64,000 nt of DNA, taken from Dehalococcoidia bacterium. Lineage in GTDB: Bacteria > Chloroflexota > Dehalococcoidia > GIF9 > AB-539-J10. Below the pieces are notes generated by a model. The model had not been told where the DNA came from. It did no database searches and worked only from the letters and a program-made list of their open reading frames with translations. The DNA lies in NCBI GenBank assembly GCA_021157895.1, contig JAGGVQ010000006.1, positions 8,393-72,392 on the forward strand. Direction: 5' to 3'. The position numbers were made by a program, and so were the translations under genes. This document shows, one piece after another, positions 1-64,000 of the stretch (within the stretch, counting starts at the first letter, position 1; every line of letters starts with the position of its first letter).

Positions 1-97
1 GATTTCGATAGGCGTACAGGCAGTGGTGATGGGGATTTTGTTTCTTGTGGGTGCATCATTCATACCTTGGAGCATTTTCTCAGGGCTTGGATCTTGA
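1..97 (+). CDS. 3' fragment of a gene running off the window edge. Frame 2 translates to a hydrophobic C-terminus (...GILFLVGASFIPWSIFSGLGS) ending at TGA 95-97.
   Basis: Open frame from the window edge, with a membrane-like composition. No start is visible. Confidence 0.3.
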   Translation, partial: ISIGVQAVVMGILFLVGASFIPWSIFSGLGS

Positions 98-207
98 CTA
101 ACATATAGTGGTGGTTGTTGTGGACTCTAGCCTTTGGTAATTTAGCCTGCCGATGATAGTTGTTGGATTATAGCCAAGAGGTTGAGCTTTGGGCATGAGT
201 AGCAAGG

Positions 208-236
208 GGCCGACTCAGAAAAGTCGGCCTTTTATA
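208..236 (+). terminator. Rho-independent terminator-like hairpin: ggccgact / cagaaa / agtcggcc followed by TTTTAT.
   Basis: Perfect 8-bp GC-rich stem and 6-nt loop followed by a T-run on the plus strand only. Confidence 0.55.
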
Positions 237-274
237 TCTGGTGGTGAGTTTGTATATTCTGGAGTGAAGGAAAG

Positions 275-348
275 CGACCCCGAGGGGATTTGAACCCCTG
301 ATCTCCACCGTGACAGGGTGGCATGTTAGACCGCTACACCACGGGGCC
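275..348 (-). tRNA. tRNA-Asp (anticodon GTC).
   Basis: The reverse complement folds as a cloverleaf: acceptor GGCCCCG/CGGGGUC, anticodon stem CCACC/GGUGG with loop CUGUCAC, T-loop GGTTCAAATCC. No CCA is encoded. Confidence 0.85.
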
Positions 349-354
349 ACACGT

Positions 355-428
355 GGGCCATTGTGGACTCGAACCACAGACCCCGGTCTTATCAGGACCG
401 TGCTCTAACCAACTGAGCTAATGGCCCT
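355..428 (-). tRNA. tRNA-Ile (anticodon GAT).
   Basis: The reverse complement reads GGGCCATTAGCTCAGTTGGTTAGAGC...CCTGATAAG...GGTTCGAGTCC...GGCCCA. The anticodon loop CUGAUAA gives GAT. It lies 6 nt from tRNA-Asp. Confidence 0.85.
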
Positions 429-530
429 CACGCTAAATATAAAGTCTCACCTCAAGAAAAGTCAAGGCAAGTACATACTTCGGCTGCACTTGAAGAAATC
501 TACCCATCGTTTGTTAGAGAAACGGCAAGG

Positions 531-1724
531 TTATATCAAGCTCAGGAAAATGCCAGCAACCACAGAACAGCCAATCGCGCCTGCCACGTTTGGTCCCATG
601 GCGTGCATCAATAGGAAGTTCCTGGGATTGGCCTTTTGGCCTTCTACCTGAGCTACCCTGGCTGCCATTGGGATAGCAGACACTCCTGCGGCACCAATTA
701 GGGGGTTGATCTTTTCCTTCAAGAAGAGATTTACAAACTGGACAGCAGCGATACCTCCTGCGGTGCATACAGCGAAGGCTATCGCTGCCAGCACAATGAT
801 GAGAAGGGTGCTGGTGTTTAGAAATACCACTGCTGGCATCAATGCTCCTACGGTGACTGTCAGTAAGATTGTAAGTATATCTATAAATGCTGTACTGGCT
901 GTGTGAGACAATCTTTCCGTCACTCCGCAGACATAAAGCAAGTTCCCGCCCATCAACATGCCAACCAGGGGTGCTGCTTTGGGAACGAATAGGGCGGTAA
1001 CCAGAAATATCGATATTGGGAAAAGTATCTTCTCTAGCTTGGAAACCTTACGAAACGCTGGCTTCATGTATATCTGTCGCTGTTTCTTAGTGGTCATAGC
1101 CCTGATAACAGGAGGTTGAAGTATGGGGACTAGAGCCATGTATGAATAGGCCACCAGTGCAATGGGACCAAGCAGATGGGGAGCTCTGGCCACCGCGAAG
1201 TATACTGCCACTGGTCCTGTGGCCCCTCCGATGATGCCGATGGAGGCAGCTTCAGGGAGAGAGAAGTGTCCTGTGAGGAGGGAAAGTATCAAGACAACAA
1301 AAATCCCGACCTGTGTTGCTGCACCGAATACCAGGTAAATGGGGCGAGAGATACAAGGTGTAAAATCAGTCATGGCCCCGATACAAAAGAACATGAGCAT
1401 AGGGATAATTTCTGTTTGGAGGCCGAATTGATAAAGAATGTTGAGCAGCCCGATCTTTCCTGAAGCGACCGCACTCATCAGTTCAGATATGTTCCCGTGT
1501 ATCTCCACGGGCATTGGTACTGCTCCCGCCGAAGAAGCAGGAGCGTGGAACATCAATCCTGCGAAAGGAACATTTACCAGCAGCATGCCGAACCCCATGG
1601 GAACGAGAAGAAGTGGTTCCATCTTCTTAACGATGCCGAGATAAATTAAAACCCCAGCGAGGAAGAACATTAGGATATTTCCCCACGTGAGGCCGGCAAA
1701 AGCCATCTCGTATAGTCCGAACAT
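531..1724 (-). CDS. oadB: Na+-translocating decarboxylase beta subunit (oxaloacetate/methylmalonyl-CoA/glutaconyl-CoA decarboxylase OadB/GcdB family); polytopic membrane protein.
   Basis: The 397-aa hydrophobic protein has the overall architecture and conserved stretches of the OadB family. An AGGAG ribosome-binding site lies 9 nt upstream. Confidence 0.7.
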   Translation of the reverse strand: MFGLYEMAFAGLTWGNILMFFLAGVLIYLGIVKKMEPLLLVPMGFGMLLVNVPFAGLMFHAPASSAGAVPMPVEIHGNISELMSAVASGKIGLLNILYQFGLQTEIIPMLMFFCIGAMTDFTPCISRPIYLVFGAATQVGIFVVLILSLLTGHFSLPEAASIGIIGGATGPVAVYFAVARAPHLLGPIALVAYSYMALVPILQPPVIRAMTTKKQRQIYMKPAFRKVSKLEKILFPISIFLVTALFVPKAAPLVGMLMGGNLLYVCGVTERLSHTASTAFIDILTILLTVTVGALMPAVVFLNTSTLLIIVLAAIAFAVCTAGGIAAVQFVNLFLKEKINPLIGAAGVSAIPMAARVAQVEGQKANPRNFLLMHAMGPNVAGAIGCSVVAGIFLSLI

Positions 1725-1762
1725 GCTACACTACTCCTGACTTAAATAATTTGTTCATGAAA

Positions 1763-1900
1763 TTAGCTTTTATATTTCTCAGGAAGTTTCTGGATCCCCA
1801 GTCCTATTCCCCATATTATCAGTGCTAAAATTATCAGTACTAACATAGTAACCCCAAAGCCCTCCAGACTGAGTGTTACTATCACAAAACTCCAGTCCAT
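1763..1900 (-). CDS. Small single-TM protein of 45 aa, absent from the ORF track. It may be a gamma/delta-like small subunit of the decarboxylase.
   Basis: The ATG ORF MDWSFVIVTLSLEGFGVTMLVLIILALIIWGIGLGIQKLPEKYKS sits immediately upstream of oadB in the same orientation. It has a hydrophobic helix and a basic tail. Confidence 0.4.
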   Translation of the reverse strand: MDWSFVIVTLSLEGFGVTMLVLIILALIIWGIGLGIQKLPEKYKS

Positions 1901-1941
1901 TTTTTACACTATCCTTATTCTAAGCTATCCCTGGCTATTCC

Positions 1942-2454
1942 TTATTCCTGCTGGGTTTCCTTTTCGCGCCACAGCCGTACTATTATACGCCTGATAATTT
2001 CATAAGGGAACCCCCTGTAGACTAAAAAACTGGATAAACGGCGATAAAAGTCAGCATAATTCAGTCCCTCCAGGCTATATAGGCGATTGCGGCCCAGTAC
2101 GTAAGCGTTACCCTCGTCATCTATATCTTGGATGACTTGCTCTACGATATCCCGGGAGACAGATTTATCCAGTAGCTCCTTCTTAATTAATCGTTTGCTT
2201 CTAGGCTTGAAAGTCAGGCGGTTTTCTTTCCAGAACTCGGCGAATTTGTAATCATCAAGCAAGCCTTGTTGGAGCAGGGTGTTGATGGTTCCATCTATAA
2301 TATTATCTTTAAATCCGCGCTGGCTGAGGCGATTCCGCATTTCGCCTTCACTGCGTGGTCGGTAGCTGAGATAGAGATAAGCTGCATTTAAGCAGGGAGT
2401 ACTTTTCTCATTCTCCGTGGTTGGAGTTTCAGGCATGCTGTATAGAGTTCTCAT
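1942..2454 (-). CDS. recX: RecA regulator RecX.
   Basis: A 170-aa protein lies directly downstream of recA with RecX-like helical repeat composition. This is the classic recA-recX arrangement. Confidence 0.75.
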   Translation of the reverse strand: MRTLYSMPETPTTENEKSTPCLNAAYLYLSYRPRSEGEMRNRLSQRGFKDNIIDGTINTLLQQGLLDDYKFAEFWKENRLTFKPRSKRLIKKELLDKSVSRDIVEQVIQDIDDEGNAYVLGRNRLYSLEGLNYADFYRRLSSFLVYRGFPYEIIRRIIVRLWREKETQQE

Positions 2455-2465
2455 CCTTGTTTTAT

Positions 2466-3503
2466 CTAGGTTTCTGGAGTTGGAGCTTTCTTGCTCTCTT
2501 TATCTACAGGATGTACAGGAAGCCCTATGGATGTTCTGATCTCGTGCTCTAGCTGTGTGGCTACATCAGGATGTTGCTTTAAGTAATCCTTGGCATTTTC
2601 CCTACCCTGGCCTAACCTTGTTTCCCCATAGGCGAAGTAAGTTCCTGACTTCTTTATTTTTCCCTCTGATAATCCGATATCAATTAAATTACCCTCTTTG
2701 CTTATGCCTTCATTGAACATGATGTCGAATTCGGTGTTGTGGAAGGGTGGAGCTACCTTGTTTTTAATGACTCTTGCTCTTACTCGAGAACCCACTACCT
2801 CTGAGCCATGTTTGATAGATTCGATCCGTCGCAAGTCTATTCTGACCGAGCTGTAGAACTTCAGAGCCCTACCGCCGGGAGTAACCTCGGGATTACCAAA
2901 AAATATGCCAACCTTCTCTCGAAGCTGGTTAATGAAGATAACAGATGTCTGCGAACGACTTATGATGCCAGTGAGCTTTCTTAATGCCTGAGACATCAAC
3001 CTGGCCTGTAAGCCGACATGGGCATCACCCATCTCGCCTTCGATTTCTGCCTTGGGTACCAGTGCTGCCACACTGTCTACGACAATCACATCTACGGCAT
3101 CGCTTCGTACCAGGGTTTCTGTTATTTCTAGTGCCTGTTCTCCGGTATCCGGCTGGGAAATGAGCAGATCATCTATGTTAACGCCACAGTGAGCTGCGTA
3201 TGTAGGGTCCAGGGCGTGTTCAACATCGATGTAGGCGGCGATGCCTCCTGATTTTTGAGCTTCGGCGATTATATGCTGGGCTAAAGTGGTTTTACCAGAA
3301 GCCTCAGAGCCGAAGATTTCGGTGACTCTGCCTCGAGGTATTCCTCCTATGCCCAAAGCTATGTCTAAGCCCAATGACCCGGTGGGTATAAAATCTATGG
3401 CTAGGCGTGACCATGTGCCTAATCTCATTATGGAACCTTTGCCAAATTGTTTGGCAACTTGCTCAATGGCGAGTTCCACTGCCTTTTCTTTATCTGTAGA
3501 CAT
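2466..3503 (-). CDS. recA: Recombinase RecA.
   Basis: Walker A motif GSEASGKTT, the canonical RecA core and full length (345 aa). Confidence 0.97.
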
Positions 3504-3508
3504 CAGGG

Positions 3509-4258
3509 CTATGTTAGCACAAGCATTTTTCCTGATTCAATAGGTGGTTTGGCCAGGGGTTGATTACTGGCTTTGTTTCTTTTCCCCCTCGAGCGGATTC
3601 TCCAGGCGATGCTTCCTGTGAACAGCGTTTCTGCTAGGATAAGGCCGCATCCGAACCAGGCGGCATCCTGCCAGAATCCTTCGGGAAATAGCATTATCAG
3701 ATAATCTGTGCTTGGGTCGAGCATCCAGTAGGAATTGCTGAAGCTAGTAATATGGAATTGTGTGAATATCCATTCGAAATTAATAACCGATGCAATGGCA
3801 AACATTCCAGTAAAAGCCAGGGTGAAGACGCACCCGGATATAATTCCTCCAGCTAAGTTTCGCCATCGCTCTTTGTTCCACAGCAGAAATAGCAGTGAGT
3901 AGATAATAATGTAGATAAAGCTTATCAGTTGAAGACGATGATTGAACTGGAATAAGTCTTTTACATCCTTGAGGTGAATAAGTTCGTAGTCGTGAAACAG
4001 GTCGAATTCTCCTCCGTGGTTAGGGGTCATCCTCATTTGGGGAGTTTCGACTCTGGAATTGAAGTAATCAATCAATCTGGTTGCTATTCCTTCCAGTTGT
4101 ACCTCATTTATTCCTGTCACTTCGGCTATGGCATATCGAGAGAAAGCGTATTCATAGGTGCACTTGCTATTGACCATTCCATGAATGGTACTGGTGATAA
4201 ATAGCAGAGGGAAGCATGTGATGAATAGGTAATGTGTGATTGTTGTAGCAAATTTCAT
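3509..4258 (-). CDS. Integral membrane protein (TIGR01906/DUF1461-like).
   Basis: Multi-TM ORF ending 5 nt before recA. The track ORF runs to 4309, but the likely start is the internal Met (MKFATTI...) at 4258, which leaves a 66-bp divergent region before dnaE. Confidence 0.5.
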
Positions 4259-4324
4259 GATATTTTTTGCCGCGGCCTTGCTCTCCCAGGAGAGCAGGAC
4301 CTGCCCCATGCTATAATCCTAACT

Positions 4325-7300
4325 ATGCCACGCAAATTTACCCATCTCCATGTGCATACTGAGTATAGTCTACTTGATGGTATGTGTCGCATTCCGCAGT
4401 TGATTACCAGAACTAAGGAATTGGGCATGGATAGCATTGCTATCACTGATCATGGTGTCATGTACGGTGTCATTGATTTTTACATGGCTGCCAAGGACGC
4501 GGGAATTAAGCCTATTATTGGCTGTGAAGTTTATCTTGCTCAATCCAGCCGCCATAGGCGTGATCCTGCCAACCGTCGTCCATACCACCTCACCTTACTG
4601 GCCAAGAATGATAAGGGATACCGGAACCTGATACAACTGGTTACGAAGAGTAGCCTTGAGGGCTTTTACTACAAGCCTCGAGTGGATAAGGAACTGTTGT
4701 CTCTTCACCACGAAGGGCTTATTGCCCTTTCTGGATGTATTCAAGGAGAAGTGCCTCGCCTTATTTTGGATGGTAGACCTGATGAGGCAGCTCGAGCAGC
4801 TTCATGGTATAAAGAGGTTTTTCCCGATTACTACTTTGAAATTCAGAGGCATCCCATTCCTGCAGTCGAGCAAGTCAATGAGGGGCTTCTTTCTTTATCC
4901 TCCAAACTTGATATTCCACCTGTAGCGACCTTTGATGTTCATTATATCAATCGGGAGGATGCTGCTATCCACGAGTTGTTGCTGTGTATCCAGACGAACA
5001 CATCGATACATGATGAGAAGAGAATGAAGATGGCTGGTGACTATTTCTACCTCAGGAGTCCTGAGGAAGTGGAGGAGTTGTTTAGTAACCTACCTCAGGC
5101 GGTAGATAACACGCAGCGTATTGCTGATATGTGTCATTTGGAGTTGGATTTTACCCAGTTGCACTTGCCAAGAGTAGAAGTACCCCAGGGTAAGACAGAT
5201 GCGGATTACCTGAGTGAGCTTTGCTGGCAGGGGATGAAAACTCGTTACCCTGAGCCATCTCAGGAAGTTCAGGAACGGCTTGCTTATGAACTGGAGGTTA
5301 TTCATAAGACCCAATTTGACCAGTATTTCCTGGTTGTGCGGGATATTACCTCCTTCGCCAAAAGGGAGGGCATTTATTTTGGTGTCAGGGGCAGTGCTGC
5401 TGCCAGCGTAGCGTTATATTGTCTGGGTGTCACTGATATCGATCCATTACTTCATACTCTCGTTTTTGAACGTTTTCTTAATGTTGAACGTCTCCAGCCT
5501 CCTGATATCGACCTTGATTTTCAGGATGATCGCAGGGACGAGGTTTTATCTTATGTCACCGAGAAATATGGTAGCGACCGTGTAGCGCAGATCATTACCT
5601 TTGGCACTATGGGTGCCAAGGCGGCAGTAAGGGATACGGGAAGAGTTTTAGGTATGCCTTATGCTCAGGTTGACCGTGTAGCTCGAGCAATTCCCCAGGA
5701 CTTATCAATTTCACTGGATCGAGCTTTGCAGGAGAGCAGGGAGTTTTATGATATTTACCATCAAGATGATGAAGCACGCTCCCTGATTGATTCTGCTAGG
5801 AAGCTGGAGGGGTTGGTGCGACACTCTAGCACGCATGCTGCTGGAGTTGTCATCTCGTCTGAACCGTTGACGGAATATATGCCGCTGCAGATGGAGAAGA
5901 GGGGGGAACAGCATCTGGTTATGACCCAGTACCACATGGACAATGTTGCCCGATTGGGATTGCTGAAGATGGATTTCTTGGGATTATCTAATTTGACCTT
6001 GCTGGCTAAAGTACAGGCGATGGTAAGTCAGAAGCGGGGTATCTCTATAGATTTGAGACGTATTCCCCTTGACGATGTCAAGGCATTTCAATTATTGGCA
6101 TCGGGAGAGACTCACGGCATATTTCAATTGGAGAGTGCTGGGATGCGCCGGTACATAAAGGAACTTCAGCCAACAAAGTTTGCTGATATTTCCGCCATGA
6201 TAGCCCTCTATCGACCAGGACCGATGCAGCAGATTCCTACTTTTATAAAGGCGAAGCATGGTGTTATTCCTGTTAGTTACCCCCATCCTGCCCTGAAGGA
6301 TATTTTGGAGGAGACATATGGGGTTATTGTCTATCAAGAGCAGGTGATATTTATCGCTCGTGCTCTGGCTGGCTATAGCTTAGGGCAGGCTGACATCTTT
6401 CGTAAGGCGATGGGGAAAAAGATTGCTAGCGTGATGAAGAAAGAGGAACGCAATTTTATGATTGGTGCCAAGAAACAAGGGATACCAGGGAATGTGGCCA
6501 AAGAGGTCTTTCTCCTGATAGAGCCTTTCGCTGGCTATGCTTTCAATAAAGCTCATAGTGTTAGTTATGCGCTTATTGCTTACTATACTGCTTATCTTAA
6601 GGCAAACTATCCTGAGGAATATATGACAGCTTTTTTGAATACTTACATTGGAAATATGGATAAGGTTCATTCTGCAATCTCGGAGTGCCGTCGTCTCGGG
6701 ATTCATGTTCTACCTCCTGATGTTAGCCAGAGTCAGGCTCAATTTGCTATCGAAGATGGAGAGAAACCGGCGATACGCTTTGGATTGCTGGCTATCAAGA
6801 ATGTTAGTACCACTGCTATCAAGGCGATTTTATCTGCGCGGCAGGGGAAGGGGTCATTTGTATCTGTGGGGGACTTCAGTCATAGAGTCGATTTGCGCCA
6901 AGTGAATAGAAAAGTAATGGAAAGTTTGATTAAGGCGGGTGCCTTTGATTCTCTAGGTTCCCGTAAGGTACTTCTTGACTCGGTAAGCCAGATTATTTCC
7001 TCGGCTCAGCTTGAGCGGAGGATGATGGATTCCGGGCAAATGGGCTTGTTTGGCTCTAACCCTCCTGCCCCTGTGAAATTGGGCGTTGACACTGAGCAAA
7101 GAGAAGAAGTGTCGGTGAGGCAAAAGCTTATCTGGGAGAGGGAATTGCTGGGAGTTTATTTCTCGGCACATCATCTATATTTGGCAGATTCAGATTCTCT
7201 CCCTTCATCTCTCATTTCCTGTACTGAGATTGATTCCTCGATGGAGGACCACGTTGTGGTGATTGCTGGAGTGGTGGCCACATTGCGTCAGGTTTATAGC

Positions 7301-7765
7301 CGGGATCATCGCGTCTTTGTTATTGCTACTATTGAAGACCGAGATGGTAGCATGGAGGTCACAGTGTGGCCCAAGGTGTATGAAAGCACCAGGGGTTTAT
7401 GGCATGAAGGGAATATTTTGGTGGTCAGGGGGTTGGTTAAGGTGAGGAATAGCACGGTAGGTGTGAGTTGCCAGCAAGCGTGGCGTTACCAGCATGATGA
7501 ACAGGAGAACAATATCTCGAATTCTTCTGGCAAGCACCACCTGGTAATAAAGATCAAGCAAACCGAGGAGGTAGAGAAGGATATCAGGCGCCTTCATGAT
7601 GTTATGGAGATCTTGCGTAACCATTCAGGACAGGATAAAGCCTCTGTTAATGTGCTTAGTGGGAAAGAGAAAGTTAAGCTTAAGATGTCGGTAGGTTATT
7701 GCTCTAAGCTGGTTGATGAGTTGGCTAGTGTGGTGGGCAGGGACAGCTTGATTGTGGATGAATAG
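4325..7765 (+). CDS. dnaE: DNA polymerase III alpha subunit.
   Basis: PHP-domain N-terminus (MPRKFTHLHVHTEYSLLDG), a polymerase core and an OB-fold C-terminus. The start is taken at the Met of MPRKF rather than the upstream track start. A TATAAT at 4306-4311 may be the -10 element. Confidence 0.95.
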   Translation: MPRKFTHLHVHTEYSLLDGMCRIPQLITRTKELGMDSIAITDHGVMYGVIDFYMAAKDAGIKPIIGCEVYLAQSSRHRRDPANRRPYHLTLLAKNDKGYRNLIQLVTKSSLEGFYYKPRVDKELLSLHHEGLIALSGCIQGEVPRLILDGRPDEAARAASWYKEVFPDYYFEIQRHPIPAVEQVNEGLLSLSSKLDIPPVATFDVHYINREDAAIHELLLCIQTNTSIHDEKRMKMAGDYFYLRSPEEVEELFSNLPQAVDNTQRIADMCHLELDFTQLHLPRVEVPQGKTDADYLSELCWQGMKTRYPEPSQEVQERLAYELEVIHKTQFDQYFLVVRDITSFAKREGIYFGVRGSAAASVALYCLGVTDIDPLLHTLVFERFLNVERLQPPDIDLDFQDDRRDEVLSYVTEKYGSDRVAQIITFGTMGAKAAVRDTGRVLGMPYAQVDRVARAIPQDLSISLDRALQESREFYDIYHQDDEARSLIDSARKLEGLVRHSSTHAAGVVISSEPLTEYMPLQMEKRGEQHLVMTQYHMDNVARLGLLKMDFLGLSNLTLLAKVQAMVSQKRGISIDLRRIPLDDVKAFQLLASGETHGIFQLESAGMRRYIKELQPTKFADISAMIALYRPGPMQQIPTFIKAKHGVIPVSYPHPALKDILEETYGVIVYQEQVIFIARALAGYSLGQADIFRKAMGKKIASVMKKEERNFMIGAKKQGIPGNVAKEVFLLIEPFAGYAFNKAHSVSYALIAYYTAYLKANYPEEYMTAFLNTYIGNMDKVHSAISECRRLGIHVLPPDVSQSQAQFAIEDGEKPAIRFGLLAIKNVSTTAIKAILSARQGKGSFVSVGDFSHRVDLRQVNRKVMESLIKAGAFDSLGSRKVLLDSVSQIISSAQLERRMMDSGQMGLFGSNPPAPVKLGVDTEQREEVSVRQKLIWERELLGVYFSAHHLYLADSDSLPSSLISCTEIDSSMEDHVVVIAGVVATLRQVYSRDHRVFVIATIEDRDGSMEVTVWPKVYESTRGLWHEGNILVVRGLVKVRNSTVGVSCQQAWRYQHDEQENNISNSSGKHHLVIKIKQTEEVEKDIRRLHDVMEILRNHSGQDKASVNVLSGKEKVKLKMSVGYCSKLVDELASVVGRDSLIVDE

Positions 7766-7974
7766 TGTGCCAGCAATACAGATGCTGGGAGAGCTCTTAT
7801 TTTTCAATAGGCATGGCTGGGTGAGAGGCTTGTTTCCTATTGTCTGGGAATACTTCTTCGAGTGGCAGGGTAACTGAGATTGTATCGTGATATAATGCTT
7901 GATTAATCAGAGGTGGTCAGACATGTGCTACTGGATACTTTGATTATTTTGTTTATCAGGACAAACAAGGTGAA

Positions 7975-8718
7975 GTGAATAGCAAAAAAGGCATTTTCAT
8001 GATTCATGGAATGTGGGCGACTGCATCTTTCTGGGATAATTACCGCGATTATTTTCAGAGCGAGGGTTATGATACCCAAGCTGTTACCCTGTTATACCAT
8101 GCGAAGCCTCCATATCCTGAAGGGTTACGGCATGTAAGTCTCACGGATTATGTAGATCAGTGTGCCAGGGAAATTCAGAAGATGAATGATAAACCTGTGG
8201 TCATTGGACATAGTATGGGCGGAATTATAGCCCAGAAGATGGCCGAGATGGGTTTGGCAGACAAGCTGGTTTTGCTGGCTCCAGCCATAGCGCAGGGCAA
8301 ATTTGTGTTGCCCCGCTCGGTTTTCCACATGTTTTCCCATAACATGCTGGATATCCTGCTCAAGCGCCCCTTTCGCATTTCATTTAAGAAGGCTACAGAG
8401 AGAGTATTAAATGCTCTCCCTCCTGATGAACAGGAGAGGGAATATTCTGAGTTTGTTTATGAATCAGGCAAAGCCGCTATTGGTGTTATCATGGGGGAGA
8501 TTGGTGTCGATGCCGCCAATGTTGAATGTCCAGTGCTGGTTATTGTTGGTTTGTCTGATCGAGCGAGATCTCCACAGGTAAGTAAAAAGGTGGCGGACAA
8601 ATATTCGGCGCGGTATCTGGAGTACCCCGGATTTTGCCATCACATGGTATCTCAGCAGGGTTGGGAGAGAATAGCTGCAGATATAGTTACCTGGATCAGG
8701 AGTGATGAGCCGATATAG
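7975..8718 (+). CDS. Alpha/beta-fold hydrolase.
   Basis: GHSMGG nucleophile-elbow motif and the typical length. The start could instead be the second Met at 7999. Confidence 0.7.
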   Translation: MNSKKGIFMIHGMWATASFWDNYRDYFQSEGYDTQAVTLLYHAKPPYPEGLRHVSLTDYVDQCAREIQKMNDKPVVIGHSMGGIIAQKMAEMGLADKLVLLAPAIAQGKFVLPRSVFHMFSHNMLDILLKRPFRISFKKATERVLNALPPDEQEREYSEFVYESGKAAIGVIMGEIGVDAANVECPVLVIVGLSDRARSPQVSKKVADKYSARYLEYPGFCHHMVSQQGWERIAADIVTWIRSDEPI

Positions 8719-8835
8719 GTGGTGGGTGGATTTATATGTTTCAGGAACTGTATGCTTAGTTAGTGTTGATTCCATTTGAGGCGTTTCTCTTGCTTCCGCA
8801 GGTCATGATAAAATTAAATTAGGAGATGATGGTAT

Positions 8836-9141
8836 ATGGGCGATATTTTGGATGAGGCTACTACACTTATCAGGTGCAAGGAGTGTCCCTGGTATAAGAA
8901 TTGTATAGTTCCTGTGCATGCTAGTGTTGATGATGTCGAGCAGTTTCGGATGATGCTGCAAAGTGCTAGTCTCCCCGAGCAAACCAGAGAGGAGATAGGA
9001 AGAATCTTGGAGAGCATTGCTTCTGCGAGTCAGGATGTGATCTTGCAAAGCTGCCCTGTTTTTACCAAGAGGCTTAAGGATAACCCCAAACTGGCTCAGA
9101 GAATTAAGGAAATGATGCAACGTTGGGGGCAGGAGGAGTGA
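8836..9141 (+). CDS. Hypothetical 101-aa protein with an N-terminal CxxC...C cluster ([10 protein letters not shown]).
   Basis: Protein-like composition and an AGGAG ribosome-binding site 10 nt upstream. The overlapping minus-strand ORF looks like antisense noise. Confidence 0.5.
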
Positions 9142-9151
9142 AAAGGTAAAA

Positions 9152-9787
9152 ATGGCGGGGCAAATAGGTAAGGTTGACAGGCCTCCGGCGCACAAGTTTG
9201 AGAAAAAAAAGAAGATTTATTTGGTACCTCTTGTGTATCATGGCGATGGCGCACCGGATGATTATAAAAAGAAATGCGATGATTATTGGCAACAGGTTGC
9301 GTCCCATCTGGATAATTTAGAGGCGAAGATTGGCAAGATAACACATGTGTATCATGAGTCAATCACCATGCGAGGAGAAGAGGGACTGAAAGTCATAAAG
9401 AACTTAAATTCTGGGAGTTACCACATCTCTAAAAATAGATGTGATAATGGCGCTGTCCTTGAGGTTCTGGAGCAGGAAGATATTCTCGCTGAGACTATGG
9501 ATTGGGAGAGATGTCTATTCATGGGGTTGATGAGTGAGAAGGTGGCCAATAAGATATATGAATTCTACGCGGAGGTCTCTAAAAAGAGATATGAGATGAT
9601 GGCTGAGAAATTGGGGGAAACTCTTGGGGAGGGGGAGTCTGGTTTGTTATTTATCAGGGAGGGCCATAATCTGCAGTTTCCCGATGATGTCGAGGTATTC
9701 AGCGTTTTTCCACCGGCTCTGGATGATATTCACCGCTGGCTTCGTGACCGTGGTGGTGAGGGAAAGGGGAAAGATAAAAAAAAATAA
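9152..9787 (+). CDS. Hypothetical 211-aa protein with no recognisable family. It contains A8 and A9 homopolymer tracts encoding Lys runs.
   Basis: Long ORF with coding-like composition, co-directional and tightly spaced with the neighbouring genes. Confidence 0.5.
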   Translation: MAGQIGKVDRPPAHKFEKKKKIYLVPLVYHGDGAPDDYKKKCDDYWQQVASHLDNLEAKIGKITHVYHESITMRGEEGLKVIKNLNSGSYHISKNRCDNGAVLEVLEQEDILAETMDWERCLFMGLMSEKVANKIYEFYAEVSKKRYEMMAEKLGETLGEGESGLLFIREGHNLQFPDDVEVFSVFPPALDDIHRWLRDRGGEGKGKDKKK

Positions 9788-9823
9788 AGAAGATGAGGAT
9801 TAGTTTTTTCTAGCGGGAGAATT

Positions 9824-10657
9824 GTGGAGAGGAGAAAGCCTGCTGTTGCAGGCATGTTCTATGCTGGTGAAGCTAAACAACTCGAGGAGCAGATTCGCTG
9901 GTGTTATCAGCATAAGATTGGTCCTGGAGTTTTACCTCAGGTTAATCAAGAAGGTCCCAGAAGGATCGCTGCTCTTGTTGTACCCCATGCTGGCTACATG
10001 TATTCTGGCCCTGTGGCAGCGCATGCCTATGGAGAGTTGGCCCGAGATGGGGTATTCGATACAGCAGTGATAATCGGGCCCAACCATACTGGTTATGGGC
10101 CTCCAGTTTCCCTGGGAACTGATAAGGAATGGCATACCCCGCTGGGAGAGGTGGAAGTAAATTGGGAGATGACTCAGAAGCTTGCAGGTGGAGTGATGCA
10201 GATAGATGAGAGCGCACACATGTATGAGCATAGTGTGGAGGTGCAGTTGCCTTGGCTTCAGCATTTATACCCGAGGGTAAAGATTGTGCCTATAACCATG
10301 TTAGCTCAAGATATGAACACCGCTTATGAGGTAGGGAGGGCTATTGCTAAAGTTGCTGATAATACCATAATTATTGCCAGCAGCGATTTCACTCACTATG
10401 AGCCCTATTCTGTAGCGAAAGAGAAAGATTTCTCTATGATTGCGGCTATAATCGGCCTTGATGAGAAGGATTTGTACCGCAAGCGCAACCTGTTGCAATG
10501 TAGCATGTGTGGGTATGGGCCTGTGGCTGCAGCTATTGTAGCAGCCCGGGAAAAGAAAGCTACTGAGGCGAAACTACTGAAGTATGCCACCAGTGGAGAT
10601 AGCACGGGAGATTTTTCCAGCGTTGTTGGTTATGCCTCTCTCGTGATGAAGTTGTAG
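9824..10657 (+). CDS. Memo-like protein (AmmeMemoRadiSam system protein B family).
   Basis: N-terminal VAGMFYAGEA and PHAGYMYSG motifs typical of the MEMO1/AmrB family. Confidence 0.8.
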   Translation: MERRKPAVAGMFYAGEAKQLEEQIRWCYQHKIGPGVLPQVNQEGPRRIAALVVPHAGYMYSGPVAAHAYGELARDGVFDTAVIIGPNHTGYGPPVSLGTDKEWHTPLGEVEVNWEMTQKLAGGVMQIDESAHMYEHSVEVQLPWLQHLYPRVKIVPITMLAQDMNTAYEVGRAIAKVADNTIIIASSDFTHYEPYSVAKEKDFSMIAAIIGLDEKDLYRKRNLLQCSMCGYGPVAAAIVAAREKKATEAKLLKYATSGDSTGDFSSVVGYASLVMKL

Positions 10658-10892
10658 CTCTTGCTATTTCCCGGCACTTGTATCTATTCCTCAATAGCTT
10701 TTCCTGTATAGCTTTGCTCGAAATCGTGTTGTTGGTTACTGCTGTGCCCATGTTGCATTGGTAGTAGTTAAGATATGGATGGAAGGCTTGGCCCACTGGG
10801 TGGAGTCGGAGATGCTTGCAGTTCGACATGTTAGGGACAGCCCTGCTGTATACTGCTAGCTAGAACCTAATTTTCAGCATAGATTCTTGTGC

Positions 10893-11162
10893 TTAAATGG
10901 TCCTTCTTTTGGTTTGGGTATCGTGAGTACCGGGAGATTCATTGTTACTAGAAATAGCTTGTTTTACCAATTTCATAGTTTGGTCCAGATTAGACAGAGA
11001 AAAAGATAACCCTAGCTGTTTGAGTTCGTGGTAACCTAATCCGTGAAACAGCCTTTGCCCAGCAACCTTAGCCATTTCATCGTATATCGTTGGCCATTCT
11101 GAGCCTCGCTGTTGGGCACAAAAGAGGATGAAATTTCGGAGCTGAGGTGGCATAACTTCCAT
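10893..11162 (-). CDS. Hypothetical 89-aa protein.
   Basis: ORF only; no recognisable motif. Confidence 0.3.
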   Translation of the reverse strand: MEVMPPQLRNFILFCAQQRGSEWPTIYDEMAKVAGQRLFHGLGYHELKQLGLSFSLSNLDQTMKLVKQAISSNNESPGTHDTQTKRRTI

Positions 11163-11340
11163 GATGTAATTAATAGTTTATCTTGTGGTAAAGGCCTTAT
11201 GGCAACATTGTTTATTGTCGGTGAGGTTTTGACTTTTCTCTTGGATGCGCCTTGAGTAATCCTTTAGTCAAGGCCTGGGCTCATCCATCAGCTAGGCCAG
11301 GAGAGATATTCTCCAAATTTTCATTTGCCACGATATAATA

Positions 11341-11700
11341 GGCGGCAGGTAAATCTATAAGCCGAATTCTGTACCTGTAATAGGTGGTGACCATCCATCT
11401 AGCCCTGATGTTACCATCAGGGTCAAGCGACCAACCCAAGAACATCAGCCGAGCACTTCAATCGTTCTTTATTTGGTCTTGCTCCAGGTGGGGTTTGCCC
11501 AACCAATTAGTCACCCAATTGCTGGTGAGCTCTTACCTCGCCATTTCACCCTTGCTCTCAAATAATGGAGCGGTGTAGTTTCTGTGGCACTTTCCGTGAG
11601 ATTACTCTCCCTGGAAGTTATCCAGCACCCTGCTCGGGGGAGTTCGGACTTTCCTCTGCGCACATCCGGTGCGAAGCGGCCACCCAATTTACCTGCCACT
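11341..11700 (-). ncRNA. rnpB: RNase P RNA (bacterial type), about 360 nt.
   Basis: The reverse complement carries GAGGAAAGTCCGAAC (P4 5' strand), AGGGTGAAATGGCGAGGTAAGAGCTCACCAGC, GGGCAAACCCCACCTGGAGCAAGACCAAATA, CTAGATGGATGGTCACC and ACAGAATTCGGCTTATAGATTTACCTGCC. The 5' GGCAGGTAAAT pairs with the 3' ATTTACCTGCC to form P1. The only ORFs in this gap are short, mutually overlapping calls. Confidence 0.9.
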
Positions 11701-11729
11701 TACCAGTGTATGTTGAAAACTTGGGTTAG

Positions 11730-12131
11730 TCAAATTTTGCTTTTTATTCCTGCTTTGGCCAGGGTATCAGAGATTTTGTTTTTCTCGCGGGGGATATATA
11801 CCACGGTGAAATTGTTCAATTCTCTGGCTAATCTGGAGGCTTCTGAGTGCAGGGTTTTTAACAGGGGGTTCTTTACCCTGTATTTGCCATTGATTTGATT
11901 GACCACTAACTGTGAATCCATGTACAGCGTGGTAGCTGTTGCCTTATAGCTTGTTGCTCTTTTCATTACGGCGATAGCCGCCTTGTATTCTGCCTGGTTA
12001 TTCGTACACAATCCGATACTCTGGCAAATGCTGGCTAACTGGTCTCCGTTTTCATTGAGAATGATTCCGCCGATGCCTCCAGGGCCGGGGTTGCCTTGTG
12101 AGGCTCCGTCAGAGTATAAACTTAAGCGCAT
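11730..12131 (-). CDS. rnhA: Ribonuclease HI.
   Basis: SDGASQGNPGPGG motif and the RNase H fold signature. Confidence 0.85.
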   Translation of the reverse strand: MRLSLYSDGASQGNPGPGGIGGIILNENGDQLASICQSIGLCTNNQAEYKAAIAVMKRATSYKATATTLYMDSQLVVNQINGKYRVKNPLLKTLHSEASRLARELNNFTVVYIPREKNKISDTLAKAGIKSKI

Positions 12132-12137
12132 ATGTAA

Positions 12138-12833
12138 TTACTCCAAGTATAATATTCTGCCACAGTTACTGCATTGGACTATCTTGCCAGCCTTTACTTG
12201 CTGCCACTCGCCTAGCGGCAATGTCACGCGGCATCCCTGACATTTGCCCTGCTCTACTTGGACTACAGCTTGCCCCTTGGCTGATTTAATTTCCTGATAA
12301 AGCTTGAGTGTTGATGGGGATGTTTGTTGTCTCATTTGCTTGCTTTGCTGTTCCAGGCCAGAGAGGCGAGACTCAATTACGCTTTTTTGTGTGGATAGAG
12401 TGTGTTGTTTTACTTGCCATTCTTGCTCTAGGGAGGTTGTTTTTTCCTCGCTTGTTGCTATCTCATCTTGCATGCCTTCCGCTTGCTCCATTAGGTTTAA
12501 CAGATGGCTCTCATCTTTGTCCAGTATATGTTTCATGCTTTTGAGTTCGAGCTCCATGTTGAGCAACTCCCGGGGGTTCTTCGCTGTGTTTTCGTAGAGG
12601 CTTTTATCAACGCGTCTAATTTTTTCTTGTATATCTTCTATCTTCCATTCTAGTTCTTGTTGTCTTTTTTCTGCCTCTTCTAGGTGTTGTTTCTGTGTAG
12701 CTAGTTGGATTCTGGCTGATATTAATGCATCAGGTTCTTGCAATTGATTACTTATATCCTGTAGAGCCTGCCTCGCCTTTTGGATCTCGAGATCAACTTG
12801 TTGCAGTTCGTAAAGTTGCTTTACCGCATTCAT
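12138..12833 (-). CDS. COG1579-type zinc-ribbon/coiled-coil protein.
   Basis: Long coiled-coil followed by a C-terminal C4 zinc ribbon (CQGCRV...CSNCGR). Confidence 0.7.
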   Translation of the reverse strand: MNAVKQLYELQQVDLEIQKARQALQDISNQLQEPDALISARIQLATQKQHLEEAEKRQQELEWKIEDIQEKIRRVDKSLYENTAKNPRELLNMELELKSMKHILDKDESHLLNLMEQAEGMQDEIATSEEKTTSLEQEWQVKQHTLSTQKSVIESRLSGLEQQSKQMRQQTSPSTLKLYQEIKSAKGQAVVQVEQGKCQGCRVTLPLGEWQQVKAGKIVQCSNCGRILYLE

Positions 12834-12879
12834 GTTGAGACCTATTGTAGGGGTGATGCTTAATTGCTGTCAAAGGCGT

Positions 12880-13593
12880 TTAGCTGTGAGGATAATCTAG
12901 TACGATAATCTGGGTCGTATCTGATTTGTGGGATTCCTTTATATTGAGTTTGGCTTTTATTGTGGAATCTTTGATTCCCATTTCCTTGAGAAACTTGTCT
13001 ACTGGCTCCAGATCTCCAGAGAGTATGGGAATTTTATAGTGCATGGGGATGGCAATGGGAGGATTTAATTGCTTCAGTATCTCTGCAGCTGTAGTAGTGC
13101 TAATCGTGGATCTCTCTCCAACGGGTAAGAACAATATATCGATGGTTCCTATTTTCTCCACCAACCCTGGAGTTAAGGGGTGCCCCAGGTCTCCCAGGTG
13201 ACATAAGACCATATTATCCATCTCAATAATGTAGAGGGTGTTGTCCCCACGGGTTTTACCTTTTTCCTCATCATGGAAAGTAGCAATGCCAGTGATAAAT
13301 ACGCCTCCTATGTCATATTCCCCGGGGCCTTTTATTTGCTTGGGGTTGCCATTGATGCCTTCGATGTAACTGTGTCCTGGATGAGGGTGGCTTATAGTTA
13401 CGATATCTGCCTGGAGTTCCTGCGGGGTATAACCTAAATCAGGAGAGTAGGGATCAGTAATAACGGTTTTTTCTGCCCCTTTGATATAGAAGCATGAGTG
13501 TCCCAGCCAGCTAATTTCCATTGGGTCTAAAGGATAGCCTTTTCCTCTAGCCTTGTCTATAGTCCTGGGTGTTGTGTTGTTTGACTGGTTCAA
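12880..13593 (-). CDS. MBL-fold metallo-hydrolase.
   Basis: HxHxDH-type motif (ISHPHPGHS). The true start is probably the internal Met at 13521, which removes the overlap with the next gene. Confidence 0.65.
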   Translation of the reverse strand: MNQSNNTTPRTIDKARGKGYPLDPMEISWLGHSCFYIKGAEKTVITDPYSPDLGYTPQELQADIVTISHPHPGHSYIEGINGNPKQIKGPGEYDIGGVFITGIATFHDEEKGKTRGDNTLYIIEMDNMVLCHLGDLGHPLTPGLVEKIGTIDILFLPVGERSTISTTTAAEILKQLNPPIAIPMHYKIPILSGDLEPVDKFLKEMGIKDSTIKAKLNIKESHKSDTTQIIVLDYPHS

Positions 13594-13963
13594 CCAGGAG
13601 GGTTAATCCCTGTTTGCTAAGAATGACGACTTCTTCCCCAGGGTCTATTTTATATGAGGTTGTTGATGATGCCTGCCATAATTCACCGCCAACCCTGATA
13701 TAGCCTTTGGGCATGAGAGGTGTTACTACCTTCCCCCTGTTTCCTGCTTCAGGGGAGGCATGTGCCCTCTTATCCAGGGCTTTCCTGCCCAGCCTGTAGG
13801 TTATATAGGCGCATGAGGCATAGGCCAGCATTATTACGATAAGAATCCAGTCGGGCAGGTGTATATCGTACTGAGGCAGAATCCAGAGCACCACTGCTAC
13901 CAGTGCTGCCTCTTCTAATAATGTGGTTACCAGGGAGTAAACGGCATACTTACGACCTTTCAT
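13547..13963 (-). CDS. NfeD-family membrane protein (short form).
   Basis: Two N-terminal TM helices and a C-terminal OB-fold-like region. Confidence 0.6.
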   Translation of the reverse strand: MKGRKYAVYSLVTTLLEEAALVAVVLWILPQYDIHLPDWILIVIMLAYASCAYITYRLGRKALDKRAHASPEAGNRGKVVTPLMPKGYIRVGGELWQASSTTSYKIDPGEEVVILSKQGLTLLVEPVKQHNTQDYRQG

Positions 13964-14038
13964 GATATTTGCCTGTAGGGCAATAATACCCTACGCGACG
14001 ATAGCCAACAAATGTTTTGACAGGATAGCATTCAGGCC

Positions 14039-14066
14039 GTTAACATATGATATTATCATGGTTAAC
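14039..14066 (+). promoter_or_regulatory. Putative BirA operator (bioO-like). Inverted GTTAAC half-sites sit 16 nt apart within a near-dyad GTTAACATATGATA/TATCATGGTTAAC. The element overlaps the birA start codon.
   Basis: The dyad is visible in the sequence. TGTTAAC/GTTAACA-type half-sites are characteristic of BirA operators (established knowledge). Confidence 0.45.
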
Positions 14067-14993
14067 GCAATGAAGGGCCAGGTGTTGCAGGAACTGCGCA
14101 GAAGTGGCACTTCGGTTTCTGGTCAGGCACTGAGCAGGAAGCTGGGCATCTCCCGGGTTTCTGTGTGGAAGCATGTTAATAGTTTGAAATCTGATGGATA
14201 TGATATAGCTGCTTCATCTCAGGGATATAGGTTGATATCTTCTCCTGACTTATTGCTTCCCTGTGAATTCCCCTGGTTGAAGCAAAAACTGTATCATTTT
14301 TATCAGGTTGATTCTACTATGAATGTGGCAAGGAGGTTAGCAAAGCAGGGGGTGGAAGCGGGGACAATTGTGGTGGCGGAGAGTCAAATGGGAGGTAGAG
14401 GCAGATTAGATAGGACATGGATCTCTCCAAAAGAAGGCATTTATCTTACTATTATTTTGCGGCCAGCGATAAGTGCTGTACATGCACCCAGGATAAATTT
14501 GATGGCTGCGGTTGCTGTGGCCATGGTTATCAGGTCTCTTTTTGGTGTAATGGCGGTCCTTAAATGGCCTAATGATGTTCTGGTCGGGGAAAAGAAGATA
14601 TGTGGAATATTAGCTGAGATGGAAGCGGAAATTGATGCTGTTCATTATGTGAATGTTGGCATTGGTCTTAATGTAAATGCATCTGTTGCTCGGGAAGAGG
14701 AGAATGCAACTTCTCTAAAAGAAGAGCTGGGCAGGCCAGTTTCCCGAAAGGAAGTTTTAGTTTCAGTGTTAGATGAAATAGATAGGCAGCAGGCTTTGTT
14801 GACAGGGGATGGCCTGCTGGAGCAATGGCGGGCTCTGAACACCACGCTGGGCAAGGATGTCAAGATTGTTATGCTGGATGGAGAGATACGAGGCAAGGCA
14901 CTGGATATTGATACTAATGGGGCGCTTGTGGTTAGGGATAGGGAAGGGAGTTTGCATAGAATTCTTGCCGGGGATTGCATTCACCTGCACTAG
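14058..14993 (+). CDS. birA: Bifunctional biotin--[acetyl-CoA-carboxylase] ligase and biotin-operon repressor BirA.
   Basis: N-terminal HTH (GQALSRKLGISRVSVWKHVNSL), a ligase core and a C-terminal SH3-like domain. The start is taken at MVNAMKGQ; the track's upstream extension (13962) is rejected. Confidence 0.85.
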   Translation: MVNAMKGQVLQELRRSGTSVSGQALSRKLGISRVSVWKHVNSLKSDGYDIAASSQGYRLISSPDLLLPCEFPWLKQKLYHFYQVDSTMNVARRLAKQGVEAGTIVVAESQMGGRGRLDRTWISPKEGIYLTIILRPAISAVHAPRINLMAAVAVAMVIRSLFGVMAVLKWPNDVLVGEKKICGILAEMEAEIDAVHYVNVGIGLNVNASVAREEENATSLKEELGRPVSRKEVLVSVLDEIDRQQALLTGDGLLEQWRALNTTLGKDVKIVMLDGEIRGKALDIDTNGALVVRDREGSLHRILAGDCIHLH

Positions 14994-15041
14994 TCCATCT
15001 TGTAGCGATTAGGCTTGATTGCAGATTCGAAGGGAGTTGAC

Positions 15042-16448
15042 ATGTTGCAATTGGCGATTATTGGCGTTTACTTCATTGTTATTATTGCCATAGGCTTATG
15101 GAGCAGGAAAAGGGTAAGCAGCCAGGAGGGCTTTTTTGTTGCCAACCGTGAAGGTACAACATTTCTTATCACCGGGTCTCTTGTGGCCACCGCTGTTGGG
15201 GGATCATCCACTGTGGGAATGGCCGGCCTGGGTTTCTCCTGGGGGTTGGTGGGTGCATGGTGGCTTCTCGTTGGGACTGCAGGACTCCTCGTTTTAGGTT
15301 TTTTATTTGCTAAGAAGGTCAGGCATACAGGGTCTTACACCTTGCCGGAGCTGGTGCGCAAGCAATATGGTGATAAGGTTGCTCTGGCAGCCTCTATCCT
15401 GATAGTTATAGCATGGGTGGGAATAGTAGCAGGGCAGATTGTTGCTGCTGGCAAGGTTCTATCTATTCTGGGAATGGGTTCTCCTACCCTGTGGATGATT
15501 GTTTTCACCATTGTTTTTATTAGCTATTCCATGCTAGGGGGGCAGCTGTCGATCATTCGCACTGATGTTTTCCAGGCAGCCATGCTATTCGGGGGAATTT
15601 TTCTCACTGCTGGGCTACTTCTTACTCGTGTAGGAGGGATGGATGGCTTGGCAACCTCTCTGCCCGCCAGCTATTTTTCCTTTCCTGTGAATCCTGAGTT
15701 CAGTTGGAAGACGCTGGTGTCTATGCTTATTCTCGTTGGTGCTACATATGTGGTGGGCCCTGACATATATACTCGTCTTTTCTGTGCCAAGGGAGAGGGC
15801 ACGGCGAGGCGCTCAGTCCTTCTCTCAGCATTTCTGTTTATTCCCCTAGCTTTTGCGATCACCTTGATAGGAATGGGAGCGAAGGTGCTCTATCCCCATA
15901 TTCCTGCTGAGCAAGCGTTCCCCCAGGTGGTAAGTGGGATTCTCTCTACTGCTATGGGAGGGCTGGTGCTCGCAGCCCTGGTTGCTGCTCTTATGTCTTC
16001 AGCAGATACCTGTGTCATGAGCCAAAGCATTATCCTGACTAATGATATAGTTAAGCAAGCTCGTGGGTCGCTTAGTGACAGGGCGGCTCTGAGACTGACT
16101 CGCCTGGGAGTGCTGGTTCTTGGCGTGATAGCCCTGCTATTAGCGCTGATGCTGAAGGGGGTAATATCATCGCTTTTCTTTGCTTACACCATTTTCACCT
16201 CGGGCCTGGTTGTTCCTGTAATTGCCGGGTTTTACCGGGAAAAGCTGAAGTTGACCTCACAAGGAGCACTGGCGGCTGTGGTTGGTGGAGGAATAGTAGG
16301 GTTGCTGGGGAAAATTCCCGTGGTGGATGTCCCTCTAAAGGATGATTTGGGTCTTATTGCTTTTGCCATAAGTGCTGTTTTGCTGTTTGCAGTCAGTTAC
16401 CTTACCCGGGGCAATAGCGTTATGAGTGTAAGCTCTCTCCGCCACTAG
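15042..16448 (+). CDS. Sodium:solute symporter family transporter (PanF/SMVT-like). Candidate biotin or vitamin transporter.
   Basis: SSF fold with about 13 TM segments, lying 50 nt downstream of birA in the same orientation. Confidence 0.75.
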   Translation: MLQLAIIGVYFIVIIAIGLWSRKRVSSQEGFFVANREGTTFLITGSLVATAVGGSSTVGMAGLGFSWGLVGAWWLLVGTAGLLVLGFLFAKKVRHTGSYTLPELVRKQYGDKVALAASILIVIAWVGIVAGQIVAAGKVLSILGMGSPTLWMIVFTIVFISYSMLGGQLSIIRTDVFQAAMLFGGIFLTAGLLLTRVGGMDGLATSLPASYFSFPVNPEFSWKTLVSMLILVGATYVVGPDIYTRLFCAKGEGTARRSVLLSAFLFIPLAFAITLIGMGAKVLYPHIPAEQAFPQVVSGILSTAMGGLVLAALVAALMSSADTCVMSQSIILTNDIVKQARGSLSDRAALRLTRLGVLVLGVIALLLALMLKGVISSLFFAYTIFTSGLVVPVIAGFYREKLKLTSQGALAAVVGGGIVGLLGKIPVVDVPLKDDLGLIAFAISAVLLFAVSYLTRGNSVMSVSSLRH

Positions 16449-16595
16449 TTCCACTGGCATTTCTGGGAAGCCTCCTGTGCTGGTAGTAGCCAGATTTTTC
16501 TTTCCTGTATTATCCCTATTCTGTTTTTGCTGTATGTTAAGCAGGCAGGATTGTGGAGTAGTAGGGAAGGTAGGATATAATAAAATAATATACAC

Positions 16596-17450
16596 ATGCA
16601 TATTGTTGTTATTGGCTTGGGACTTATTGGGGGTTCCCTCGGGCTCGCATTGCATGAGGTTCACGAACCGGGGTGGGATGTTATCGGTTATGTCCGGCGG
16701 CCTGAGCTTGCTGCGCAGATGCTCTCCCTGGGAGTGGTTGATCGCGTGGAAACTAATCTCAGGCAGGTGGTACAGGAAGCAGATATTGTTGTTGTTGCCA
16801 CTCCAGTTGTGGCAGTGAGGGAGGTGTTGTCCCAGATATCCGGCTCTATTCCCCGTGGCTGTGTAGTTACTGATACTGCCAGTACCAAGTTCCAGGTTAT
16901 GGAGTGGGCAGAGGAGTTATTACCGCCCACGGTGAATTTTATCGGTGGACATCCCATGGCAGGGAAAGAGACTTATGGAGTGCAGGCGGCTGAAGCTAGC
17001 CTATTCCGGGGGCGTATGTGGTGCCTTACACCATCAAGGAGAGCCTCTCCTGCCTCTGTGAAACAGATTACCAGTATCCTGGACAAGGCGGGTGCTATTC
17101 CCCTGGTAATGGATGCTCGAGAACACGATAATCTGGTGGCTGGTATTAGTCATTTACCTATGTTGCTATCGGCAGCCTTAACATCTGTTACTACCAGTAG
17201 CTCCTCCTGGCAAGCTATGTCTCGGTTGGCTGCGTCGGGGTATCGTGACCTTACTCGTTTGGCAGCCGGGAGCCCTGAGGTGAATTCTGATATATGTATC
17301 ACCAATAAGGAGGCTATTGTTAGTTGGATTGATCAGTTTATCGATGAGCTTGAGGAGTATCGAGCCTTGGTGGGGGCAGGTGATGAGAGATTGCAGCATA
17401 AATTGGCTGCGGCTAACAGGGCGAGACAGCAATGGCTGGACAAAACCTAA
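16596..17450 (+). CDS. tyrA: Prephenate/arogenate dehydrogenase.
   Basis: Rossmann GLGLIGGS motif and a TyrA core. Confidence 0.85.
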   Translation: MHIVVIGLGLIGGSLGLALHEVHEPGWDVIGYVRRPELAAQMLSLGVVDRVETNLRQVVQEADIVVVATPVVAVREVLSQISGSIPRGCVVTDTASTKFQVMEWAEELLPPTVNFIGGHPMAGKETYGVQAAEASLFRGRMWCLTPSRRASPASVKQITSILDKAGAIPLVMDAREHDNLVAGISHLPMLLSAALTSVTTSSSSWQAMSRLAASGYRDLTRLAAGSPEVNSDICITNKEAIVSWIDQFIDELEEYRALVGAGDERLQHKLAAANRARQQWLDKT

Positions 17451-18751
17451 TGCAAACAGTTAAACCCTCTCCCCATTTACAAGGGGAGGTCTTATTGCCC
17501 GGGGATAAGTCTATTTCTCATCGTGTTGCCATTCTGGATAGTTTGAGCCAGGGTAAGTCTACAATCAAGAATTTCGCCCCGGGCAGAGATTGTTGGCATA
17601 CTGTCACCTGCTTGAAAGCCCTGGGAGTGCCAATCCAAATACTTAAATCTCAGAGTACACTTTCCTTGTCGGTTTCCGGGCGAGGGAGGATGGGCTTCAG
17701 GGAGCCTCGGGATGTACTCTATGCTGGCAATAGCGGGACCACAATGCGCCTCCTTAGTGGTTTGCTTGCTGCTCAGCCTTTTCTATCTATCATTACCGGT
17801 GATGCCTCTCTGCGTGGGCGTCCCATGAGCAGATTGATTGAGCCCTTGCGGCTGATGGGTGCTGAAATATGGGGGAGAGAACAGGACTTACTGGCTCCTC
17901 TGGTTATTCGGGGGAGGGCCTTGCATGGTGCTGAGATTCCTTTAACTATTCCGAGCGCTCAAATCAAGTCGGCAATTTTGCTCGCTGGCCTTTTTGCTCA
18001 GGGCAATACGGTGTTGTATCAGTCGGTTAAATCGCGGGATCATACCGAGAGATTGCTTACAGCTATGGGGGCAAAGTTAGATACAGATGGCAACCACCTG
18101 TGTCTGAGTCCGTTAACTATGCCGTTATCCTCCATTAGCTTTCGTGTCCCCGGTGATCTCAGCTCAGCCGCCTACTTTCTGGTTGCTGGTGCTATTCACT
18201 CCAATGCCAGGATAACGGTGAGAGCTTGTGGCATTAATCCCACGCGAACAGGGATAATTGATGCTCTTGTTGCCATGGGGGCTAAGATTCAAATGCGGAA
18301 TGAAAGAATGGAGGTAGGTGAACCACTGGCTGATATTACAGTTGAATCGAGTGAGTTGAGGGGGATTGAGATGGGGGGGGGTATTATTCCTCGCATTATT
18401 GATGAGCTTCCCATTTTGGCTGTGGCAGCCTGTGTTGCTCGTGGCAGGACTGTAATCAGGGGTGCCGGCGAGTTGCGAGTGAAGGAATCTGACAGGATTG
18501 CGGCCATGCTCAAGGAACTGGGGAAGATGGGGGCCGATATTGAGGAGTTAGCAGATGGTATGATTATCACTGGAGGCAAGAGATTGCGAGGGGCGAAGGT
18601 TGATAGCCATTCAGATCATAGATTGGCTATGAGCCTGGCAATAGCCGGATTATTGGCTACGGGAGAAACAATTATCAATCGTGCTCAGGTAACACAGATA
18701 TCGTATCCCGCTTTCTGGCAAGAGCTACAACGATTGGTTGAGCGAGCTTGA
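17432..18751 (+). CDS. aroA: 3-phosphoshikimate 1-carboxyvinyltransferase (EPSP synthase).
   Basis: LPGDKSISHR motif and full length. A G9 homopolymer lies at 18373-18381. Confidence 0.95.
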   Translation: MAGQNLMQTVKPSPHLQGEVLLPGDKSISHRVAILDSLSQGKSTIKNFAPGRDCWHTVTCLKALGVPIQILKSQSTLSLSVSGRGRMGFREPRDVLYAGNSGTTMRLLSGLLAAQPFLSIITGDASLRGRPMSRLIEPLRLMGAEIWGREQDLLAPLVIRGRALHGAEIPLTIPSAQIKSAILLAGLFAQGNTVLYQSVKSRDHTERLLTAMGAKLDTDGNHLCLSPLTMPLSSISFRVPGDLSSAAYFLVAGAIHSNARITVRACGINPTRTGIIDALVAMGAKIQMRNERMEVGEPLADITVESSELRGIEMGGGIIPRIIDELPILAVAACVARGRTVIRGAGELRVKESDRIAAMLKELGKMGADIEELADGMIITGGKRLRGAKVDSHSDHRLAMSLAIAGLLATGETIINRAQVTQISYPAFWQELQRLVERA

Positions 18752-18814
18752 TAATCGCATGATGATAAGAGTGTTAACGTATTAATTAATTTAATAATGT
18801 AAAGGGAGGATGAC

Positions 18815-19087
18815 ATGAGTGTCAGGCTAACTCATATAGGGTTTGGCAATATTATTGCTGTTAACCGTGTCCTGTCTCTGCTTTCTGTAAATCAACAACC
18901 GGTTAAGCGTTACATCAAGGAGGCGAGGACTAAGGGTCTCTTGATCGATGCCACCCATGGTCGTAAGGTAAAAACAGCCATTATCTTTGATACAGGGCAT
19001 GTCATCTTGGCTGCTGTGGCGCCGGAGACAATTGCTCACCGGTTAAGTGATAGCCCTGATGTAACTGGGGATAAAGAGGAGTTGTAG
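18815..19087 (+). CDS. remA: RemA/DUF370-family regulator.
   Basis: IGFGN...IDATHGRK...PETIAHRL signature. The conserved remA-gmk adjacency is present. Confidence 0.85.
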   Translation: MSVRLTHIGFGNIIAVNRVLSLLSVNQQPVKRYIKEARTKGLLIDATHGRKVKTAIIFDTGHVILAAVAPETIAHRLSDSPDVTGDKEEL

Positions 19088-19088
19088 C

Positions 19089-19691
19089 ATGTTCCGCCCG
19101 AGATCCTTGTTTATTGTTCTTTCTGGGCCTTCGGGTGTGGGGAAAGATGCTGTTCTGGCTAGGATGAAGCAACGGCAATATAAGTTTCGCTATATGATTA
19201 CTGCTACTACGCGGCCTCGGCGTAACGCTGAGAAGGATGGAGTGGAATACTACTTCTTATCACTCCATGAATTTCAGTCCATGATAGATAACGGACAGCT
19301 TCTGGAATGGGCTAACGTGTACGGCAATTATTATGGAGTGCCTAAGCAGCAAGCAGTGGATGCCTTAGCTGAGGGGGCCGATGTCGTGTTAAAAGTGGAT
19401 GTTCAGGGTGCGGCTACAATAAGAAAGATTATGCCTCAGGCGGTGTTGATATTTCTCTTACCTCCGTCCATGAAGGAGTTAAGGAGTCGGCTTGAGCAAC
19501 GACACAGCGAATCTCGGGAAGACATGTCACTCAGGTTGAGGAAGGTTCGTGAGGAAATGGAGAGACTCAGTATGTTTGATTATGCCATAGTTAATTATCA
19601 GGATAAGCTTGATCATGTTGTAGCTCAAATCCAGGCTATTGTCGTTGCTGAGAAATGCAAAGTGCAATCACAAGATGAGATAAAGTTGTGA
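19089..19691 (+). CDS. gmk: Guanylate kinase.
   Basis: P-loop GPSGVGKD and the gmk fold. Confidence 0.95.
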   Translation: MFRPRSLFIVLSGPSGVGKDAVLARMKQRQYKFRYMITATTRPRRNAEKDGVEYYFLSLHEFQSMIDNGQLLEWANVYGNYYGVPKQQAVDALAEGADVVLKVDVQGAATIRKIMPQAVLIFLLPPSMKELRSRLEQRHSESREDMSLRLRKVREEMERLSMFDYAIVNYQDKLDHVVAQIQAIVVAEKCKVQSQDEIKL

Positions 19692-19770
19692 ATCGCCAGC
19701 ATGTCTATTTTTTAAAGTCTGGAATGCACTCATAATTTGGCCTTCCCTTAATATTGAGCTGTTGGAGATG

Positions 19771-20274
19771 TCATAAAGATGGGTGGTGTTGGGGCTCAAA
19801 CATGGCGGTCAGCAGTTGATTTTCCCTAGCTCGCATCCTGGCCTCTTCTTCAGGTTGCTCGTGGTCATAGCCCAGCATGTGCAGTATACCGTGTATTATC
19901 AGCAGAGCAAGCTCGTTGTTCACGGGGTGCCCCTGTTCTTCAGCCTGTACCACTGCTTGAGGGTAGGAAATAACTACCTCCCCGAGGTGAAGCACACCGT
20001 CAGAGGGAAGAGCGAAAAAGGAATTATTCTCTCCTTGAGGTATCATATGGAAAGACAGTACATCTGTAGGCTCATCCACTCCTCGATAGGTATGATTGAG
20101 TTGTTGCACAGTATCGGCATCGGTGAATACCAGACTCATTTCACACGGTAATTTCACTCTCTCTGCTGAGAGAACGCTCTCCGCTACTTTCCTGGCCCAG
20201 CCTTCGTCAATGCACCCCTGGAGATCAGGCTCGACATAAATTGTAATCTCCTTTCTCATTCTTTCCCGCTCCAT
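19771..20274 (-). CDS. ybeY: Endoribonuclease YbeY.
   Basis: HGILHMLGYDH zinc-binding motif. The start may instead be the internal Met at 20259. Confidence 0.9.
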   Translation of the reverse strand: MERERMRKEITIYVEPDLQGCIDEGWARKVAESVLSAERVKLPCEMSLVFTDADTVQQLNHTYRGVDEPTDVLSFHMIPQGENNSFFALPSDGVLHLGEVVISYPQAVVQAEEQGHPVNNELALLIIHGILHMLGYDHEQPEEEARMRARENQLLTAMFEPQHHPSL

Positions 20275-20372
20275 GTGGTTATCAACGTTGATTTACCACA
20301 ACTATGTTCTGCGGATGTCTTAAGTGATGCATAGACTTCGAGTCACTAGCTATGTTACCATCACTACTTTAA

Positions 20373-20999
20373 ATGAGGCAAATCAGTGTAATCTCCTTTG
20401 ATGCTGATGGGACTTTGCTGGTGCCTGGTTTTGTTGAAGCTATATGGCATGAGGCTATTCCTGCGCTCTACTCTCAGAAAAACGGCGTGGAGCTAGCTCA
20501 AGCCAGGGAAATCATGAGCCGGGAGTATGCCTTGGTGGGTCCCCAGCGGCTAGAGTGGTATGACGTGAACTACTGGCTGAAACGTTTTGCTCTGGGGCCA
20601 GCTGATGGATTGATACAGGGGTGCCAGAACAGGATTGCCTATTATCCTGAAGTTCAGGATGTATTGATATCGTTAAGCACTGAGTATTCCTTGGTAGTGG
20701 CCTCGGCTGGTCCTACAGAGATGTTGGTGCCGGCGGTTGCGCCAATTCGACATTACTTTTCCCATGTATTTTCCTCTATCTCAGATTATGGCCAGTTGAA
20801 AAGTGCCGATTTCTATCGGGGAATATGCCAGACGATGAAGGTGGAGCCTGCTAGTGTGGTACATGTAGGCGATAGCTGGCAATTTGACTTCTTTACTCCT
20901 AAGCAGATTGGCATCAATGCTGTCTATCTTGACCGGGGTGGAAATGGTAATGACGGTAGCATTGCCAGTTTGCGGGAAATATTTTCATTTTTAGCATAG
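20373..20999 (+). CDS. HAD-family hydrolase.
   Basis: DADGTL motif I. Confidence 0.7.
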   Translation: MRQISVISFDADGTLLVPGFVEAIWHEAIPALYSQKNGVELAQAREIMSREYALVGPQRLEWYDVNYWLKRFALGPADGLIQGCQNRIAYYPEVQDVLISLSTEYSLVVASAGPTEMLVPAVAPIRHYFSHVFSSISDYGQLKSADFYRGICQTMKVEPASVVHVGDSWQFDFFTPKQIGINAVYLDRGGNGNDGSIASLREIFSFLA

Positions 21000-21001
21000 C
21001 T

Positions 21002-21889
21002 ATGGATGTTAACTGGGCACAAGTATTATTCAACTCGGCGATAACAGGGAGTCTGTATCTCCTTGGGGCAGTCGGGTTGACCCTGACTTATGGATTGTCT
21101 TCGTTTCCTAACTTCGCCCATGCTGAATTTATCACCCTGGGAGCGTTCCTTGGCTATACTATAGGGACGCAATTAGGATTGGGATTGCCCATAGCCCTTG
21201 TGGTTACTTTCTTTACTGCGGGGTTGGTGGGTTTGCTGTGTTATCGTGGGATATTCCAGCCGTTAGCCAAGAGAGGGGCGACCATCATTCACCTCATGGT
21301 AGCGTCCATCGCCTTGAGCTTTATCCTGAGATACTCGATGGGGGCTATATGGTCGTGGAAACCTTATTATTTCGCTTCCTCTTGGGCTGCCTTTGATGTC
21401 GGTCCGCTGAGAGTCACCGGTCTCTGGCTGTGGCTTATCGCTATTGCTGTAGGCTTAGCCATAGTCATGCACCTGGGACTGGTCAAGACCAGGATGGGGA
21501 AGGCTATCAGGGCAACCTCCAGTAATCCTGATCTTGCTTTAGCCTCAGGTATCAATATCAATAAGGTGATATTGATAACATGGTTTGTTGGCGCTGGCCT
21601 GGCTGCAGTTGCTGGCATCTTCCGTGGTGCCGATACCCAGATTTGGCCGTTAACAGGATGGGACATCATCTTGCCAATATTTGCGGTTACCATCCTTGGT
21701 GGCATCGGTAACTTTTATGGTGCCATTGCATCTGCATTTATTATCGGGCTGGCGGAGAATTTTGGTGTTGTGGGCCTGATGGCCTTAGGGCTTTCTACCT
21801 CATATCGTTTGGGCATATCCTTCGTGATATTGATTATTACATTGATTGTGAAACCGCAAGGACTGGCGATGTTCTTCAGGAGGGCTTAG
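21002..21889 (+). CDS. livH: Branched-chain amino-acid ABC transporter permease (LivH-like).
   Basis: LivH-type permease fold and operon context. Confidence 0.85.
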   Translation: MDVNWAQVLFNSAITGSLYLLGAVGLTLTYGLSSFPNFAHAEFITLGAFLGYTIGTQLGLGLPIALVVTFFTAGLVGLLCYRGIFQPLAKRGATIIHLMVASIALSFILRYSMGAIWSWKPYYFASSWAAFDVGPLRVTGLWLWLIAIAVGLAIVMHLGLVKTRMGKAIRATSSNPDLALASGININKVILITWFVGAGLAAVAGIFRGADTQIWPLTGWDIILPIFAVTILGGIGNFYGAIASAFIIGLAENFGVVGLMALGLSTSYRLGISFVILIITLIVKPQGLAMFFRRA

Positions 21890-21890
21890 C

Positions 21891-22835
21891 TTGGATTTAT
21901 TGCTTTATGGTCTTGACTTGCTGGTGTTCATCGGCATCTTTGGCATATTGGCTATATCTCTGAACTTGGAGTTTGGTTTTTCGGGCCTGGCTAACTTTGG
22001 TAAAGTTGCCTTTTTCCTTATTGGTGCTTATACCTATGCCTTGCTGTCCCAGATTGGTCTTCCCTTTTATCTCTGTCTTATTTCTGGGGCACTGGTTGCC
22101 GCTATCTTTGGCCTACTCATTTCCTTGCCGGCGCTGAGATTGCGCGCTGATTACCTGGCCATAGTAGTGCTTGCCTTTGGAGAGATACTAAGGTTGATTG
22201 TTAAATCTGAGGCTTGGCTCGCCGGGGGGGATTGGGGGCTGAGTGTGTCTCCAGCTATTTCTATAACTGGGGTTTCTCCCCGTGTTGATCTCCTGGTGAA
22301 CATAGCCCTGGTGTTTTCCTGCCTGCTTATTTGTTTTGTTGTCGCCCAATTGCTGTCCAATTCTCCCTATGGGCGTGTGATAAGAGCGATAAGGGAAGAT
22401 GAGGTTGCTGCTGAGGCCCTGGGGAAGAACAGGGCGAGGTATAAAGTCCAGATCTTTATGCTGGGCTCTGCTATGGCGGGGGTGGCTGGGGGGCTGTATG
22501 CTCAATATCTCCAGGCGATAGTGCCCATGCTATTTTTGCCCATAATCACGTTTACTATCTGGATAATGGTTCTTGTAGGGGGGCCAGCGAACAATTGGGG
22601 AGTGCTGGTGGGTGCTGCGCTGGTGGAGGTATTTGAGAGAGGGGCAAATATTGCCAAGGATTATATTGCCCTTCCCATTGATCCTAGTAACTTGCAATAT
22701 ATCCTGTTTGGTGTTTTAATCCTTCTGGTTTTATTTTATCGGCCTCAAGGGTTGTTTAAGGAAATCCCCATTAAGACCAGAGCTCTGGAGGCAGTTCGCC
22801 ATGCGAGAGAGCAGATCAAGGGTGAAGGGGGCTAG
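21891..22835 (+). CDS. livM: Branched-chain amino-acid ABC transporter permease (LivM-like).
   Basis: Permease fold, 2 nt after livH. Confidence 0.85.
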   Translation: MDLLLYGLDLLVFIGIFGILAISLNLEFGFSGLANFGKVAFFLIGAYTYALLSQIGLPFYLCLISGALVAAIFGLLISLPALRLRADYLAIVVLAFGEILRLIVKSEAWLAGGDWGLSVSPAISITGVSPRVDLLVNIALVFSCLLICFVVAQLLSNSPYGRVIRAIREDEVAAEALGKNRARYKVQIFMLGSAMAGVAGGLYAQYLQAIVPMLFLPIITFTIWIMVLVGGPANNWGVLVGAALVEVFERGANIAKDYIALPIDPSNLQYILFGVLILLVLFYRPQGLFKEIPIKTRALEAVRHAREQIKGEGG

Positions 22836-22977
22836 TAGAGTACTTGTTATGTTTTTCTCAGCTTGTTCCTTCCTGAAAATGTAGTTCAGTAAATGCTAAC
22901 TTTCGGGGGTTTGTTATTTAGCTTAAAGGTATAATATATTTCAACAGGTAATATATATCACTAAAAGAGAACTTATT

Positions 22978-23745
22978 ATGCCAGAAGAAGAATTGTTGAA
23001 AATAGAAGAGCTTAGCAAGCACTTTGGTGGTGTTTACGCGGTCAGCGGGGTGAGCCTAGATGTGAGGAAGGGGGGGATCTGGGGTTTGGTGGGCCCGAAT
23101 GGCAGTGGCAAGAGCACCCTATTCAATACTATCCTGGGTCTGTATCGACCGGATGGTGGCTGTATCTATTTCAATGGCAGGAAGATAAATAACCTGAGTT
23201 CCCATCAGATTTACGGATTGGGAATTGTCAATTCTTTTCAGGTGCCACGTTTGTTTTTTCAGATGAGTGTTATGGATAACATGCTGGTGGCGGCGCGAGG
23301 ACACCAGGGGGATGGACTGTTTAATAGCTTGTTCCTCAGGGGGGGATGGCAGAGCCAGGAAAGAGAATTGATTGACAGAGCCCTGGAGTTTATTGAACTG
23401 GTGGAGTTAGGGAAGATGGTTTTTGCCCTGGCAGGAGAGCTATCGGGAGGCCAGAGAAAGCTCCTGGAGCTGGCTCGAGGCCTCATGGCTAAGCCCAGAT
23501 TGTTGCTCCTGGACGAGCCTGCAGCGGGGGTTAATCCTGTGGTGGGAAAGAAAATATTTCAGAAGCTACAGACCTTATCTAAGAATGGCACAACTTTTTT
23601 TGTGGTTGAGCACCGACTGGAGATATTGTTCAATTTTGCCTCCTGGGTGTATGTCATGGATCGAGGGAAAATGGTGACTCAGGGACAGCCTGAGAAAATA
23701 GTTGATGATCCCGCCTTCTATCAGGCGTATCTGGGGGCAGAATAG
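22978..23745 (+). CDS. livG: ABC transporter ATP-binding protein (LivG-like).
   Basis: Walker A GPNGSGKST and the LSGGQ motif. A 142-bp gap with a TATAAT-like element precedes it. Confidence 0.9.
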   Translation: MPEEELLKIEELSKHFGGVYAVSGVSLDVRKGGIWGLVGPNGSGKSTLFNTILGLYRPDGGCIYFNGRKINNLSSHQIYGLGIVNSFQVPRLFFQMSVMDNMLVAARGHQGDGLFNSLFLRGGWQSQERELIDRALEFIELVELGKMVFALAGELSGGQRKLLELARGLMAKPRLLLLDEPAAGVNPVVGKKIFQKLQTLSKNGTTFFVVEHRLEILFNFASWVYVMDRGKMVTQGQPEKIVDDPAFYQAYLGAE

Positions 23746-24480
23746 GTGGACCCTCTCCTATTTGCTGAAGATATCCATGCCGGCTATGGCGATATAGTTA
23801 TTGTACATGATGTTTCGCTCAGGGTAGAGCCTGGGGAAATTGTGGCTGTTATTGGACCTAACGGAAGTGGCAAGTCCACTCTGCTCAAGAGCATACTCGG
23901 ATTTGTTAAGTTGTTTCAGGGCAAAGTTTCTTATTGTGGCGAGGAGATTACTGGCGTATCCTCGGATCGGATTGTTGGGCTTGGCATTGGTTATGTCCCA
24001 CAGGTAAATAATGTTTTCCCCAACCTGACCATTAGTGAAAATTTGGACATGGGAGCGTACCAGGTACGGGGCAGAGCTTCTGTCAAGGCGAGTATGGAGG
24101 AGATGTTTTCCTTATTTCCCGAGCTTGCGCTGAGAAAGCGTTCTTTGGCGGGAAACATGTCGGGGGGCGAAAGGCAAATGCTGGCTGTAGCCCGTGCTCT
24201 GATGGCCCGACCCAGGGTCATATTCCTGGATGAGCCCCTGGCATCCCTGTCTCCCAAGCCTGCCTCCATCATTCTGTCCAAGTTACAGGAGATAAAGCAG
24301 AGTGGTGTGGCCATGGTGATAGTGGAGCAGGATGTCACCAGAGTTTTGAGTGTTTCCCAGCGAGCTTATGTCTTGGTCAATGGTGCCATTGCCATGGAAG
24401 GGAACGCTGAGTCACTGTTCAAGGAAGAGTCAGCCAAGCAGCGATATTTAGGCCTGCATGCAAAAGCTGTTGACAAATAA
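23746..24480 (+). CDS. livF: ABC transporter ATP-binding protein (LivF-like).
   Basis: Walker A GPNGSGKST and the MSGGERQ motif. Confidence 0.9.
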   Translation: MDPLLFAEDIHAGYGDIVIVHDVSLRVEPGEIVAVIGPNGSGKSTLLKSILGFVKLFQGKVSYCGEEITGVSSDRIVGLGIGYVPQVNNVFPNLTISENLDMGAYQVRGRASVKASMEEMFSLFPELALRKRSLAGNMSGGERQMLAVARALMARPRVIFLDEPLASLSPKPASIILSKLQEIKQSGVAMVIVEQDVTRVLSVSQRAYVLVNGAIAMEGNAESLFKEESAKQRYLGLHAKAVDK

Positions 24481-24536
24481 TCATACCTGAGTGCACAATT
24501 CCCCCTAACTTTATTAAGACATTAAGGAGGTATGTT

Positions 24537-25718
24537 ATGTGGAAGAAGGTTGTTATGTTCCTGTCTCTTGTAGCCTTGGTTATCCCTGCAGTAGCCTGTG
24601 GTGAGCCAGCGGAGGCGGAGACCATCAAGATTGGTGTTGTACTGGACACCTCTGGTGATCTTGGTTCTATGGGAGTCAGAATAATGCAGGGCGCCGAGCT
24701 GGCTGCTGATGAGATTAATGCTGCGGGAGGGGTGTTGGGTAAGAACGTGGAATTAGTGGAGGAGGATGGTCAAACAGATCCGCGGAAAGGATTTGATCGT
24801 GTTAAGAAGCTGGTAGAGGTAGATGGGGTGCAGGTGGTTACTGGACCCATGATTACCGGGGCTTCACTGTTAGCCATTCCCTATGCGGAGACTCACCAGG
24901 TTCCGCTGATCAGCCCCTCGGCTACAGGTATTCCCCTTTCCAGTGTTGATGGCACGGAGTGGTTTTTCCGTACCTGCCTGCGCGATGATGTCCAGGGACA
25001 GGTGTTGGCCGACATTATCGTGGATAAGGGATACTCCAGATTTGCTGCCATAGTGCTGGATAACACTTATGGTAAGGGGCTGGAAGAGGCCATCATGGAT
25101 AGACTTGAGGCGGTTAACTGGACAGGAGAACAGGTTGCCTCGATACACTATGCGGGGGCTACTAAGGATTACCGCACGGAACTGCAGCAAATTAAGGATG
25201 CTGCCCCCGATGTGATATTCTGCTGTTCTTACTGTGATGACGGTATTTTAATCTTCAAGCAGGCTTCTCAATTAGGTTTGGATGATATTGCCTGGCTGGG
25301 CTGTGACGGCAACTATGGCTCGGGCCTTTTTGCTGACAACACTTCCGCGGCTTTCATGGAGAAGGCTCTTGTTGCTGGTACACGGACGGTTGGTTCGGGA
25401 TCAGCTTATGATAGCTTTGCTCCGGCATATAATGAAGCCTATGGAGAAGATCCTGAAGTCTATTGTGACACCATGTATGATGCTGTCTGGGCAGCGGCAA
25501 AGGCCATAGAGGCTGCGGGCACCTATGATGGTGAGGCCATCAGGGTTGCCTTGACTGAACTGGAGTTTGATGGAGCTACTGGGCCGATTAGCTTTAGCGA
25601 GATTGGTGACCGTAGTTCTGGCACCTGGGAGATTTGGGATGTTGTGAAGGATGCCAATACCACGTCCGGTTACAAGAACCATACTGTGGAGATAGTCACC
25701 TGGAGTGCGGAGGAATAA
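24537..25718 (+). CDS. ABC transporter substrate-binding lipoprotein (LivK/Leu-Ile-Val-binding family).
   Basis: Signal peptide with a lipobox (AVAC) and a type-I periplasmic binding fold. Confidence 0.8.
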   Translation: MWKKVVMFLSLVALVIPAVACGEPAEAETIKIGVVLDTSGDLGSMGVRIMQGAELAADEINAAGGVLGKNVELVEEDGQTDPRKGFDRVKKLVEVDGVQVVTGPMITGASLLAIPYAETHQVPLISPSATGIPLSSVDGTEWFFRTCLRDDVQGQVLADIIVDKGYSRFAAIVLDNTYGKGLEEAIMDRLEAVNWTGEQVASIHYAGATKDYRTELQQIKDAAPDVIFCCSYCDDGILIFKQASQLGLDDIAWLGCDGNYGSGLFADNTSAAFMEKALVAGTRTVGSGSAYDSFAPAYNEAYGEDPEVYCDTMYDAVWAAAKAIEAAGTYDGEAIRVALTELEFDGATGPISFSEIGDRSSGTWEIWDVVKDANTTSGYKNHTVEIVTWSAEE

Positions 25719-25746
25719 ACCAGGTTATTCTGGTAGATATTTAGCC

Positions 25747-25787
25747 AGCAGGATGCTACCATGTTCATGGTAGCATCCTGCTTTTTG
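25747..25787 (+). terminator. Rho-independent terminator of the liv operon.
   Basis: A 17-bp stem (agcaggatgctaccatg / catggtagcatcctgct) followed by TTTTT. Confidence 0.8.
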
Positions 25788-25816
25788 CATTATGGAGCTA
25801 CTGTCAGGAGGAGAAT

Positions 25817-26695
25817 ATGGAACAAACAGGTAGACTGGACAAGCTGAGAATTACGGTGTTAGCGGAGGATTCTGTTCCCTATGAAACTCCATACCTGGCC
25901 CAGCATGGTGTTTCCTTTCTCATAGAGGGAATCAGGGGTGATGTTATCAGGAGGGTTCTGTTTGATGTCGGGCAAAATTCACAGGCCTTACTCTACAACA
26001 TGAGGCTGTTAAATATTGTCCCGTCGACCATTGATGCCATTGTTCTCAGCCACTGTCATTATGACCACACTCAGGGAGTGGTGGATGTTCTCAAGGAGAT
26101 GGGCAAGAGTGATGTTCCAGTGATTGCCCACCAGGATTTATTTCGCCTGCACTTTCTTGTCAGGCCCTTTCTCAGGCACGTGGGGGTGATGCAGGGTGAT
26201 TCCCGGGAAAAGATAGAAAGCTCTGGGGGCACACTGTTTCTTACCAGTGACCCGTTAATGATCATGCCGGGCTTGTTAACTACCGGTGAGGTGAAGAGGC
26301 AGACTGACTTTGAAGAAGTGGGGATAGATTTGAAGACGATAGAGGATGGCCAGATCAAGGATGACCCTGTGCTTGATGATATCTCTCTGGTCGCTGATGT
26401 TAAGGACAAAGGCATTGTGGTCGTGACCTGTTGTGGACATGCCGGCATCATTAATATTACCCGGCAGGCCATGGAGTTAACGGAAGAGAGTAAAGTTGAA
26501 GCTATTATTGGCGGATTACACTTAATCGATGCCACTGAACCCAATTTGAAACGGACAGTGGAAGAGCTGACACAGTTGAATCCAGGGTGGATATGCGCTG
26601 GTCACTGTACGGGGTTCAAGGCGCAGGTTGAACTCTACCTGGCCTTTAAGGAGAGGTTCTCTCCCCTGCATGCTGGTTTAACCTTTGAGGTTTAA
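25817..26695 (+). CDS. MBL-fold metallo-hydrolase.
   Basis: HCHYDH motif and an AGGAGG ribosome-binding site. Confidence 0.7.
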   Translation: MEQTGRLDKLRITVLAEDSVPYETPYLAQHGVSFLIEGIRGDVIRRVLFDVGQNSQALLYNMRLLNIVPSTIDAIVLSHCHYDHTQGVVDVLKEMGKSDVPVIAHQDLFRLHFLVRPFLRHVGVMQGDSREKIESSGGTLFLTSDPLMIMPGLLTTGEVKRQTDFEEVGIDLKTIEDGQIKDDPVLDDISLVADVKDKGIVVVTCCGHAGIINITRQAMELTEESKVEAIIGGLHLIDATEPNLKRTVEELTQLNPGWICAGHCTGFKAQVELYLAFKERFSPLHAGLTFEV

Positions 26696-26751
26696 TTTAT
26701 CCGATGTTGTCCTGGAAAGGAAATTATACCTGGGTATCGTTTGCCGAGATA

Positions 26752-26780
26752 TTGACATTGTGTGTTCGTGTAGCTAATAT
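26752..26780 (+). promoter_or_regulatory. Sigma-70-like promoter upstream of plsX: TTGACA, a 17-nt spacer, then TAATAT.
   Basis: Both elements are visible in the sequence, about 75 nt upstream of the plsX start. Confidence 0.5.
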
Positions 26781-26853
26781 GTAATTTATATCGCTTGTAA
26801 CGTAATTTCACTCTGAGTGCTTGCTTGGAGTTTTTGATAAATAGACAGATATA

Positions 26854-27849
26854 ATGGATAAATCTGTAAAAGTAGCTCTGGATGCTATGGGAGGAGATTT
26901 TGCTCCCCGTGATATAGTTGAAGGAGCAGTTCGTGCAGCGTCTGGTGATGATGGCATTGAGATTATCTTGGTAGGGGCTGAGAGCCTTATCCGCAGTGAA
27001 CTGGCAAAATATGATGTCTCCGGGCTGCCTCTTTCCATAGTAAATGCCAGCCAGGCTGTTCGTGATGGTGAGCCCCCCGTGGCTGCGCTGCGTCACAAGC
27101 CAGATGCCTCCATTCTGGTGGCCATGCGTTTGGTAAAAGAAGGGCAGGCGGATGCCATGATAAGTATGGGTTCCACCGGGGCAGTTATGGTGAGTGCCAT
27201 TCAAATCTTGGGAAAACTGGAGGGCGTACAGCGTCCCACTGTGGGCACCAGTTTGCAAGACTTGGCTCCCGGTACGGTAATGTTTGACATGGGGGCGAAT
27301 TCTGATTGTAAGCCGCGTGATTTATTCAATTTTGCCATTATTGGCCATGCTTTCGCTCGCAAGATAATAGGCATCGAGCATCCTACAGTGGCTCTTCTCA
27401 GCAATGGGGCCGAGGAAGGTAAGGGCAATAAGGTAACGAAGGAAGCCTACCAGTTGTTCCAGAAAGGGAACTTCAACTTTATTGGCAATGTCGAGGGGGA
27501 TGATATCCCTAAAGGTAAGGCCAATGTCATTATCTGTGATGGCTTTGTTGGCAATATCATAACCAAGTTTTGTGAGGGCCTGGGGGATGTGCTTGGTGAG
27601 CGATTGCAGGTTAGCCTGGAAGGGCAGCTTGCCCCGGAAAAGATCAGTAAAATCACTGGTGAGCTGTTTAATTTAACCCATGTGCCTGATGTTGGTGGAG
27701 GGGGATTGATCTCTGGTGTCGATGGAGTGGTATGGATTGGTCATGGCCGTTCCCAAGCTCCGCAGTTAGCTGAGGCTATTCGCCAGGCGCGGCTTGCGGT
27801 AGAAACCAACTTTGTGCGGGAATTAAAGTCAGAACTAAGAACAGGATGA
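26854..27849 (+). CDS. plsX: Phosphate acyltransferase PlsX.
   Basis: N-terminal ALDAMGGDFAP motif and full length. Confidence 0.95.
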   Translation: MDKSVKVALDAMGGDFAPRDIVEGAVRAASGDDGIEIILVGAESLIRSELAKYDVSGLPLSIVNASQAVRDGEPPVAALRHKPDASILVAMRLVKEGQADAMISMGSTGAVMVSAIQILGKLEGVQRPTVGTSLQDLAPGTVMFDMGANSDCKPRDLFNFAIIGHAFARKIIGIEHPTVALLSNGAEEGKGNKVTKEAYQLFQKGNFNFIGNVEGDDIPKGKANVIICDGFVGNIITKFCEGLGDVLGERLQVSLEGQLAPEKISKITGELFNLTHVPDVGGGGLISGVDGVVWIGHGRSQAPQLAEAIRQARLAVETNFVRELKSELRTG

Positions 27850-28619
27850 AGGTTAGACTTTTAGGGGCCCATGGGATTGACTCGCGTGATACCAGGTTCA
27901 TGTCGGTATTGGTTGATGAGGTTATTGCCCTGGATGCCGGCTCTCTATCCTCCATGTTATCTTTTCCGCAACAGGAGAAAGTCAAAGCGGTTATGTTGAC
28001 TCACTCTCACGCGGATCATATCATGGGGCTTGCTGCCTTGTGCATGAGAGCCTTTGTTTCCCATGTTACGGTGGAAGTGTATGCCATTAAGGAAACCATC
28101 GATGCCCTGAAAGCCCATGTATTCAACGATGTTATCTCCCCCGATTTCACTGTAAGTCCTTCTCCTGAGTCTCCTGCTGTGAGATTTCACCAGGTGGAGG
28201 CCTACCAGCCACGGCGTATCGGTGATTATGAGGTTGCCGCCCTTCCAGTTCATCATTCCGTTCCTGCCGTGGGCTATCAGGTTACCTCAGCCAGCGGCAA
28301 GAGCGTGCTGTATACTGGAGATACTGGTCCCGGGCTAGCGCCTCGCTGGGACGATATCCACCCCGATATTATTATCTGTGATTGTGCTGCTCCCAATAGC
28401 TGGGATGCCGGGGCACTGCATGTGGGGCACATGACCCCGAACCTGCTCAGGCCAGAGTTGGTAGAATTTCGCCGACACAAGGGTTACCTTCCCCGAATAA
28501 TAGGGGTTCACATGGTTCCCTCGTGGCAAAAAGAGATTGAAAGGGATGTGTTTGAATTAGCGCGTGAAATAGAGGCTGATATAACGTTGGGATATGAGGG
28601 AATGGAGGTAGAAATCTAG
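27846..28619 (+). CDS. MBL-fold metallo-hydrolase (phosphodiesterase-like).
   Basis: HSHADH motif. Its ATGA start overlaps the plsX stop. Confidence 0.7.
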   Translation: MKVRLLGAHGIDSRDTRFMSVLVDEVIALDAGSLSSMLSFPQQEKVKAVMLTHSHADHIMGLAALCMRAFVSHVTVEVYAIKETIDALKAHVFNDVISPDFTVSPSPESPAVRFHQVEAYQPRRIGDYEVAALPVHHSVPAVGYQVTSASGKSVLYTGDTGPGLAPRWDDIHPDIIICDCAAPNSWDAGALHVGHMTPNLLRPELVEFRRHKGYLPRIIGVHMVPSWQKEIERDVFELAREIEADITLGYEGMEVEI

Positions 28620-28650
28620 TGGAAGAAAAATATGATATTGGAGAACTAAT

Positions 28651-29490
28651 ATGACCGTTGCGGTACTTGCTGATAGCTCCTGTGCGATAACACCCGATCT
28701 TCAGGAGAAATTTCATATGAAGATAGTGCCCCTGCACTTGATGTGGGACAAGGAAGAATATGCTGACTGGAGAGACATGACTCCGGACGAGTTTTATGCT
28801 CGTTTGAAGAAGGAAACCAAGAACTGGCCCACCAGCAGCGGCTCGGTTCAGGGCGAGTTCTATAATGCTATAGAGGAACTGCGGGGCAAGTTTGATGCTG
28901 CTGTTGTGATAACGCTTAGCCCCAATACTCCCTCAGCTGGCTATAGTTCGGCCTTGCGTGCGAAGGACATGATTGAGGATTTTCCTGTCGAGGTTGTTGA
29001 CAGCAATTTTGTTGCTACAGGAGCGGGACTGGTGGTCACTGCTGCCGGCAGGGTGGCTGCTTCTGGGGGGACCCTGGAAGAAGTGGTCCAGGCGGCCAGG
29101 AGCGTTATTCCCAGGGTAAATCTGTACTATAATGTGGGTTCCATTGAGTATTTTTTGAAAGGTGGCCGTGTTAGCAGTTCTGATGTTGGGAAGCATGAGG
29201 ACAGCTATATAATCGGCTCCAAGGATGGTAAGATTACTCCGCTGGAACATTACTCCACACGGGAGGAAGCGCGTCAGCGTATTAAGGAACTGGTGCGGGA
29301 AAAGGCTCGCCATGATACTCCGCTTCATGCGGCTGTGTTTCATGGCGCTGCGCGACAGGAAGCTGAAGAGCTTAAGGATTGGGTGGCATCTCAGTATAAT
29401 TGTCCTGAACTCTGGATTGGGGAACTTTCCCCGGTTGTGGCAATTCACATGAGTCCTGAGACTCTGGGCATTGGTTTTTACAACGAATAG
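28651..29490 (+). CDS. fakB: DegV-family fatty-acid-binding protein (FakB-like).
   Basis: DegV fold signature (AVLADSSCAITPDL...) and its position directly upstream of the DAK2-domain gene. Confidence 0.85.
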   Translation: MTVAVLADSSCAITPDLQEKFHMKIVPLHLMWDKEEYADWRDMTPDEFYARLKKETKNWPTSSGSVQGEFYNAIEELRGKFDAAVVITLSPNTPSAGYSSALRAKDMIEDFPVEVVDSNFVATGAGLVVTAAGRVAASGGTLEEVVQAARSVIPRVNLYYNVGSIEYFLKGGRVSSSDVGKHEDSYIIGSKDGKITPLEHYSTREEARQRIKELVREKARHDTPLHAAVFHGAARQEAEELKDWVASQYNCPELWIGELSPVVAIHMSPETLGIGFYNE

Positions 29491-29505
29491 AACAGGAGGC
29501 AGTTC

Positions 29506-30470
29506 ATGCAGGCGGTACAACAAGTAGAGATAGATGGTCAGGATTTCAAGAAAGCCCTAGAGGGAGCTAAAGATCGCATAGAGCAGCATATAGATGAACT
29601 TAACGAACTGAATGTGTTTCCTGTTCCCGATGGGGATACCGGCATCAATATGTTTATGACCATGAGGTCGGCGGTGGGGGAAGTAGAAGATTCCCCCGAG
29701 ACCTCCGTGGGGAAGGTCTCCAAGATGGCAGCCCGAGGAGCTCTTTTGGGAGCCCGGGGCAATTCGGGAGTTATTCTTTCGCAGATACTGAGAGGTATCT
29801 CCAAGGGGATAGGCGATAAGGAGAAAATCTCTCCCCATGATTGGGCACAGGCATTGAAGCTTGGCTCAGACGAGGCATATCGGCTTGTGGTGGAGCCTGC
29901 GGAAGGGACTATTCTCACGGTGATTCGAGAAGTTTCCGAAGCAGCCTCCAGGATGACAGAGAGGAAAGTTGGTTTCACCCGCGTTGTTGTATCCCTGGCC
30001 ACCCAGGCGAGGAAGACGGTTAAGAAAACGCCCGAGCTACTCCCTGTGTTAAAGCAAGCAGGGGTGGTGGATGCTGGAGCCAAGGGATTAATGTATTTCT
30101 TTGTTGGCGTTAAGGAATCTGTCTGCAGAAAAACTTCTTCCTCGAGGTCTCGCCCGGGTGTTTCTCCCAGAGTTTCGTGATAGTGAGGAAGGATATGGGT
30201 GATAGCAGGGAGCGAGTTTATGGATTTGATGTTCAGTTTATCCTCGAGGGGGAGAATTTGCCTCTGGAGGAGATAAAGAAGACAGTTCAGGCAGCAGGGC
30301 AGTATCCGCTGGTTGTGGGGGATGAGACGCTGCTCAGAGTTCATGTGCATACTCTTGATCCTGATGCCATAGTGAGTTACGGGCGCAGTAGAGGAAAGTT
30401 AAGCGACCTCGTTATCGAAGACCTGGACCTCCAGGCAGAGCAGAAAAAAAATAGAGGGGCTGGCAAATAA
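29506..30470 (+). pseudogene. fakA: DAK2-domain protein (FakA/YloV-like), frameshifted near 30115-30180 and missing roughly the C-terminal 200 aa seen in full-length homologues.
   Basis: Frame 1 gives a DAK2 domain (VPDGDTGINM...LPVLKQAGVVDAGAKGL) that ends in Ser/Arg-rich out-of-frame residues. Frame 0 continues with VVGDETLLRVHVHTLDPD...EDLDLQ, which matches the YloV middle region. fabF begins 22 nt after the stop. Confidence 0.6.
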
Positions 30471-30492
30471 GACTTGTGAGAAGGAAGATACT

Positions 30493-31740
30493 GTGACTCA
30501 GGTGACGAAGAGAAGAGTAGTGATTACGGGACTGGGGGCAGTGACGCCCCTGGGGACTGGGGTGGAGAAGTCCTGGCAAGCTTTGTGCCAGGGTAAATCT
30601 GGCGTAGCCAGGATCACCAAGTTTGACGCCAGTGATTTTAAGGCACAGATTGCCGCCGAGCTCAAAGATTTTCATCCTGAGGATTTTTTAGATCGGAGAA
30701 AGATTCGTCGCACTGATTCTTTCATTCAGTATAGCCTGGCAGCTACCAGGATGGCCCTTGATGATTCAGGGCTGGCTATTAACGCTGGCAATGCCGGCAG
30801 GGTGGGGAATGTGATAGGTACCTCTGTTGGTGGGATGCAGACATATGAGGACACCCTGTCTACCCTTCGGGACAGGGGGCCAGGTGCTGTTTCCCCTTTT
30901 TTTATCCTGGGATTTATTCCCAATATGCTGGGGGGAGAGATTTCTATCGCCTTTGGAAGCAAGGGGCCGAGCATGTGTGTGTCTAACGCCTGTGCGACGG
31001 GGAACTCTGCTATTGGGGAAGCTATGAGACTCATCCAGTATGGCGATGCGGATGCCATGATTGCTGGTGGTAGTGAAGCTTATATTATCCCGGTGGGAAT
31101 TGCCGGACTGGATAAAATGAGGGCGATATCCCGGAGGAATGATGAGCCTGAGAAAGCCAGCCGTCCCTTTGACAAGGAGAGGGATGGCTTTGTGCTTGGT
31201 GAAGGGGCTGCTACCCTTATTCTGGAGGAGATGGAAGCTGCAGTCAATCGGGGAGCCAGGATATATGCTGAACTGACAGGGTATGGCGCCAATATCGATG
31301 GTTTTCATGCTACAGAGCCTGATTGGGAAAGCCAGGCCAGGTGCATGAACTTGGCTTTAGCTGACGCGGGTATTTCTGCAGGTGATGTTGATTATATCAA
31401 TGCCCACGGCACATCTACTCCTCTCAATGATGTGAGTGAGACCCTGGCCATAAAGGCTGTTTTAGGGAGTCGGAGCAAGGATGTTCCCGTTAGCTCCAAT
31501 AAGTCTATGCTGGGACACTTGCTGGGAGCAGCGGGGGCTGTGGAGGCGGTGTTCACCGTGCTTACCATCAGGGATGGAATCATCCCTCCTACGATAAATC
31601 AAGAGACTCCTGATCCTGAGTGTGACCTGGATTATGTTCCCAACGTGGCGAGAAAGGCTAAGGTAGATGTAGCCATGTCCAACTCTTTTGGATTTGGAGG
31701 ACCTAACGCTATTCTTGTTTTCAGCAGGTTTCGCGAATAG
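30493..31740 (+). CDS. fabF: 3-oxoacyl-ACP synthase II.
   Basis: KAS-II active-site context, full length, and an N-terminal VVITGLGAVTPLG. Confidence 0.95.
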   Translation: MTQVTKRRVVITGLGAVTPLGTGVEKSWQALCQGKSGVARITKFDASDFKAQIAAELKDFHPEDFLDRRKIRRTDSFIQYSLAATRMALDDSGLAINAGNAGRVGNVIGTSVGGMQTYEDTLSTLRDRGPGAVSPFFILGFIPNMLGGEISIAFGSKGPSMCVSNACATGNSAIGEAMRLIQYGDADAMIAGGSEAYIIPVGIAGLDKMRAISRRNDEPEKASRPFDKERDGFVLGEGAATLILEEMEAAVNRGARIYAELTGYGANIDGFHATEPDWESQARCMNLALADAGISAGDVDYINAHGTSTPLNDVSETLAIKAVLGSRSKDVPVSSNKSMLGHLLGAAGAVEAVFTVLTIRDGIIPPTINQETPDPECDLDYVPNVARKAKVDVAMSNSFGFGGPNAILVFSRFRE

Positions 31741-32100
31741 TTTTCTGGGGCTGTGCCCTGAGCTGTTATTTTAAGCATAAGCTGCCCTTATACCTTTTTG
31801 GTGCATTGTCCCTGGCTCCCTGGTTTAATTGTGATTCCTTACTTTTCATGTTGTGCTGTTGACACCGTATACAAGGTATGTTACGTTTAAGTTGGCTCCA
31901 AGTAATTGAGTTGAGGTTGGTGGGGGAGGGTTGAGATACCGAGTAGGTAGAAGAGCCTGAGATAGGTGCTTACTGAAAGGGAAGGGAGAGCGAGGTTACT
32001 TGGAGTATTTCTGTGCCTGATATTTCTACTTTTTAGAAGATCAGGCATTTCTTCCTGCTATCGTATATAATGTAGCTTGTCTGTGACTATTAGCGGACTT

Positions 32101-32176
<76 letters not shown>

Positions 32177-32295
32177 TCAGTATCATATGTGGTAGCCTGT
32201 GAGGTCCATGGTGTGGTTTAGCATGGGGGTGCCCCACAAGTGCATGAGGAATACCAATTTTGCAGGGCAAGCATCCTTGACAGGGCGGATGTACA

Positions 32296-33672
32296 TTATT
32301 TATGTTCTTGTAATAGTTTATTGATGACATCAAGCATTTCTTGAGGGTTAAATGGCTTGGTGAAGTATTGATCAGCGCCTAACTCGGCACTAAGCTTGCG
32401 GTTTAATTCTTGATCTATAGCAGTTAGCATTATTATGGGAATTGACCTAGTTGCCGGGTTGGATTTAATTTCATGACATGCCTGCAGTCCATCTTTTTTA
32501 GGCATGAGAATATCCATGAGAATAACGGAAGGTGCTTCTCTTTGAGTAATTTCTACTGCCTCCTGGCCATTGGTTGCTTCGATGACAGTGTAGTCACTGC
32601 TCAGCATGCTTTTGGCTAGCATCCTGATGCTGGGCTCGTCATCTACGACTAATATTGTCTTCTTTTGTGGTACTAAATCAGCTGGTGCTAATTTAACAAA
32701 AGCCTTTGCAACAGTTGGATCAAATTGCTTACCAGTTCCATTGTCTATTTCGGCAAGTGCGGTCTCTCTGGACAACGCGGCTCGATATGGCCGAGCGGAT
32801 GTCATAGCATCGTACGCATCGGCTACAGACACAATCCTGGCAAGAAATGGAATGTTCTCCCCCCTGAGATTCTGATTAAGTCCGTTGCCATCGTAACGAT
32901 CGTGGTGATGTTCGATTATCCCAAGTATGTCTTTATTGGCAATTACTGTTCCTACTATACTGGCTCCCACTACGGTATGTGTCATGACATGGGTGTACTC
33001 TTCACGTGTCAACTTGCGAGGCTTATTGATAATGCATGGGTCTACGGCAATCTTACCGATGTCATGAAGCATACTGCCCCAACGAAGGTTTTCCATCTCT
33101 TCGTTGCTTAGATGTAGTGCGCTCCCGATGGCTAGGGAAAATTCAGTTACCCTGCGGGAATGCCCGGCAGTATATCTATCGTTGGCTTCCAGTGCGAAAG
33201 ACAGAGACCTCATAGCCCCAAGAGAAGTTTTACGAATCTGCTTTGCCTGTTCCTCAACTTTATTCTCTAAATGTTGTTTGTATTCTTGCAGGTCGCGTTC
33301 AAGCCTTCTTTTTTCCAGGGCTCTCTTTACACTCTGGATGACCACGTCGAGGTTGAATGGCTTGGTTATGTAGTCGTAAGCGCCCTGCCTGATAGTTTCA
33401 ATAGCAGTACCTATATCCTGGCTGGCGGTGGCCATGATAACCATGATGTCGGGATAGCATTCCTTGATTTGTGAGAGTAACTTGGTACCTGGTTGGTCTG
33501 GCATCACGATATCCAGAAGCACAAGGTCCACAGGGCTATTTTTTATCTGTTCTAGGGCTTGATCGGCAGTTGCTGCTTCCTCGCAGTGATATCCCTGCTT
33601 CTCCAGGATATGATGTAAGAGATTCCTGATGTTTTCCTCATCATCGACTATAAGAATGTTTCCCTTCTTCAT
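32296..33672 (-). CDS. Response regulator with REC - HD-GYP-like - REC architecture. The GYP motif is degenerate: it reads HHDRYDGNGLNQ.
   Basis: Two receiver domains (DDEEN...LDIVMPD and DDEPS...MDILMPKKDG) flank an HD domain (MLHDIGK, HHDRYDG). Confidence 0.8.
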   Translation of the reverse strand: MKKGNILIVDDEENIRNLLHHILEKQGYHCEEAATADQALEQIKNSPVDLVLLDIVMPDQPGTKLLSQIKECYPDIMVIMATASQDIGTAIETIRQGAYDYITKPFNLDVVIQSVKRALEKRRLERDLQEYKQHLENKVEEQAKQIRKTSLGAMRSLSFALEANDRYTAGHSRRVTEFSLAIGSALHLSNEEMENLRWGSMLHDIGKIAVDPCIINKPRKLTREEYTHVMTHTVVGASIVGTVIANKDILGIIEHHHDRYDGNGLNQNLRGENIPFLARIVSVADAYDAMTSARPYRAALSRETALAEIDNGTGKQFDPTVAKAFVKLAPADLVPQKKTILVVDDEPSIRMLAKSMLSSDYTVIEATNGQEAVEITQREAPSVILMDILMPKKDGLQACHEIKSNPATRSIPIIMLTAIDQELNRKLSAELGADQYFTKPFNPQEMLDVINKLLQEHK

Positions 33673-33973
33673 AACTAAGTTTAATCTAAGATAGAGGAGT
33701 TGAGCATCGCCTATTGGTACTGAAATGAAGAGGGAATTTAGTACTAGGGATTATGTGAGACACAGAGCACAGGTTTAGGGGGAGCAAGCAGCCAGAAGCG
33801 TACGACCTGGATTTGTTCCTATTAAGAAAAGCTAGGGGGCTTTGCGTGGGAGTAGTGTTAAAAGTGAGGGATAATACTGCTTCACATGTAGGCTAGGTAT
33901 TTTATAGGACGTGTATTTATCTACTCGAGGCTTTGTCCACTGTAGCTGTATATGGCATAATGTAACGGCCTGT

Positions 33974-34062
33974 GGAGGGATCGCATAGAGGTCTAGTGCG
34001 GGCGCCTGCTAAGCGCTTACTCCGAGCAATCGGGGTCGTGGGTTCAAATCCCACTCCCTCCG
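33974..34062 (+). tRNA. tRNA-Ser (anticodon GCT) with a long variable arm. No CCA is encoded.
   Basis: Acceptor GGAGGGA/TCCCTCC, anticodon loop CUGCUAA, a long extra arm and T-loop GGTTCAAATCC. Confidence 0.85.
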
Positions 34063-35138
34063 CCGTTCTTCAGCTTTCCCTTCAGAAAATCGATTGCCTT
34101 CACTGGCGTGGGGTCAGTTCCATATAGCATGGCCAGATAATAGCTTGTCCAGTCACCGAGAAATACCAGGCTCATCATCTGGCTCAGGTCGTCAGTTCCC
34201 TTACTGTTGACTATCTGGTGTTCCACTCCGGCGTTGCTCAGCATCTGGCTGGTTATCGTGTAGCGTGCCTGTATCCTTGGGTGTAGCGAGGGACACCGCA
34301 GCAGAATCACATATATGTCAGGTGACATTTCGTGAGGGAATTCGTACCCGACTACGGAATTATGGTTGAGCTCGGATAAGGTTTCATAGAAGGCCCATGC
34401 CTTGCTGTTTTCGTTGAATTGTCCTTTCCATCTTCGAGCTACCGGTGATAGCGTGCCTGCCCCGTATATCACAATAATTTTTCCTGCCAGTTTCTGTGCC
34501 AGCTGCTTGGCAGGGTTAGCAGATTCAGGAACATTCTCTGCCAGATCTGCTAGGGAAGATTCCAGAATTTGAGCCATTTCCTGCACCTCCTGGGATTTAT
34601 CGGGCAGAAAGCTTAGTTGAGAGAGTAAGGCGATAAGAGGAATGAAGCTGTATCCCAGGGCAGCTCGTGGCGCTGAAATGTAATCTATGGTGAATGTGGG
34701 TATTCCATTATCCCGCGCTAACTGTTTTACCTTACCATTGGTGGTGAAGGCTACTTTCTTGCAATCTGTCTTCAGGGCTTGCTGGAAGGCAGAGAGAGTT
34801 TCCTCGGTGTTTCCTGAGTAGCTGGAGATGACTACCAGTGTTTTATCATCGGCCCACGAAGGTAAGCCGTATTCGCGGTTGACGAAGACTAGGGGTTTAT
34901 TCAGTCTGGATGTCAAACTGCGGAGAAGGTCGCCACCAATAGCGGAACCCCCCATGCCACAAATCACGATTTTATTGATGTCCTGGAATTCGCGGGGCAA
35001 ATGTAGCTCATTGGCTTTATTCCAGGCTTGCCTGATCTGCTGTGGCAAGTTGTGCAGGTGAGTGCGCATGCCGTCGGGGTCATATCGTTGGTATGTCTCT
35101 GCTTGGTCCAGATTTATCCTGTTGCTATATGCGGACAA
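34044..35138 (-). CDS. Bifunctional phosphoglucose/phosphomannose isomerase (SIS-domain type).
   Basis: SIS-domain motifs (GMGGSAIGGDL). The 3' end overlaps tRNA-Ser by 19 nt on the opposite strand. Confidence 0.75.
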   Translation of the reverse strand: MSAYSNRINLDQAETYQRYDPDGMRTHLHNLPQQIRQAWNKANELHLPREFQDINKIVICGMGGSAIGGDLLRSLTSRLNKPLVFVNREYGLPSWADDKTLVVISSYSGNTEETLSAFQQALKTDCKKVAFTTNGKVKQLARDNGIPTFTIDYISAPRAALGYSFIPLIALLSQLSFLPDKSQEVQEMAQILESSLADLAENVPESANPAKQLAQKLAGKIIVIYGAGTLSPVARRWKGQFNENSKAWAFYETLSELNHNSVVGYEFPHEMSPDIYVILLRCPSLHPRIQARYTITSQMLSNAGVEHQIVNSKGTDDLSQMMSLVFLGDWTSYYLAMLYGTDPTPVKAIDFLKGKLKNGGGSGI

Positions 35139-36552
35139 TTTTCCTGCCCTCCCCTAATAGTTTGACCACTTTATCAGGGCTTTCCGCTTCAGCATAGATG
35201 CGAACCAGCGGCTCGGTACCAGAAAATCTAATGAGTAGCCAGGATTTGTTTTCCAGATAGAATCGGAAGCCGTCAGCAGTATTGACTTTGGTTACTTTGA
35301 TGCTACCCACGGAGTCGGGAGGGTTTGTGGTTAACTGATTGGTAATGGATTGGCGCTTATCCCGACCTATGGTGATATCGATACGGTCATAAAAGTGGGG
35401 GCCAACCTTGCTGTAGAGGTAGTCCAGCAATTGTGATGGGGTTTTTCCTGTTTTGGCCATGAAATCGATGAAATATAGCCCGGCAAGAATGCCATCTCTC
35501 TCGGGGATGTGGCCTTTGAAGCCGTAACCACCACTCTCCTCCCCACCAATCAGGGCATTTTCCCTGAGTATTACTGGGGCAACATATTTGAAGCCAACAG
35601 GTGTTTCGTATACCGGGACATCAAATATTTCGCCCAGCTTGGCGATCATATCAGTTGATGTCAGTGTCTTAACCATGGCGCCTCGCTCGCCGCGAATCTC
35701 TAGCAAATACAGGCATAACAGGGCGAAAACTTGGTGCTGATTCAAGAATTTGCCATGTTCATCTATAATCCCCAGGCGATCAGCATCCCCGTCGGTCGCG
35801 AGGCCGACATTGGCTTTTTGTTTTACCACCAGCTTTGATAATCGGCTCAAGTTTTTTGCGATGGGCTCCGGCTGGATTCCGGGGAACAAGGGGTTTCTCT
35901 CGTTGTTGATTTCCCACAGTGTGATGTTTCCATCACTTAGCAACGTTTTGAAGTAGCCAATTCCGGCACCATACATGGGGTCAATTGCTATTGTTATCTG
36001 ATGGCTTAGCAACTCCTTTACATCCACCAGCTTATTTATTTGTTTAAAGTATGCTGGTGATGGGTCAAGATAGTTTATTAACCTCTGGTTAACTCCCTTA
36101 TCGATAGCTAGCCTTTTTATTTTCCTATCGTGGGAGATGCGGGCGATGTTTGCCTCTATTTGATTGGTGACCTCGACAGGAGCGCTGGCCCCATCCTGTG
36201 ACTTGTACTTCAGTCCGTTCCATGCCCCGGGATTATGACTGGCAGTGATGATGATAGCTCCAGCAGCCTTAGTTTTTCCCACTGTATAGCTTACTACGGG
36301 GGTTGGTGCTGGTTTGGAGCACAGGTAGACTGTTATGTCATTGCCGGCAATTATTTCTGCGGCGGCAGCGGCGAAGTTCTCCGAGCCAAAGCGCGTATCA
36401 TAGCCAATTACCAGACCCTGTTCTCCCAGTTCTCCTGCCTTGAGGTAATCGGCTATCCCTTGGGCGCACAAGCGCACATTGTCAAAGGTAAAGTCCTCGG
36501 CGATTATGGCTCTCCAGCCATCGGTGCCAAACTTAATCTCTGCTTTAGCCAT
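35125..36552 (-). CDS. Phosphohexomutase (phosphoglucomutase/phosphomannomutase family).
   Basis: GTDGWR N-terminus, the active-site TASHNP motif and full length. Confidence 0.85.
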   Translation of the reverse strand: MAKAEIKFGTDGWRAIIAEDFTFDNVRLCAQGIADYLKAGELGEQGLVIGYDTRFGSENFAAAAAEIIAGNDITVYLCSKPAPTPVVSYTVGKTKAAGAIIITASHNPGAWNGLKYKSQDGASAPVEVTNQIEANIARISHDRKIKRLAIDKGVNQRLINYLDPSPAYFKQINKLVDVKELLSHQITIAIDPMYGAGIGYFKTLLSDGNITLWEINNERNPLFPGIQPEPIAKNLSRLSKLVVKQKANVGLATDGDADRLGIIDEHGKFLNQHQVFALLCLYLLEIRGERGAMVKTLTSTDMIAKLGEIFDVPVYETPVGFKYVAPVILRENALIGGEESGGYGFKGHIPERDGILAGLYFIDFMAKTGKTPSQLLDYLYSKVGPHFYDRIDITIGRDKRQSITNQLTTNPPDSVGSIKVTKVNTADGFRFYLENKSWLLIRFSGTEPLVRIYAEAESPDKVVKLLGEGRKIVRI

Positions 36553-36631
36553 ATAGCTTCACTCTCTAGCTATAAATTATAACAGATAGTAGCAATAGCA
36601 TAGCTAACAAGCAGTCATCATTGATCTTGGC

Positions 36632-37840
36632 TTATAGTCCTGCATCAGTGTGTAAGGCCTCGACCATGTCTGTCTTTTCCCAGGGCAAGTCCAGGTCTTC
36701 CCGTCCAAAGTGGCCGTAGGCAGATACCTGGCGATACATAGGGCGACGCAAGCCCAGTTTGTCTATGATAGCCTGGGGGCGAAAGTCGAAGTGCTTTTTC
36801 ACGAGGTGTAATATTGCCTCGTCGGGCATTTTACCTGTTCCTGATGTTTCGATGGATATTGATAGGGGGTGTGCCTTGCCGATGGTATAGGCCACCTGAA
36901 TTTCCAATGAGTCAGCCAGTCCTGCTGCCACGATGTTCTTGGCCGCGTACCTGGCCATGTAACTGGCGGAGCGATCTACTTTAGAGGGATCCTTGCCGGA
37001 GAAGCAGCCGCCACCGTTTCGGCAGGCGCTCCCGTAGGTATCCACTATTATCTTTCGCCCCGTGAATCCTGTGTCTGACACTGGTCCTCCAATACTGAAT
37101 TCACCAGCACTGTTGATATAAATTTGAGTATCTTTTCTCATTAGCTCAGGTGTAATGGTCTTATTGATAACTTCCTGGATCAGGTCGCGCTCGATTACCT
37201 TATGTTCCACTCCGGGGTCGTGTTGGGCAGCAACTACAATGGAAACTACCTTTCTGGGCTTGCCCTGGCTATATTCTACGGTTATCTGTGATTTACCATC
37301 GGGACGCAGATAAGGTATCGTTCCATCCTTTCTTACCTGGGCCAGTCGGCGACATATTTTATGTGCTAGGGAGATAGGCAAGGGCATGAGCTCTGGCGTC
37401 TCTCGACAGGCGAAGCCCGCCACCATCCCCTGATCTCCAGCCCCAGTTTTATCTTGTTCATCTTTGGCATCTCCGCTCCTGACTTCCAGGGAGGAGTTAA
37501 CTCCATCGGAGATATTGCTTGACTGTTCCTTGACCGATACCAGGATGCCACAGTTCTGGTAGTTGAATCCATATTCCGGATGGGTATAGCCAGCTTCCTT
37601 GATAACCTGGCGCGCGATATCAGGAATGTCTATGTAGCAGTCACAGGTAATCTCTCCCATAACTATGACCAGTCCCATGGCAACAGCCACCTCGCAGGCA
37701 ACACGGCCCATGGGATCCTTCGCCAGTATAGAGTCGAGGATGGCATCTGATATCTGGTCGCAGAGTTTATCGGGATGTCCTTCAGTGACAGATTCCGAGG
37801 TAAACAAATATGAGTCTGACTTATTAAATGTATTGGTCAT
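36632..37840 (-). CDS. metK: S-adenosylmethionine synthase.
   Basis: [22 protein letters not shown] signature. Confidence 0.97.
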
Positions 37841-37847
37841 TTTTCCT

Positions 37848-40657
<2,810 letters not shown>

Positions 40658-40674
40658 TGTCTATTATCCTTAAA

Positions 40675-41196
40675 TCATAATTGGAGCCTTGGTTGACACT
40701 TGGCACAGAATATAGCTTTCTTGTAATCAGTATCCGCCAGGCTATTAGAGAAGTGCATGATGCACCTGGAATTGGGGCAATGCCCCAGCCCGAAGGTGTG
40801 TCCTAATTCATGGACTATTTCCTTGGTGGCCCTCTCCAGACACAGAGCCTCATCGCGAGGCAGGCCATAGTATTCCTGTCTCAAGCGACAAAGGGATATT
40901 ACGGTGGTATGAGAGAGTATATTCGCTTGGCCAAAGACAAAGCTGAACCTGGGAGCGTACAGGTCGACTTCAGTAATGCCTATGACCCGGTCATCATCTC
41001 CCCCCCCTTTTTTATCCAGCAAGGAAATTAGATCTGTAGCGAGATATTGATTTCGTTCTGCATTATAGGCATGCTCGGGAACTGCTATGGCCGACTCTAT
41101 GTTCACGGGGCACCCGAAAATATGGCTTGTTCTGGTCTTTAGTTGGCCCATGATATCCTGTGCTATATCACCCAGTGGCACCAAATTTATCCTCAT
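40675..41196 (-). CDS. amzA: Archaemetzincin-family zinc metallopeptidase.
   Basis: HELGHTFGLGHC...C...C...C signature (HEXXHXXGX3C plus a CxxC tail). Confidence 0.85.
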   Translation of the reverse strand: MRINLVPLGDIAQDIMGQLKTRTSHIFGCPVNIESAIAVPEHAYNAERNQYLATDLISLLDKKGGGDDDRVIGITEVDLYAPRFSFVFGQANILSHTTVISLCRLRQEYYGLPRDEALCLERATKEIVHELGHTFGLGHCPNSRCIMHFSNSLADTDYKKAIFCAKCQPRLQL

Positions 41197-41696
41197 TGTG
41201 TTTCCAGCCAGATCAGGATTTCTGCCAGCACTTGCCTGTGGTTGTTCTCTGTGACCTGTAGGGTTTTAACTCCAGGGAGATTTTTAATTTTCACAGCGAA
41301 GGGGTGGTAACCTGACATAATAGTTCCCAATATCTTGATATTACTGCTCATCGCTTGGGTTACTGCTTGTTGGAATTCTTCTGAGAGAAGCTCCATCTTG
41401 CCGATTTCATCAATCACGATAAGGCTATTTCCCTGTGTTGCCTGGCGTAATGCTGTCACTCCCACCCTGTTAAAATTGTTGATATAAACACCATATTTAC
41501 CTACTCGATGCGGGCTTGGGCTGTCAACATGTGCCAGAATAGCACTCTGACCATCAAGAGTAACGATGCGGAATCCCTGCCGCGAACTCCCTGTGCGTAT
41601 TTCCTCGGTGTAAAAACCACCGCACTTAATTGAGGTGGAGTCCAGAACTTCCTTGACCAGAATGGTTTTACCTGTGCCTGGCCTGCCGGTTAACAA
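41193..41696 (-). CDS. THEP1-type nucleoside-triphosphatase (archaeal-like).
   Basis: TGRPGTGKT P-loop, GFYTEEIR...GFRIVTLDG and DEIGKMEL motifs matching the THEP1/MJ1559 family. It has a TTG start and overlaps amzA by 4 nt. Confidence 0.8.
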   Translation of the reverse strand: MLTGRPGTGKTILVKEVLDSTSIKCGGFYTEEIRTGSSRQGFRIVTLDGQSAILAHVDSPSPHRVGKYGVYINNFNRVGVTALRQATQGNSLIVIDEIGKMELLSEEFQQAVTQAMSSNIKILGTIMSGYHPFAVKIKNLPGVKTLQVTENNHRQVLAEILIWLETQ

Positions 41697-41710
41697 CAGG
41701 GCGTGGGCGC

Positions 41711-41830
41711 TTATTTATCCGCACCCTCCTGGCTGTCAACTGGTTGTGTTGCTGCCAGCTTTCTCTTGTTTTCCAGCTTCTTCGCACGTCGGAGGTGCTT
41801 CATTTTTGCCATTCGTTTGGCTTTATTCAT
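41711..41830 (-). CDS. Unannotated 39-aa strongly basic ORF: MNKAKRMAKMKHLRRAKKLENKRKLAATQPVDSQEGADK.
   Basis: Its ATG overlaps the TGA stop of the upstream gene (ATGA). It exactly fills the gap between the MetE-like gene and the NTPase, and it is below the ORF-track length cut-off. Confidence 0.4.
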   Translation of the reverse strand: MNKAKRMAKMKHLRRAKKLENKRKLAATQPVDSQEGADK

Positions 41831-42858
41831 TCTACATACTTCTCTCTCATGCTAGCAGATAGCTCTGCCAGTATATGTAATGCTTCGCTTGCCGCCTCTG
41901 TGGACATACCGGCTAATCCCGATGAAGGGGTTAGCAGGCTCTGAGCTACGACTTGCCTGAAGTTGATGCCATCCCTGGTGAAGGGAAGCATCGCTTCGCT
42001 GAGGCGGTCTCTCAAGCTCGCCACGGATTCTTCTGCCAGCTTATCTTCCTCGTGTGGGACTATTCCCCACCCGATTACCCCTCCACGCTTGAGGAAGGAT
42101 ACTACCTCGCTGGGATAAGCCTCCAGGGAACTGGCATTGTTATAAGTGTCGAAGCTCAGGATATCGATGCTTGTGGCGAGGAGAAGTGGCCAGTTGGCAT
42201 CTCCACAGCAATAGATTCCTTTTATGCCCTTGATACCCTGCAGCACTTCCTCCAGCAAGCTGGTAACTATTTCCGGAGGAATGATAGTTGAATCCAGGGA
42301 TGTGAGGCGAGGTTCATCAATAAATATTATGGGATGGAGAGCTGCCTCATTCAGAACGTTATCCTGCCAAGCAGCCTTTAAGCGCAAAAACTTGGCTATG
42401 ACTGGAGCTAAGACCTGGTTGTAAATGATAGCTTTGCCGTTATTATCCTTAATTGTTAGACCCCATGATATTGGGCCAGTAACTTGTCCTTTAACCCACT
42501 CTAGGCCTGAGGCGTTGGACAGGAAGAAATGAAGTCCTTCAGCATAGTCCTCAGACATACTGTATTTGCCAAATACCTCTTGTTTTGCGTCATCCTGTAT
42601 CTGGTTTAGGAGGGCAGTGAAATTTGATGGGGGTTCGATATATGCTTTGTCCTCTATTACTACAGCTCCCGGAAAACCCTCGCTAAATTGGACATACATG
42701 TTTTCTGTGAAGGTGCGGTTGGGTAGCTGGGGCCATGCAGGAATTTCGGGCAGGTACCTCATAATAGTTGAATATGCCTCTATCACGTCAGTATGTGGCA
42801 TACAGCCAAGCGCCGTTGGCAGACAATTAAACTCTTGTTCAGACATTGTTTCCTCCAT
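41827..42858 (-). CDS. Short (343-aa) URO-D/CIMS-superfamily protein resembling the cobalamin-independent methionine synthase catalytic domain (archaeal-type short MetE).
   Basis: IIFIDEP and CCGD motifs aligned to the MetE C-terminal zinc site. It sits inside the methionine/SAM-cycle cluster. Confidence 0.5.
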   Translation of the reverse strand: MEETMSEQEFNCLPTALGCMPHTDVIEAYSTIMRYLPEIPAWPQLPNRTFTENMYVQFSEGFPGAVVIEDKAYIEPPSNFTALLNQIQDDAKQEVFGKYSMSEDYAEGLHFFLSNASGLEWVKGQVTGPISWGLTIKDNNGKAIIYNQVLAPVIAKFLRLKAAWQDNVLNEAALHPIIFIDEPRLTSLDSTIIPPEIVTSLLEEVLQGIKGIKGIYCCGDANWPLLLATSIDILSFDTYNNASSLEAYPSEVVSFLKRGGVIGWGIVPHEEDKLAEESVASLRDRLSEAMLPFTRDGINFRQVVAQSLLTPSSGLAGMSTEAASEALHILAELSASMREKYVE

Positions 42859-43717
42859 CCAGGTATTTCTCCAACAATAGGTGGAGTTGTTCCCTGGTTT
42901 CTAATGGTATATCTTGTGGAGCGGTCACCAGTGCATCCTGGAGAACTGAGGGGCAGGAGCAGTTTTGCTCCTCCGGGATAAGAGGAATGGCGAGCTGTAG
43001 TATGTTCTCAGCGGCCGTAATCCCTTTCTCAAGGTTGGCTAACACTATATCCGCAGTCACCGATTTGTATTGGGGATGCCAGCAATCATAGTCTGTAACA
43101 AGAGCCAGCATGATATAGCACATCTCAGCCTCTCGGGCCAGTTTAGCTTCTGGCAATGTGGTCATCACGATGATGTCTGCGCCCCATTCTCGATACATGT
43201 GTGATTCAGCACGGGTGGAAAACTGGGGTCCTTCCATCACTAAGCAGGTGCCTCCATTGTGAAAGTTGGCGTTGGCCCTTCTAGCTGCTTGCTCAAGCGC
43301 ATGTCGCAACTCGGGGCAGAAAGGCTCAGCTAAGGCAATATGTGCCACCGCTCCATTGGTGAAAAAGGTATTGTTCCTGTTACTGGTGTGGTCAATAAGC
43401 TGGTCCGGGATAACGATATCCAGGGGGTGGATATCTTCTCTGAGACTGCCCACGGCACTTACGGCAATGACTCTTTCCACGCCCAGGGACTTAAGGGCGT
43501 AGATATTAGCCAGGGCTGGTAATTCGCTGGGACTTATACGGTGCCTCCTACCATGTCGGGGAAGAAAAGCAACCCGTCTTCCCTGAATGGTGCCAATAGT
43601 TATAATATCACTGGGCGCACCAAATGGGGTAACTATATCTGCCTCCTCCACATCCTCTAATCCCTCCAAGTGATACAGTCCGCTGCCACCAATGATTGCT
43701 ATATCAGCATCAGGCAT
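42839..43717 (-). CDS. mtnP: S-methyl-5'-thioadenosine phosphorylase.
   Basis: PNP/MTAP fold with an N-terminal IAIIGGSGL. A Cys-containing C-terminal extension is present. Confidence 0.85.
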   Translation of the reverse strand: MPDADIAIIGGSGLYHLEGLEDVEEADIVTPFGAPSDIITIGTIQGRRVAFLPRHGRRHRISPSELPALANIYALKSLGVERVIAVSAVGSLREDIHPLDIVIPDQLIDHTSNRNNTFFTNGAVAHIALAEPFCPELRHALEQAARRANANFHNGGTCLVMEGPQFSTRAESHMYREWGADIIVMTTLPEAKLAREAEMCYIMLALVTDYDCWHPQYKSVTADIVLANLEKGITAAENILQLAIPLIPEEQNCSCPSVLQDALVTAPQDIPLETREQLHLLLEKYLDGGNNV

Positions 43718-43821
43718 AAACTTCCCTAATTATACCTGTATGGTGATATTTAGCAAGGATTTGCTCGAGTGGCATCAAGTTTGCCTGGTATCTCCTTTCG
43801 AGGGCCAGTTCTTTTCTCTCG

Positions 43822-44013
43822 TTATTCTTGTTTCCGGAAGGGTTTTCCTGGCACCTGCAGGTTGAATCCAGTTTTTGAGGCGAAGTTGGATATCAGCTTC
43901 TCTCCCTCGGCATTGCATATAGGGCAATAAGCAGGTTTGTTGAAGTCAGAAAAGGGCCGCTTGAGCTCAAATTCCTTCTTGCATTTGGGGCACCAATACT
44001 CATATGTAGGCAT
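43822..44013 (-). CDS. FmdB-family zinc-ribbon protein.
   Basis: MPTYEYWCPKC...CPIC pattern in a 63-aa protein. Confidence 0.8.
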   Translation of the reverse strand: MPTYEYWCPKCKKEFELKRPFSDFNKPAYCPICNAEGEKLISNFASKTGFNLQVPGKPFRKQE

Positions 44014-44028
44014 ATCACAACCTCCTTA

Positions 44029-45069
44029 TCAGATTTCCTTGACTACCATGTTTGGCAAAGCCTGTTTATACGGTGATTTAATTATACCCCTTTCGGTGAT
44101 GATGGCGCTAACGTAGTTATGTGGTGTTATGTCGAAAGAGGGGTTCAGGGCTACAGTTCCCCGCGGTGCAATGCGGGTGCCAGAGAAGAGAGTTACCTCC
44201 TCGGGATTCCTGTGTTCAATGGATATCTGATCTCCTGTTGTCATTGTGAGGTCAAAGGTGCTTGTTGGGGCTGCAACATAAAAGGGAATGCTATTCTCCT
44301 GGGCTAACACTGCCAGGGAATAGGTGCCGATCTTGTTGGCGGTATCGCCATTGGCAGCGATTCTGTCAGCGCCAACAATAACACAATTGATTTTCTTCTG
44401 GTGCATGAGATATCCTGCCATGGAGTCGGTAATCAATGTGGCAGGAATATTTTCTTGCTGTAGCTCCCATATGGTAAGTCGTGCTCCCTGGAGAAGGGGA
44501 CGGGTTTCCGTGGCGATAACATCTACCTTTTTTCCTTGCTTTACGGCGGTCTTGATTATGCCCAGGGCAGTGCCATAACCACCTGTTGCCAGGGAACCGG
44601 TGTTGCAATGGGTGAGTATGGTAAAGTCATCGCTGATAAGCTCAGCGCCGAACTGGCTCAGTTGTCTGCTGGCGGCAATTTCCTCATGGTGAATGCTTGT
44701 GGCTTCATGCCGCAGTGCGCTGTTTATGTCATATATGGATTCTCGGCTGGCGGCTGCTTTTGTCATCCGGGCGAGAACGTGGAACAGGTTTACGGCTGTT
44801 GGTCTGGTCGCGGCGAAGGTCTGCATAATCAGATTTAGCTGTGTGATGAACTCGGTGGGAGAGCTTGTCCTTATGCCCTGTGCTCCCAGCACGATGCCAT
44901 AGGCGGCAACGATGCCAATGGCTGGGGCTCCTCGCACTTTCATCTCTCTAATGGTTGAAGCTACATCTTGATAACTGGATAGCTCCAAGTATCTTTCCTG
45001 CCAGGGAAGAGCGCTTTGGTCTAATATCCTTAGCTTGTTATCCTGCCACTCTATGGCGCGAATCACCAT
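44029..45069 (-). CDS. mtnA: Methylthioribose-1-phosphate isomerase.
   Basis: eIF-2B/MtnA family signature (GAPAIGIVAAYG...) and full length. Confidence 0.85.
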   Translation of the reverse strand: MVIRAIEWQDNKLRILDQSALPWQERYLELSSYQDVASTIREMKVRGAPAIGIVAAYGIVLGAQGIRTSSPTEFITQLNLIMQTFAATRPTAVNLFHVLARMTKAAASRESIYDINSALRHEATSIHHEEIAASRQLSQFGAELISDDFTILTHCNTGSLATGGYGTALGIIKTAVKQGKKVDVIATETRPLLQGARLTIWELQQENIPATLITDSMAGYLMHQKKINCVIVGADRIAANGDTANKIGTYSLAVLAQENSIPFYVAAPTSTFDLTMTTGDQISIEHRNPEEVTLFSGTRIAPRGTVALNPSFDITPHNYVSAIITERGIIKSPYKQALPNMVVKEI

Positions 45070-45182
45070 TTGTCCTGCGAAGCCATAATAGTATAATAGA
45101 AATCGCAGCCATAGATGAAATTAGCGACATTATCTGACGCCGAGCATTAAGGCTTGAATATTGTAAAAGGAGATGAAATAAC

Positions 45183-46517
45183 ATGAGAGTTTGTATCGTA
45201 GGTGGGGGTGGGGGTGCCAGTAATGCTGTTAATGTAATTCACAATCTGGATGGTGAATCACAAATTGATGTGTTCGATAAGCGGGGGGAAATAGGTTATG
45301 AGCCATGTGAGATTCCTCAGGTATTGAATGGGTTTTTGCCTGCCTGGCAGGATATAACAGTATTCCGACCGAAATATTACCGGGACAGGAATACCACGGT
45401 GCACCTTAATACTGAGGTCACCGATATTATTCCTGGGGAAAAATGTATAGTGGCTGGCGGCCAGAGCTACGGCTACGATAAGCTTATACTGGACCTTGGC
45501 TCTGTCTCGGTTATCCCTCCTATTCCTGGGCTGGATGGCAGGAATGAATTTATGTTGGATACCAGCCTGGAGACTGCCAGGTTGTTCCAAGAGGCTGTGC
45601 CCAATTATTCTACTGCGGCTATTGTGGGTGCCGGGCAAATTGGTGTGGAGGCAGCAGCGGTGCTGAAGAGTCGGGGTTACAAAAACATATATATGCTGGC
45701 GAGGCACGGCAGCACTTTCCGAGCACAGCTAGATAAGGAGATGTCGGCAGTTATAGAGCGTAGAATAGAAGGAGAGGGAATAGAGTTGATACTGTCGTCT
45801 GATATTCAGGGCATAAGTAGTCGTGGCGACAGAAAGATTGTATCTCTCCCTGGCAGGGAGTTAGAAGTTGACCTGGTATTCTTTGCCACTGGAGCGAAGC
45901 CCAATGTGGACCTGGCGCGGAGAGCGGGCATCAGGATCGGGGAAACAGGGGCTATTGCTGTGAATACCTATTTGCAGACCAGTGAGCCTGATATTTATGC
46001 CATCGGTGATTGTATGGAGAACTGGGATAGAGTTACAGGAACAACGAGAATTTATCAAACCGCTACATCGGGAGCTACTGAGGGCAGGATAGCGGCGAAT
46101 AACTTGATGCTGGGCGATGTTTTGCCACACCAGGGCACGGTGATGACATTTATTACTGATGTCTTTGGATATGAGGTGGGGGCAGTGGGTTTCACTGAGA
46201 CCAGTGCTAAGAATCTTGGCTTTGACATTGTCTCACATGTTATGAGGACAGCAACCAGGCGGCGTTCTTATGGTGGTAAGAGAATACATATCAAGCTTGT
46301 TGCTGATCACAAGACCCAAACGTTGATGGGAGCCCAGATTATCTCACCTGAAATGGTGGCCGGTAAGCTTGATAGACTTGCCCTGGCTATTGCAGAGCGG
46401 GTACCTATCCCAGAGTTAGCCCTGATTGATACCTGTTATTCCCCAACAGTGGGATCAGCCTATGAGTCGACCGTTATGGCGCTGGACCAGCTGATGGCCA
46501 AACTCAGGGAGAAGTAG
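45183..46517 (+). CDS. FAD-dependent pyridine nucleotide-disulfide oxidoreductase (CoA-disulfide reductase/NADH oxidase-like, single active-site Cys).
   Basis: GGGGGASNA FAD motif, a PCEIP single-Cys motif and a second Rossmann fold. Confidence 0.75.
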   Translation: MRVCIVGGGGGASNAVNVIHNLDGESQIDVFDKRGEIGYEPCEIPQVLNGFLPAWQDITVFRPKYYRDRNTTVHLNTEVTDIIPGEKCIVAGGQSYGYDKLILDLGSVSVIPPIPGLDGRNEFMLDTSLETARLFQEAVPNYSTAAIVGAGQIGVEAAAVLKSRGYKNIYMLARHGSTFRAQLDKEMSAVIERRIEGEGIELILSSDIQGISSRGDRKIVSLPGRELEVDLVFFATGAKPNVDLARRAGIRIGETGAIAVNTYLQTSEPDIYAIGDCMENWDRVTGTTRIYQTATSGATEGRIAANNLMLGDVLPHQGTVMTFITDVFGYEVGAVGFTETSAKNLGFDIVSHVMRTATRRRSYGGKRIHIKLVADHKTQTLMGAQIISPEMVAGKLDRLALAIAERVPIPELALIDTCYSPTVGSAYESTVMALDQLMAKLREK

Positions 46518-46522
46518 CAGCG

Positions 46523-46816
46523 ATGAATGTAGGTGTGTGTAAATTGGAGCTACGCCTTCCTGAGAATCAATCACTTAAGGGCAAGAGGCGGGTAGTTAAG
46601 TCTATTGTTGCTCGACTGCAGAATGAATATAATGTTTCTGTAGCTGAGATTGACAACCAGGAATTGTGGCAATTAGCTACACTGGGCATTAGCTGTGTTA
46701 GTAATCACAGGATGCACGCTGATGAGATGCTGTCCCAGGCTGTGAAATATGTTGCCCGGAATTATCCTGATGTGGAGATGCTAGGCTCTGAACGTGAGGT
46801 TTTTCCCGCCCTGTGA
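46523..46816 (+). CDS. DUF503-family protein (YlxP-like).
   Basis: MNVGVCKLELRLPENQSLKGKRRVVKSI pattern; 97 aa. Confidence 0.7.
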   Translation: MNVGVCKLELRLPENQSLKGKRRVVKSIVARLQNEYNVSVAEIDNQELWQLATLGISCVSNHRMHADEMLSQAVKYVARNYPDVEMLGSEREVFPAL

Positions 46817-46819
46817 AAG

Positions 46820-49105
46820 TTGATGGACGTTGTTGCCTTCCTGCATAATCTCATCGCTTTACATAACTACAAAGACCAGATTATCCATACTGAGCATGTG
46901 CTTCCCGGAGACGCCAGTTTTGGTAAGCTGAATCGCCCACTTGCAGATGTATTGCAGACACGGTTGGATTCTTTGGGGTTGCCTCATCTTTATAGACACC
47001 AGGCGGAGGCGCTAAATGCTATTGATGCTGGCGATAATGTGATAGTGTCTACGCCCAGTGCCAGCGGCAAGAGCCTGGTGTATCAGTTGGCGACGCTGGA
47101 TGCCATGCTGTCTGATTACAATAGCTGTGCCCTGTATCTTTTTCCTACTAAAGCACTGGCTCAGGATCAGATACGTAGTTTGCAGGAAATGGCTTGTCCT
47201 GACCTGTTGCCTCTTCGTGCTATTGCTACTTTTGATGGTGATACTCCTTCTGCTCTCAGGAGTAGTATTAGAAGGCAGGCCAGAATAGTGGTGACCAACC
47301 CGGATATGCTGCACTTTGGTATTTTGCCCAACCATCAGTCATGGTCTCGATTGTTGCGCCACCTCAAGTATGTAGTGATCGATGAGGCTCATGTGTATCG
47401 TGGTGTTTTTGGTTCGCATGTGGCTAACATCCTGCGGAGGTTACAGCGTATTTGTGCTTTATATGGAGCGCATCCTCAATTTATCTGTTGTTCCGCCACT
47501 ATAGCCAATCCTCAACAGCATGCGCAGGCCCTTGTGGGATTGCCTGTTACTCCTGTTGCCCGTGACGCATCTCCCCATGGGGAAAGATATTTTGTTTTTT
47601 GGAATCCGCCCTTTATCGATGAGGCTGACAACAATAGGGCTAGCTCGAATGAGGAGGCCGCCTTTCTTCTCAGCGAGCTAGTTAAGAACGATATCCGTAG
47701 TCTGGTGTTTACCCGTACCCGCAGACTTACTGAACTTATTTATCTGTATGCTCGTAATCGATTGTCACCTTCTATGGGGCGGCTCATTGCCCCGTATCGT
47801 GCTGGATATCTTCCTGAGGAGAGAAGGGAAATTGAGCATCAGATTTTTACCGGCTCCCTGACTGGGCTGGTGGCAACAACGGCATTGGAGCTGGGAATTG
47901 ATATTGGGGATCTGGATGCTACCGTGCTCACAGGGTATCCTGGTAGCATTGCCAGCGTATGGCAGCAAGCAGGACGCAGCGGGCGCAGTGATTGTCCTGC
48001 CCTGAGCTTGCTCATCGCTGCTGATAATCCTCTGGATCAATATATCATGACTCACCCGCATTTCCTTTTTAGCGGGAATTTCGAGCGTGCCCTGATCGAT
48101 CCTGATAATCACTATATTTTAAGTGAACATTTGATCTGTGCTGCCTGGGAGAGACCGTTAACCGACAAAGACGAACAAGTTTTTGGCTCTCAGTTCCAGT
48201 CAATTGTAAGTAGTTTGGAACAAGAGGGGAGATTAAGGCAGCGACGCAAGTTGTGGTATCTATCACCAGCAACAGACTATCCTGCTCGGAATGTCAACAT
48301 CAGGTCTAGCTCGGGAAGAAATTACGCCATTATTGATATGGACAGCAACACGATAATGGAAACAGTGGAAGCCAGTGTTGCCTTTTCCCAGGTGCATCCT
48401 GGGGCTATTTACCTGCATCGTGGCGAGTCTTATATGATAACTGAGCTTGATATAGCTTCACGTGTTGCAGTGGCAACACCCAGTGCAGGGGATTACTATA
48501 CTCAGGCCAGGGAGACAACTGATCTGAGGATTGTTACTCTAAATAGGAAGAAGGAATGTCATGGGGTACAGGTGTGTTTTGGTGATGTTAATGTCACCAC
48601 CACCGTTGTCTCATTTAGTAAGAGAAAACAGTTTACTGCGGAGGTTATTGAGGAACAACCACTTGATTTGCCATCACAAAGTTTTGTTACCAAGGCCTTG
48701 TGGTTTGATCTACCGGAAGACGCGGTGCGTCTTATCGCTCAGGAAGGCCGGGATTTCTATGGTGGCATACATGCTTGTGAGCATGCTGCTATTGGTGTTT
48801 TGCCGCTGTTTGCTCTCTGCGACAGGAATGATATTGGAGGCGTCTCCACTCCCTTGCACCCTGACACGGGGAAGGCGCAGATATTCATCTACGATGCTTA
48901 TCCCGGGGGCGTTGGTATAGTTGAAAGAGGCTATGAACTGGTAGCACAGTTGTGGCAGGCTACGCTGGATGTAGTGAGTGGATGTCCTTGTTCTGACGGT
49001 TGTCCCAGGTGTATTCAATCACCAAAGTGTGGCAATAATAACCAGCCCCTGGATAAGAAGGCATCCATAATGTTGCTACGACTTCTGGTTGCCTGCCAGT
49101 GCTGA
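46820..49105 (+). CDS. DEAD/DEAH-box helicase with a C-terminal DUF1998 zinc domain (MrfA/YprA-like).
   Basis: Walker A SASGKS, a DEAH box (VIDEAH), helicase-C QQAGRSGR and a C-terminal CPCSDGCPRC...C cluster. Confidence 0.85.
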   Translation: MMDVVAFLHNLIALHNYKDQIIHTEHVLPGDASFGKLNRPLADVLQTRLDSLGLPHLYRHQAEALNAIDAGDNVIVSTPSASGKSLVYQLATLDAMLSDYNSCALYLFPTKALAQDQIRSLQEMACPDLLPLRAIATFDGDTPSALRSSIRRQARIVVTNPDMLHFGILPNHQSWSRLLRHLKYVVIDEAHVYRGVFGSHVANILRRLQRICALYGAHPQFICCSATIANPQQHAQALVGLPVTPVARDASPHGERYFVFWNPPFIDEADNNRASSNEEAAFLLSELVKNDIRSLVFTRTRRLTELIYLYARNRLSPSMGRLIAPYRAGYLPEERREIEHQIFTGSLTGLVATTALELGIDIGDLDATVLTGYPGSIASVWQQAGRSGRSDCPALSLLIAADNPLDQYIMTHPHFLFSGNFERALIDPDNHYILSEHLICAAWERPLTDKDEQVFGSQFQSIVSSLEQEGRLRQRRKLWYLSPATDYPARNVNIRSSSGRNYAIIDMDSNTIMETVEASVAFSQVHPGAIYLHRGESYMITELDIASRVAVATPSAGDYYTQARETTDLRIVTLNRKKECHGVQVCFGDVNVTTTVVSFSKRKQFTAEVIEEQPLDLPSQSFVTKALWFDLPEDAVRLIAQEGRDFYGGIHACEHAAIGVLPLFALCDRNDIGGVSTPLHPDTGKAQIFIYDAYPGGVGIVERGYELVAQLWQATLDVVSGCPCSDGCPRCIQSPKCGNNNQPLDKKASIMLLRLLVACQC

Positions 49106-49134
49106 AACTAAATGCAACAATGTTGCATTTAGTT
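49106..49134 (+). promoter_or_regulatory. Perfect 29-bp palindrome (14-1-14): AACTAAATGCAACA A TGTTGCATTTAGTT. Putative operator of the downstream Fur-family gene.
   Basis: Perfect dyad around a single-nucleotide centre, 24 nt upstream of the Fur-family start. No T-run follows, so it is unlikely to be a terminator. Confidence 0.55.
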
Positions 49135-49157
49135 GTGTCTGGTGGTATCCTCTCTTC

Positions 49158-49613
49158 ATGGTTCAAGAGGCAATGGGGGAATTGAGAGGTCAGGGATATA
49201 AGGTGACCCGGTCCCGTCGGCTGGTGATGGAAGTTCTCGATAAAGTTGATAAGCCTCTCTCTCCATATGATATACAGCGCTTGTTGCAGCAACAGGGAGA
49301 AGCTCTTAATCACGTGACTATCTACCGCACGCTTGACTTGCTGTGTCGTTTAAATTTAGCTCATCGTGTGCTGCTCAGCGGTGGATTTATTCGTTGTGCT
49401 TTAAGTCCCCAGGGAGGGTGTCATCGCTTTATGGTTTGCCGGGGGTGTGGCAGTATTCGAGAATTTATTGATGATGCCTTGTGTCACGAAGAAAGTGGAA
49501 TAACACGGACTCTTGGTTTTCATACGGAGCATCATTATTCTGAATCTTTAGGCCTTTGTTCCGATTGCTACCGTAAGCAGTTAGAGGAAGATAGTACTTA
49601 TAACCGGATGTGA
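49158..49613 (+). CDS. Fur-family metalloregulator (Fur/Zur/PerR type).
   Basis: A winged-HTH N-terminus and a C-terminal CxxC...CxxC pattern (CRGCG...CSDC). The start is taken at MVQEAMGEL; the track extension across the palindrome is rejected. Confidence 0.8.
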   Translation: MVQEAMGELRGQGYKVTRSRRLVMEVLDKVDKPLSPYDIQRLLQQQGEALNHVTIYRTLDLLCRLNLAHRVLLSGGFIRCALSPQGGCHRFMVCRGCGSIREFIDDALCHEESGITRTLGFHTEHHYSESLGLCSDCYRKQLEEDSTYNRM

Positions 49614-49623
49614 GGAATATCAG

Positions 49624-50274
49624 TTGGCGAAGAGAATACTTGAAGAGTTAGCCAGGCATGCTCCTTTTACCGGTATTGGTGCTTTGACTGGCATTATAAT
49701 CATGCTGGCAATAACTCTGGGAGGGTTTCTTCCTCAGGTTACCCCTGTTTCTCAGAATGTGTTTTATGTTTTGCACCCGACACATGTTTTCTTGAGTGCG
49801 GTAGTCACGACGGCCATGTACATGAAATATGGGAAAAGGAAGCTCTGGCTGGCAATTCTGATTGGTTTCACCGGGTCTATTGGGATTGCTACATTGAGTG
49901 ACTCTGCCATTCCTTATCTGGGGGAAACTTTGCTGGGATTACCCAACAGAGGTATTCATGTAGGATTTATTGAAAAGCCGTGGCTGACGAATCCTGCAGC
50001 AGCGATAGGCATTGTTCTGGGATATTACCAGTGGACGGCAAAATCTATCACCAAGTTTCCTCACTTTGGGCATGTGCTAATCAGTACCTGGGCCTCGTTG
50101 TTTCATGTGATCATGGCGCTGGGTTCGAGCTGGAGCTGGTTACAGATGGTGATTGTCCTTGGTTTTCTTTTTTTATCTGTCTGGATACCATGTTGTACCA
50201 GCGACATTATATATCCTCTGCTTTTCTCGCGCCGGAGATGGGATTCAGATATACTTCTAACGCACGACCTATAA
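49624..50274 (+). CDS. Uncharacterised polytopic membrane protein with several His-containing motifs (HPTH, FPHFGH). Possible metal transporter.
   Basis: About 6 TM segments, lying 10 nt downstream of the Fur-family gene. Confidence 0.5.
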   Translation: MAKRILEELARHAPFTGIGALTGIIIMLAITLGGFLPQVTPVSQNVFYVLHPTHVFLSAVVTTAMYMKYGKRKLWLAILIGFTGSIGIATLSDSAIPYLGETLLGLPNRGIHVGFIEKPWLTNPAAAIGIVLGYYQWTAKSITKFPHFGHVLISTWASLFHVIMALGSSWSWLQMVIVLGFLFLSVWIPCCTSDIIYPLLFSRRRWDSDILLTHDL

Positions 50275-50373
50275 AAGGGGCAGGACCCCAGAGCCCAGTA
50301 TGCTGCAACTTGGCAAGTTCAATGGTGGCTAGGCTTGTGCTACCATTTGACCATTAATTAGAGAGGATTTGAT

Positions 50374-51282
50374 GTGTTTGGCTGGTTCAAGAGAAACGAT
50401 TTAGGACTGGAGAGAAGTGGAAGCTCTTGGCTTGGCAAAATCAACCATCTTTTTGGCCGGGCCTCTATCGGTGATGAGACCTGGGATGAGTTGGAGGAAC
50501 TGCTGGTGTTAGCTGATGTTGGTGTGAATACGGCCGCAAAGCTGGTGGAGGGAGTGAAGAGCAGGGTTAGACAAGAGGGATTGACAGAGATGTCAGGAGT
50601 CAAGGCAGTATTGAAACGGGAGATGGTGAATATGTTATGCCTTCCTCCTCTACCACAGGGGGATGATTCGGACCCCCAGGTTATACTTATGGTGGGCGTA
50701 AACGGTTCAGGCAAGACGACGAGTATTGCAAAACTCGCCTATAGTTTTACCAGCCAGGGAAAGAGAGTTGTTCTGGCAGCGGCTGATACATTTAGGGCAG
50801 CTGCCATAGACCAGCTTCAGTATTGGGGGAAGGAAGTTAATGCTGATGTCATTGCTCATCGTCCTGGAGGGGACCCTGGGGCTGTGGTGTATGATGCTAT
50901 CCAGGCAGCCCACAGTCGGCATGTCCCTGTTGTTATTATCGATACCGCGGGCCGTCTACATACCAAGTTTAACCTGATGGAAGAGTTGAAGAAGATAAAG
51001 AGGATTGCCAGCAAGCATGATATGACGGCCCCCCAGCAGGTATTGCTGGTGATGGATGCTACCACGGGGCAGAATGGTTTATTACAGGCCAGGAGTTTTG
51101 CTGATGCTGTGGGGGTGACGGGGATATTTTTGGCTAAGCTGGACAGCACAGCCAGGGGTGGGATGGCTTTTGCCATTTGTGATGAATTGCATCTTCCTAT
51201 TGTCTATATAGGCACTGGTGAAAATCTACAGGATATGGCATTGTTTGAAGCGGAAGCATTTGTCGATGCTATATTGTATTAG
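50374..51282 (+). CDS. ftsY: Signal-recognition-particle receptor FtsY.
   Basis: NG domain with GVNGSGKTT, DTAGR and full SRP-GTPase motifs. Confidence 0.95.
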   Translation: MFGWFKRNDLGLERSGSSWLGKINHLFGRASIGDETWDELEELLVLADVGVNTAAKLVEGVKSRVRQEGLTEMSGVKAVLKREMVNMLCLPPLPQGDDSDPQVILMVGVNGSGKTTSIAKLAYSFTSQGKRVVLAAADTFRAAAIDQLQYWGKEVNADVIAHRPGGDPGAVVYDAIQAAHSRHVPVVIIDTAGRLHTKFNLMEELKKIKRIASKHDMTAPQQVLLVMDATTGQNGLLQARSFADAVGVTGIFLAKLDSTARGGMAFAICDELHLPIVYIGTGENLQDMALFEAEAFVDAILY

Positions 51283-51294
51283 AGAAGGAGAGAG

Positions 51295-52692
51295 ATGTCA
51301 CAGCATATAGAGGAACATGAAATAACACAGGCGCCCTTGGATGATGGGACAGTATATAGCACCAGGAAAGGGGTGACGCCCTTTCATGTTTCTCCTGTGG
51401 AAGATTATATTCCTATAGTGGGTGAGCAGAAAATAGAGAAGCTTGAGGAGCTAGCACGTAAGCTCAAGGGAGTCAAGCTGATGGAAGTCAACTCCACGGC
51501 TGTGGGAGGAGGAGTGGCGGAAATGCTTTATTCCCAGGTGCCGTTTCTAAATGAGCTGGGGATAGAGGATTACTGGAAAATTGTCCATGGATCACCGGCT
51601 TTCTATGAAGTGACGAAAAATCTGCATAACCTGTTACAGGGTAAAAAGGGCATTCTCACACCAGACATGGTAGATATTTATTATCATACTCTTGAGGAAA
51701 CTGCCAATATCTACGCTGAGGATCACTGTAGATATAAGCCTGATGTCGAGATTATGCATGATCCCCAGCCTTTGGGTCTGGCTCGATATCTGAAACAACC
51801 TGGTGAAAAGTGGTTGTGGCGTTTTCATATTGATGTCGAGGAGGAAACTTTAGAGGAGAAACCTGCCCTGTGGGAGTTCATTACCTTTTGGGCTACTTTC
51901 TACGATGCTGTTATATTTTCAGGAGCTCACTACGTTATCGGGCGCTGGCCACTACAGAAGTATATCATTCCACCATTTATTGATCCTCTCTCCAATAAGA
52001 ATAAGGAGATGGATGCTGCCGATATCTCGCGAGTCCTGCAGAAATATAAGATAGATCCCGGTGTCCCTATCTTAGCTCAGTTAGGGAGATTTGATCCCTG
52101 GAAAGGGATTGATACCAGCATCAATGCTTATCGGCTTGCCAGAAAGGAAGAGCCGTGCCAGTTAATCGTGGCCGGCAATATGGCAGCCGACGATCCTCAG
52201 GGAGGGGAAATCTTTAATCGCCTTTGTGAAGATACCCGGGATGACCCGGGGATCCTTATCCTGCGCCTTTCTGATGATGTCGAGGAAAATGCTCTGGAGG
52301 TAAATGCTCTCCAGAGAGCAGCCAGGATAGTATTGCAGCCTTCCACCAGGGAAGGGTTCGGACTGGTGATAACTGAGGCCATGTGGAAAAACAAGCCGGT
52401 GATAACCAGGAAAGTGGGAGCTATACCTCTCCAAGTTCGCAATGGGGAGACGGGGTTCTTCATCAACTCCACAAAGAAGGCTGCAGGGAGGATAGTGACC
52501 CTGTTGAGAAATCCTGAGATGGCAGACGAGGTAGGCAGGAAAGCCCATGATTATGTGAGGGACCATTTTCTCATGCCGGACAGAGTGGCGGACTACCTCA
52601 GGGTGGTCAACTATTTTGTCAATGGCGAGGTAGATGTAGATTCTATAACCAGTTATCACCCCTGGTATAAGTTGGAGAAGAGAAGGACGTAA
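51295..52692 (+). CDS. GT4-family glycosyltransferase, TreT-like (trehalose glycosyltransferring synthase-like).
   Basis: NSTAVGGGVAE N-terminal motif and a C-terminal GT-B E-x7-E region. Confidence 0.55.
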   Translation: MSQHIEEHEITQAPLDDGTVYSTRKGVTPFHVSPVEDYIPIVGEQKIEKLEELARKLKGVKLMEVNSTAVGGGVAEMLYSQVPFLNELGIEDYWKIVHGSPAFYEVTKNLHNLLQGKKGILTPDMVDIYYHTLEETANIYAEDHCRYKPDVEIMHDPQPLGLARYLKQPGEKWLWRFHIDVEEETLEEKPALWEFITFWATFYDAVIFSGAHYVIGRWPLQKYIIPPFIDPLSNKNKEMDAADISRVLQKYKIDPGVPILAQLGRFDPWKGIDTSINAYRLARKEEPCQLIVAGNMAADDPQGGEIFNRLCEDTRDDPGILILRLSDDVEENALEVNALQRAARIVLQPSTREGFGLVITEAMWKNKPVITRKVGAIPLQVRNGETGFFINSTKKAAGRIVTLLRNPEMADEVGRKAHDYVRDHFLMPDRVADYLRVVNYFVNGEVDVDSITSYHPWYKLEKRRT

Positions 52693-53532
52693 TTGTTTAC
52701 CATTGGGGTGAATCCCGTCGCTTTTACTATTGGTTCCCTTTCCGTCAGGTGGTATGGGATCATGGTTGCCCTAGCTGTCGTGGCGCTGCTGGTGGTGACC
52801 ATTCGTGAGGGAAAACGGCTGGGGATTTCCCGAGATGTTGTCTATACCTCATTTATTGCCGGTACTATTGGAGGCGTCGTTGGCGCCAGATTGTTTCATG
52901 TTGTTGATTACTGGGAGTTTTATTCCCATCATGTCAGCGAGATTATCGGCTTTGCTGGTTTGGCCCTCTATGGGGCGGTAATTGGAGCAGTCCTGGCAGT
53001 GGTGCTTTATCTCTGGCGTATAAAATATCCCTGGGGGAAAGCAGTTCTTATAGTCGATGCGGTTGCTGTGGGAGCTCCTCTAGCCCAGGCAATAGGCAGG
53101 GTAGGTTGTACCATCAATGGGTGTTGTTATGGCCTTCCCACCTCCCTGCCCTGGGCGGTTGTTTATACTAATCCGGATAGTTTTTGTGGATCTCTGGGTG
53201 TGCCCATACATCCCACGCAGATTTACTTTCTCTTGTGGAATCTGGTGGTCTTCTCTGTGGTGTGGTTCATGCGCGATCGGTTGAAGCCACATGGTTCTTT
53301 ATTTTTGCTTTACCTATCACTTTATGCTGTTGGTGATTTCAGTTTAAGGTTCTTTCGGGTAAATGATATCTTCCTTTTTGGTCTGCAGGAGGGCCAGGTA
53401 ATCAGTTTGGCAATTCTGGTTGTGGCTGTACCCTGGCTTATTGTCAGGATGCGTAGATTCGGGAGGAGGAATTCAGTTGATGAAGTGGATGGGATGTTAA
53501 CCAAGCTCACGAGACGGGGCAAAATCTCGTAG
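52693..53532 (+). CDS. lgt: Prolipoprotein diacylglyceryl transferase.
   Basis: Lgt signature (GxxxRWYG...) in a 7-TM protein. Confidence 0.9.
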   Translation: MFTIGVNPVAFTIGSLSVRWYGIMVALAVVALLVVTIREGKRLGISRDVVYTSFIAGTIGGVVGARLFHVVDYWEFYSHHVSEIIGFAGLALYGAVIGAVLAVVLYLWRIKYPWGKAVLIVDAVAVGAPLAQAIGRVGCTINGCCYGLPTSLPWAVVYTNPDSFCGSLGVPIHPTQIYFLLWNLVVFSVVWFMRDRLKPHGSLFLLYLSLYAVGDFSLRFFRVNDIFLFGLQEGQVISLAILVVAVPWLIVRMRRFGRRNSVDEVDGMLTKLTRRGKIS

Positions 53533-55257
53533 ATTGAGCTGCAACGTCTCTTCCCCATTCCAGTGACTCTTTTTCAGGGAGTACACCACATCTATGTGGT
53601 CTGGCATCTCTTCTGTTGTGTGGGGTACTCCAAACATGATTGCTTTCCAGGTGGAGTCATTTTGCTTCAGCTTGGCTGTTATATAGCTGTTGTTGTGATT
53701 CAGATTGTTATGCTCCACTACTGTCACATTCCGGGTAAGGAAAATGGGTTGGGGGTTCTTTTGGCCGAAGGGTTCTAGCTTGGGGAGCATGTTAATGGTG
53801 TCGCTGTTGAATGCACTTAGAGGGACTTCGGCATCGATGTTTATCTGTGGATGCAGGTCCAGCCCTGACAGCTGCTGGTGTGCAATCGCGGTGAGCCTTT
53901 CCTTGAGAGTATTGAGGTTTTGGCGGGTTACGGTGAAACCTGCAGCCATGGGATGACCACCAAAGCAGACGAGAAGATCTTTACATTGTTCCAGTGCCTG
54001 CACTATGTTGAACTCGGCTATGCTGCGTGAGCTACCTCGGCATAGCTCCTTCCCTAATGTGAGCATGATGACGGGTTTGTAGAACTTGTTTACTAATTTG
54101 CCAGCGACAAGACCAATGATGCCAACGGGATAATCTTCATCCCCATCGATGAGCAATAATGCTTCACCCTGTTCTAGTATTCTGTCACTGGCCTTGGCAA
54201 GTATTTCTCTGCTTAACTTCTGGCGTTCAATATTTCTCTGCTCTAGTTCCAGTGTCAGCAGATGGGCTTCATCAGGTGAGGTAGATATAAGTAGTTCATA
54301 GCTGGTATTGGCGGTGCCCATCCTTCCTGCGGCATTAAGGCGCGGCCCTAGATCCCAAGAGATGCTCTCGGCATCGAGTTTGCCCATCTGGAGCCCGGAT
54401 GTTTTAATCATATCCTGCAGGCCAACCCTGTTGGTATTATTGAGCACCTCCAGTCCTCTCTGCACCAAATAGCGATTTTCATCAATCAGGGGAACCATGT
54501 CGGCGACTGTGCCCAGCGCGACCATATCCAGTAGCTCGACGAGCTTGCGTTCTCTGCTATCCTTGTGAAATAGAGCTTGTAATAGCTTAAAAGCAACGCC
54601 GACGCCGGCTAAGTCGGGAAAGGGATATCTTGAATCCTGCCTTTTGGCATCGACTACTGCCACTGCTGGAGGTAAATCTGTGGAAGGAATGTGGTGATCG
54701 GTGATAATCATATCCATGCCCATTTTCCGGGCTTGCTTTACCTGTTCATTATCAGTGATTCCACAGTCAACGGTGATGATCAAGTTAAATCCTTGCTGGT
54801 TAAGCTTGCTTATGGCATCTGAATTTAACCCGTGACCTTCATCGAACCGATCAGGTATATATGTACCAACCTGTGCTCCCAGCCAGGATAGTCCTTCGGT
54901 AAGTGTTGCTGTGGCGGTGACTCCATCAACATCGAAGTCTCCATATATAACGATTTTCTCTTTTGACAGGATAGCTTTATATATTCGGGTTACCGCTTTC
55001 TGCATATCGGGAAGCAAAAAGGGATTGCCCTGTGTGACCTGGTCTCCGGAAAGAAATGAGGCAACTTTGTTCAGGGGAATATTACGGTTGTAAAGTAACT
55101 GCGCAATCAAGGGGATAGTACCAGCAGCACCGATATAATCCTCGGGTGCTTTTGGTAAGAGATGCCATTGAGTTTGCTCATCCACAGAATGAGTAACTAT
55201 AACACATGATATATATATGGCAAAGCAGTGTTGTTTGACCTGGTAGGAAGCAGGCAA
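53497..55257 (-). CDS. recJ: Single-stranded-DNA-specific exonuclease RecJ.
   Basis: DHH/DHHA1 motifs (GDFDVDG, DHH). The start is uncertain: the track uses a TTG at 55257, but a GTG at 55185 gives a more typical length and spacing. Confidence 0.9.
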   Translation of the reverse strand: MPASYQVKQHCFAIYISCVIVTHSVDEQTQWHLLPKAPEDYIGAAGTIPLIAQLLYNRNIPLNKVASFLSGDQVTQGNPFLLPDMQKAVTRIYKAILSKEKIVIYGDFDVDGVTATATLTEGLSWLGAQVGTYIPDRFDEGHGLNSDAISKLNQQGFNLIITVDCGITDNEQVKQARKMGMDMIITDHHIPSTDLPPAVAVVDAKRQDSRYPFPDLAGVGVAFKLLQALFHKDSRERKLVELLDMVALGTVADMVPLIDENRYLVQRGLEVLNNTNRVGLQDMIKTSGLQMGKLDAESISWDLGPRLNAAGRMGTANTSYELLISTSPDEAHLLTLELEQRNIERQKLSREILAKASDRILEQGEALLLIDGDEDYPVGIIGLVAGKLVNKFYKPVIMLTLGKELCRGSSRSIAEFNIVQALEQCKDLLVCFGGHPMAAGFTVTRQNLNTLKERLTAIAHQQLSGLDLHPQINIDAEVPLSAFNSDTINMLPKLEPFGQKNPQPIFLTRNVTVVEHNNLNHNNSYITAKLKQNDSTWKAIMFGVPHTTEEMPDHIDVVYSLKKSHWNGEETLQLNLRDFAPSRELG

Positions 55258-55268
55258 ATATAATCTGT

Positions 55269-56555
55269 GTGGTGCGAGTAGCGTTTTATACTCTGGGGTG
55301 TAAGCTTAATCAAGCGGAGACAGAGGATATGTCTACGCGTTTTTGTCAGGCGGGATTTCGCCTGGTTCCTCCCAATGCTATGGCCGATATATATATTGCC
55401 AATACCTGTACTGTCACTCATGTCGCCGATAGAAAGGTGCGTCACTGGTTAAGATTATCGCGACACAGGAATCCCCGAGCAATGATTGTTGCTGTGGGGT
55501 GCTATGTTCAAAGAGCACCTGAGGAGTTGATCTCTATTACAGATCTTGTTATTGATAACAGGCGGAAGGAGAGATTGCTTGAGATTGTTTCTGATTGGTT
55601 GTCTCGCCAACAGTTTTTCCCTCATCATGAACATGACCAGCTAGAGGCTACTGCTGGTCATAACATTGCCAGAGTTCGTAGCCTGATCAAAATCCAGGAG
55701 GGTTGTCAGACTCCCTGCAGCTATTGTGTTGTGCCCAGGGTAAGGGCACGTGAGATCTCTCGCCCTGCGTCCCAGGTCATTGAGGCTATTCAGGAGAAAG
55801 TTGCTGCGGGTTTCCGTGAGGTTGTTCTCACCGGAACCAAGGTTGGTTGTTATCAGGAGGCTGGTGGGGGCCTAAAACAGTTGGTAGAGCGCATACTTTG
55901 TGAGACAGACATTGAGCGGTTGCGTATCTCTTCATTGCAACCTCAGGAAATTTCACCACATCTACTTGATTTATGGCAGGATGACAGGCTGTGTCCTCAT
56001 ATTCACATGGCGTTGCAAAGTGGTAGCGAGACTGTTCTTCACAGGATGGGACGGCGTTACTCCCTGTGTCAATATCAACAAGCGATGGATTCCATCAGGC
56101 AGGCCATATCTGATGTGGCCATTACCACTGATATTATGGTGGCTTTCCCTGGTGAAACCGACGAGGAATTTAAACAAAGTTACCAGTTCTGCCGGCAGGC
56201 AGATTTTGCTAACATCCATGTTTTCCCTTTCTCCTCTCGCCCGGGGACAGTGGCAGCAGGTATGCCTGGCCAGGTTGATGGCAGGATAAAGATATCTCGT
56301 ACCCATCGCATGTTAGAGTTATCTTTGTGCTCCAGGTGCGATTTTGAACACAGGTTTGTGGGTCAATCCATGCCTGTCCTGTGGGAGAAGGAAACGTTTC
56401 CTGGCAGTGGATTGTATTCTGGATTAACTGGTAATTATATTAGGGTGTTCGCCCGCAGTCGTGCTTCTCTAACCAATTGTATTGTTCCAGCCAAGTTAAC
56501 TGGATTTTGGCATCAAGGTGTGTGGGGAGAATTGACTGGTGAGAATTCAGATTAG
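55269..56555 (+). CDS. mtaB: Radical-SAM methylthiotransferase (MtaB-like, tRNA t6A37 methylthiolation).
   Basis: MTTase N-terminal LGCKLNQ motif, a radical-SAM CxxxCxxC cluster and a TRAM-like C-terminus. Confidence 0.8.
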   Translation: MVRVAFYTLGCKLNQAETEDMSTRFCQAGFRLVPPNAMADIYIANTCTVTHVADRKVRHWLRLSRHRNPRAMIVAVGCYVQRAPEELISITDLVIDNRRKERLLEIVSDWLSRQQFFPHHEHDQLEATAGHNIARVRSLIKIQEGCQTPCSYCVVPRVRAREISRPASQVIEAIQEKVAAGFREVVLTGTKVGCYQEAGGGLKQLVERILCETDIERLRISSLQPQEISPHLLDLWQDDRLCPHIHMALQSGSETVLHRMGRRYSLCQYQQAMDSIRQAISDVAITTDIMVAFPGETDEEFKQSYQFCRQADFANIHVFPFSSRPGTVAAGMPGQVDGRIKISRTHRMLELSLCSRCDFEHRFVGQSMPVLWEKETFPGSGLYSGLTGNYIRVFARSRASLTNCIVPAKLTGFWHQGVWGELTGENSD

Positions 56556-56760
56556 GGTTAAAACTAATGCCAAGACTGCCACCGTCGAGCAGGATGGGGA
56601 TAGGCTGGTAGTAAAAGTTAAGGAACCTCCCAAGGAGAACAAGGCTAATGAGGCGATTATTAGGGAGTTGGCGAAGTATTTCCATGTCTCCAAGCAGAAT
56701 GTCAGAATACTGAGAGGGATTAAGAGCAGGAGTAAAGTTGTTGAGATTATCACGGACTAA
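56539..56760 (+). CDS. DUF167/YggU-family protein.
   Basis: A 73-aa protein with the IRVKTNAK...VKVKEPPKENKAN pattern. Confidence 0.7.
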   Translation: MRIQIRVKTNAKTATVEQDGDRLVVKVKEPPKENKANEAIIRELAKYFHVSKQNVRILRGIKSRSKVVEIITD

Positions 56761-56763
56761 CTG

Positions 56764-57444
56764 ATGGACGACATCGAAGGGAGAACAAAGAAAGTAGTGA
56801 TAATAGGGACGGGACATGTGTTTAACTTGAGAGGTAAGGTGAGAACTATAATCCATGATGTGGAACCGCAGGCGGTCTGTGTCGAACTTGATGATGGGAG
56901 ATATGAGGCTTTATTTCATGGTAGGGGCAGGTCGTTTCATCCTCTGGCTCTGTTGCAGGCGCTTATGGCCACTATCTATGGCACAGTTCCGGGAAATGAC
57001 ATGCTTGGTGGGATAGAGGGAGCAAGAGATATTGGGGCCGAACTGTTTTTAATAGATAAGGATATACGAGTTATCAAGAGAGGGCTTCGCCAGGCATTTA
57101 TATCGGAAATTTTGAATCCGGTTGAGATAGCAAGGAAGCTTGTGCGATTTCCACCCATCGCGTTATCTCGCCCACGTGCAATGTTGAATTTTGAGGATTC
57201 AGTAAAGGAGTTTGAGAAGGATCCAGAGAGATACAGGGATTTGTTGGGCAAGTCCTTTCCCCGAATTAGAAAGGTACTTTTGGATGACAGGGAAAGGTAT
57301 ATGGCAATCAGGGTAAAGGGAATACTGGAGAGGTTTGATGATATTGCTATTGTTACTGGGGCTGGACATGTGATTGGTTTACGGGGCCTCTTATCTGACT
57401 ATGATATCAGGGTGTTCTCCCTGACCACGTTACTCGGTGGTTGA
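56764..57444 (+). CDS. TraB/GumN-family protein.
   Basis: VVIIGTGHV...GAGHV signature. Confidence 0.65.
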   Translation: MDDIEGRTKKVVIIGTGHVFNLRGKVRTIIHDVEPQAVCVELDDGRYEALFHGRGRSFHPLALLQALMATIYGTVPGNDMLGGIEGARDIGAELFLIDKDIRVIKRGLRQAFISEILNPVEIARKLVRFPPIALSRPRAMLNFEDSVKEFEKDPERYRDLLGKSFPRIRKVLLDDRERYMAIRVKGILERFDDIAIVTGAGHVIGLRGLLSDYDIRVFSLTTLLGG

Positions 57445-58422
57445 AGAACTATGTTTCCGTGCAGCGAATTTCAATTGCTGACTGTGTTGATATATGCGCT
57501 CTATATTTTCTCGGCCGGGACTGCCCTGAGTTTTCTCGCTGGTAACATTAATGCCTGCTGCTATGGTTGCGAGAGTAAGCGTTCTTTCCATTCTGATACC
57601 GAGGTTGTAATATGCAGCGAAAGCCCCAGCGAATACATCTCCGCAGCCGACGGCGTTAACGACATGTAAGCCGAGATTTGCCAGGGGCAAGGCGGATATC
57701 TCTATTACCATATCGGTAGTGGGATCTAACAGGATAGCCCCCTGGGATCCACGCTTGAGCACGGTTTTGCTGGTGAATCCCAGATGTTTTAATTGTTTCA
57801 AGGCCGCTTTCCACTCTGCGGTACCTAGAAATACACTGGATTCAGCTTCGTTCAAGAATATGACGTCTGCTTTCCCTATCAGTGGTTGCAGAATTGATAT
57901 CCCCTGGTTTAGCAATATTCCAGGATCCCATAGTATGGGAATGCCTTGGCGTTCTCCCCATGCCACCACTTGCGATGCCACATCCAGAGGGGGGTCGGTG
58001 AGTATGATGCCCTGGCATTGTTGTAATAGTTGTCTTGTGGCTGGATTATGGAGATGTTCTATGGTCAACTTAGCATTGGCTCCCAGGTAACTTGCGATGA
58101 TGTTTTGTCCTTTTTGGTCCACCATGATATATGCTTGTCCTGAACTCTCGGCTGGTATCTTTCTGATCCCAGAGGCATTAACTCCTTTAGTCTCCAGGTT
58201 GACTATCTGTCTGTGGGCAATGTCATCCTCTCCAAGAGCTGCGATCAGGGCGACCTGACCTGCTCCCAAGATTTGTGCTGCAGCCACTGCCACGTTGCTG
58301 CCAGTGCCTCCAGCTTCAGAGGAGACGCGTGTTACGCATACCTCTTCTCCAGGGAGTGGAAGATGCTCGGTGAAGCAAGTGGTATCCCAGTTAATTGCTC
58401 CACATACAACTAGATTGACCAT
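57430..58422 (-). CDS. PfkB-family carbohydrate/ribokinase-like kinase.
   Basis: Ribokinase N-terminal VVCGAINWD motif and GG and DTxGAGD-type motifs. The start is taken at MVNLVV rather than the upstream track start. Confidence 0.75.
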   Translation of the reverse strand: MVNLVVCGAINWDTTCFTEHLPLPGEEVCVTRVSSEAGGTGSNVAVAAAQILGAGQVALIAALGEDDIAHRQIVNLETKGVNASGIRKIPAESSGQAYIMVDQKGQNIIASYLGANAKLTIEHLHNPATRQLLQQCQGIILTDPPLDVASQVVAWGERQGIPILWDPGILLNQGISILQPLIGKADVIFLNEAESSVFLGTAEWKAALKQLKHLGFTSKTVLKRGSQGAILLDPTTDMVIEISALPLANLGLHVVNAVGCGDVFAGAFAAYYNLGIRMERTLTLATIAAGINVTSEKTQGSPGRENIERIYQHSQQLKFAARKHSSSTTE

Positions 58423-58423
58423 G

Positions 58424-59440
58424 TTATCTACCGAATACACGTGACAGGAATAATTGTATAAATCGAGCTTCATCTACGTCGATAGCTAGGTGTATGAATG
58501 GCATCCTGTTTCCTAGGCCCAGAGGTAAAATACGAGTCATGCCGCGTTCCTCATCACTCGTGGTGATTACTTCCACAGGTACGGACATAAAACCAAATAG
58601 CGAAGGATCCAGCAGGCTTGCTAGGGTCAGGGGATCATGGAGTTCGCAGCATCCGTGGTGCTGGATTGCATATTCCGTAAGCTGTATAGCCAATGAGATG
58701 GCTGGGGAGTGTCCTGTCTCCAACTGATTCAGGTGTTTGTTGCTCAAGCAGACCTCAGGATTCGCCGAGACGTCAAGGCCGATGGCGGTGACATCTATTC
58801 CAGAGGTAAATACGATAAAGGCAGCTTCAGGATCCTGCCAGATGTTAAATTCAGCAAGGGGGGTTTTATTTCCTCTGCCAAAAGGGGTGATGTGGTAAGC
58901 TCCTCCCATCAGTATCATTCGCGACAGCAACTTGGGTAGTTGGGGGTGGCTCTGGAATGCCTGAGCTATGTTGGTCAGTGGGCCTGTAGCCACTAATACA
59001 ATCTCATGCGGGTGTTGTGAAGCTAGCTGAGAGATAAGCTCGGGGGCTGGTTCTGGATCAAGTGGGAACTTTCTCTCTGGCAGAGCAAGCTTGCCCAATC
59101 CGTCTGGACCATGATAGCTGAGTGCGTGTTCAAGAGGTCGTTCCAGGGGGCTTGCTGCTCCTTTAGCTACCGGGATATTGTGTATGTTACAGGCTTCCAG
59201 CACCTGACAGGCATTAGCGCTGGTAAGTGCCACCGGGGCATTACCCGCCACCGTGCTTATGCCCATAACCTGAACCTCTGGTGACTTTAAGGCCAAGATC
59301 AGCGCCAGGGCATCATCAATGCCAGGGTCCATGTCCATGATTATTCGCTGGACATTACCTTTTTCCATAGGGCTCTGATACTCTATCACAGATTTTGTTG
59401 TAGGGAGAAGCAGAGGGAAAGGCGATAGCGATGGTAACAA
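58424..59440 (-). CDS. iunH: Inosine-uridine-preferring nucleoside hydrolase family protein.
   Basis: DMDPGIDDA aspartate cluster. The true start is probably MEKGN... at 59368. Confidence 0.85.
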   Translation of the reverse strand: MLPSLSPFPLLLPTTKSVIEYQSPMEKGNVQRIIMDMDPGIDDALALILALKSPEVQVMGISTVAGNAPVALTSANACQVLEACNIHNIPVAKGAASPLERPLEHALSYHGPDGLGKLALPERKFPLDPEPAPELISQLASQHPHEIVLVATGPLTNIAQAFQSHPQLPKLLSRMILMGGAYHITPFGRGNKTPLAEFNIWQDPEAAFIVFTSGIDVTAIGLDVSANPEVCLSNKHLNQLETGHSPAISLAIQLTEYAIQHHGCCELHDPLTLASLLDPSLFGFMSVPVEVITTSDEERGMTRILPLGLGNRMPFIHLAIDVDEARFIQLFLSRVFGR

Positions 59441-59514
59441 TTGACGAGGTTATCAGATTACTGGAGCAGGAATATGGGCCACGGCAGTGGAAGGCGTATG
59501 GTGATCCGGTCACT
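59207..59514. repeat. Copy 1 of a direct repeat of about 300 bp (iunH 5' end, intergenic region and nth 5' end).
   Basis: About 98% identical to 60332-60620 apart from a 19-bp indel. Confidence 0.9.
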
Positions 59515-59542
59515 GTAGTTAATAGCAATAATCATCATAAGA

Positions 59543-59580
59543 CAAAGAGCCTCTAGAAATAGAGGCTCTTTGCTCCTTTT
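59543..59580. terminator. Bidirectional terminator-like hairpin with a 12-bp perfect stem (caaagagcctct / agaggctctttg) and a 6-nt loop.
   Basis: A T-rich run follows on the plus strand and a U-rich run follows on the minus strand. It lies 60 nt downstream of the usp stop. Confidence 0.6.
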
Positions 59581-59639
59581 AGAGTTCAACCAGACATTAA
59601 TGACAGGTCTGTACTCTCTTTGGGGTCGACTGTTTAAAC

Positions 59640-60137
59640 TCAGCTTGTTGTTGGTACTAGCAGAACTGGCTTAACATTAGCACGTGCTACCTTTATGGCA
59701 ACACTCCCTATGTACCACTGGCTATGTCCTGAAAACCCATGGGTTGTCATTGCAATCACGTCGGCATTGACTTTATTGGCATACTCGACAATTTGCTGGG
59801 GAGCATCCCCGACTATTACCTCGGAACTTGTAGAGAAACCCATGCCTTTCAATTTATCAACTGCCTTATCAAGATATGCTGTGATTTGAGATTTGGCCTT
59901 TGAAATTTCTCTCTCGTCTCTAAAAACCGAGCCGCCAATGGTTGACTCAACGTCTACAGAAGTTGATTTAGGTGGTTTACCAGGAAAAGTGATAGGGGAA
60001 GGAATGTTGTATACTTCTGGCACTTTGCTAGGTATTACATGAAGCACCTTAATTTCCGCACCAGAAAAATTCGCCTTGAGACATGGGAAAATAGATTCAG
60101 CTAAGACCGATCCATCAAGAGGAACAAGTATTTTCAT
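59640..60137 (-). CDS. Universal stress protein (UspA family).
   Basis: A 165-aa Usp fold (KILVPLDGS...VIAMTTHG...VLLVP). Confidence 0.8.
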   Translation of the reverse strand: MKILVPLDGSVLAESIFPCLKANFSGAEIKVLHVIPSKVPEVYNIPSPITFPGKPPKSTSVDVESTIGGSVFRDEREISKAKSQITAYLDKAVDKLKGMGFSTSSEVIVGDAPQQIVEYANKVNADVIAMTTHGFSGHSQWYIGSVAIKVARANVKPVLLVPTTS

Positions 60138-60331
60138 TTTCTACCTCCTTATTATAAAGACAAGTTGATTATATTGTAACAAATTGTGTTCAAAAGTAAA
60201 GTATATGCATGCTTAACTTTAACACTGTTGTCAGACGGAATTGGAAAAGGGGTGATAAATGATAAGTAGGGATGCTTTGAAAGCGAAGTTGCTTATTGTT
60301 ACCTAGGATGTTGAATGGCTAGTGGAAGTGG

Positions 60332-60620
60332 CAGGCGTTAGCGCTGGTAAGTGCCACCGGGGCATTACCCGCCACCGTGCTTATGCCCATAACCTGAACC
60401 TCTGGTGACTTTAAGGCCAAGATCAATGCCAGGGTCCATGTCCATGATTATTCGCTGGACATTACCTTTTTCCATAGGGCTCTGATACTCTATCACAGAT
60501 TTTGTTGTAGGGAGAAGCAGTGGGCAAGGCGATAGCGATGGTAACAATTGATGAGGTTATCAGATTACTGGAGCAGGAATATGGGCCACGGCAGTGGAAG
60601 GCGTATGGTGATCCGGTCAC
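60332..60620. repeat. Copy 2 of the direct repeat. It lies immediately upstream of, and includes, the start of intact nth.
   Basis: Base-by-base comparison with 59207-59514. Confidence 0.9.
60365..60460 (-). pseudogene. Decayed duplicate of the iunH N-terminus. The 19-bp deletion frameshifts it after ...DPGID.
   Basis: It translates MLPSLSPCPLLLPTTKSVIEYQSPMEKGNVQRIIMDMDPGID and then out of frame. Confidence 0.7.
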
Positions 60621-61194
60621 AGTGTTGATAGGAACGATATTGTCCCAAAATACATCGGATGTCAATTCACATAGAGCATTACATTCACTTATTTCCTCCT
60701 TTGCTTCCTGGGAAGCTGTGCTTGCTGCACCAGTGAAATCTGTCAGTTATGCTATCATGAGTGGTGGGCTGGCACAAATTAAGGCTGCCAGGATTAAGCA
60801 GGTGCTTTCTCAGATTAAGCAGGAACAGGGTCATATTGATTTAGACTCTCTTTATTTTGCGACGATGCCCGAGGCCAAAGAATATTTAATGCACCTGCCT
60901 GGCGTAGGACTGAAAACAGCTAGTTGTGTGTTGTTGTTTTCGCTGGGGAAACCATGTATGCCTGTAGATACCCATGTTTTTCGGGTATCTAAGCGATTGG
61001 GATTGATCGATACGGGGACTTCTGTAGCCAGGGCACATGAATGGTTGCAGCAGCGAGTTCCCCCTGGTAGCGTGTATCAATTTCATCTGCACATGATTGA
61101 GCATGGCAGGAAGGTATGTCATGCTCGGCGACCTCTATGTGGCGAGTGTGTATTGCGAAAAATATGCCGTAGCGCACCTTATTTGCAAGGCTGA
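60520..61194 (+). CDS. nth: Endonuclease III.
   Basis: HhH-GPD motif (LPGVGLKTA) and a C-terminal 4Fe-4S cluster (CxxxxxxCxxCxxxxxC). Confidence 0.9.
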   Translation: MGKAIAMVTIDEVIRLLEQEYGPRQWKAYGDPVTVLIGTILSQNTSDVNSHRALHSLISSFASWEAVLAAPVKSVSYAIMSGGLAQIKAARIKQVLSQIKQEQGHIDLDSLYFATMPEAKEYLMHLPGVGLKTASCVLLFSLGKPCMPVDTHVFRVSKRLGLIDTGTSVARAHEWLQQRVPPGSVYQFHLHMIEHGRKVCHARRPLCGECVLRKICRSAPYLQG

Positions 61195-61248
61195 TGAGAG
61201 AAGTAGGGATGCCATATCTGATGGTATAATTCGTTCATAGCGCAGATA

Positions 61249-62025
61249 TTGAGGAGCAAAAATCTGGCTACCAAGTTTCAGATATTGCTGGAGATAGCCA
61301 GAAAACAGCCTAACATACAACAGAGGGAAGTTGCTCGCCAGATAAACACCACGGCGCAAGCAGTATCTGGGTATGTCCGGGAGATGGTGAACTGTGGCTG
61401 GCTTAGTTCGCAAGGGCGTTCCCAGTATAGGGTGACCAGGGAAGGAGTGGATTGGATATTAAGGATGTCCAGGGAATTACAAGGATACTCTATATTTGTG
61501 AGCAGGGTAGTAAGAGATATATCCACATCTACAGCCATAGCTGCTGGCGATCTATCTGAGGGACAGCAAGTATCTCTGTATATGGAGAATGGATTGTTAT
61601 TTGCTTCTGCCTATAATGGGGGAGGGGGAGCGAAAGGAGTAGCGATATCATCGGCCGAGCAGGGGTGGGATGTCGGAGTTTCTGATGTGGAAGGTCTAAT
61701 TTCTTTGGAGACTGGAGAAATTATTATATGCAAGATTCCCAGCGTGCAAAGAGGATGCTCTAGGAATACTAATCTCGACAGGCTGCGAATCGAAGTTAAT
61801 GAAGTGAAGCATGTTGGAGCTATAGGCATCGAGGCTCTGGCAGCACTGAGACAAATAGGACTGGAATCCGTTTACTTCTATGGGGCAAAGGAGGCTGCTA
61901 TTGAGGCTGCCCATTGTGGTTTGTTTGTTACCCTCGTTTGTGTTGCTGATGCAATTCCCGCTTTAGCACAAAGTTTGGGGGAGGAGGGGATAAATTACAG
62001 GATTATTGACCTGGAGCAAACTTAG
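61249..62025 (+). CDS. Putative winged-HTH transcriptional regulator with an uncharacterised C-terminal domain.
   Basis: The N-terminal 70 aa look like a wHTH (ILLEIARKQP...REVARQINTTAQAVSGYVREMVNCGWL). Confidence 0.45.
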   Translation: MRSKNLATKFQILLEIARKQPNIQQREVARQINTTAQAVSGYVREMVNCGWLSSQGRSQYRVTREGVDWILRMSRELQGYSIFVSRVVRDISTSTAIAAGDLSEGQQVSLYMENGLLFASAYNGGGGAKGVAISSAEQGWDVGVSDVEGLISLETGEIIICKIPSVQRGCSRNTNLDRLRIEVNEVKHVGAIGIEALAALRQIGLESVYFYGAKEAAIEAAHCGLFVTLVCVADAIPALAQSLGEEGINYRIIDLEQT

Positions 62026-63482
62026 CTTGTCTTCTCAATCATGATTTGTATGATTTCATCATCCGCCGCCTTCATGGAGTGGTAAATCCTACCGATATTA
62101 TGTATGGTCTCCTCTACATTTTTCCCGATAATTCCGTTGTCTGACGGTATCTGAACTCCTTTAGTGGACAACAAAGCACTTTGTATTGCTGCTGAGGCGG
62201 CAGTGGTTAGTTTGAGTGAGCAGCCTTCCTTTCCTCCATCACAGATAATGCCGGTAACGTTTCCTGCCATATTCTGAATTGCGTCCTCCACGCATTGAGT
62301 TGATTCTGTCAACAGATAGGTGATACCAGCGGCAGCCCCGATACCTGCTTTTATTGTGCAGCCGCATAAAGCGGATAAGTATCCTGTGTGATAGGTCATA
62401 TAGCAGGTGATGATATTGGACAGAGCAAGGGCCTTGGTAAGCTTATTCAGCTTGGTTTTGTCTGTTGCTGGCAGGTGTCCACCATGTTGCTTCCGGAGTA
62501 AGTCTTTTACGTTGTAGTTATATTTTTGTGCTATGGCTATAAGGGGGAGGCTGGCAGTCAGTCCTTGATTTCCTGAGCCGGCGCAGCTCATTACTGGAAG
62601 ATCAGAACCACTCATTCTTATGTCGGAGGCTGATGCGAGCATAATCTGAGCGGATGTAATTAAATCGTTGCCCAGATAGCCCTCACTCATCAGGGCGTTT
62701 AAATTGGCACCAATTTTCAATCCTCTGGGTCTTCTTAACCCCTCCTCTGATATTGCCATATTCATTTCTATCATTTCCAACATCTTTTCTGTGGCACTAT
62801 CGGGAAGGTAGTTGATTGCAGCAGTGAGTTCGGAGATAGTCATTGCTTTTAGGCTCTCTATAATGTCGTTGTTTCTCTCAGTCACTGTTGTTTTCTTGCC
62901 ATGAGGTATTTTGGCTATGTGCCCCAGTGAATCCTGAACATGGAGCGATGTGACATTACTATGGGTTTCCGCGATTGTTGCTGTGCCGGAGAAAGTTCTC
63001 CTTGGGTCGTGCTTGTGAGTTGCCCGGACCAGAGCTTGTATTTGGATATTGCTATTTTTCTCCTGCGCGCCAAGCAAGTGGATACTCACTTTTGTTGTCA
63101 GAAGCTTCGCTTTATTCATATCCTCTGGCTTAAGTGTGTGGAATAAAGCAAGCTCCTCCCCTTCTTCTTGGGGAAAGGAAAATATTCCCATAGCGGCAGC
63201 GATAGCGATTCCTTTGTCACCCTCGGCCCGGGGAATTCCTACCGCCAGGGAGTTTTTAAATATTCCTTGACTCAGTGATATCTCGATTTTATTGATTTCT
63301 ACATCTTGTGGATGTAGGTCTGTGGCGTACGTGATCGGGATTTTGCCCTTTAGCCAGCTGGGAATTCTGCCCAGAATAGTGTTGTAAGCTAAAGAAGTAG
63401 CATAGCCAATAGCAACAGGCTCGGTACACCCAAACGATGGCTTGATTTCCCTGGCGAAAAGTTGCGAAATATCTACCGACAT
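62022..63482 (-). CDS. Serine-dehydratase-like/L-cysteine desulfidase family protein (UPF0597/YhaM type).
   Basis: FGCTEPV motif and a Gly-rich SDH-alpha-like core. Its stop is convergent with, and overlaps, the upstream regulator. Confidence 0.7.
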   Translation of the reverse strand: MSVDISQLFAREIKPSFGCTEPVAIGYATSLAYNTILGRIPSWLKGKIPITYATDLHPQDVEINKIEISLSQGIFKNSLAVGIPRAEGDKGIAIAAAMGIFSFPQEEGEELALFHTLKPEDMNKAKLLTTKVSIHLLGAQEKNSNIQIQALVRATHKHDPRRTFSGTATIAETHSNVTSLHVQDSLGHIAKIPHGKKTTVTERNNDIIESLKAMTISELTAAINYLPDSATEKMLEMIEMNMAISEEGLRRPRGLKIGANLNALMSEGYLGNDLITSAQIMLASASDIRMSGSDLPVMSCAGSGNQGLTASLPLIAIAQKYNYNVKDLLRKQHGGHLPATDKTKLNKLTKALALSNIITCYMTYHTGYLSALCGCTIKAGIGAAAGITYLLTESTQCVEDAIQNMAGNVTGIICDGGKEGCSLKLTTAASAAIQSALLSTKGVQIPSDNGIIGKNVEETIHNIGRIYHSMKAADDEIIQIMIEKTS

Positions 63483-63596
63483 TATCCTGAGAGATTATAG
63501 CGCATATATTGCCTGTTTCAGAAGCGCAACCTTTTATCTTATGGCTGATTATCGGGAAGATATGGTTGGAGAAATATAGCTAAAATTCATGTTATC

Positions 63597-63643
63597 TTTC
63601 TGTATATAGTGGTACCAAAGGTATTGACAACCATATATAGTAT
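63597..63643 (+). promoter_or_regulatory. Candidate tandem NrdR boxes with cores CTGTATATAG and CCATATATAG, centres 31 bp apart, overlapping a TTGACA at 63624-63629.
   Basis: Each core matches the NrdR-box core CwAtATaTwG at 9 of 10 positions. The 31-bp spacing is three helical turns. The downstream gene encodes an ATP-cone RNR. Confidence 0.4.
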
Positions 63644-63775
63644 TTGCTAGATTGAAATGAAGGGGTTCGTCTTATTAGAGTCAAGTTAGTTTTATTGCTG
63701 TCCAGTGTTTTTGGTGAAAGGTCAGGGCACACAAAATTCTATTCTGAGATGCAATTATAGGAGGTTCATAGAGTG

Positions 63776-64000
63776 ATGACAGGATATGAGGTTAAACATA
63801 TCAGGAAGAGGGAAGGGCATCTTGTTGCTTTTGAGTCCAGCAAGATAACTGAAGCTATATTTAAGGCGTTTAAGTCTGTTGGTTGTGAGGACAGATCTAA
63901 GGCCGAGGATATGTCTCAGAAAGTGGTTTCTGTTCTGAAGATTACCTGCCGAGATGGGCGCGTTCCTACAGTGGAGGAAGTCCAGGATCTCGTTGAGGAA
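63776..64000 (+). CDS. Ribonucleotide reductase, N-terminal ATP-cone domain. The gene is partial and runs off the window.
   Basis: ATP-cone signature (VKHIRKREGHLVAFESSKITEAIFKA). An AGGAGG ribosome-binding site lies at 63759. Confidence 0.7.
   Translation, partial: MTGYEVKHIRKREGHLVAFESSKITEAIFKAFKSVGCEDRSKAEDMSQKVVSVLKITCRDGRVPTVEEVQDLVEE

What the first reader, a model, noticed from the sequence alone, without database searches (positions are those of the whole stretch)
14031..16448. birA appears autoregulated through a bioO-like dyad over its own start codon and is co-transcribed with a sodium:solute symporter
Two GTTAAC half-sites sit 16 nt apart inside the near-dyad GTTAACATATGATA/TATCATGGTTAAC, and they straddle the birA ATG. 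BirA here retains its N-terminal HTH, so it is the repressor form. The only gene downstream in the same orientation is an SSF-family transporter. Canonical bacterial biotin uptake uses BioY, an ECF component. In contrast, the eukaryotic SMVT biotin/pantothenate carrier is an SSF protein. A BirA-controlled SSF biotin transporter would therefore be a non-canonical bacterial biotin uptake route.
Basis: partly seen in the sequence, partly recalled or inferred. Interest (0 to 1): 0.65.

Follow-up and report, generated by a model that had tools for sequence, protein, structure and literature searches.

The report
BirA-repressed birA–sodium symporter operon
A Dehalococcoidia bacterium carries its biotin ligase/repressor gene (birA) in an operon with a sodium:solute symporter behind a conserved BirA operator, and the same pairing in a second phylum suggests this symporter subfamily is an undescribed bacterial importer of biotin or a biotin precursor.

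Summary
The dyad is real. GTTAAC-N16-GTTAAC lies at 14039-14066 and is the only such pair in the 64 kb window (0.01 expected).

It does not straddle the conserved birA start. That start is the ATG at 14070, 3 nt after the right half-site. The left half-site holds the -10 (TAACAT) of the best promoter match in the region.

In 64 related Dehalococcoidia loci (55 distinct upstream sequences) the promoter, both half-sites and their distance to the ATG are conserved. The spacer drifts freely.

birA is always followed by the same symporter (SSF) gene. The gap is 3 nt or less in 41 of 83 loci, and flanking genes vary. Two loci carry a second exact operator directly in front of the symporter.

Independent support comes from Thermodesulfobacteriota. 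A Syntrophales contig has a birA-SSF operon behind an E. coli-type dyad (TGTAAAC-N16-GTTGACA), and four stand-alone SSF genes carry that dyad.

The symporter is not PanF or PutP, and it is not specifically related to SMVT. It belongs to a small, generically annotated SSF subfamily.

Autoregulation and co-transcription are well supported. Biotin (or vitamer) import is inferred, at about 0.65. I could not check whole genomes for bioY or bio genes.

The parts
14017..14022 (+). -35 hexamer TTGACA of the birA promoter
   Evidence: Best sigma-70-like match in 13500-17000 (10 of 12). TTGACA is conserved at the same distance from the left half-site in 55 distinct orthologous upstream regions.
14041..14046 (+). 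-10 hexamer TAACAT, lying inside and just after the left operator half-site
   Evidence: spacer 18 here, 17 in relatives. TAAC(A/C)T is conserved in relatives. That this is the functional -10 is inferred from consensus and conservation.
14039..14066 (.). BirA operator: GTTAAC-N16-GTTAAC inverted repeat (half-sites 14039-14044 and 14061-14066)
   Evidence: Unique in the window, 0.01 expected. Exact or 1-mismatch equivalents (N15 or N16) lie at the same position in all 64 loci with a complete birA, with divergent spacers. The half-site matches the EMSA-verified L. lactis BirA1 site on bioY1 (PMC4861984) and the TTNAC-N16-GNTAA sites footprinted for C. ljungdahlii BirA (PMC8449670).
14070..14993 (+). 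birA: bifunctional biotin-protein ligase/repressor, 307 aa
   Evidence: Pfam HTH_11 (4-54), BPL_LplA_LipB (77-201), BPL_C (259-305). NCBIfam birA_ligase scores 196 bits against a cut-off of 83. Full-length match to S. aureus BirA 6apw. GRGRLDRTW and KWPND motifs are read from the sequence. The start is set by homology in relatives.
14994..15041 (+). 48-nt birA-SSF intergenic spacer with the SSF ribosome-binding site (AAGGGAG, 15030-15036)
   Evidence: No promoter-like or terminator-like site here. In relatives the gap is 3 nt or less in 41 of 83 loci, including four 4-nt overlaps.
15042..16448 (+). Sodium:solute symporter (SSF) of a distinct subfamily, 468 aa; candidate importer of biotin or a biotin vitamer
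   Evidence: PF00474 full length. PutP and PanF equivalog cut-offs are not met. AF2 model has pLDDT 88.5 and the SSF/LeuT fold. The serine pair aligned to the vSGLT Na2-site serines is conserved (MSSADT). BirA-regulon membership is inferred.
16480..16493 (+). Weak terminator-like hairpin plus T-run after the SSF gene; possible operon end
   Evidence: Consensus scan only. Folding of 16440-16600 is no better than shuffles (z = -0.30), so this part is tentative.

Best explanation
The locus is a two-gene biotin-scavenging operon, birA-SSF, under negative autoregulation by BirA.

Proposed mechanism:
1. When biotin is plentiful and acceptor proteins are fully biotinylated, BirA keeps its product biotinoyl-5'-AMP, dimerises and binds the two GTTAAC half-sites. 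Their centres are 22 bp apart, about two helical turns.
2. The left half-site contains the -10 hexamer and the dyad covers the predicted transcription start. The right half-site ends 3 nt before the birA ATG. Bound BirA therefore blocks RNA polymerase.
3. When biotin is scarce, the operator is free. The cell then makes more ligase and more of the co-transcribed Na+-coupled symporter, which imports biotin or a close vitamer.

Shown here by sequence and comparison:
- the dyad, its promoter overlap and its conservation;
- the BirA domain architecture;
- the conserved operon;
- BirA-type dyads in front of the same symporter subfamily in a second phylum.

Inferred:
- BirA binding and repression;
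- co-transcription;
- Na+ coupling;
- the substrate.
For: - The dyad is unique in the window.
- All 64 orthologous loci with a complete birA (55 distinct upstream sequences) keep TTGACA-N17/18-TAAC(C/A)T and GTTAAC-N15/16-GTTAAC ending 3 nt before the ATG, while the spacer varies.
- All 64 exact dyads in the 93 sequences scanned (92 loci, 566 kb, plus the window segment) lie upstream of birA (62) or between birA and the SSF gene (2).
- birA-SSF adjacency holds in every locus with enough upstream DNA. The gap is 3 nt or less in 41 of 83. tyrA follows directly in only 32 of 68, and nfeD lies upstream in only 30 of 56.
- L005 and L033 have a second exact operator immediately upstream of the SSF gene.
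- L106/L107 (Syntrophales) carry birA (HTH_11 + BPL + BPL_C) 23 nt upstream of an SSF that is 48% identical. The flanks are unrelated, and TGTAAAC-N16-GTTGACA overlaps the -35.
- The same dyad lies directly upstream of stand-alone SSF genes in L007, L009, L096 and L100. These, with the two Syntrophales loci, are the only hits in 670 kb of fetched loci.
- All these SSFs form one subfamily with a shared signature, GGQxS(I/V)(I/L)RTD plus MSSADT.
- BirA aligns full-length to S. aureus ligase/repressor.
- Known BirA-regulated transporter genes are biotin importers: bioY (PMC4861984, PMC5640590) and yigM (PMC5343134 supplement).
- The window also encodes the beta subunit of a Na+-pumping, biotin-dependent decarboxylase. 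This indicates a biotin need and a sodium economy.
Against: - There is no direct evidence for the substrate.
- The closest specific NCBIfam model is PutP (96 bits), although far below its cut-off.
- In one Thermodesulfobacteriota sub-clade, an SSF 75% identical to dyad-bearing ones sits without a dyad in an operon with an ADP-forming acyl-CoA-synthetase-like gene and an M24 (prolidase/creatinase-type) peptidase. This points to a carboxylate or amino-acid substrate at least as easily as to biotin.
- Four other relatives (L006, L095, L097, L101) have no dyad.
- Presence or absence of bioY and bio biosynthesis genes in these genomes could not be examined. Only the 64 kb window was checked, and it has none.
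- Promoter elements are consensus matches only.
Confidence: 0.65

Rival explanations
1. The operon and its BirA control are as described, but the symporter imports a biotin precursor or related carboxylate (pimelate, dethiobiotin, KAPA) rather than biotin itself. It would feed a partial or complete biosynthetic pathway encoded elsewhere.
For: - In some Thermodesulfobacteriota the same subfamily lies in an operon with a CoA_binding/Succ_CoA_lig acyl-CoA-synthetase-like gene. In L103-L105 that gene overlaps the SSF start.
- From my own knowledge, unchecked here: NDP-forming acyl-CoA synthetases include the pimeloyl-CoA synthetase PauA, and the B. subtilis BirA regulon contains the acyl-CoA ligase operon yhfUTS.
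- PMC6593275 notes that biotin transporters may accept vitamers.
Against: - No bio biosynthesis gene is linked to the SSF in any of the 107 loci fetched.
- The partner gene in two phyla is the ligase that uses biotin itself.
- The acyl-CoA-synthetase-linked loci carry no BirA dyad in the DNA available.
Confidence: 0.15
2. The symporter has nothing to do with biotin (for example a proline, amino-acid or other small-solute carrier). It is co-transcribed with birA by historical accident, and BirA autoregulation is the only functional feature.
For: - Best specific family scores are PutP and PanF, both sub-threshold.
- Some relatives lie next to a prolidase-type M24 peptidase or next to glnA.
- Part of the flanking synteny (tyrA-aroA-gmk) is also conserved without any functional link.
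Against: - The pairing arose or persisted in two phyla, with unrelated flanks and different operator variants.
- Stand-alone SSF genes carry their own BirA-type dyad in four loci.
- Two Dehalococcoidia loci acquired a second operator just before the SSF gene.
- birA-SSF linkage is far tighter than the flanking synteny.
- The glnA-linked relatives lack the subfamily signature.
Confidence: 0.15
3. The dyad is not a BirA operator. It would be a chance palindrome (GTTAAC is also the HpaI site) or the site of another regulator.
For: - GTTAAC is over-represented in the window, 20 found against 8 expected.
- No binding experiment exists.
Against: - Expected number of such pairs is 0.01.
- Half-sites, spacing and position are invariant across 55 distinct promoters with drifting spacers.
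- The half-site equals experimentally bound BirA sites in Firmicutes (PMC4861984, PMC8449670).
- BirA here keeps its winged-helix domain.
- In Syntrophales the birA promoter carries the E. coli-type variant instead.
Confidence: 0.03

Closest known systems
BirA-bioY regulons of biotin-auxotrophic Firmicutes (Lactococcus lactis BirA1/bioY1, Streptococcus suis BirA/bioY; PMC4861984, PMC4877710)
   Same: A Group II BirA with an N-terminal winged helix represses a biotin-importer gene through an inverted repeat with GTTAAC-type half-sites overlapping the promoter. The logic is scavenging rather than synthesis.
   Different: - The regulated transporter here is an SSF secondary carrier, not the ECF S-component BioY.
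- The transporter lies in one operon with birA, so the regulator is itself autoregulated.
- Binding is not tested here.
E. coli BirA/bioO repression of the bioA/bioBFCD promoters
   Same: A bifunctional ligase/repressor, a corepressor-dependent dimer and a long imperfect palindrome covering promoter elements. The Thermodesulfobacteriota relatives even use the E. coli-type half-site TGTAAAC.
   Different: - The targets in E. coli are biosynthesis genes, and birA is not autoregulated there.
- The half-site in the window is GTTAAC with a 15-16 nt spacer.
- The E. coli operator sequence is quoted from memory, not from a tool.
Predicted BirA autoregulation in Desulfovibrionales (PMC5343134)
   Same: A BirA site lies upstream of birA itself, inferred by comparative genomics.
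   Different: - There the regulon is bio plus fab genes, and no SSF transporter is listed among the BirA-regulon genes shown in the supplement part read for the 94 Proteobacteria.
- A 2016 review states that autoregulation is 'not observed with BirA/BPL' (PMC5640590). Autoregulation is therefore rare in the literature, yet it is the rule in this clade.
SMVT / SLC5A6, the animal sodium-dependent multivitamin (biotin, pantothenate, lipoate) transporter
   Same: Same superfamily (SSF/SLC5, LeuT fold) and the same proposed job of Na+-coupled biotin uptake.
   Different: There is no specific relationship. The family profile scores 52.8 bits on SMVT, against 117 on SGLT2, 106 on vSGLT and 94 on CHT1. 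If the function is the same, it is convergent within the superfamily.
PanF (Na+/pantothenate) and PutP (Na+/proline) bacterial SSF carriers
   Same: They are the nearest named bacterial SSF equivalogs, of similar size and topology, and the Na2-site serine pair is conserved.
   Different: Scores are 86.8 against a cut-off of 328 (PanF) and 95.9 against 515.5 (PutP). The subfamily has its own signature, in which Arg replaces the Trp seen at this position in vSGLT (GGQxSIIRTD).
YigM (BioP), the DMT-family biotin permease of enterobacteria
   Same: A secondary, non-ECF biotin importer that is in the BirA regulon of a few genomes (PMC5343134 supplement).
   Different: It belongs to an unrelated protein family.

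Membership tests
Group II (bifunctional ligase/repressor) BirA | N-terminal winged helix-turn-helix DNA-binding domain | tested here: met
   Pfam HTH_11 at residues 4-54, E = 1.7e-12. NCBIfam birA_repr_reg domain scores 56.9 bits, below its cut-off of 70. The alignment to S. aureus BirA starts at residue 5 of the query and residue 8 of the chain.
Group II (bifunctional ligase/repressor) BirA | Catalytic BPL domain with the biotin/ATP loop GRGRxxRxW and the KWPND motif, plus the C-terminal BPL_C domain | tested here: met
   BPL_LplA_LipB and BPL_C. TIGR00121 scores 196 bits against a cut-off of 83. GRGRLDRTW and LKWPNDV are read in the translation of 14070-14993.
Group II (bifunctional ligase/repressor) BirA | Biotinoyl-AMP-dependent binding to an operator and repression | not testable with these tools
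   Needs EMSA or footprinting and reporter assays.
BirA operator (bioO-type site) | Inverted repeat of TGT(T/A)AAC-type half-sites separated by about 15-16 nt | tested here: met
   GTTAAC-N16-GTTAAC at 14039-14066. Compare the L. lactis EMSA site (PMC4861984) and TTNAC-N16-GNTAA (PMC8449670).
BirA operator (bioO-type site) | Overlap with core promoter elements of the regulated gene | tested here: met
   The -10 TAACAT lies within and next to the left half-site, with the -35 TTGACA 18 nt upstream. This is conserved in 55 promoters. The promoter is a consensus match; no transcription start site data exist.
BirA operator (bioO-type site) | Conservation upstream of orthologous genes with a non-conserved spacer (phylogenetic footprint) | tested here: met
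   64 of 64 loci with a complete birA have the site. Information content is near maximal at the half-sites and low in the spacer.
BirA operator (bioO-type site) | Further sites upstream of other biotin genes in the same genome | not testable with these tools
   Only 64 kb of the genome is available and it holds no further site.
Sodium:solute symporter family (SSF, PF00474 / TC 2.A.21) | Full-length match to the family profile and a LeuT-type fold | tested here: met
   PF00474 positions 1-406 of 406, E = 3.5e-37. AF2 pLDDT 88.5. Foldseek TM 0.75-0.83 to SGLT2, CHT1, SiaT, vSGLT and NIS.
Sodium:solute symporter family (SSF, PF00474 / TC 2.A.21) | Na2-site residues (serine pair in the TM8-equivalent helix) | tested here: met
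   The query's LMSSADT aligns with vSGLT IVSSLAS. M318/S319 are invariant and S320 is at least 90% conserved in the subfamily. Actual Na+ coupling is not shown.
PanF (Na+/pantothenate symporter) | Score above the NCBIfam equivalog cut-off (TIGR02119) | tested here: not met
   86.8 bits against a cut-off of 328.
PutP (Na+/proline symporter) | Score above the NCBIfam equivalog cut-off (TIGR02121) | tested here: not met
   95.9 bits against a cut-off of 515.5.
SMVT / SLC5A6 clade | Closer to SMVT than to other SLC5/SSF members | tested here: not met
   Profile against PDB: SMVT (26va) 52.8 bits, SGLT2 117.5, vSGLT 106, CHT1 94.
Prokaryotic biotin importers (functional class: BioY, YigM) | Demonstrated high-affinity biotin uptake or rescue of a transport-deficient biotin auxotroph | not testable with these tools
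Prokaryotic biotin importers (functional class: BioY, YigM) | Membership of a biotin regulon in several lineages | tested here: met
   Dehalococcoidia birA-SSF operons with the GTTAAC dyad; a Syntrophales birA-SSF operon and four stand-alone SSF genes with the TGTAAAC-N16-GTTGACA dyad.
Prokaryotic biotin importers (functional class: BioY, YigM) | Complementary distribution with bioY, and occurrence in biotin auxotrophs | not testable with these tools
   Whole genomes could not be scanned. No BioY, BioB, BioF, BioA or BioD domain was found in the window ORFs scanned.

The most novel reading that the evidence does not exclude
This SSF subfamily (signature GGQxSIIRTD plus MSSADT) would be a third, previously unrecognised family of prokaryotic biotin importers, besides BioY and YigM. 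It is found in anaerobic Dehalococcoidia and Thermodesulfobacteriota/Syntrophales and would be convergent with animal SMVT. In Dehalococcoidia the BirA regulon may have shrunk to a self-contained two-gene module, in which the regulator's main target is its own operon: ligase plus importer.
Probability: 0.55. Interest if true: 0.7.

Novelty: new variant of a known kind. Interest (0 to 1): 0.62.

Why it matters
- The papers I could read name only two families of prokaryotic biotin importers, BioY and YigM (PMC4049904, PMC6593275). In the human gut survey, 22% of biotin auxotrophs lack BioY.
- A Na+-coupled SSF-type importer would fill part of that gap for abundant, mostly uncultured sediment and groundwater anaerobes, whose vitamin dependencies shape cultivation media and cross-feeding models.
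- It would turn hundreds of genes annotated only as 'sodium:solute symporter family protein' into a testable function. It would also give an independent bacterial counterpart to SMVT for structure-function work.
- The locus shows that BirA autoregulation, described as not observed or rare (PMC5640590, PMC5343134), is the rule in a whole clade.
- The prediction can be tested directly with existing tools: the delta-bioH delta-yigM tester strain and a BirA EMSA.

Tried and rejected
- Other dyads in the window: none exact. Sites with up to 2 mismatches are all in coding DNA, 11 found against 4-12 in shuffles.
- bio genes or bioY in the window: Pfam scans of about 56 ORFs found none. This says nothing about the rest of the genome.
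- PanF or PutP identity: rejected on NCBIfam cut-offs.
- Specific SMVT homology: rejected.
- Sugar transport: the vSGLT residues E68/Q69 (residue numbers recalled from memory) align to Ser/Thr in the query.
- Riboswitch or other RNA element: no Rfam match in 13500-17000 at E up to 1.
- Terminator after the SSF gene: only a weak consensus hit, and the fold is no better than shuffles.
- A BirA homologue search meant to find lineages where bioY replaces the SSF returned only the same clade at 58-66% identity. It was not informative.
- The first set of about 50%-identical SSF relatives (L006-L011) had no GTTAAC dyad. This at first suggested a clade-restricted association. Re-inspection found the E. 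coli-type dyad in L009 and L007, which I then followed up.
- The glnA-linked Dehalococcoidales relatives (L008, L010) lack the subfamily signature and are treated as outside the group.
- Literature: no paper in the searchable library links an SSF carrier with BirA or bacterial biotin uptake. Rodionov et al. 2002, Rodionova et al. 2015 (Chloroflexi B-vitamin transporters), Hebbeln et al. 2007 and Romine et al. 2017 could not be opened. Prior mention there or in RegPrecise/SEED cannot be excluded.
- The structure model allowed only fold-level comparison. No pocket analysis or docking was possible.
Full report
**1. What is in the sequence**

The region reads ...TTGACAggatagcattcaggccGTTAACATatgatattatcatgGTTAACgcaATGaag.... 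The two GTTAAC hexamers lie at 14039-14044 and 14061-14066, with 16 nt between them. A search for GTTAAC-N14-17-GTTAAC finds only this site in 64 kb, where 100 dinucleotide-preserving shuffles give a mean of 0.01. GTTAAC alone is somewhat over-represented, with 20 found against 8 expected. That does not come close to explaining a correctly spaced pair in a 106-nt intergenic region. Allowing two mismatches adds only coding-region matches, 11 found against 4-12 in ten shuffles.

The ORF behind the dyad is a complete bifunctional-type BirA:
- HTH_11 (residues 4-54), BPL_LplA_LipB and BPL_C domains.
- TIGR00121 at 196 bits, cut-off 83.
- Alignment over residues 5-303 with S. aureus ligase/repressor BirA.
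- The GRGRLDRTW and KWPND catalytic motifs are readable in the translation.

Forty-eight nucleotides after its stop, behind an AAGGGAG ribosome-binding site, starts a 468-aa protein. It matches the whole Pfam SSF profile, positions 1-406 of 406.

**2.

The longest ORF starts at 13962. In relatives, BirA homology begins at the position of the ATG at 14070, and most relatives have their start codon there. The dyad therefore ends 3 nt upstream of the real start.

The SSF gene is also not the last gene on this strand. tyrA, aroA and gmk follow after a 147-nt gap that holds a weak terminator-like hairpin. That hairpin folds no better than shuffled sequence.

**3. Is it a BirA operator?**

The window is from a Dehalococcoidia genome, judging by the nearest named proteins and contigs. 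I collected 92 related loci by searching with the SSF protein.

- Sixty-four loci contain a complete birA with at least 60 nt upstream, and 55 of those upstream sequences are distinct.
- Every one has TTGACA, 17 nt (18 in the window), TAAC(C/A)T. Every one has GTTAAC-N15-GTTAAC, exact or with one mismatch, ending 3 nt before the start codon. The spacer is N16 in the window, L004 and L083.
- Per-column information is near maximal at the -35 and at both half-sites, and low in the spacer. This is a classical phylogenetic footprint.
- In the 93 sequences scanned (92 loci, 566 kb, plus the window segment) there are 64 exact sites. Sixty-two lie in front of birA and two between birA and the SSF gene; none lies elsewhere.

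The half-site equals that of experimentally bound BirA sites. One is L. lactis BirA1 on the bioY1 promoter, ACAGTTAACC...GGGTTACTGT (PMC4861984). Another is the footprinted TTNAC-N16-GNTAA sites of C. ljungdahlii BirA (PMC8449670).

The window's best sigma-70-like match is this same promoter, 14017-14046, at 10 of 12 positions. Because the -10 lies in the left half-site and the dyad covers the predicted start site, repression by promoter occlusion is the natural reading. This step is inferred, as there are no binding or transcription start site data.

**4. Is the symporter part of the unit?**

- In every locus with enough upstream DNA, birA directly precedes the SSF gene on the same strand.
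- The gap is 3 nt or less in 41 of 83 loci, including four 4-nt overlaps. It is 31-55 nt in most of the others and is long only where repeat elements have been inserted.
- No promoter-like or terminator-like site lies in the window's 48-nt gap.
- Flanking synteny is much weaker. tyrA follows directly in 32 of 68 loci, and nfeD precedes in 30 of 56. The pair is therefore held together more tightly than its neighbourhood.
- L005 and L033 have a second exact GTTAAC-N15-GTTAAC immediately upstream of the SSF start.

**5. Independent evidence from a second phylum**

Relatives at about 50% identity in Thermodesulfobacteriota at first seemed unlinked to birA and lacked GTTAAC dyads. Reading their upstream regions showed TTGTAAACC-N14-GGTTGACAA in L009, an E. 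coli-type bioO half-site whose right arm doubles as a -35.

I then searched with the L009 protein and fetched the contexts of 11 further relatives. The results were:

1. L106/L107 carry an SSF 98% identical to a protein named 'Syntrophales bacterium'. A birA with HTH_11, BPL and BPL_C lies 23 nt upstream of it, with unrelated flanks (an FAD-binding gene upstream, an RNase D-like gene downstream). TGTAAAC-N16-GTTGACA lies over the -35 of the birA promoter. This BirA is 37% identical and this SSF 48% identical to the window's proteins.
2. The same dyad lies directly upstream of stand-alone SSF genes in L007 (the same contig as L098), L009, L096 and L100, each with a different spacer.
3. Across all 670 kb of the 107 loci, these are the only matches with up to one mismatch.

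A tree of 20 context-known SSFs shows one subfamily with a shared signature, GGQxS(I/V)(I/L)RTD plus MSSADT. BirA-linked or dyad-bearing members sit on both main branches.

The association between BirA and this symporter subfamily therefore appears in three architectures and with two operator variants. That is hard to explain without a functional link.

**6. What the symporter is and is not**

- NCBIfam places it only at superfamily level. PutP scores 95.9 (cut-off 515.5) and PanF 86.8 (cut-off 328).
- A family profile scores SGLT2 at 117 bits, vSGLT at 106, CHT1 at 94, SMVT at only 52.8 and NIS at 37. The SMVT parallel is functional convergence at best.
- The AF2 model (pLDDT 88.5, pTM 0.88) has the generic SSF/LeuT fold, with TM 0.75-0.83 to SGLT2, CHT1, SiaT, vSGLT and NIS.
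- The serine pair aligned to the vSGLT Na2-site serines is conserved, and the vSGLT sugar-binding residues E68/Q69 (numbers recalled from memory) are not.
- The subfamily is small. Of 1.84 billion representatives, 450 score E ≤ 1e-30, and only about 20 clusters at 50% identity score above 280 bits.
- Public names are generic: 'sodium:solute symporter family protein'.

**7. Mechanism proposed**

With biotin replete and acceptor proteins saturated, BirA carrying biotinoyl-AMP dimerises on the dyad and shuts off birA-SSF. With biotin scarce, both the ligase and the Na+-coupled importer rise.

The window also encodes the beta subunit of a Na+-pumping, biotin-dependent decarboxylase (OAD_beta, 531-1724). 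This fits both a biotin requirement and a sodium-based energy economy.

Every transporter gene reported in a BirA regulon in the papers I read is a biotin importer: bioY (PMC4861984, PMC5640590) or yigM (PMC5343134 supplement). That is the basis for naming biotin as the substrate.

**8. What weakens the substrate assignment**

- Some Thermodesulfobacteriota members, up to 75% identical to dyad-bearing ones, lie without a dyad in an operon with an ADP-forming acyl-CoA-synthetase-like gene and an M24 peptidase. Four others also lack the dyad. This leaves room for a precursor such as pimelate, or for an unrelated solute.
- I could not scan the genomes for bioY or bio genes. The window has none, which is uninformative for a whole genome.

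My estimates:

| Claim | Confidence |
|---|---|
| Dyad is a BirA operator | about 0.9 |
| birA and SSF are co-transcribed | about 0.85 |
| SSF imports biotin or a vitamer | about 0.65 |

**9. Novelty**

BirA, its operator type and BirA control of a biotin importer are all known. New elements, as far as the accessible literature shows:
- An SSF-type carrier in the biotin regulon. None appears among the BirA-regulon genes listed in the supplement part I read for 94 Proteobacteria, or in the reviews and surveys read.
- Clade-wide BirA autoregulation. It is reported only for Desulfovibrionales (PMC5343134) and called 'not observed' in a 2016 review (PMC5640590).

Key older papers (Rodionov 2002; Rodionova 2015 on Chloroflexi vitamin transporters) could not be read. 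I allow roughly a one-in-four chance that the link has been noted before. I class the finding as a new variant of a known kind.

Noticed in passing
window 531-1724 (-): Na+-transporting oxaloacetate-decarboxylase beta subunit (OAD_beta, E = 2e-133) lies at the left edge of the window. It is the membrane subunit of a biotin-dependent, sodium-pumping decarboxylase. This implies a biotin requirement and a sodium-motive force that could drive the symporter. The partner subunits would lie outside the window.
   Followed up: no
L093/L094 690-5410; L099, L102, L011; L103-L105 1068-4293: In some Thermodesulfobacteriota the same SSF subfamily sits in a conserved operon: [401-aa protein, no Pfam] - [CoA_binding/Succ_CoA_lig acyl-CoA-synthetase-like] - [Creatinase_N/Peptidase_M24] - SSF - [about 138-aa protein, no Pfam]. 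No BirA dyad is present in the DNA available. In L103-L105 the M24 gene is missing and the synthetase overlaps the SSF start. This may hold a clue to the substrate.
   Followed up: partly
window, whole (20 sites; e.g. 18773, 18860, 26275, 26476): GTTAAC (also the HpaI site) occurs 20 times against 8.1 +/- 2.5 expected from shuffles. The cause, whether codon usage (Val-Asn) or something else, was not examined.
   Followed up: no
L029 1369-1716, L059 about 2780-3000, L037 about 765-917; L001 4700-5000: Repeat-like insertions of 150-340 nt sit between birA and the SSF gene, or upstream of birA, in a few relatives. They include shared segments such as GTCACCCTGAGCGAAGCGAAGGGTCTCTGAGATTCTTCG and G-rich palindromes, and they look like small mobile or repetitive intergenic elements. 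They lengthen the gap without separating the two genes.
   Followed up: no
window 13962-14069; protein P0121: The 95%-identical public BirA relative (P0121, from JGI) is 343 aa, the same length as the window ORF that starts at the ATG at 13962. That start would place the operator and promoter inside coding sequence. Lengths of 307-345 aa among close relatives suggest inconsistent start calls for this gene.
   Followed up: partly
L008 and L010, 2523-5389: Dehalococcoidales relatives of the SSF (about 50% identity) lie divergently next to glutamine synthetase. They lack the subfamily signature, with GGQWAAIKTD and a two-residue deletion in the MSSADT Na-site motif. They are probably a different specificity and possibly not Na+-coupled.
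   Followed up: partly
window 9152-9787 (+), 41827-42858 (-), 49624-50274 (+), 8803-9195 (-): Four ORFs of 130-343 aa have no Pfam match at the thresholds used (E ≤ 0.001 for 9152-9787, E ≤ 1e-5 for the other three). Whether they are real genes was not checked.
   Followed up: no
window 26854-31740 (+): Fatty-acid and lipid genes (plsX-type FA_synthesis, DegV, a Dak2-domain protein, beta-ketoacyl synthase) lie 12 kb downstream. In Desulfovibrionales fab genes are in the BirA regulon (PMC5343134), but no BirA-type dyad precedes them here.
   Followed up: partly

Follow-up and report, generated by a model that had tools for sequence, protein, structure and literature searches.

The minus strand of the window (the whole 64,000-nt stretch of DNA analysed) carries twelve ORFs between positions 34044 and 45069 (Table 1), in the 5' to 3' order mtnA, FmdB zinc ribbon, mtnP, MetE-like gene (mesB), micro-ORF, NTPase, archaemetzincin, kinase fusion, ahcY, metK, phosphohexomutase and PGI/PMI. 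The initial annotation had described twelve co-directional genes here, and their positions, identities (supported by NCBIfam, Pfam and PDB matches), gaps and overlaps were all confirmed. From mtnA to PGI/PMI the intergenic distances are 15, 104, -8 (or -20), -4, 14, -4, 17, -4, 7, 79 and -14 nt; recalculation gave the same widest gaps as before, 104 nt (FmdB/mtnP) and 79 nt (metK/phosphohexomutase). The overlaps of 4-20 nt are present, but the one of 20 nt between mtnP and mesB is probably of 8 nt. A GGAGGA Shine-Dalgarno sequence is located 5 nt before the second mesB ATG (42846), where the family N-terminus aligns, and this ATG is probably the true start (339 aa). MesB residue numbers below follow the 343-aa ORF. 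The genes are tightly packed and plausibly co-transcribed, and TATAAT-like boxes within both the 104-nt and the 79-nt gaps would allow for more than one transcription unit. Multiple internal terminators had been named as an argument against a single cluster; terminator-like sites are not more frequent than expected by chance (15 observed versus 12.7+/-3.8 in shuffled sequence), with only two, both weak, on the minus strand. The Rfam search of positions 33000-46000 (E<=1) returned no family beyond one tRNA and a sub-threshold match that overlaps this tRNA, in agreement with the reported absence of a SAM riboswitch in this region.

Table 1. Genes of the minus-strand cluster and altered residues of MesB (window positions).
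Feature	Coordinates	Strand	Basis
mtnA, S-methyl-5-thioribose-1-phosphate isomerase, 346 aa	44029..45069	-	TIGR00512 445 bits (cut-off 279); PF01008
FmdB-type CxxC...CxxC zinc ribbon, 63 aa	43822..44013	-	TIGR02605 57 bits (cut-off 31)
mtnP/MTAP, 5'-methylthioadenosine phosphorylase, 292 aa	42839..43717	-	TIGR01694 315 bits (cut-off 275)
MesB/core-MetE ortholog, remodelled active site, 343-aa ORF	41827..42858	-	homologs, fold, position
Cys19 (TGT), replaces homocysteine-carboxylate-binding Ser	42802..42804	-	alignment
Tyr216 (TAT), replaces invariant zinc-ligand His	42211..42213	-	alignment
His269 (CAC), lineage-specific gain, C-terminal end of barrel strand 261-267 (predicted structure)	42052..42054	-	alignment
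Ser313 (TCG), replaces zinc-ligand Cys; TPSCGL to TPSSGL	41920..41922	-	alignment
micro-ORF, 39-aa highly basic peptide	41711..41830	-	ATG overlaps mesB stop (ATGA)
THEP1-type NTPase, 167 aa, TTG start	41193..41696	-	PF03266 1e-45; NF010248 163 bits (cut-off 156); PDB 1YE8 1.6e-28
archaemetzincin-family Zn metalloprotease, 173 aa	40675..41196	-	NF033823 189 bits (cut-off 145); PF07998
putative kinase fusion, 516 aa: weak APH-like phosphotransferase N-terminus + AAA_33 P-loop kinase	39107..40657	-	PF13671 5.8e-23; PF01636 6e-4
ahcY, S-adenosylhomocysteine hydrolase, 420 aa	37848..39110	-	TIGR00936 638 bits (cut-off 498)
metK, SAM synthetase, 402-aa ORF	36632..37840	-	TIGR01034 533 bits (cut-off 309); three Pfam domains
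phosphohexomutase, PGM/PMM/GlmM superfamily, 475 aa	35125..36552	-	four PGM_PMM domains
bifunctional PGI/PMI, 364 aa	34044..35138	-	NF006426 377 bits (cut-off 295); PF10432

Several of the genes surrounding mesB deserve comment. The FmdB zinc ribbon protein has an identical amino-acid sequence in the diverged locus L083 (dN = 0). Among 89 loci its gene is found only in those of the same lineage, and at another position in L050; at the mtnA/mtnP junction it is a lineage-specific insertion. The micro-ORF peptide matches no Pfam or NCBIfam family, and its N-terminal motif MNKxKRMAxLKHRRRxKKLxEKRK recurs in 18 loci of other species, each time on the same strand downstream of mesB, a pattern that marks it as a real, conserved gene. 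The archaemetzincin translation shows the HELGHxxGxxHC...CxxC motif, and the PDB match of the kinase fusion is 2RHM, a 'putative kinase' (1e-3). Relatives of metK are annotated at 391 aa, versus the 402-aa ORF of the window. The best NCBIfam model for the phosphohexomutase, Arch_GlmM, scores 301 bits, under its cut-off of 439, and the final 21 nt of the PGI/PMI gene overlap a convergent tRNA-Ser gene. The proposed link to these hexose-phosphate enzymes stands as adjacency and conserved order; it is positional, and a functional tie is unsupported.

Comparison across related genomes, as suggested in the initial annotation, revealed the order mtnA-mtnP-mesB...ahcY-metK in many Dehalococcoidia. 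Among 80 loci from GTDB species genomes, mtnP lies immediately upstream of mesB in 43, this whole order is found in 12, and all ten larger genes occur together in two (L015 and L028). Because synteny is conserved in other genomes, the arrangement is not due to chance. Judged by gene content and order, the region is a conserved Dehalococcoidia gene cluster for the SAM cycle and MTA recycling, and its arrangement is mostly already known. In D. mccartyi CBDB1, core-metE (cbdbA481, 343 aa), metK (cbdbA476) and ahcY (cbdbA477) are in one operon (Deobald et al. 2020, PMC7005905), and the MesB family was described in that study and by Price et al. 2021 (PMC7857596).

Going by the family assignments and by what is established about these pathways, MetK would produce SAM, AhcY would convert SAH, the by-product of methyltransferases, to adenosine and homocysteine, and MtnP and MtnA would convert MTA to adenine and methylthioribulose-1-phosphate; enzymes for the next steps are not encoded in the cluster. 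A typical MesB/core-MetE re-methylates homocysteine; its methyl donor is a corrinoid, which published work infers to be the Wood-Ljungdahl CoFeSP. Pfam scans of about 60 of the 64 window ORFs of >=70 aa detected none of MtnB/C/D/E, RLP or an Ald2-type aldolase, and scans of the larger ORFs found no second methionine synthase within the 64-kb window. Two claims of completeness are affected. Completeness of methionine salvage is unsupported, with MtnP and MtnA, its first two steps, the only ones present, and closure of the activated-methyl cycle by the window MesB is unproven, because two of its four zinc ligands and the homocysteine-carboxylate serine are replaced.

Judged by its place in the cluster, the 343-aa gene is a positional ortholog of the MesB/core-MetE cbdbA481, the zinc ligands of which are His215, Cys217, Asp236 and Cys312 (Deobald et al. 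2020, PMC7005905). It belongs to the bacterial MesB family and not, as had been proposed, to the archaeal (MesA) type. Homologs number 3516 at E<=0.001, many of them named methionine synthase. The protein is 57-61% identical to canonical Dehalococcoidia proteins with the ligand pattern HCDC, and the homolog set is empty from 62% to 90% identity. The window MesB has no Pfam (Meth_synt included), NCBIfam or PDB sequence match, and the three lineage members tested are devoid even of the sub-threshold similarity to archaeal methionine-synthase models that six canonical relatives keep.

Inspection of the zinc ligands, also suggested earlier, showed departures from the canonical set. In a survey of about 390 homologs (two sets) and 80 genome loci, position 216 is His in all other homologs of the first set (269/269) and of the second (120/120), and at all 80 genome loci. 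The pattern HCDC is present in 260/268 and 117/120 other homologs of the two sets, respectively, and YCDS in the window lineage only. The Cys313Ser replacement (TGY to TCG) takes two base changes. Position 19 is Ser in 96% of homologs and Cys in none of 269; its counterpart in E. coli MetE, Ser433, binds the homocysteine carboxylate (PMC7857596). At position 269, Asn is found in 99% of the 119 close relatives; His occurs there in none of these and in one of 150 distant homologs (1/269 in total). The predicted structure places Cys19 and His269 at the C-terminal ends of barrel strands adjoining the ligand-bearing strands, by strand position rather than measured geometry and with pLDDT < 50 for residues 1-60. 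Five of the eight replacements at conserved columns fall no more than 4 residues from a zinc ligand (p = 0.011). The DEP motif, which binds the homocysteine amino group, is preserved, as are Cys217-Cys218 and Asp237. The lineage changes are found in each of the 13 full-length members of the 90% cluster, including MCD6230418.1 and GCA_030621105.1, and the codons TAT (216) and TCG (313) are identical across three diverged loci. As read from the alignment, the canonical Zn(His,Cys,Asp,Cys) site is gone from MesB of the window lineage.

Could the protein be something other than MetE-like, or the variant an artefact? A UROD-family or MT2-type (methylcobamide:CoM) methyltransferase is highly improbable. 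UROD structures (at best E = 3e-6) and the M. mazei MtaA-like 4AY7 (E = 1e-4) are among the fold matches, but all of these share one barrel superfamily with MetE, and the best 18 Foldseek matches in PDB are MetE/MesD structures. The sole PDB profile match is MesD 3RPD, with DEP and HxC motifs aligned, canonical relatives match methionine-synthase NCBIfam models, and no URO-D Pfam match appears even at E<=10; the fold ranking and homolog names thus uphold the description as a short, single-domain core methionine-synthase homolog. That YCDS stems from faulty sequencing or assembly, or from pseudogene decay, is hardly credible either. The variant is restricted to one narrow lineage, set apart by the empty range of 62-90% identity, but the 13 sequences come from independent samples and four sources (JGI, ENA, Logan, NCBI), TCG is two bases away from Cys codons, and the ORF is intact. 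With a dN/dS of about 0.15-0.2 (0.165 against L083, about 0.15 against L085; p = 3e-11 against neutrality, binomial test), and neighbouring genes at 0.06-0.26, mesB is under purifying selection. Within the lineage, variation affects one of 63 family-conserved columns versus 45 of 280 others (p = 5.5e-4). Since the 13 independent sequences agree and dN/dS is this low, the variant can be put down neither to misassembly nor to a gene in decay; the shared changes, codons, selection and fixed conserved columns refute this explanation. Of the 63 family-conserved columns, lineage MesB keeps 55, DEP and KGQxTGP among them, and its distance ratio of 1.14, like those of mtnP, the NTPase and metK, indicates no gene-specific acceleration. 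It is a selected MetE-like barrel, predicted to be folded, in the ancestral translationally coupled position.

Lineage MesB either works by a rebuilt site or has changed its function, and the usual closure of the methyl cycle may not be its task any longer, or not by the same means. Our tentative preference (probability of about 0.42) is that it remains a methyltransferase that depends on a corrinoid and acts on a thiol (homocysteine), with a rebuilt metal site. The retained Cys218 and Asp237 plus the gained His269 would form the thiol-activating site, with the Tyr216 hydroxyl possibly a dissociable ligand; such an Asp/Cys/His set would be of the kind used by protein farnesyltransferase for thiolate alkylation. 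Several points count against a rebuilt site. With 22 fixed changes in all, the gain of one Cys and two His is statistically unconvincing. Serine binds zinc poorly and tyrosine serves as a zinc ligand only in rare cases, and Zhou et al. reportedly found in 1999 that mutating the ligands of E. coli MetE abolishes zinc binding and activity. The homocysteine-carboxylate serine is changed as well, the archaeal-model similarity is lost, and residue 184, beside the DEP motif, can be C, H, L, R or Y within the lineage, a hypervariability that suggests relaxed constraint on the substrate site. The MesB-like proteins of Chloroflexales, in which the ligand pattern is FSHG, YCDQ or YREQ, were judged non-enzymatic (Price et al. 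2021, PMC7857596).

Apart from the count of gained residues and the behaviour of metal ligands, the same observations, together with the two replaced zinc ligands, speak for a repurposed or non-catalytic MesB, which is quite possible if somewhat doubtful. Zinc-dependent methionine synthesis would be lost, methionine coming from another synthase or uptake, and the protein could have a role such as acting on a different substrate, binding a corrinoid protein, or regulation; purifying selection fits a new function equally as the old. Against repurposing stand the ancestral operon position and translational coupling to mtnP, the conserved columns, the intact metK and ahcY that still require a homocysteine sink, and the lack of another synthase in the window. 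Moreover, all known Dehalococcoidia are without metF, and D. mccartyi genomes without metE, metH and bhmt homologs (Deobald et al., PMC7005905). An ordinary core-MetE/MesB that tolerates the substitutions with zinc in its original place, the view of the initial annotation, is improbable. It agrees with the homology, length, synteny and selection, L038 has Cys313Ser with His216 intact, so that the fourth ligand may be dispensable, and two MesB proteins carry Asn at this position (Price et al. 2021, PMC7857596). However, none of the other homologs examined departs from His216, and without it and Cys313 the original site is reduced to Cys218 and Asp237.

Among the closest known systems is cbdbA481, likewise a single-domain MetE-like barrel of 343 aa from the class Dehalococcoidia, with the same neighbours in the same order (mesB ... 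ahcY, metK). Ligand positions are colinear with an offset of one residue (215/217/236/312 versus 216/218/237/313), and the DEP motif, Cys-Cys pair and Asp ligand are shared. The window MesB differs by His to Tyr at the first ligand, Cys to Ser at the fourth, Ser to Cys at the homocysteine-carboxylate site and the gained His269. The MesB-like proteins of Chloroflexales (Chloroflexus, Roseiflexus) are also MesB-family members from Chloroflexota with non-conserved zinc ligands (Price et al. 2021). Their YCDQ pattern has the Tyr, Cys and Asp of YCDS, a likeness drawn from published patterns and descriptions, as these sequences are outside the closest 270 homologs. They occur in phototrophs without the Wood-Ljungdahl pathway and with other methionine synthases. 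Given its 57-61% identity to HCDC relatives and its ancestral SAM-cycle operon, the window YCDS is an independent, recent derivation. The best structural matches are the MetE C-terminal domain and MesD (PDB 3RPD, 1XDJ, 4L6H, 4ZTX; Foldseek E = 4e-8 to 6e-7), with the DEP and H-x-C motifs of 3RPD aligned. In contrast to these, identity is about 13-17%, and the window MesB is without the folate-binding N-terminal domain, a Meth_synt match or conserved zinc ligands. Protein farnesyltransferase, in which Asp, Cys and His (one of each) hold the zinc that activates a thiol towards S-alkylation, is unrelated in fold and substrates, and the analogy is a chemical one. By residue types and strand positions, Cys218, Asp237 and His269 could supply the same ligand set.

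Twelve open reading frames lie on the minus strand between positions 34044 and 45069 of the window, and their positions and family models bear out the names and the order proposed in the initial annotation (see table). The distances between successive genes are 15, 104, -8, -4, 14, -4, 17, -4, 7, 79 and -14 nt. The start of mesB, the gene for the MetE-like protein, is placed at its second ATG (42846), since a GGAGGA Shine-Dalgarno sequence is located 5 nt ahead of this codon and the N-terminus of the family aligns there. The protein is thus probably 339 aa long, with an overlap with mtnP of 8 nt rather than 20; residues are numbered here on the 343-aa ORF. At its 3' boundary the cluster meets a tRNA-Ser(GCT) gene on the opposite strand that overlaps the final 21 nt of the PGI/PMI ORF, and a divergent pyridine-nucleotide-disulfide oxidoreductase gene marks the 5' boundary. 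The same PGI/PMI length is found in a related genome (L107). The sole possible start of the NTPase ORF is a TTG codon placed three codons ahead of the Walker A glycine (LLTGRPGTGKT), and therefore the first beta-strand of THEP1 homologs is nearly missing; this 167-aa form recurs in related loci. In an ENA assembly of the same strain (L001:6119-7394), ahcY is divided into two ORFs of 283 and 152 aa, probably by an assembly frameshift because the gene is intact (420 aa) in the window and in other assemblies.

Features of the cluster, in gene order, and of other parts of the window
Feature	Coordinates	Strand	Assignment
MtnA		-	TIGR00512, 445 bits (cut-off 279)
FmdB-type zinc ribbon	43822-44013	-	TIGR02605
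Zinc-ribbon-mtnP gap, 104 nt	43718-43821		TTGCTA-16-TATAAT match
MtnP/MTAP		-	TIGR01694, 315 (cut-off 275)
MesB (MetE-like)	41827-42858	-	MesB/core-MetE ortholog
Micro-ORF, 39 aa	41711-41830	-	very basic
THEP1-type NTPase (TTG start 41694-41696)		-	NF010248; PDB 1YE8, 1.6e-28
Archaemetzincin		-	NF033823, 189 (cut-off 145)
Kinase fusion, 516 aa		-	weak APH-like domain and AAA_33 P-loop kinase
AhcY		-	TIGR00936, 638 (equivalog cut-off 498)
MetK		-	TIGR01034, 533 (equivalog cut-off 309)
metK-phosphohexomutase gap, 79 nt	36553-36631		extended -10-like TGTTATAAT
Phosphohexomutase		-	four-domain
Bifunctional PGI/PMI, 364 aa		-	NF006426, 377 (cut-off 295)
tRNA-Ser(GCT)	33974-34064	+	convergent to PGI/PMI ORF
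LIV-type amino-acid ABC transporter, five genes	21002-25718	+
PfkB-family sugar/nucleoside kinase adjoining inosine-uridine nucleoside hydrolase	57430-59440	-

The hallmarks of an operon are present: co-directional genes, short gaps or overlaps, and terminator-like sites no commoner than chance (15 versus 12.7+/-3.8 expected). The multiple internal terminators that, according to the initial annotation, would argue against a single transcript were not seen, as the minus strand carries two such sites, both weak. That annotation had also noted no visible SAM riboswitch, which we confirm: no Rfam riboswitch match at E<=1 was found around the cluster, and the three larger leader or gap regions do not fold more than their shuffles (z-scores -0.36, +0.66 and -0.79). 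A structured leader RNA or riboswitch is ruled out by these two results. Each of the two larger gaps (79 and 104 nt) holds a TATAAT-like box, a possible internal or separate promoter, but promoter-like counts are at chance level overall.

The locus was compared across related genomes through a search with a MesB alignment in a set that has a single genome for each GTDB species. It gave 80 loci, mostly from Dehalococcoidia and other Chloroflexota MAGs and none from the window's own lineage; the best match to the window MesB in this set is 58% identical. Gene order is conserved. In 43 loci mtnP immediately precedes the MetE-like gene, 12 have the window order mtnA-mtnP-mesB...ahcY-metK, and in two (L015 and L028) all ten larger genes, phosphohexomutase and PGI/PMI among them, are arranged as in the window. 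The proposed link to hexose-phosphate enzymes holds only at the level of conserved gene order. In Dehalococcoides mccartyi CBDB1, the core methionine synthase cbdbA481 (343 aa) shares an operon with metK (cbdbA476) and ahcY (cbdbA477) and was found through inspection of that operon (Deobald et al., PMC7005905); the family was named MesB by Price et al. (PMC7857596). The window gene occupies the corresponding position in the Dehalococcoidia metK-ahcY operon. Neither the cluster nor its short MetE-like enzyme is thus new in kind, and the gene cluster, a textbook case in Dehalococcoidia, contributes little by itself.

Judged by the family assignments and by what is established about these pathways, MetK synthesizes SAM, AhcY hydrolyses SAH, and MtnP and MtnA turn MTA into adenine and methylthioribulose-1-phosphate. 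The initial claim of a complete methionine-salvage pathway went too far. Its first steps are present, with MtnP and MtnA both above cut-offs, and no MtnB, MtnC (or MtnW/X), MtnD, MtnE or Ald2/RLP shunt was found in the cluster or among the scanned ORFs of the 64-kb window (Pfam on about 60 of the 64 ORFs of at least 70 aa); because these later steps are absent there, the word complete is unsupported. As for the activated-methyl cycle, MetK and AhcY also exceed their cut-offs, but the competence of the synthase is doubtful, its ligands and Ser19 being changed. The 64-kb window holds no second mesB or other methionine synthase (tblastn, and Pfam on the same ORFs), and neither acs genes (including CoFeSP AcsC/AcsD) nor other Wood-Ljungdahl genes occur among the scanned ORFs. 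Elsewhere in the window are the genes of an amino-acid transporter, and a kinase and nucleoside hydrolase pair that suggests nucleoside-ribose salvage.

In many Dehalococcoidia the genes for the NTPase, the archaemetzincin and the kinase fusion likewise stand between mesB and ahcY, as conserved passengers. The FmdB zinc ribbon, described initially as an unexpected passenger, is indeed found at this position in the window's lineage only, and its amino-acid sequence is identical across genomes that are 7-10% apart in neighbouring proteins. Its presence coincides with the loss of two MesB zinc ligands in this lineage. The micro-ORF has an N-terminal motif MNKxKRMAxLKHRRRxKKLxEKRK and is found on the same strand downstream of mesB in 18 loci of other species (L007, L011, L028, L041 and others), in some of which it bears an Ala/Lys/Pro-rich tail of 120-165 aa with one weak AT-hook match. 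No Pfam or NCBIfam family matches it; judged by this recurrence, it is a real conserved small basic protein. Five loci (L003, L010, L013, L014 and L018) have a Cys-rich ORF of 66-89 aa (DUF6485, E = 1.3e-8) between mesB and the NTPase gene, which is missing from the window.

Direct searches with the 343-aa MesB protein gave no Pfam, NCBIfam or PDB sequence match even at E<=10, and this includes the canonical MetE (Meth_synt_1/2) and UROD/MT2 family models. Its identity is therefore drawn from homolog names, the literature, a profile match to structure 3RPD and a fold search. We found 3516 homologs at E<=0.001 in a collection of 5.8 billion proteins, and 1811 matches in an exhaustive representative search. 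Beyond its own cluster, the closest homologs share 57-61% identity with it (E about 1e-130), and several of these are Dehalococcoidia proteins named methionine synthase by NCBI and JGI. The published homology criterion is at least 173 bits to DET0516 (Price et al., PMC7857596); homology was judged here on the annotated Dehalococcoidia homologs, not on the DET0516/cbdbA481 sequence itself. The family profile matches weakly the MesD structure 3RPD alone (E = 0.076), with the DEP and H-x-C motifs aligned. Methionine-synthase NCBIfam models give sub-threshold matches to six canonical relatives (E = 6e-11 to 0.07) and none at E<=10 to three members of the lineage. An AlphaFold2 model (pTM 0.77, mean pLDDT 71, residues 1-60 poorly predicted) depicts the protein of 339 or 343 aa as a single domain, a (beta/alpha)8 barrel like the MetE C-terminal one, with no folate-binding domain. 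The first 18 Foldseek matches in the PDB are all MetE or MesD (E = 4e-8 to 3e-6), followed by UROD and MtaA-like structures. A UROD- or MT2-type methyltransferase, with which the initial annotation feared the protein might group, is on this ranking hardly credible. The short core type proposed earlier stands, but as the bacterial MesB and not the archaeal MesA.

The zinc ligands are His215, Cys217, Asp236 and Cys312 in the CBDB1 enzyme (Deobald et al., PMC7005905) and His641, Cys643, Glu665 and Cys726 in E. coli MetE (Price et al., PMC7857596); the pattern typical of a MesB is His-x-Cys ... Asp/Glu ... Cys (HCDC or HCEC). Inspection of these ligands, recommended in the initial annotation, revealed that two of the four are replaced: the window protein reads I-Y216-C-C218-G ... 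F-D237 ... TPS-S313-GL where its relatives have L-H-C-C-G ... F-D ... TPS-C-GL, and it departs from the pattern as Tyr216-x-Cys218 ... Asp237 ... Ser313. HCDC is found in 260 of 268 other homologs, none of which has Tyr at the first ligand, and a second set contains 117 HCDC and 3 HCDD proteins out of 120. All 80 genome loci have His216, and a single one has Ser at 313. The latter (L038:820-1845), from an unrelated Dehalococcoidales MAG with a 47% identical MesB, has independently acquired Cys313Ser and Ala238Thr while keeping His216 and Asn269, and may show ligand loss at a partial or intermediate stage. At 63 conserved columns the lineage differs eight times (S19C, G189D, H216Y, N220D, T221A, A238T, A263G and C313S), and five of these changes are at most four residues away from a zinc ligand (p = 0.011). 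In the LPTxIGSxPxT motif, Ser19 corresponds to E. coli Ser433, a residue that binds the homocysteine carboxylate (Price et al., PMC7857596); Cys at this position is absent from all 269 homologs. Asp181 of the DEP motif, equivalent to E. coli Asp599 and involved in homocysteine amino-group binding, is retained. The adjoining residue 184 (42307-42309), Tyr in at least 90% of close relatives, is C, H, L, R or Y among 13 lineage sequences and is the most variable site of the protein. A metagenome scan for K-G-x-Y-C-C-G...W variants gave 18 matches, none of them a MesB, in a collection without the lineage's own contigs; since these are absent although the pattern matches the window, the scan is uninformative.

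Sequencing or assembly errors, or decay of the gene, might in principle create such a site. However, the 90%-identity cluster of the window protein has 13 full-length members, and every one of them has Tyr216 and Ser313; the sources are JGI, ENA, Logan and NCBI assemblies (MCD6230418.1 and GCA_030621105.1 among them). Three loci that have diverged to a dS of about 0.2-0.3 share the codons TAT and TCG for these residues, and two base changes separate TCG from every Cys codon. The change of ligands is thus no artefact. The dN/dS ratio of mesB is 0.165 (window versus L083), 0.15 (window versus L085) and 0.20 (L083 versus L085), which is inside the range of the neighbouring genes (0.06-0.26) and distinct from neutrality (p = 3e-11). 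Among the 46 positions that vary inside the lineage is only one of the 63 family-conserved columns (>=85%; p = 5.5e-4). Taken together, these data rule out an artefact or a decaying pseudogene, to which we give next to no credit. A gene-specific acceleration of mesB is likewise ruled out, its distance ratio versus other genomes (1.14) resembling those of mtnP (1.13) and metK (1.19). This is a lineage-specific MesB variant with a remodelled active site, under selection and annotated as methionine synthase.

What this protein does is a matter of probability. We consider, at about 0.4, that a rebuilt site may still allow it to methylate homocysteine with a corrinoid as donor. Operon position, translational coupling and family-specific columns are all retained, and a homocysteine sink would still be needed; D. 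mccartyi genomes have no metE or metH homologs, and the known Dehalococcoidia all lack metF (Deobald et al., PMC7005905), which also favours this reading. Alternatively, the methionine-synthase activity could have been lost and the ortholog taken up another role, a serious if uncertain possibility. The lost zinc ligands, the changed Ser19 and the hypervariable residue 184 speak for it, as does the precedent of the Chloroflexales MesB-like proteins with FSHG, YCDQ and YREQ patterns, judged non-enzymatic (Price et al., PMC7857596); the features retained by the gene and the need for a homocysteine sink speak for the rebuilt site instead. That the protein works as a canonical enzyme despite its active-site changes appears improbable, and a small remainder of probability is given to no particular reading. 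Pipelines annotate the lineage proteins as methionine synthase (e.g. MCD6230418.1), and metabolic reconstructions would thereby grant these uncultured sediment bacteria methionine prototrophy and a closed methyl cycle, which is unsupported because the active-site residues do not back a methionine synthase. If the protein has ceased to work as such, a conserved operon would here show an auxotrophy or the rise of a new function, in parallel to the unexplained zinc-less MesB-like proteins of Chloroflexales.

The rebuilt-site reading draws on the 22 fixed differences between the lineage and the >=90% consensus of 119 close relatives. These include the losses of His216 and Cys313 and two gains of residues able to bind a metal, Cys19 and His269, although a gain of one Cys and two His in 22 changes carries no strong statistical weight. 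His269, absent from all 119 close homologs and present in one of 150 distant ones, replaces an Asn present in 99% of close relatives. In the model, residue 269 is located two residues past strand 261-267, a strand that is itself between those of Asp237 and residue 313, and residue 19 at the end of the first strand, beside the last one, in the poorly modelled part (residues 1-60). From these positions, which reflect strand order only, Cys218, Asp237 and His269 could form a three-ligand site. His216 and Cys313 would have been discarded, and His269, perhaps with Cys19, recruited on neighbouring strands; such a site would activate the thiol and allow methylation of homocysteine from the corrinoid donor. 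Metal ligands would then have migrated naturally within a MetE-fold barrel without loss of corrinoid-dependent methionine synthesis, which is a doubtful proposition, as is its variant, in which the rebuilt Tyr/Cys/Asp/His site would perform a new methyl-transfer chemistry tied to the translationally coupled MTA-recycling genes. If still working, the protein would be a natural case of a thiol-alkylating zinc site rebuilt from other strands of the same barrel, of use for understanding or engineering MetE, MetH and BHMT-type chemistry. Oxygen ligands that dissociate upon homocysteine binding are usual in these enzymes (Glu in MetE, Asn in MetH, Tyr in BHMT). In protein farnesyltransferase, an Asp/Cys/His zinc site activates a thiol for alkylation, and the candidate ligands of the window MesB, Asp237, Cys218 and His269, would resemble this site in residue types and strand order alone.

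What the first reader, a model, noticed from the sequence alone, without database searches (positions are those of the whole stretch)
49089..50274. Fur-family regulator with a perfect 29-bp palindromic operator and a His-rich orphan membrane protein
The sequence AACTAAATGCAACA-A-TGTTGCATTTAGTT (49106-49134) is a flawless 14-1-14 inverted repeat lying between the helicase stop and the Fur-family gene. Fur, Zur and PerR operators share this N-1-N architecture. However, the sequence matches none of the textbook Fur, Zur or PerR consensus boxes, so it may represent a lineage-specific operator. Ten nucleotides after the regulator sits a 216-aa six-TM protein with HPTH and FPHFGH motifs and no recognisable family. 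Together these would form a compact, possibly novel metal-uptake or efflux module. The ORF-track extension of the regulator to 49089 would read through its own operator and is almost certainly wrong.
Basis: partly seen in the sequence, partly recalled or inferred. Interest (0 to 1): 0.7.

Follow-up and report, generated by a model that had tools for sequence, protein, structure and literature searches.

The report
Zur operator, regulator and unknown metal permease
The perfect palindrome is an already described type of zinc-regulator (Zur) binding site controlling a two-gene operon, and the interesting part is its second gene, which belongs to a widespread, never-characterised membrane-protein family that looks like a new kind of metal-uptake transporter.

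Summary
A perfect 14-1-14 palindrome lies at 49106-49134, followed by a Fur-family gene and, 10 nt after its stop codon, a 216-aa six-helix membrane protein with no Pfam or NCBIfam family.

- **Operator.** It is not lineage-specific. Its core ATGCAAC-AAT-GTTGCAT matches the Zur site predicted in 2004 for Desulfovibrio znuABC-zur. The exact 19-bp core occurs in at least 120 metagenome contigs (27-69% GC), beside COG0523/ZigA, Zur and ZIP genes.
- **Regulator.** It keeps the E. coli Zur sensing ligands (His, Cys, His, Glu) and lacks the Nur nickel site.
- **Promoter.** In eight related loci the right arm supplies TTGCAT, then 17 nt, TAnnAT, 6-7 nt and ATG. This suggests a leaderless, autoregulated operon starting at 49158, not 49089.
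- **Membrane protein.** It is not an orphan. It has about 6,000 homologues in at least 582 bacterial and archaeal species genomes. Its only recurrent neighbours are Fur/Zur-type regulators in bacteria and canonical NikR in archaea. Distant members carry long His-rich loops.

Best reading: a Zur-repressed metal importer of a new family. Zinc is most likely here. Nickel is not excluded.

The parts
49106..49134 (.). Perfect 14-1-14 palindrome, read as the Zur-box operator.
   Evidence: It is conserved upstream of the orthologous regulator in L001/L009, where only the central base changes from A to T. Its core is kept in L003/L017, where the upstream gene is different.
49112..49128 (.). Core ATGCAAC-AAT-GTTGCAT. 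It equals the published Desulfovibrio-type Zur consensus ATGCAACnnnGTTGCAT.
   Evidence: Consensus read in PMC545781. GCAAC-AAT-GTTGC fits RNNNYxxxRNNNY. The slightly longer 19-mer occurs in at least 120 metagenome contigs beside cobW/COG0523 (15), FUR (14), Zip (3), ABC_tran (3) and TonB Plug (3) genes.
49123..49128 (+). Candidate -35 hexamer TTGCAT, lying inside the right arm of the operator.
   Evidence: In 8 class-A loci the pattern is TTGCAT, 17 nt, TAnnAT, 6-7 nt, ATG, with divergent spacer sequences. The E. coli-consensus scan does not flag it, because TTGCAT matches only 3 of 6 positions. This part is an inference.
49146..49151 (+). Candidate -10 hexamer TATCCT. The homologous position reads TATAAT, TATGAT, TAAAAT or TAGAAT in relatives.
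   Evidence: It sits 17 nt after TTGCAT and 6 nt before ATG 49158, which suggests a leaderless transcript.
49158..49613 (+). zur-like Fur-family regulator gene (151 aa). The true start is most likely ATG 49158, not TTG 49089.
   Evidence: - PF01475, E 1.6e-17.
- The gene call in L001 starts at the homologous ATG.
- Alignment to E. coli Zur places H69, C80, C88/H89 and E102 at the site-B positions H77, C88, H96 and E111.
- These residues are invariant or at least 90% conserved in 39 subfamily members.
- Two CxxC pairs are present (C94/C97 and C134/C137).
49612..49616 (+). Shine-Dalgarno-like GAGGA overlapping the regulator's stop codon, 7 nt before the TTG start of the membrane-protein gene.
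   Evidence: Read directly from the sequence. The homologues start at the same residue.
49624..50274 (+). Gene for a 216-aa six-helix membrane protein of an uncharacterised family. It is read as a candidate Zur-repressed metal-uptake permease.
   Evidence: - No Pfam or NCBIfam match.
- 5,982 homologues, 467 clusters at 50% identity and at least 582 species genomes.
- Invariant motifs: HPxH in TM2, SD in TM3, HxxH in TM5 and CCxSD in TM6.
- The only recurrent neighbours are Fur-family regulators and NikR.

Best explanation
The locus is a two-gene, autoregulated zinc-limitation operon of a Dehalococcoidia bacterium.

**How it most likely works**
- When loaded with metal, the Fur-family protein (a Zur-type sensor) binds as a dimer, or possibly two dimers, to the 29-bp palindrome.
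- The right arm of the palindrome contains the -35 element (TTGCAT) of the operon's promoter. Binding would therefore exclude RNA polymerase and shut off both genes.
- When the metal becomes scarce the repressor leaves. A transcript that probably has no leader (ATG 6 nt after the -10 hexamer) is then made.
- The downstream gene, translationally linked through GAGGA-N7-TTG, yields a six-helix inner-membrane protein that imports the metal.

**The membrane protein**
- It belongs to an undescribed family with a probable 3+3 inverted-repeat architecture.
- The conserved motifs HPxH/HxxH (TM2/TM5) and SD/CCxSD (TM3/TM6) would line a metal path through the membrane.
- The transported metal is most likely Zn2+ in this organism.
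- The same family is placed under NikR in archaea, so a broader Zn/Ni specificity is possible.

**Shown versus inferred**
- Shown: the sequence features, their conservation, the gene neighbourhoods, and the match to a published Zur consensus.
- Inferred: DNA binding by this protein, the promoter and the leaderless start, the direction of transport, and the identity of the metal.
For: **Operator**
- It is an exact match to the Zur consensus ATGCAACnnnGTTGCAT predicted upstream of znuABC-zur in two Desulfovibrio genomes.
- It fits the E. coli Zur dimer rule RNNNYxxxRNNNY.
- Of 128 genes flanking those copies, 15 are cobW/COG0523 (one scores 557 bits to ZigA), 14 are FUR, 3 Zip, 3 ABC_tran and 3 TonB Plug.
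- The palindrome travels with the regulator gene and not with the helicase. L003/L017 have a different, divergent upstream gene but keep CAAATGCAACA-A-TGTTGCATTTG.

**Regulator**
- The E. coli Zur site-B ligand positions are occupied by H, C, C-H and E, and these are conserved in 39 relatives.
- The Nur nickel-site residues H70 and H72 are R and L here.

**Promoter**
- TTGCAT-17-TAnnAT-6/7-ATG is kept in 8 loci whose spacers differ in sequence.

**Membrane protein as the regulated target**
- A Fur-family gene lies directly upstream on the same strand in 23 of 74 non-truncated species-genome loci.
- There are two regulator/operator classes. The second class has the box TAAATGAAAAT-N-ATTTTCATTTA and a Cys...HHHH motif.
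- Extra Zur-like boxes lie 32-39 nt before the membrane gene itself in L031, L035, L046, L056, L057 and L076. A further near-consensus box lies between the regulator and the membrane gene in L209.
- Downstream neighbours are heterogeneous housekeeping genes.

**Metal transport**
- Invariant His, Asp and Cys residues sit in transmembrane helices.
- Distant members have inserted loops such as HEHGHHDSRGHTSEHGHHDGHDSGHVHEHH and His-rich tails.
- The fold is a helical membrane bundle whose closest solved match is the TRIC cation channel.

**A separate nickel/cobalt system exists**
- One Dehalococcoidia locus also carries a cbiM-cbiQ-cbiO system and a second Fur paralogue.
Against: - In 9 archaeal loci the homologous membrane gene lies divergently next to NikR. 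That NikR has the canonical nickel-ligand spacing (H-11-HxH-5-C). The roughly 100-bp intergenic region carries repeats of GTTAATAA spaced 22 bp centre to centre around a TATA-like element. This points to nickel.
- No putative ligand residue differs between the Fur-linked and the NikR-linked proteins.
- One distant member is followed by a CbiQ-like gene.
- The regulator reaches only 46.8 bits against NCBIfam's Zur model (cut-off 167). It scores slightly higher against a Bacillus Fur model (68.8 bits), and in both cases far below the cut-off.
- The promoter hexamers fail a plain sigma-70 consensus scan.
- The internal repeat is only marginal statistically (hhalign E 0.05).
- Foldseek finds no significant match among solved structures.
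- In 44 of 80 loci no metal regulator is adjacent.
- No binding, transport or expression data exist.
Confidence: 0.6

Rival explanations
1. The module is for nickel (or nickel/cobalt) uptake. The membrane protein is a nickel permease in all lineages, and the Dehalococcoidia Fur-family protein senses Ni2+ through its His/Cys site while using a Zur-like box.
For: - Canonical NikR with conserved operator-like repeats lies next to the homologue in 9 archaeal loci.
- No ligand-position differences separate the NikR-linked and Fur-linked proteins.
- The family is found in nickel-demanding anaerobes: ANME-2, Methanosarcinales, Methanolliviera and Dehalococcoidia.
- There is a formal 5/6 + 5/6 resemblance of aTGCAA-N5-TTGCAt to the Nur box tTGCaa-N5-ttGCAA.
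- Nur (3eyy) is the second-best PDB sequence match.
- One member is followed by CbiQ.
Against: - The Nur nickel-site ligands are absent, and only one of the three aligned M-site histidines (H86, H88, H90) is kept.
- Exact copies of the box elsewhere flank zinc-regulon genes, not nickel genes.
- The central bases CA-N-TG are conserved, unlike Nur's non-conserved N5.
- The second regulator class has a Gram-positive-type Zur box and Zur-type residues.
- A separate CbiMQO system is present in a related genome.
Confidence: 0.2
2. The membrane protein is not an importer. It could be a metal exporter, a membrane metalloenzyme, or a zinc-independent substitute for a zinc-requiring membrane protein that is switched on under zinc limitation.
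For: - Zur regulons commonly contain zinc-sparing paralogues (established knowledge).
- Invariant His, Asp, Ser and Cys residues in a membrane could form a catalytic site.
- No transporter family is matched.
- Foldseek is silent.
Against: - Both partner regulators (Zur-type and NikR) bind DNA when metal-loaded, and the operators overlap core promoter elements. The gene would therefore be off at metal excess, which is the wrong logic for an exporter (inference).
- The motifs are duplicated in the two halves, as in pseudo-symmetric transporters.
- Long His-rich loops in distant members resemble those of ZIP and CDF transporters.
- The closest solved fold is a cation channel.
Confidence: 0.1
3. 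The membrane protein is a substrate-capture (S) component of an ECF-type ABC transporter that works with a shared EcfT/EcfA module encoded elsewhere.
For: - It has six helices and about 200 residues, like S components.
- It stands alone under its own regulator, as group II S components do.
- One distant member is followed by a CbiQ-like T component.
Against: - No ATPase gene follows CbiQ in L212.
- No EcfT or EcfA genes recur beside the family in 80 loci.
Confidence: 0.05
4. The palindrome is an RNA hairpin that ends or stabilises the helicase transcript, and is not a protein-binding operator.
For: - It starts right after the helicase stop codon.
- As RNA it folds to -27.5 kcal/mol, z = -5.1.
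Against: - No T-run follows it.
- The terminator scan does not report it.
- Its core is kept upstream of the regulator where the helicase is absent.
- The same sequence recurs in unrelated phyla, usually within 300 bp upstream of a start codon.
Confidence: 0.03

Closest known systems
Desulfovibrio-type Zur box and zur/znuABC operons (Rodionov et al. 2004, PMC545781)
   Same: - The 17-bp core ATGCAACnnnGTTGCAT is identical.
- A Fur-family regulator is encoded in the same operon as the metal importer it controls.
   Different: - The importer here is not ZnuABC but a single uncharacterised membrane protein.
- The palindrome is extended to 29 bp.
- The Desulfovibrio site is itself a computational prediction.
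E. coli Zur and its operators (Gilston et al. 2014, PMC4219657; PDB 4mtd)
   Same: - Structural Cys4 site (two CxxC pairs).
- Sensing-site positions H77, C88, H96 and E111 are occupied by H, C, C-H and E.
- The operator obeys RNNNYxxxRNNNY.
- Repression works by promoter occlusion.
   Different: - The sequence match is weak (phmmer E 1.7e-11 to 4mtd; 46.8 bits against NCBIfam's Zur model, cut-off 167).
- The box sequence differs (AAATGCAACA against AAATGTTATA, the latter from memory).
- The transcript is probably leaderless.
ZIP/ZupT and CDF zinc transporters
   Same: - Zur-controlled single-polypeptide metal permeases.
- Conserved intramembrane His and Asp residues.
- Variable His-rich loops, present in distant members of this family.
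   Different: - No sequence homology. The only Pfam Zip hits are at E 3e-4 to 2e-3, lie in the His-rich loops, and fall below the cut-off.
- Six helices instead of eight.
HupE/UreJ and NiCoT nickel/cobalt permeases
   Same: - Small permeases with His-containing transmembrane signatures.
- Families whose members are assigned to a metal by their regulator (NikR or a B12 riboswitch). This point is from memory.
   Different: - No Pfam match even at E up to 5 in 39 members.
- The signature motifs differ: HPxH, HxxH, SD and CCxSD here.
Prokaryotic TRIC cation channels (PDB 5h36, 5wtr)
   Same: - A 3+3 inverted-repeat helical bundle.
   Different: - 7-8% sequence identity.
- TRIC has a seventh helix and conducts monovalent cations.
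- Foldseek does not recover the match.
- Homology is unproven.
Streptomyces Nur (nickel-sensing Fur homologue, PDB 3eyy)
   Same: - A Fur-family repressor of a metal-uptake gene.
- Its box, tTGCaa-N5-ttGCAA, superficially overlaps aTGCAA-caatg-TTGCAt.
   Different: - The nickel-site ligands are missing.
- The central bases of the box are conserved here.

Membership tests
Fur family (PF01475) | Match to the family profile above Pfam's gathering score. | tested here: met
   64.2 bits against a cut-off of 23.1, E 1.6e-17.
Zur subfamily | Structural Cys4 zinc site formed by two CxxC motifs. | tested here: met
   C94/C97 and C134/C137 are invariant in 39 relatives.
Zur subfamily | Sensing site that includes a cysteine (E. 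coli H77, C88, H96, E111). | tested here: met
   Alignment to 4mtd puts H69, C80, C88/H89 and E102 at or within one residue of these positions. They are invariant or at least 90% conserved. The E. coli ligand list was read in PMC4219657.
Zur subfamily | Operator of a recognised Zur-box type next to zinc-acquisition genes. | tested here: met
   Exact match to ATGCAACnnnGTTGCAT. Copies elsewhere flank COG0523/ZigA, Zip and Zur genes.
Zur subfamily | Score above NCBIfam's Zur equivalog cut-off. | tested here: not met
   46.8 bits against 167. That model is built for the E. coli-type Zur equivalog (NF008646/PRK11639), so this lowers 'orthologue of E. coli Zur' and not 'works as a Zur'.
Zur subfamily | Zinc-dependent DNA binding and zinc-dependent repression. 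| not testable with these tools
   Needs EMSA or footprinting and expression data.
Nur (nickel-sensing Fur homologues) | Nickel-site ligands H70, H72 and H126 (from memory; the paper's ligand list was not read here), and a 6-5-6 box with a non-conserved centre (PMC2691836). | tested here: not met
   H70 and H72 align to R and L. M-site residues H86 and H90 align to G and F. The central CA-N-TG of the box is conserved across loci.
ZIP, NiCoT, HupE/UreJ, CDF and other curated transporter families | Match to a Pfam or NCBIfam profile. | tested here: not met
   The window protein has no hit. None of these families is hit by any of 39 members at E up to 5.
TRIC channel fold | 3+3 inverted repeat plus a seventh helix, with significant structural superposition. 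| tested here: inconclusive
   [not shown]
ECF-transporter S component | S-component fold and dependence on an EcfT/EcfA module. | tested here: not met
   [not shown]
NikR (regulator next to the archaeal homologues) | RHH and NikR_C domains with the high-affinity nickel ligands (E. coli H76, H87, H89, C95). | tested here: met
   PF08753 and PF01402 hits. The spacing KH-(11)-HSH-(5)-C is present in all 9 sequences. The E. coli residue numbering is from memory.

The most novel reading that the evidence does not exclude
The 216-aa protein founds a new family of transition-metal uptake permeases or channels.
- It would have a TRIC-like 3+3 inverted-repeat fold and an intramembrane His4/Asp2/Cys2 site.
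- The family is exchanged between bacteria and archaea of anoxic sediments.
- It has been wired independently into zinc (Zur, at least two regulator/operator classes) and nickel (NikR) regulons.
- It would therefore be either a dual Zn/Ni importer, or a case where regulators and not the permease define which metal is managed.
Probability: 0.45. Interest if true: 0.7.

Novelty: new variant of a known kind. Interest (0 to 1): 0.55.

Why it matters
**What is ordinary.** Zur-controlled zinc uptake is a well-known kind of system, and this operator type was already predicted in 2004. That half of the finding is ordinary.

**What is not ordinary.** The transporter is the unusual part.
- It is a compact family conserved at 55-70% identity across domains.
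- It is present in at least 582 species genomes of Dehalococcoidia, ANME/Methanosarcinales, Thermoplasmatota, Aminicenantes, Omnitrophota and others.
- It is absent from Pfam and NCBIfam and is annotated only as hypothetical.
- Its only conserved partners are metal-sensing repressors.

**What would follow if it is an importer.**
- It would fill a gap in how uncultured anaerobes in sulfidic sediments obtain zinc and/or nickel, where both metals are scarce. These metals are needed for hydrogenases, CODH/ACS and F430 enzymes.
- It would give annotators a name for thousands of hypothetical proteins.
- The Zur-versus-NikR split offers a natural experiment on whether metal specificity lies in the permease or in its regulator.

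Tried and rejected
- **Nur-like nickel sensor.** I considered this because the box resembles tTGCaa-N5-ttGCAA and 3eyy is the second-best PDB hit. I rejected it after the residue-level alignment.
- **Lineage-specific operator.** Rejected by the metagenome scan and the literature.
- **Regulon search within the window.** No further sites were found.
- **afdb50 fold search.** The library was unavailable.
- **Foldseek against the PDB.** Nothing significant.
- **Internal-repeat test by hhalign.** Only E 0.05.
- **Weak Pfam hits across 39 members.** Only DUF2678 below its cut-off. No transporter family appeared.
- **Specificity-determining residues between NikR-linked and Fur-linked members.** None at ligand positions.
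- **Upstream regions of ANME-2 members.** No recognisable Zur or NikR site.
- **Simple sigma-70 scan.** It does not see the promoter that I infer.
- **Contexts of the distant His-rich members.** The contigs were too short to say much beyond another Zur-like regulator with a box (L209) and a lone CbiQ (L212).


Full report
**1. Observation**

The sequence AACTAAATGCAACA-A-TGTTGCATTTAGTT is at 49106-49134. It begins one base after the TGA (49103-49105) of a 761-aa DEAH/MrfA-type helicase (TIGR03817, 898 bits). It is one of only three perfect inverted repeats of 13 nt or more with a short loop in the 64-kb window. The 19-bp core allowing three mismatches is expected 0.04 times in shuffles and occurs once.

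The next ORF is a Fur-family protein (PF01475, E 1.6e-17). Ten nucleotides after its stop, a TTG preceded by GAGGA opens a 216-aa ORF. That ORF carries HPTH and FPHFGH and has no Pfam or NCBIfam match.

**2. The operator is a known Zur-box type**

Orthologous loci keep the palindrome.
- L001, L002 and L009 are 93-94% identical at the protein level and show the same synteny. Only the central base differs (A to T).
- In a Chloroflexota genome (L003/L017) the regulator is 59% identical and the upstream gene is a different, divergent peptidase. The core CAAATGCAACA-A-TGTTGCATTTG is nevertheless retained.
- The element therefore belongs to the regulator gene and not to the helicase.

Rodionov et al. 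2004 predicted a Zur site with consensus ATGCAACNNNGTTGCAT upstream of znuABC-zur in Desulfovibrio vulgaris and D. desulfuricans (PMC545781). Window positions 49112-49128 match it perfectly. GCAAC-AAT-GTTGC also fits the structure-based E. coli Zur dimer motif RNNNYxxxRNNNY (PMC4219657).

I took the 128 ORFs that point away from these sites. Among them, 15 are cobW/COG0523 (14 with CobW_C; one scores 557 bits to the zinc chaperone ZigA). A further 14 are FUR, 3 Zip, 3 ABC_tran and 3 TonB Plug. This is a zinc-limitation regulon signature.

**3. The regulator looks like a Zur, not a Nur**

PDB sequence matches are all weak: a Fur at 8e-15, Nur 3eyy at 2e-12 and E. coli Zur 4mtd at 2e-11. NCBIfam places it below every equivalog cut-off.

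At residue level:
- The E. coli Zur sensing ligands H77, C88, H96 and E111 align with H69, C80, C88-H89 and E102.
- Both CxxC pairs are present.
- In 39 subfamily members C80, C88, H89, C94, C97, E102, C134 and C137 are invariant, and H69 is at least 90% conserved.
- Nur's nickel-site residues H70 and H72 align with R and L. Its M-site residues H86 and H90 align with G and F.

**4. Promoter and start codon**

In eight class-A loci (window, L009, L017, L010, L155, L181, L107 and L159) the right arm of the palindrome supplies TTGCAT. This is followed by 17 nt of unrelated sequence. Next comes TATCCT, TATGAT, TATAAT, TAAAAT or TAGAAT, then 6-7 nt, and finally the ATG of the regulator.

I infer the following:
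- a -35 element inside the operator, so that repression works by occlusion;
- a -10 element at 49146-49151;
- a leaderless mRNA starting at or next to ATG 49158.

A plain E. coli consensus scan does not flag this promoter, because TTGCAT matches TTGACA at only 3 of 6 positions. This remains an inference from conservation.

The terminator alternative is weak. The hairpin is stable as RNA (-27.5 kcal/mol), but there is no T-run and the element is independent of the helicase.

**5. The membrane protein is a member of a large uncharacterised family**

It has 5,982 homologues at E of 1e-3 or better, all named hypothetical. A profile search of 1.84 billion cluster representatives finds 467 clusters. 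A scan of one genome per species finds at least 582 genomes. These include Dehalococcoidia, Methanolliviera, ANME-2/Methanosarcinales, Thermoplasmatota, Latescibacterota, Aminicenantes, Omnitrophota, Planctomycetota and Desulfobacterota. Identities across domains are 55-70%.

Conservation and topology:
- Residues conserved in at least 97% of sequences include E8, H12, H51, P52, H54, S92, D93, H147, H150, C190, C191, S193 and D194.
- The two halves carry matching motifs. LHPTHVFLS corresponds to PHFGHVLIS, and ATLSDSAIPYL corresponds to CCTSDIIYPLL. hhalign aligns them exactly this way, but only at E 0.05.
- Loop charges (GKRK and a C-terminal RRR) suggest that both termini are inside and that the topology is a 3+3 inverted repeat. 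This is my reading.

Structure:
- AlphaFold2 gives a six-helix bundle with pLDDT 83 and pTM 0.80.
- Foldseek finds nothing significant.
- No Pfam transporter family is touched by any of 39 members, even at E up to 5.

Distant members (P0267, P0313, P0334 and P0369) keep HPxH, SD, HxxH and CCxSD. They have also acquired very long His/Asp/Glu-rich loops and His-rich tails, as ZIP and CDF transporters do. These loops account for the weak, sub-threshold Zip hits.

**6. Neighbourhoods say 'metal-regulated'**

Of 80 species-genome loci, 6 are truncated upstream.
- *Fur-linked.* In 23 loci a Fur-family gene lies directly upstream on the same strand.
- *NikR-linked.* In 7 loci, plus L006 and L008, a divergent NikR is adjacent.
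- *Neither.* In 44 loci neither regulator is adjacent.

No other family recurs upstream, and downstream genes are assorted housekeeping genes.

The Fur-linked loci fall into two classes.
- *Class A.* The regulator is 57-93% identical to the window's and uses the box described above.
- *Class B.* The regulator is 28-38% identical and has a Cys...HHHH motif as in Gram-positive and actinobacterial Zur. Its box is TAAATGAAAAT-N-ATTTTCATTTA. That box is close to the Gram-positive Zur consensus and to the Geobacter site quoted.

Several loci, including Planctomycetia and Omnitrophota genomes, have an additional box 32-39 nt before the membrane gene itself. A His-rich distant member (L209) has a near-consensus class-A box right after a TATAAT. 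Two unrelated Zur lineages therefore both target this gene.

**7. The nickel complication**

In Thermoplasmatota and Methanolliviera the homologue is divergent from a NikR. That NikR has the canonical ligand spacing. The roughly 100-bp intergenic region is strongly conserved. It carries (G/A)TTAATAA(C/T) three times, and two of these copies lie 22 bp apart around a TATA-like TTATATAA. This geometry is like that of known NikR sites, GTGTTAC-N13/14-GTAACAC.

No putative ligand residue distinguishes the NikR-linked from the Fur-linked proteins. Either the permease carries both metals, or one regulator class is not what its family suggests.

One Dehalococcoidia locus (L024) carries a separate cbiM-cbiQ-cbiO system and a second Fur paralogue close to the zur-permease pair. 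This mildly favours zinc for the pair.

**8. Direction of transport (inference)**

Zur and NikR both bind DNA when metal-loaded. Both operators sit on core promoter elements. The gene should therefore be on only when the metal is scarce. This is importer logic.

**9. Verdict**

- The regulator and operator half is an ordinary, already described kind of system.
- The membrane protein is a credible new family of metal importer. Zinc is most likely in this genome, and nickel or dual specificity remains open.
- Confidence in the whole model is 0.6. For the operator being a Zur-type site it is about 0.85, for uptake about 0.65, and for zinc specifically about 0.5.
- Interest is 0.55.

Noticed in passing
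window 25747-25782: A perfect 17-2-17 inverted repeat (AGCAGGATGCTACCATG/CATGGTAGCATCCTGCT) followed directly by TTTTT. It looks like an ordinary intrinsic terminator.
   Followed up: partly
window 59543-59572: A perfect 13-4-13 inverted repeat (CAAAGAGCCTCTA/TAGAGGCTCTTTG). It lies in a region with two further imperfect palindromes at 59667-59749.
   Followed up: no
L089-L208 (metagenome contigs carrying AATGCAACANTGTTGCATT): Besides COG0523, Zur and ZIP genes, the box is flanked by 11 MerC-family genes (PF03203) and 11 Pyr_redox_2 genes. It is also flanked by a roughly 186-aa family with no Pfam match (for example L089:2341-2898, with about 10 relatives at 51-61% identity). These may be unrecognised members of Zur regulons.
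   Followed up: partly
L092:547-1005 (- strand): The gene next to an exact Zur box is a distant relative of 'metal-independent carbonic anhydrase' (NF047901, 98 bits, well below the cut-off). This would fit zinc sparing.
   Followed up: no
L008 3909-4000; L016, L033, L036, L042, L044, L045, L061 (NikR to permease intergenic regions): The roughly 100-bp intergenic region is almost identical across different Thermoplasmatota genomes. It carries three copies of (G/A)TTAATAA(C/T). This is a candidate archaeal NikR operator.
   Followed up: partly
L024 7667-10797: A Dehalococcoidia locus has a second Fur paralogue and a cbiM-cbiQ-cbiO operon within 4 kb of the zur-permease pair. The operon is preceded by a CarboxypepD_reg-like gene. 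L011 and L012 also show a second Fur gene about 2 kb downstream.
   Followed up: partly
P0241; P0267, P0313, P0334, P0369: One family member is fused to a SAM-methyltransferase domain. Four others carry long His/Asp-rich insertions and His tails.
   Followed up: partly
L212 272-2223; L214 980-1060: A distant His-rich member is followed by a lone CbiQ-like gene with no ATPase gene after it. It is preceded by GTTATTAAT repeats that resemble the archaeal NikR-type boxes.
   Followed up: partly
window 45183-49105: The upstream block is a pyridine-nucleotide disulfide oxidoreductase, then DUF503, then an MrfA/DECH-type helicase. It is syntenic in L001/L002 but not in the more distant L003. It is therefore unrelated to the metal module.
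   Followed up: partly
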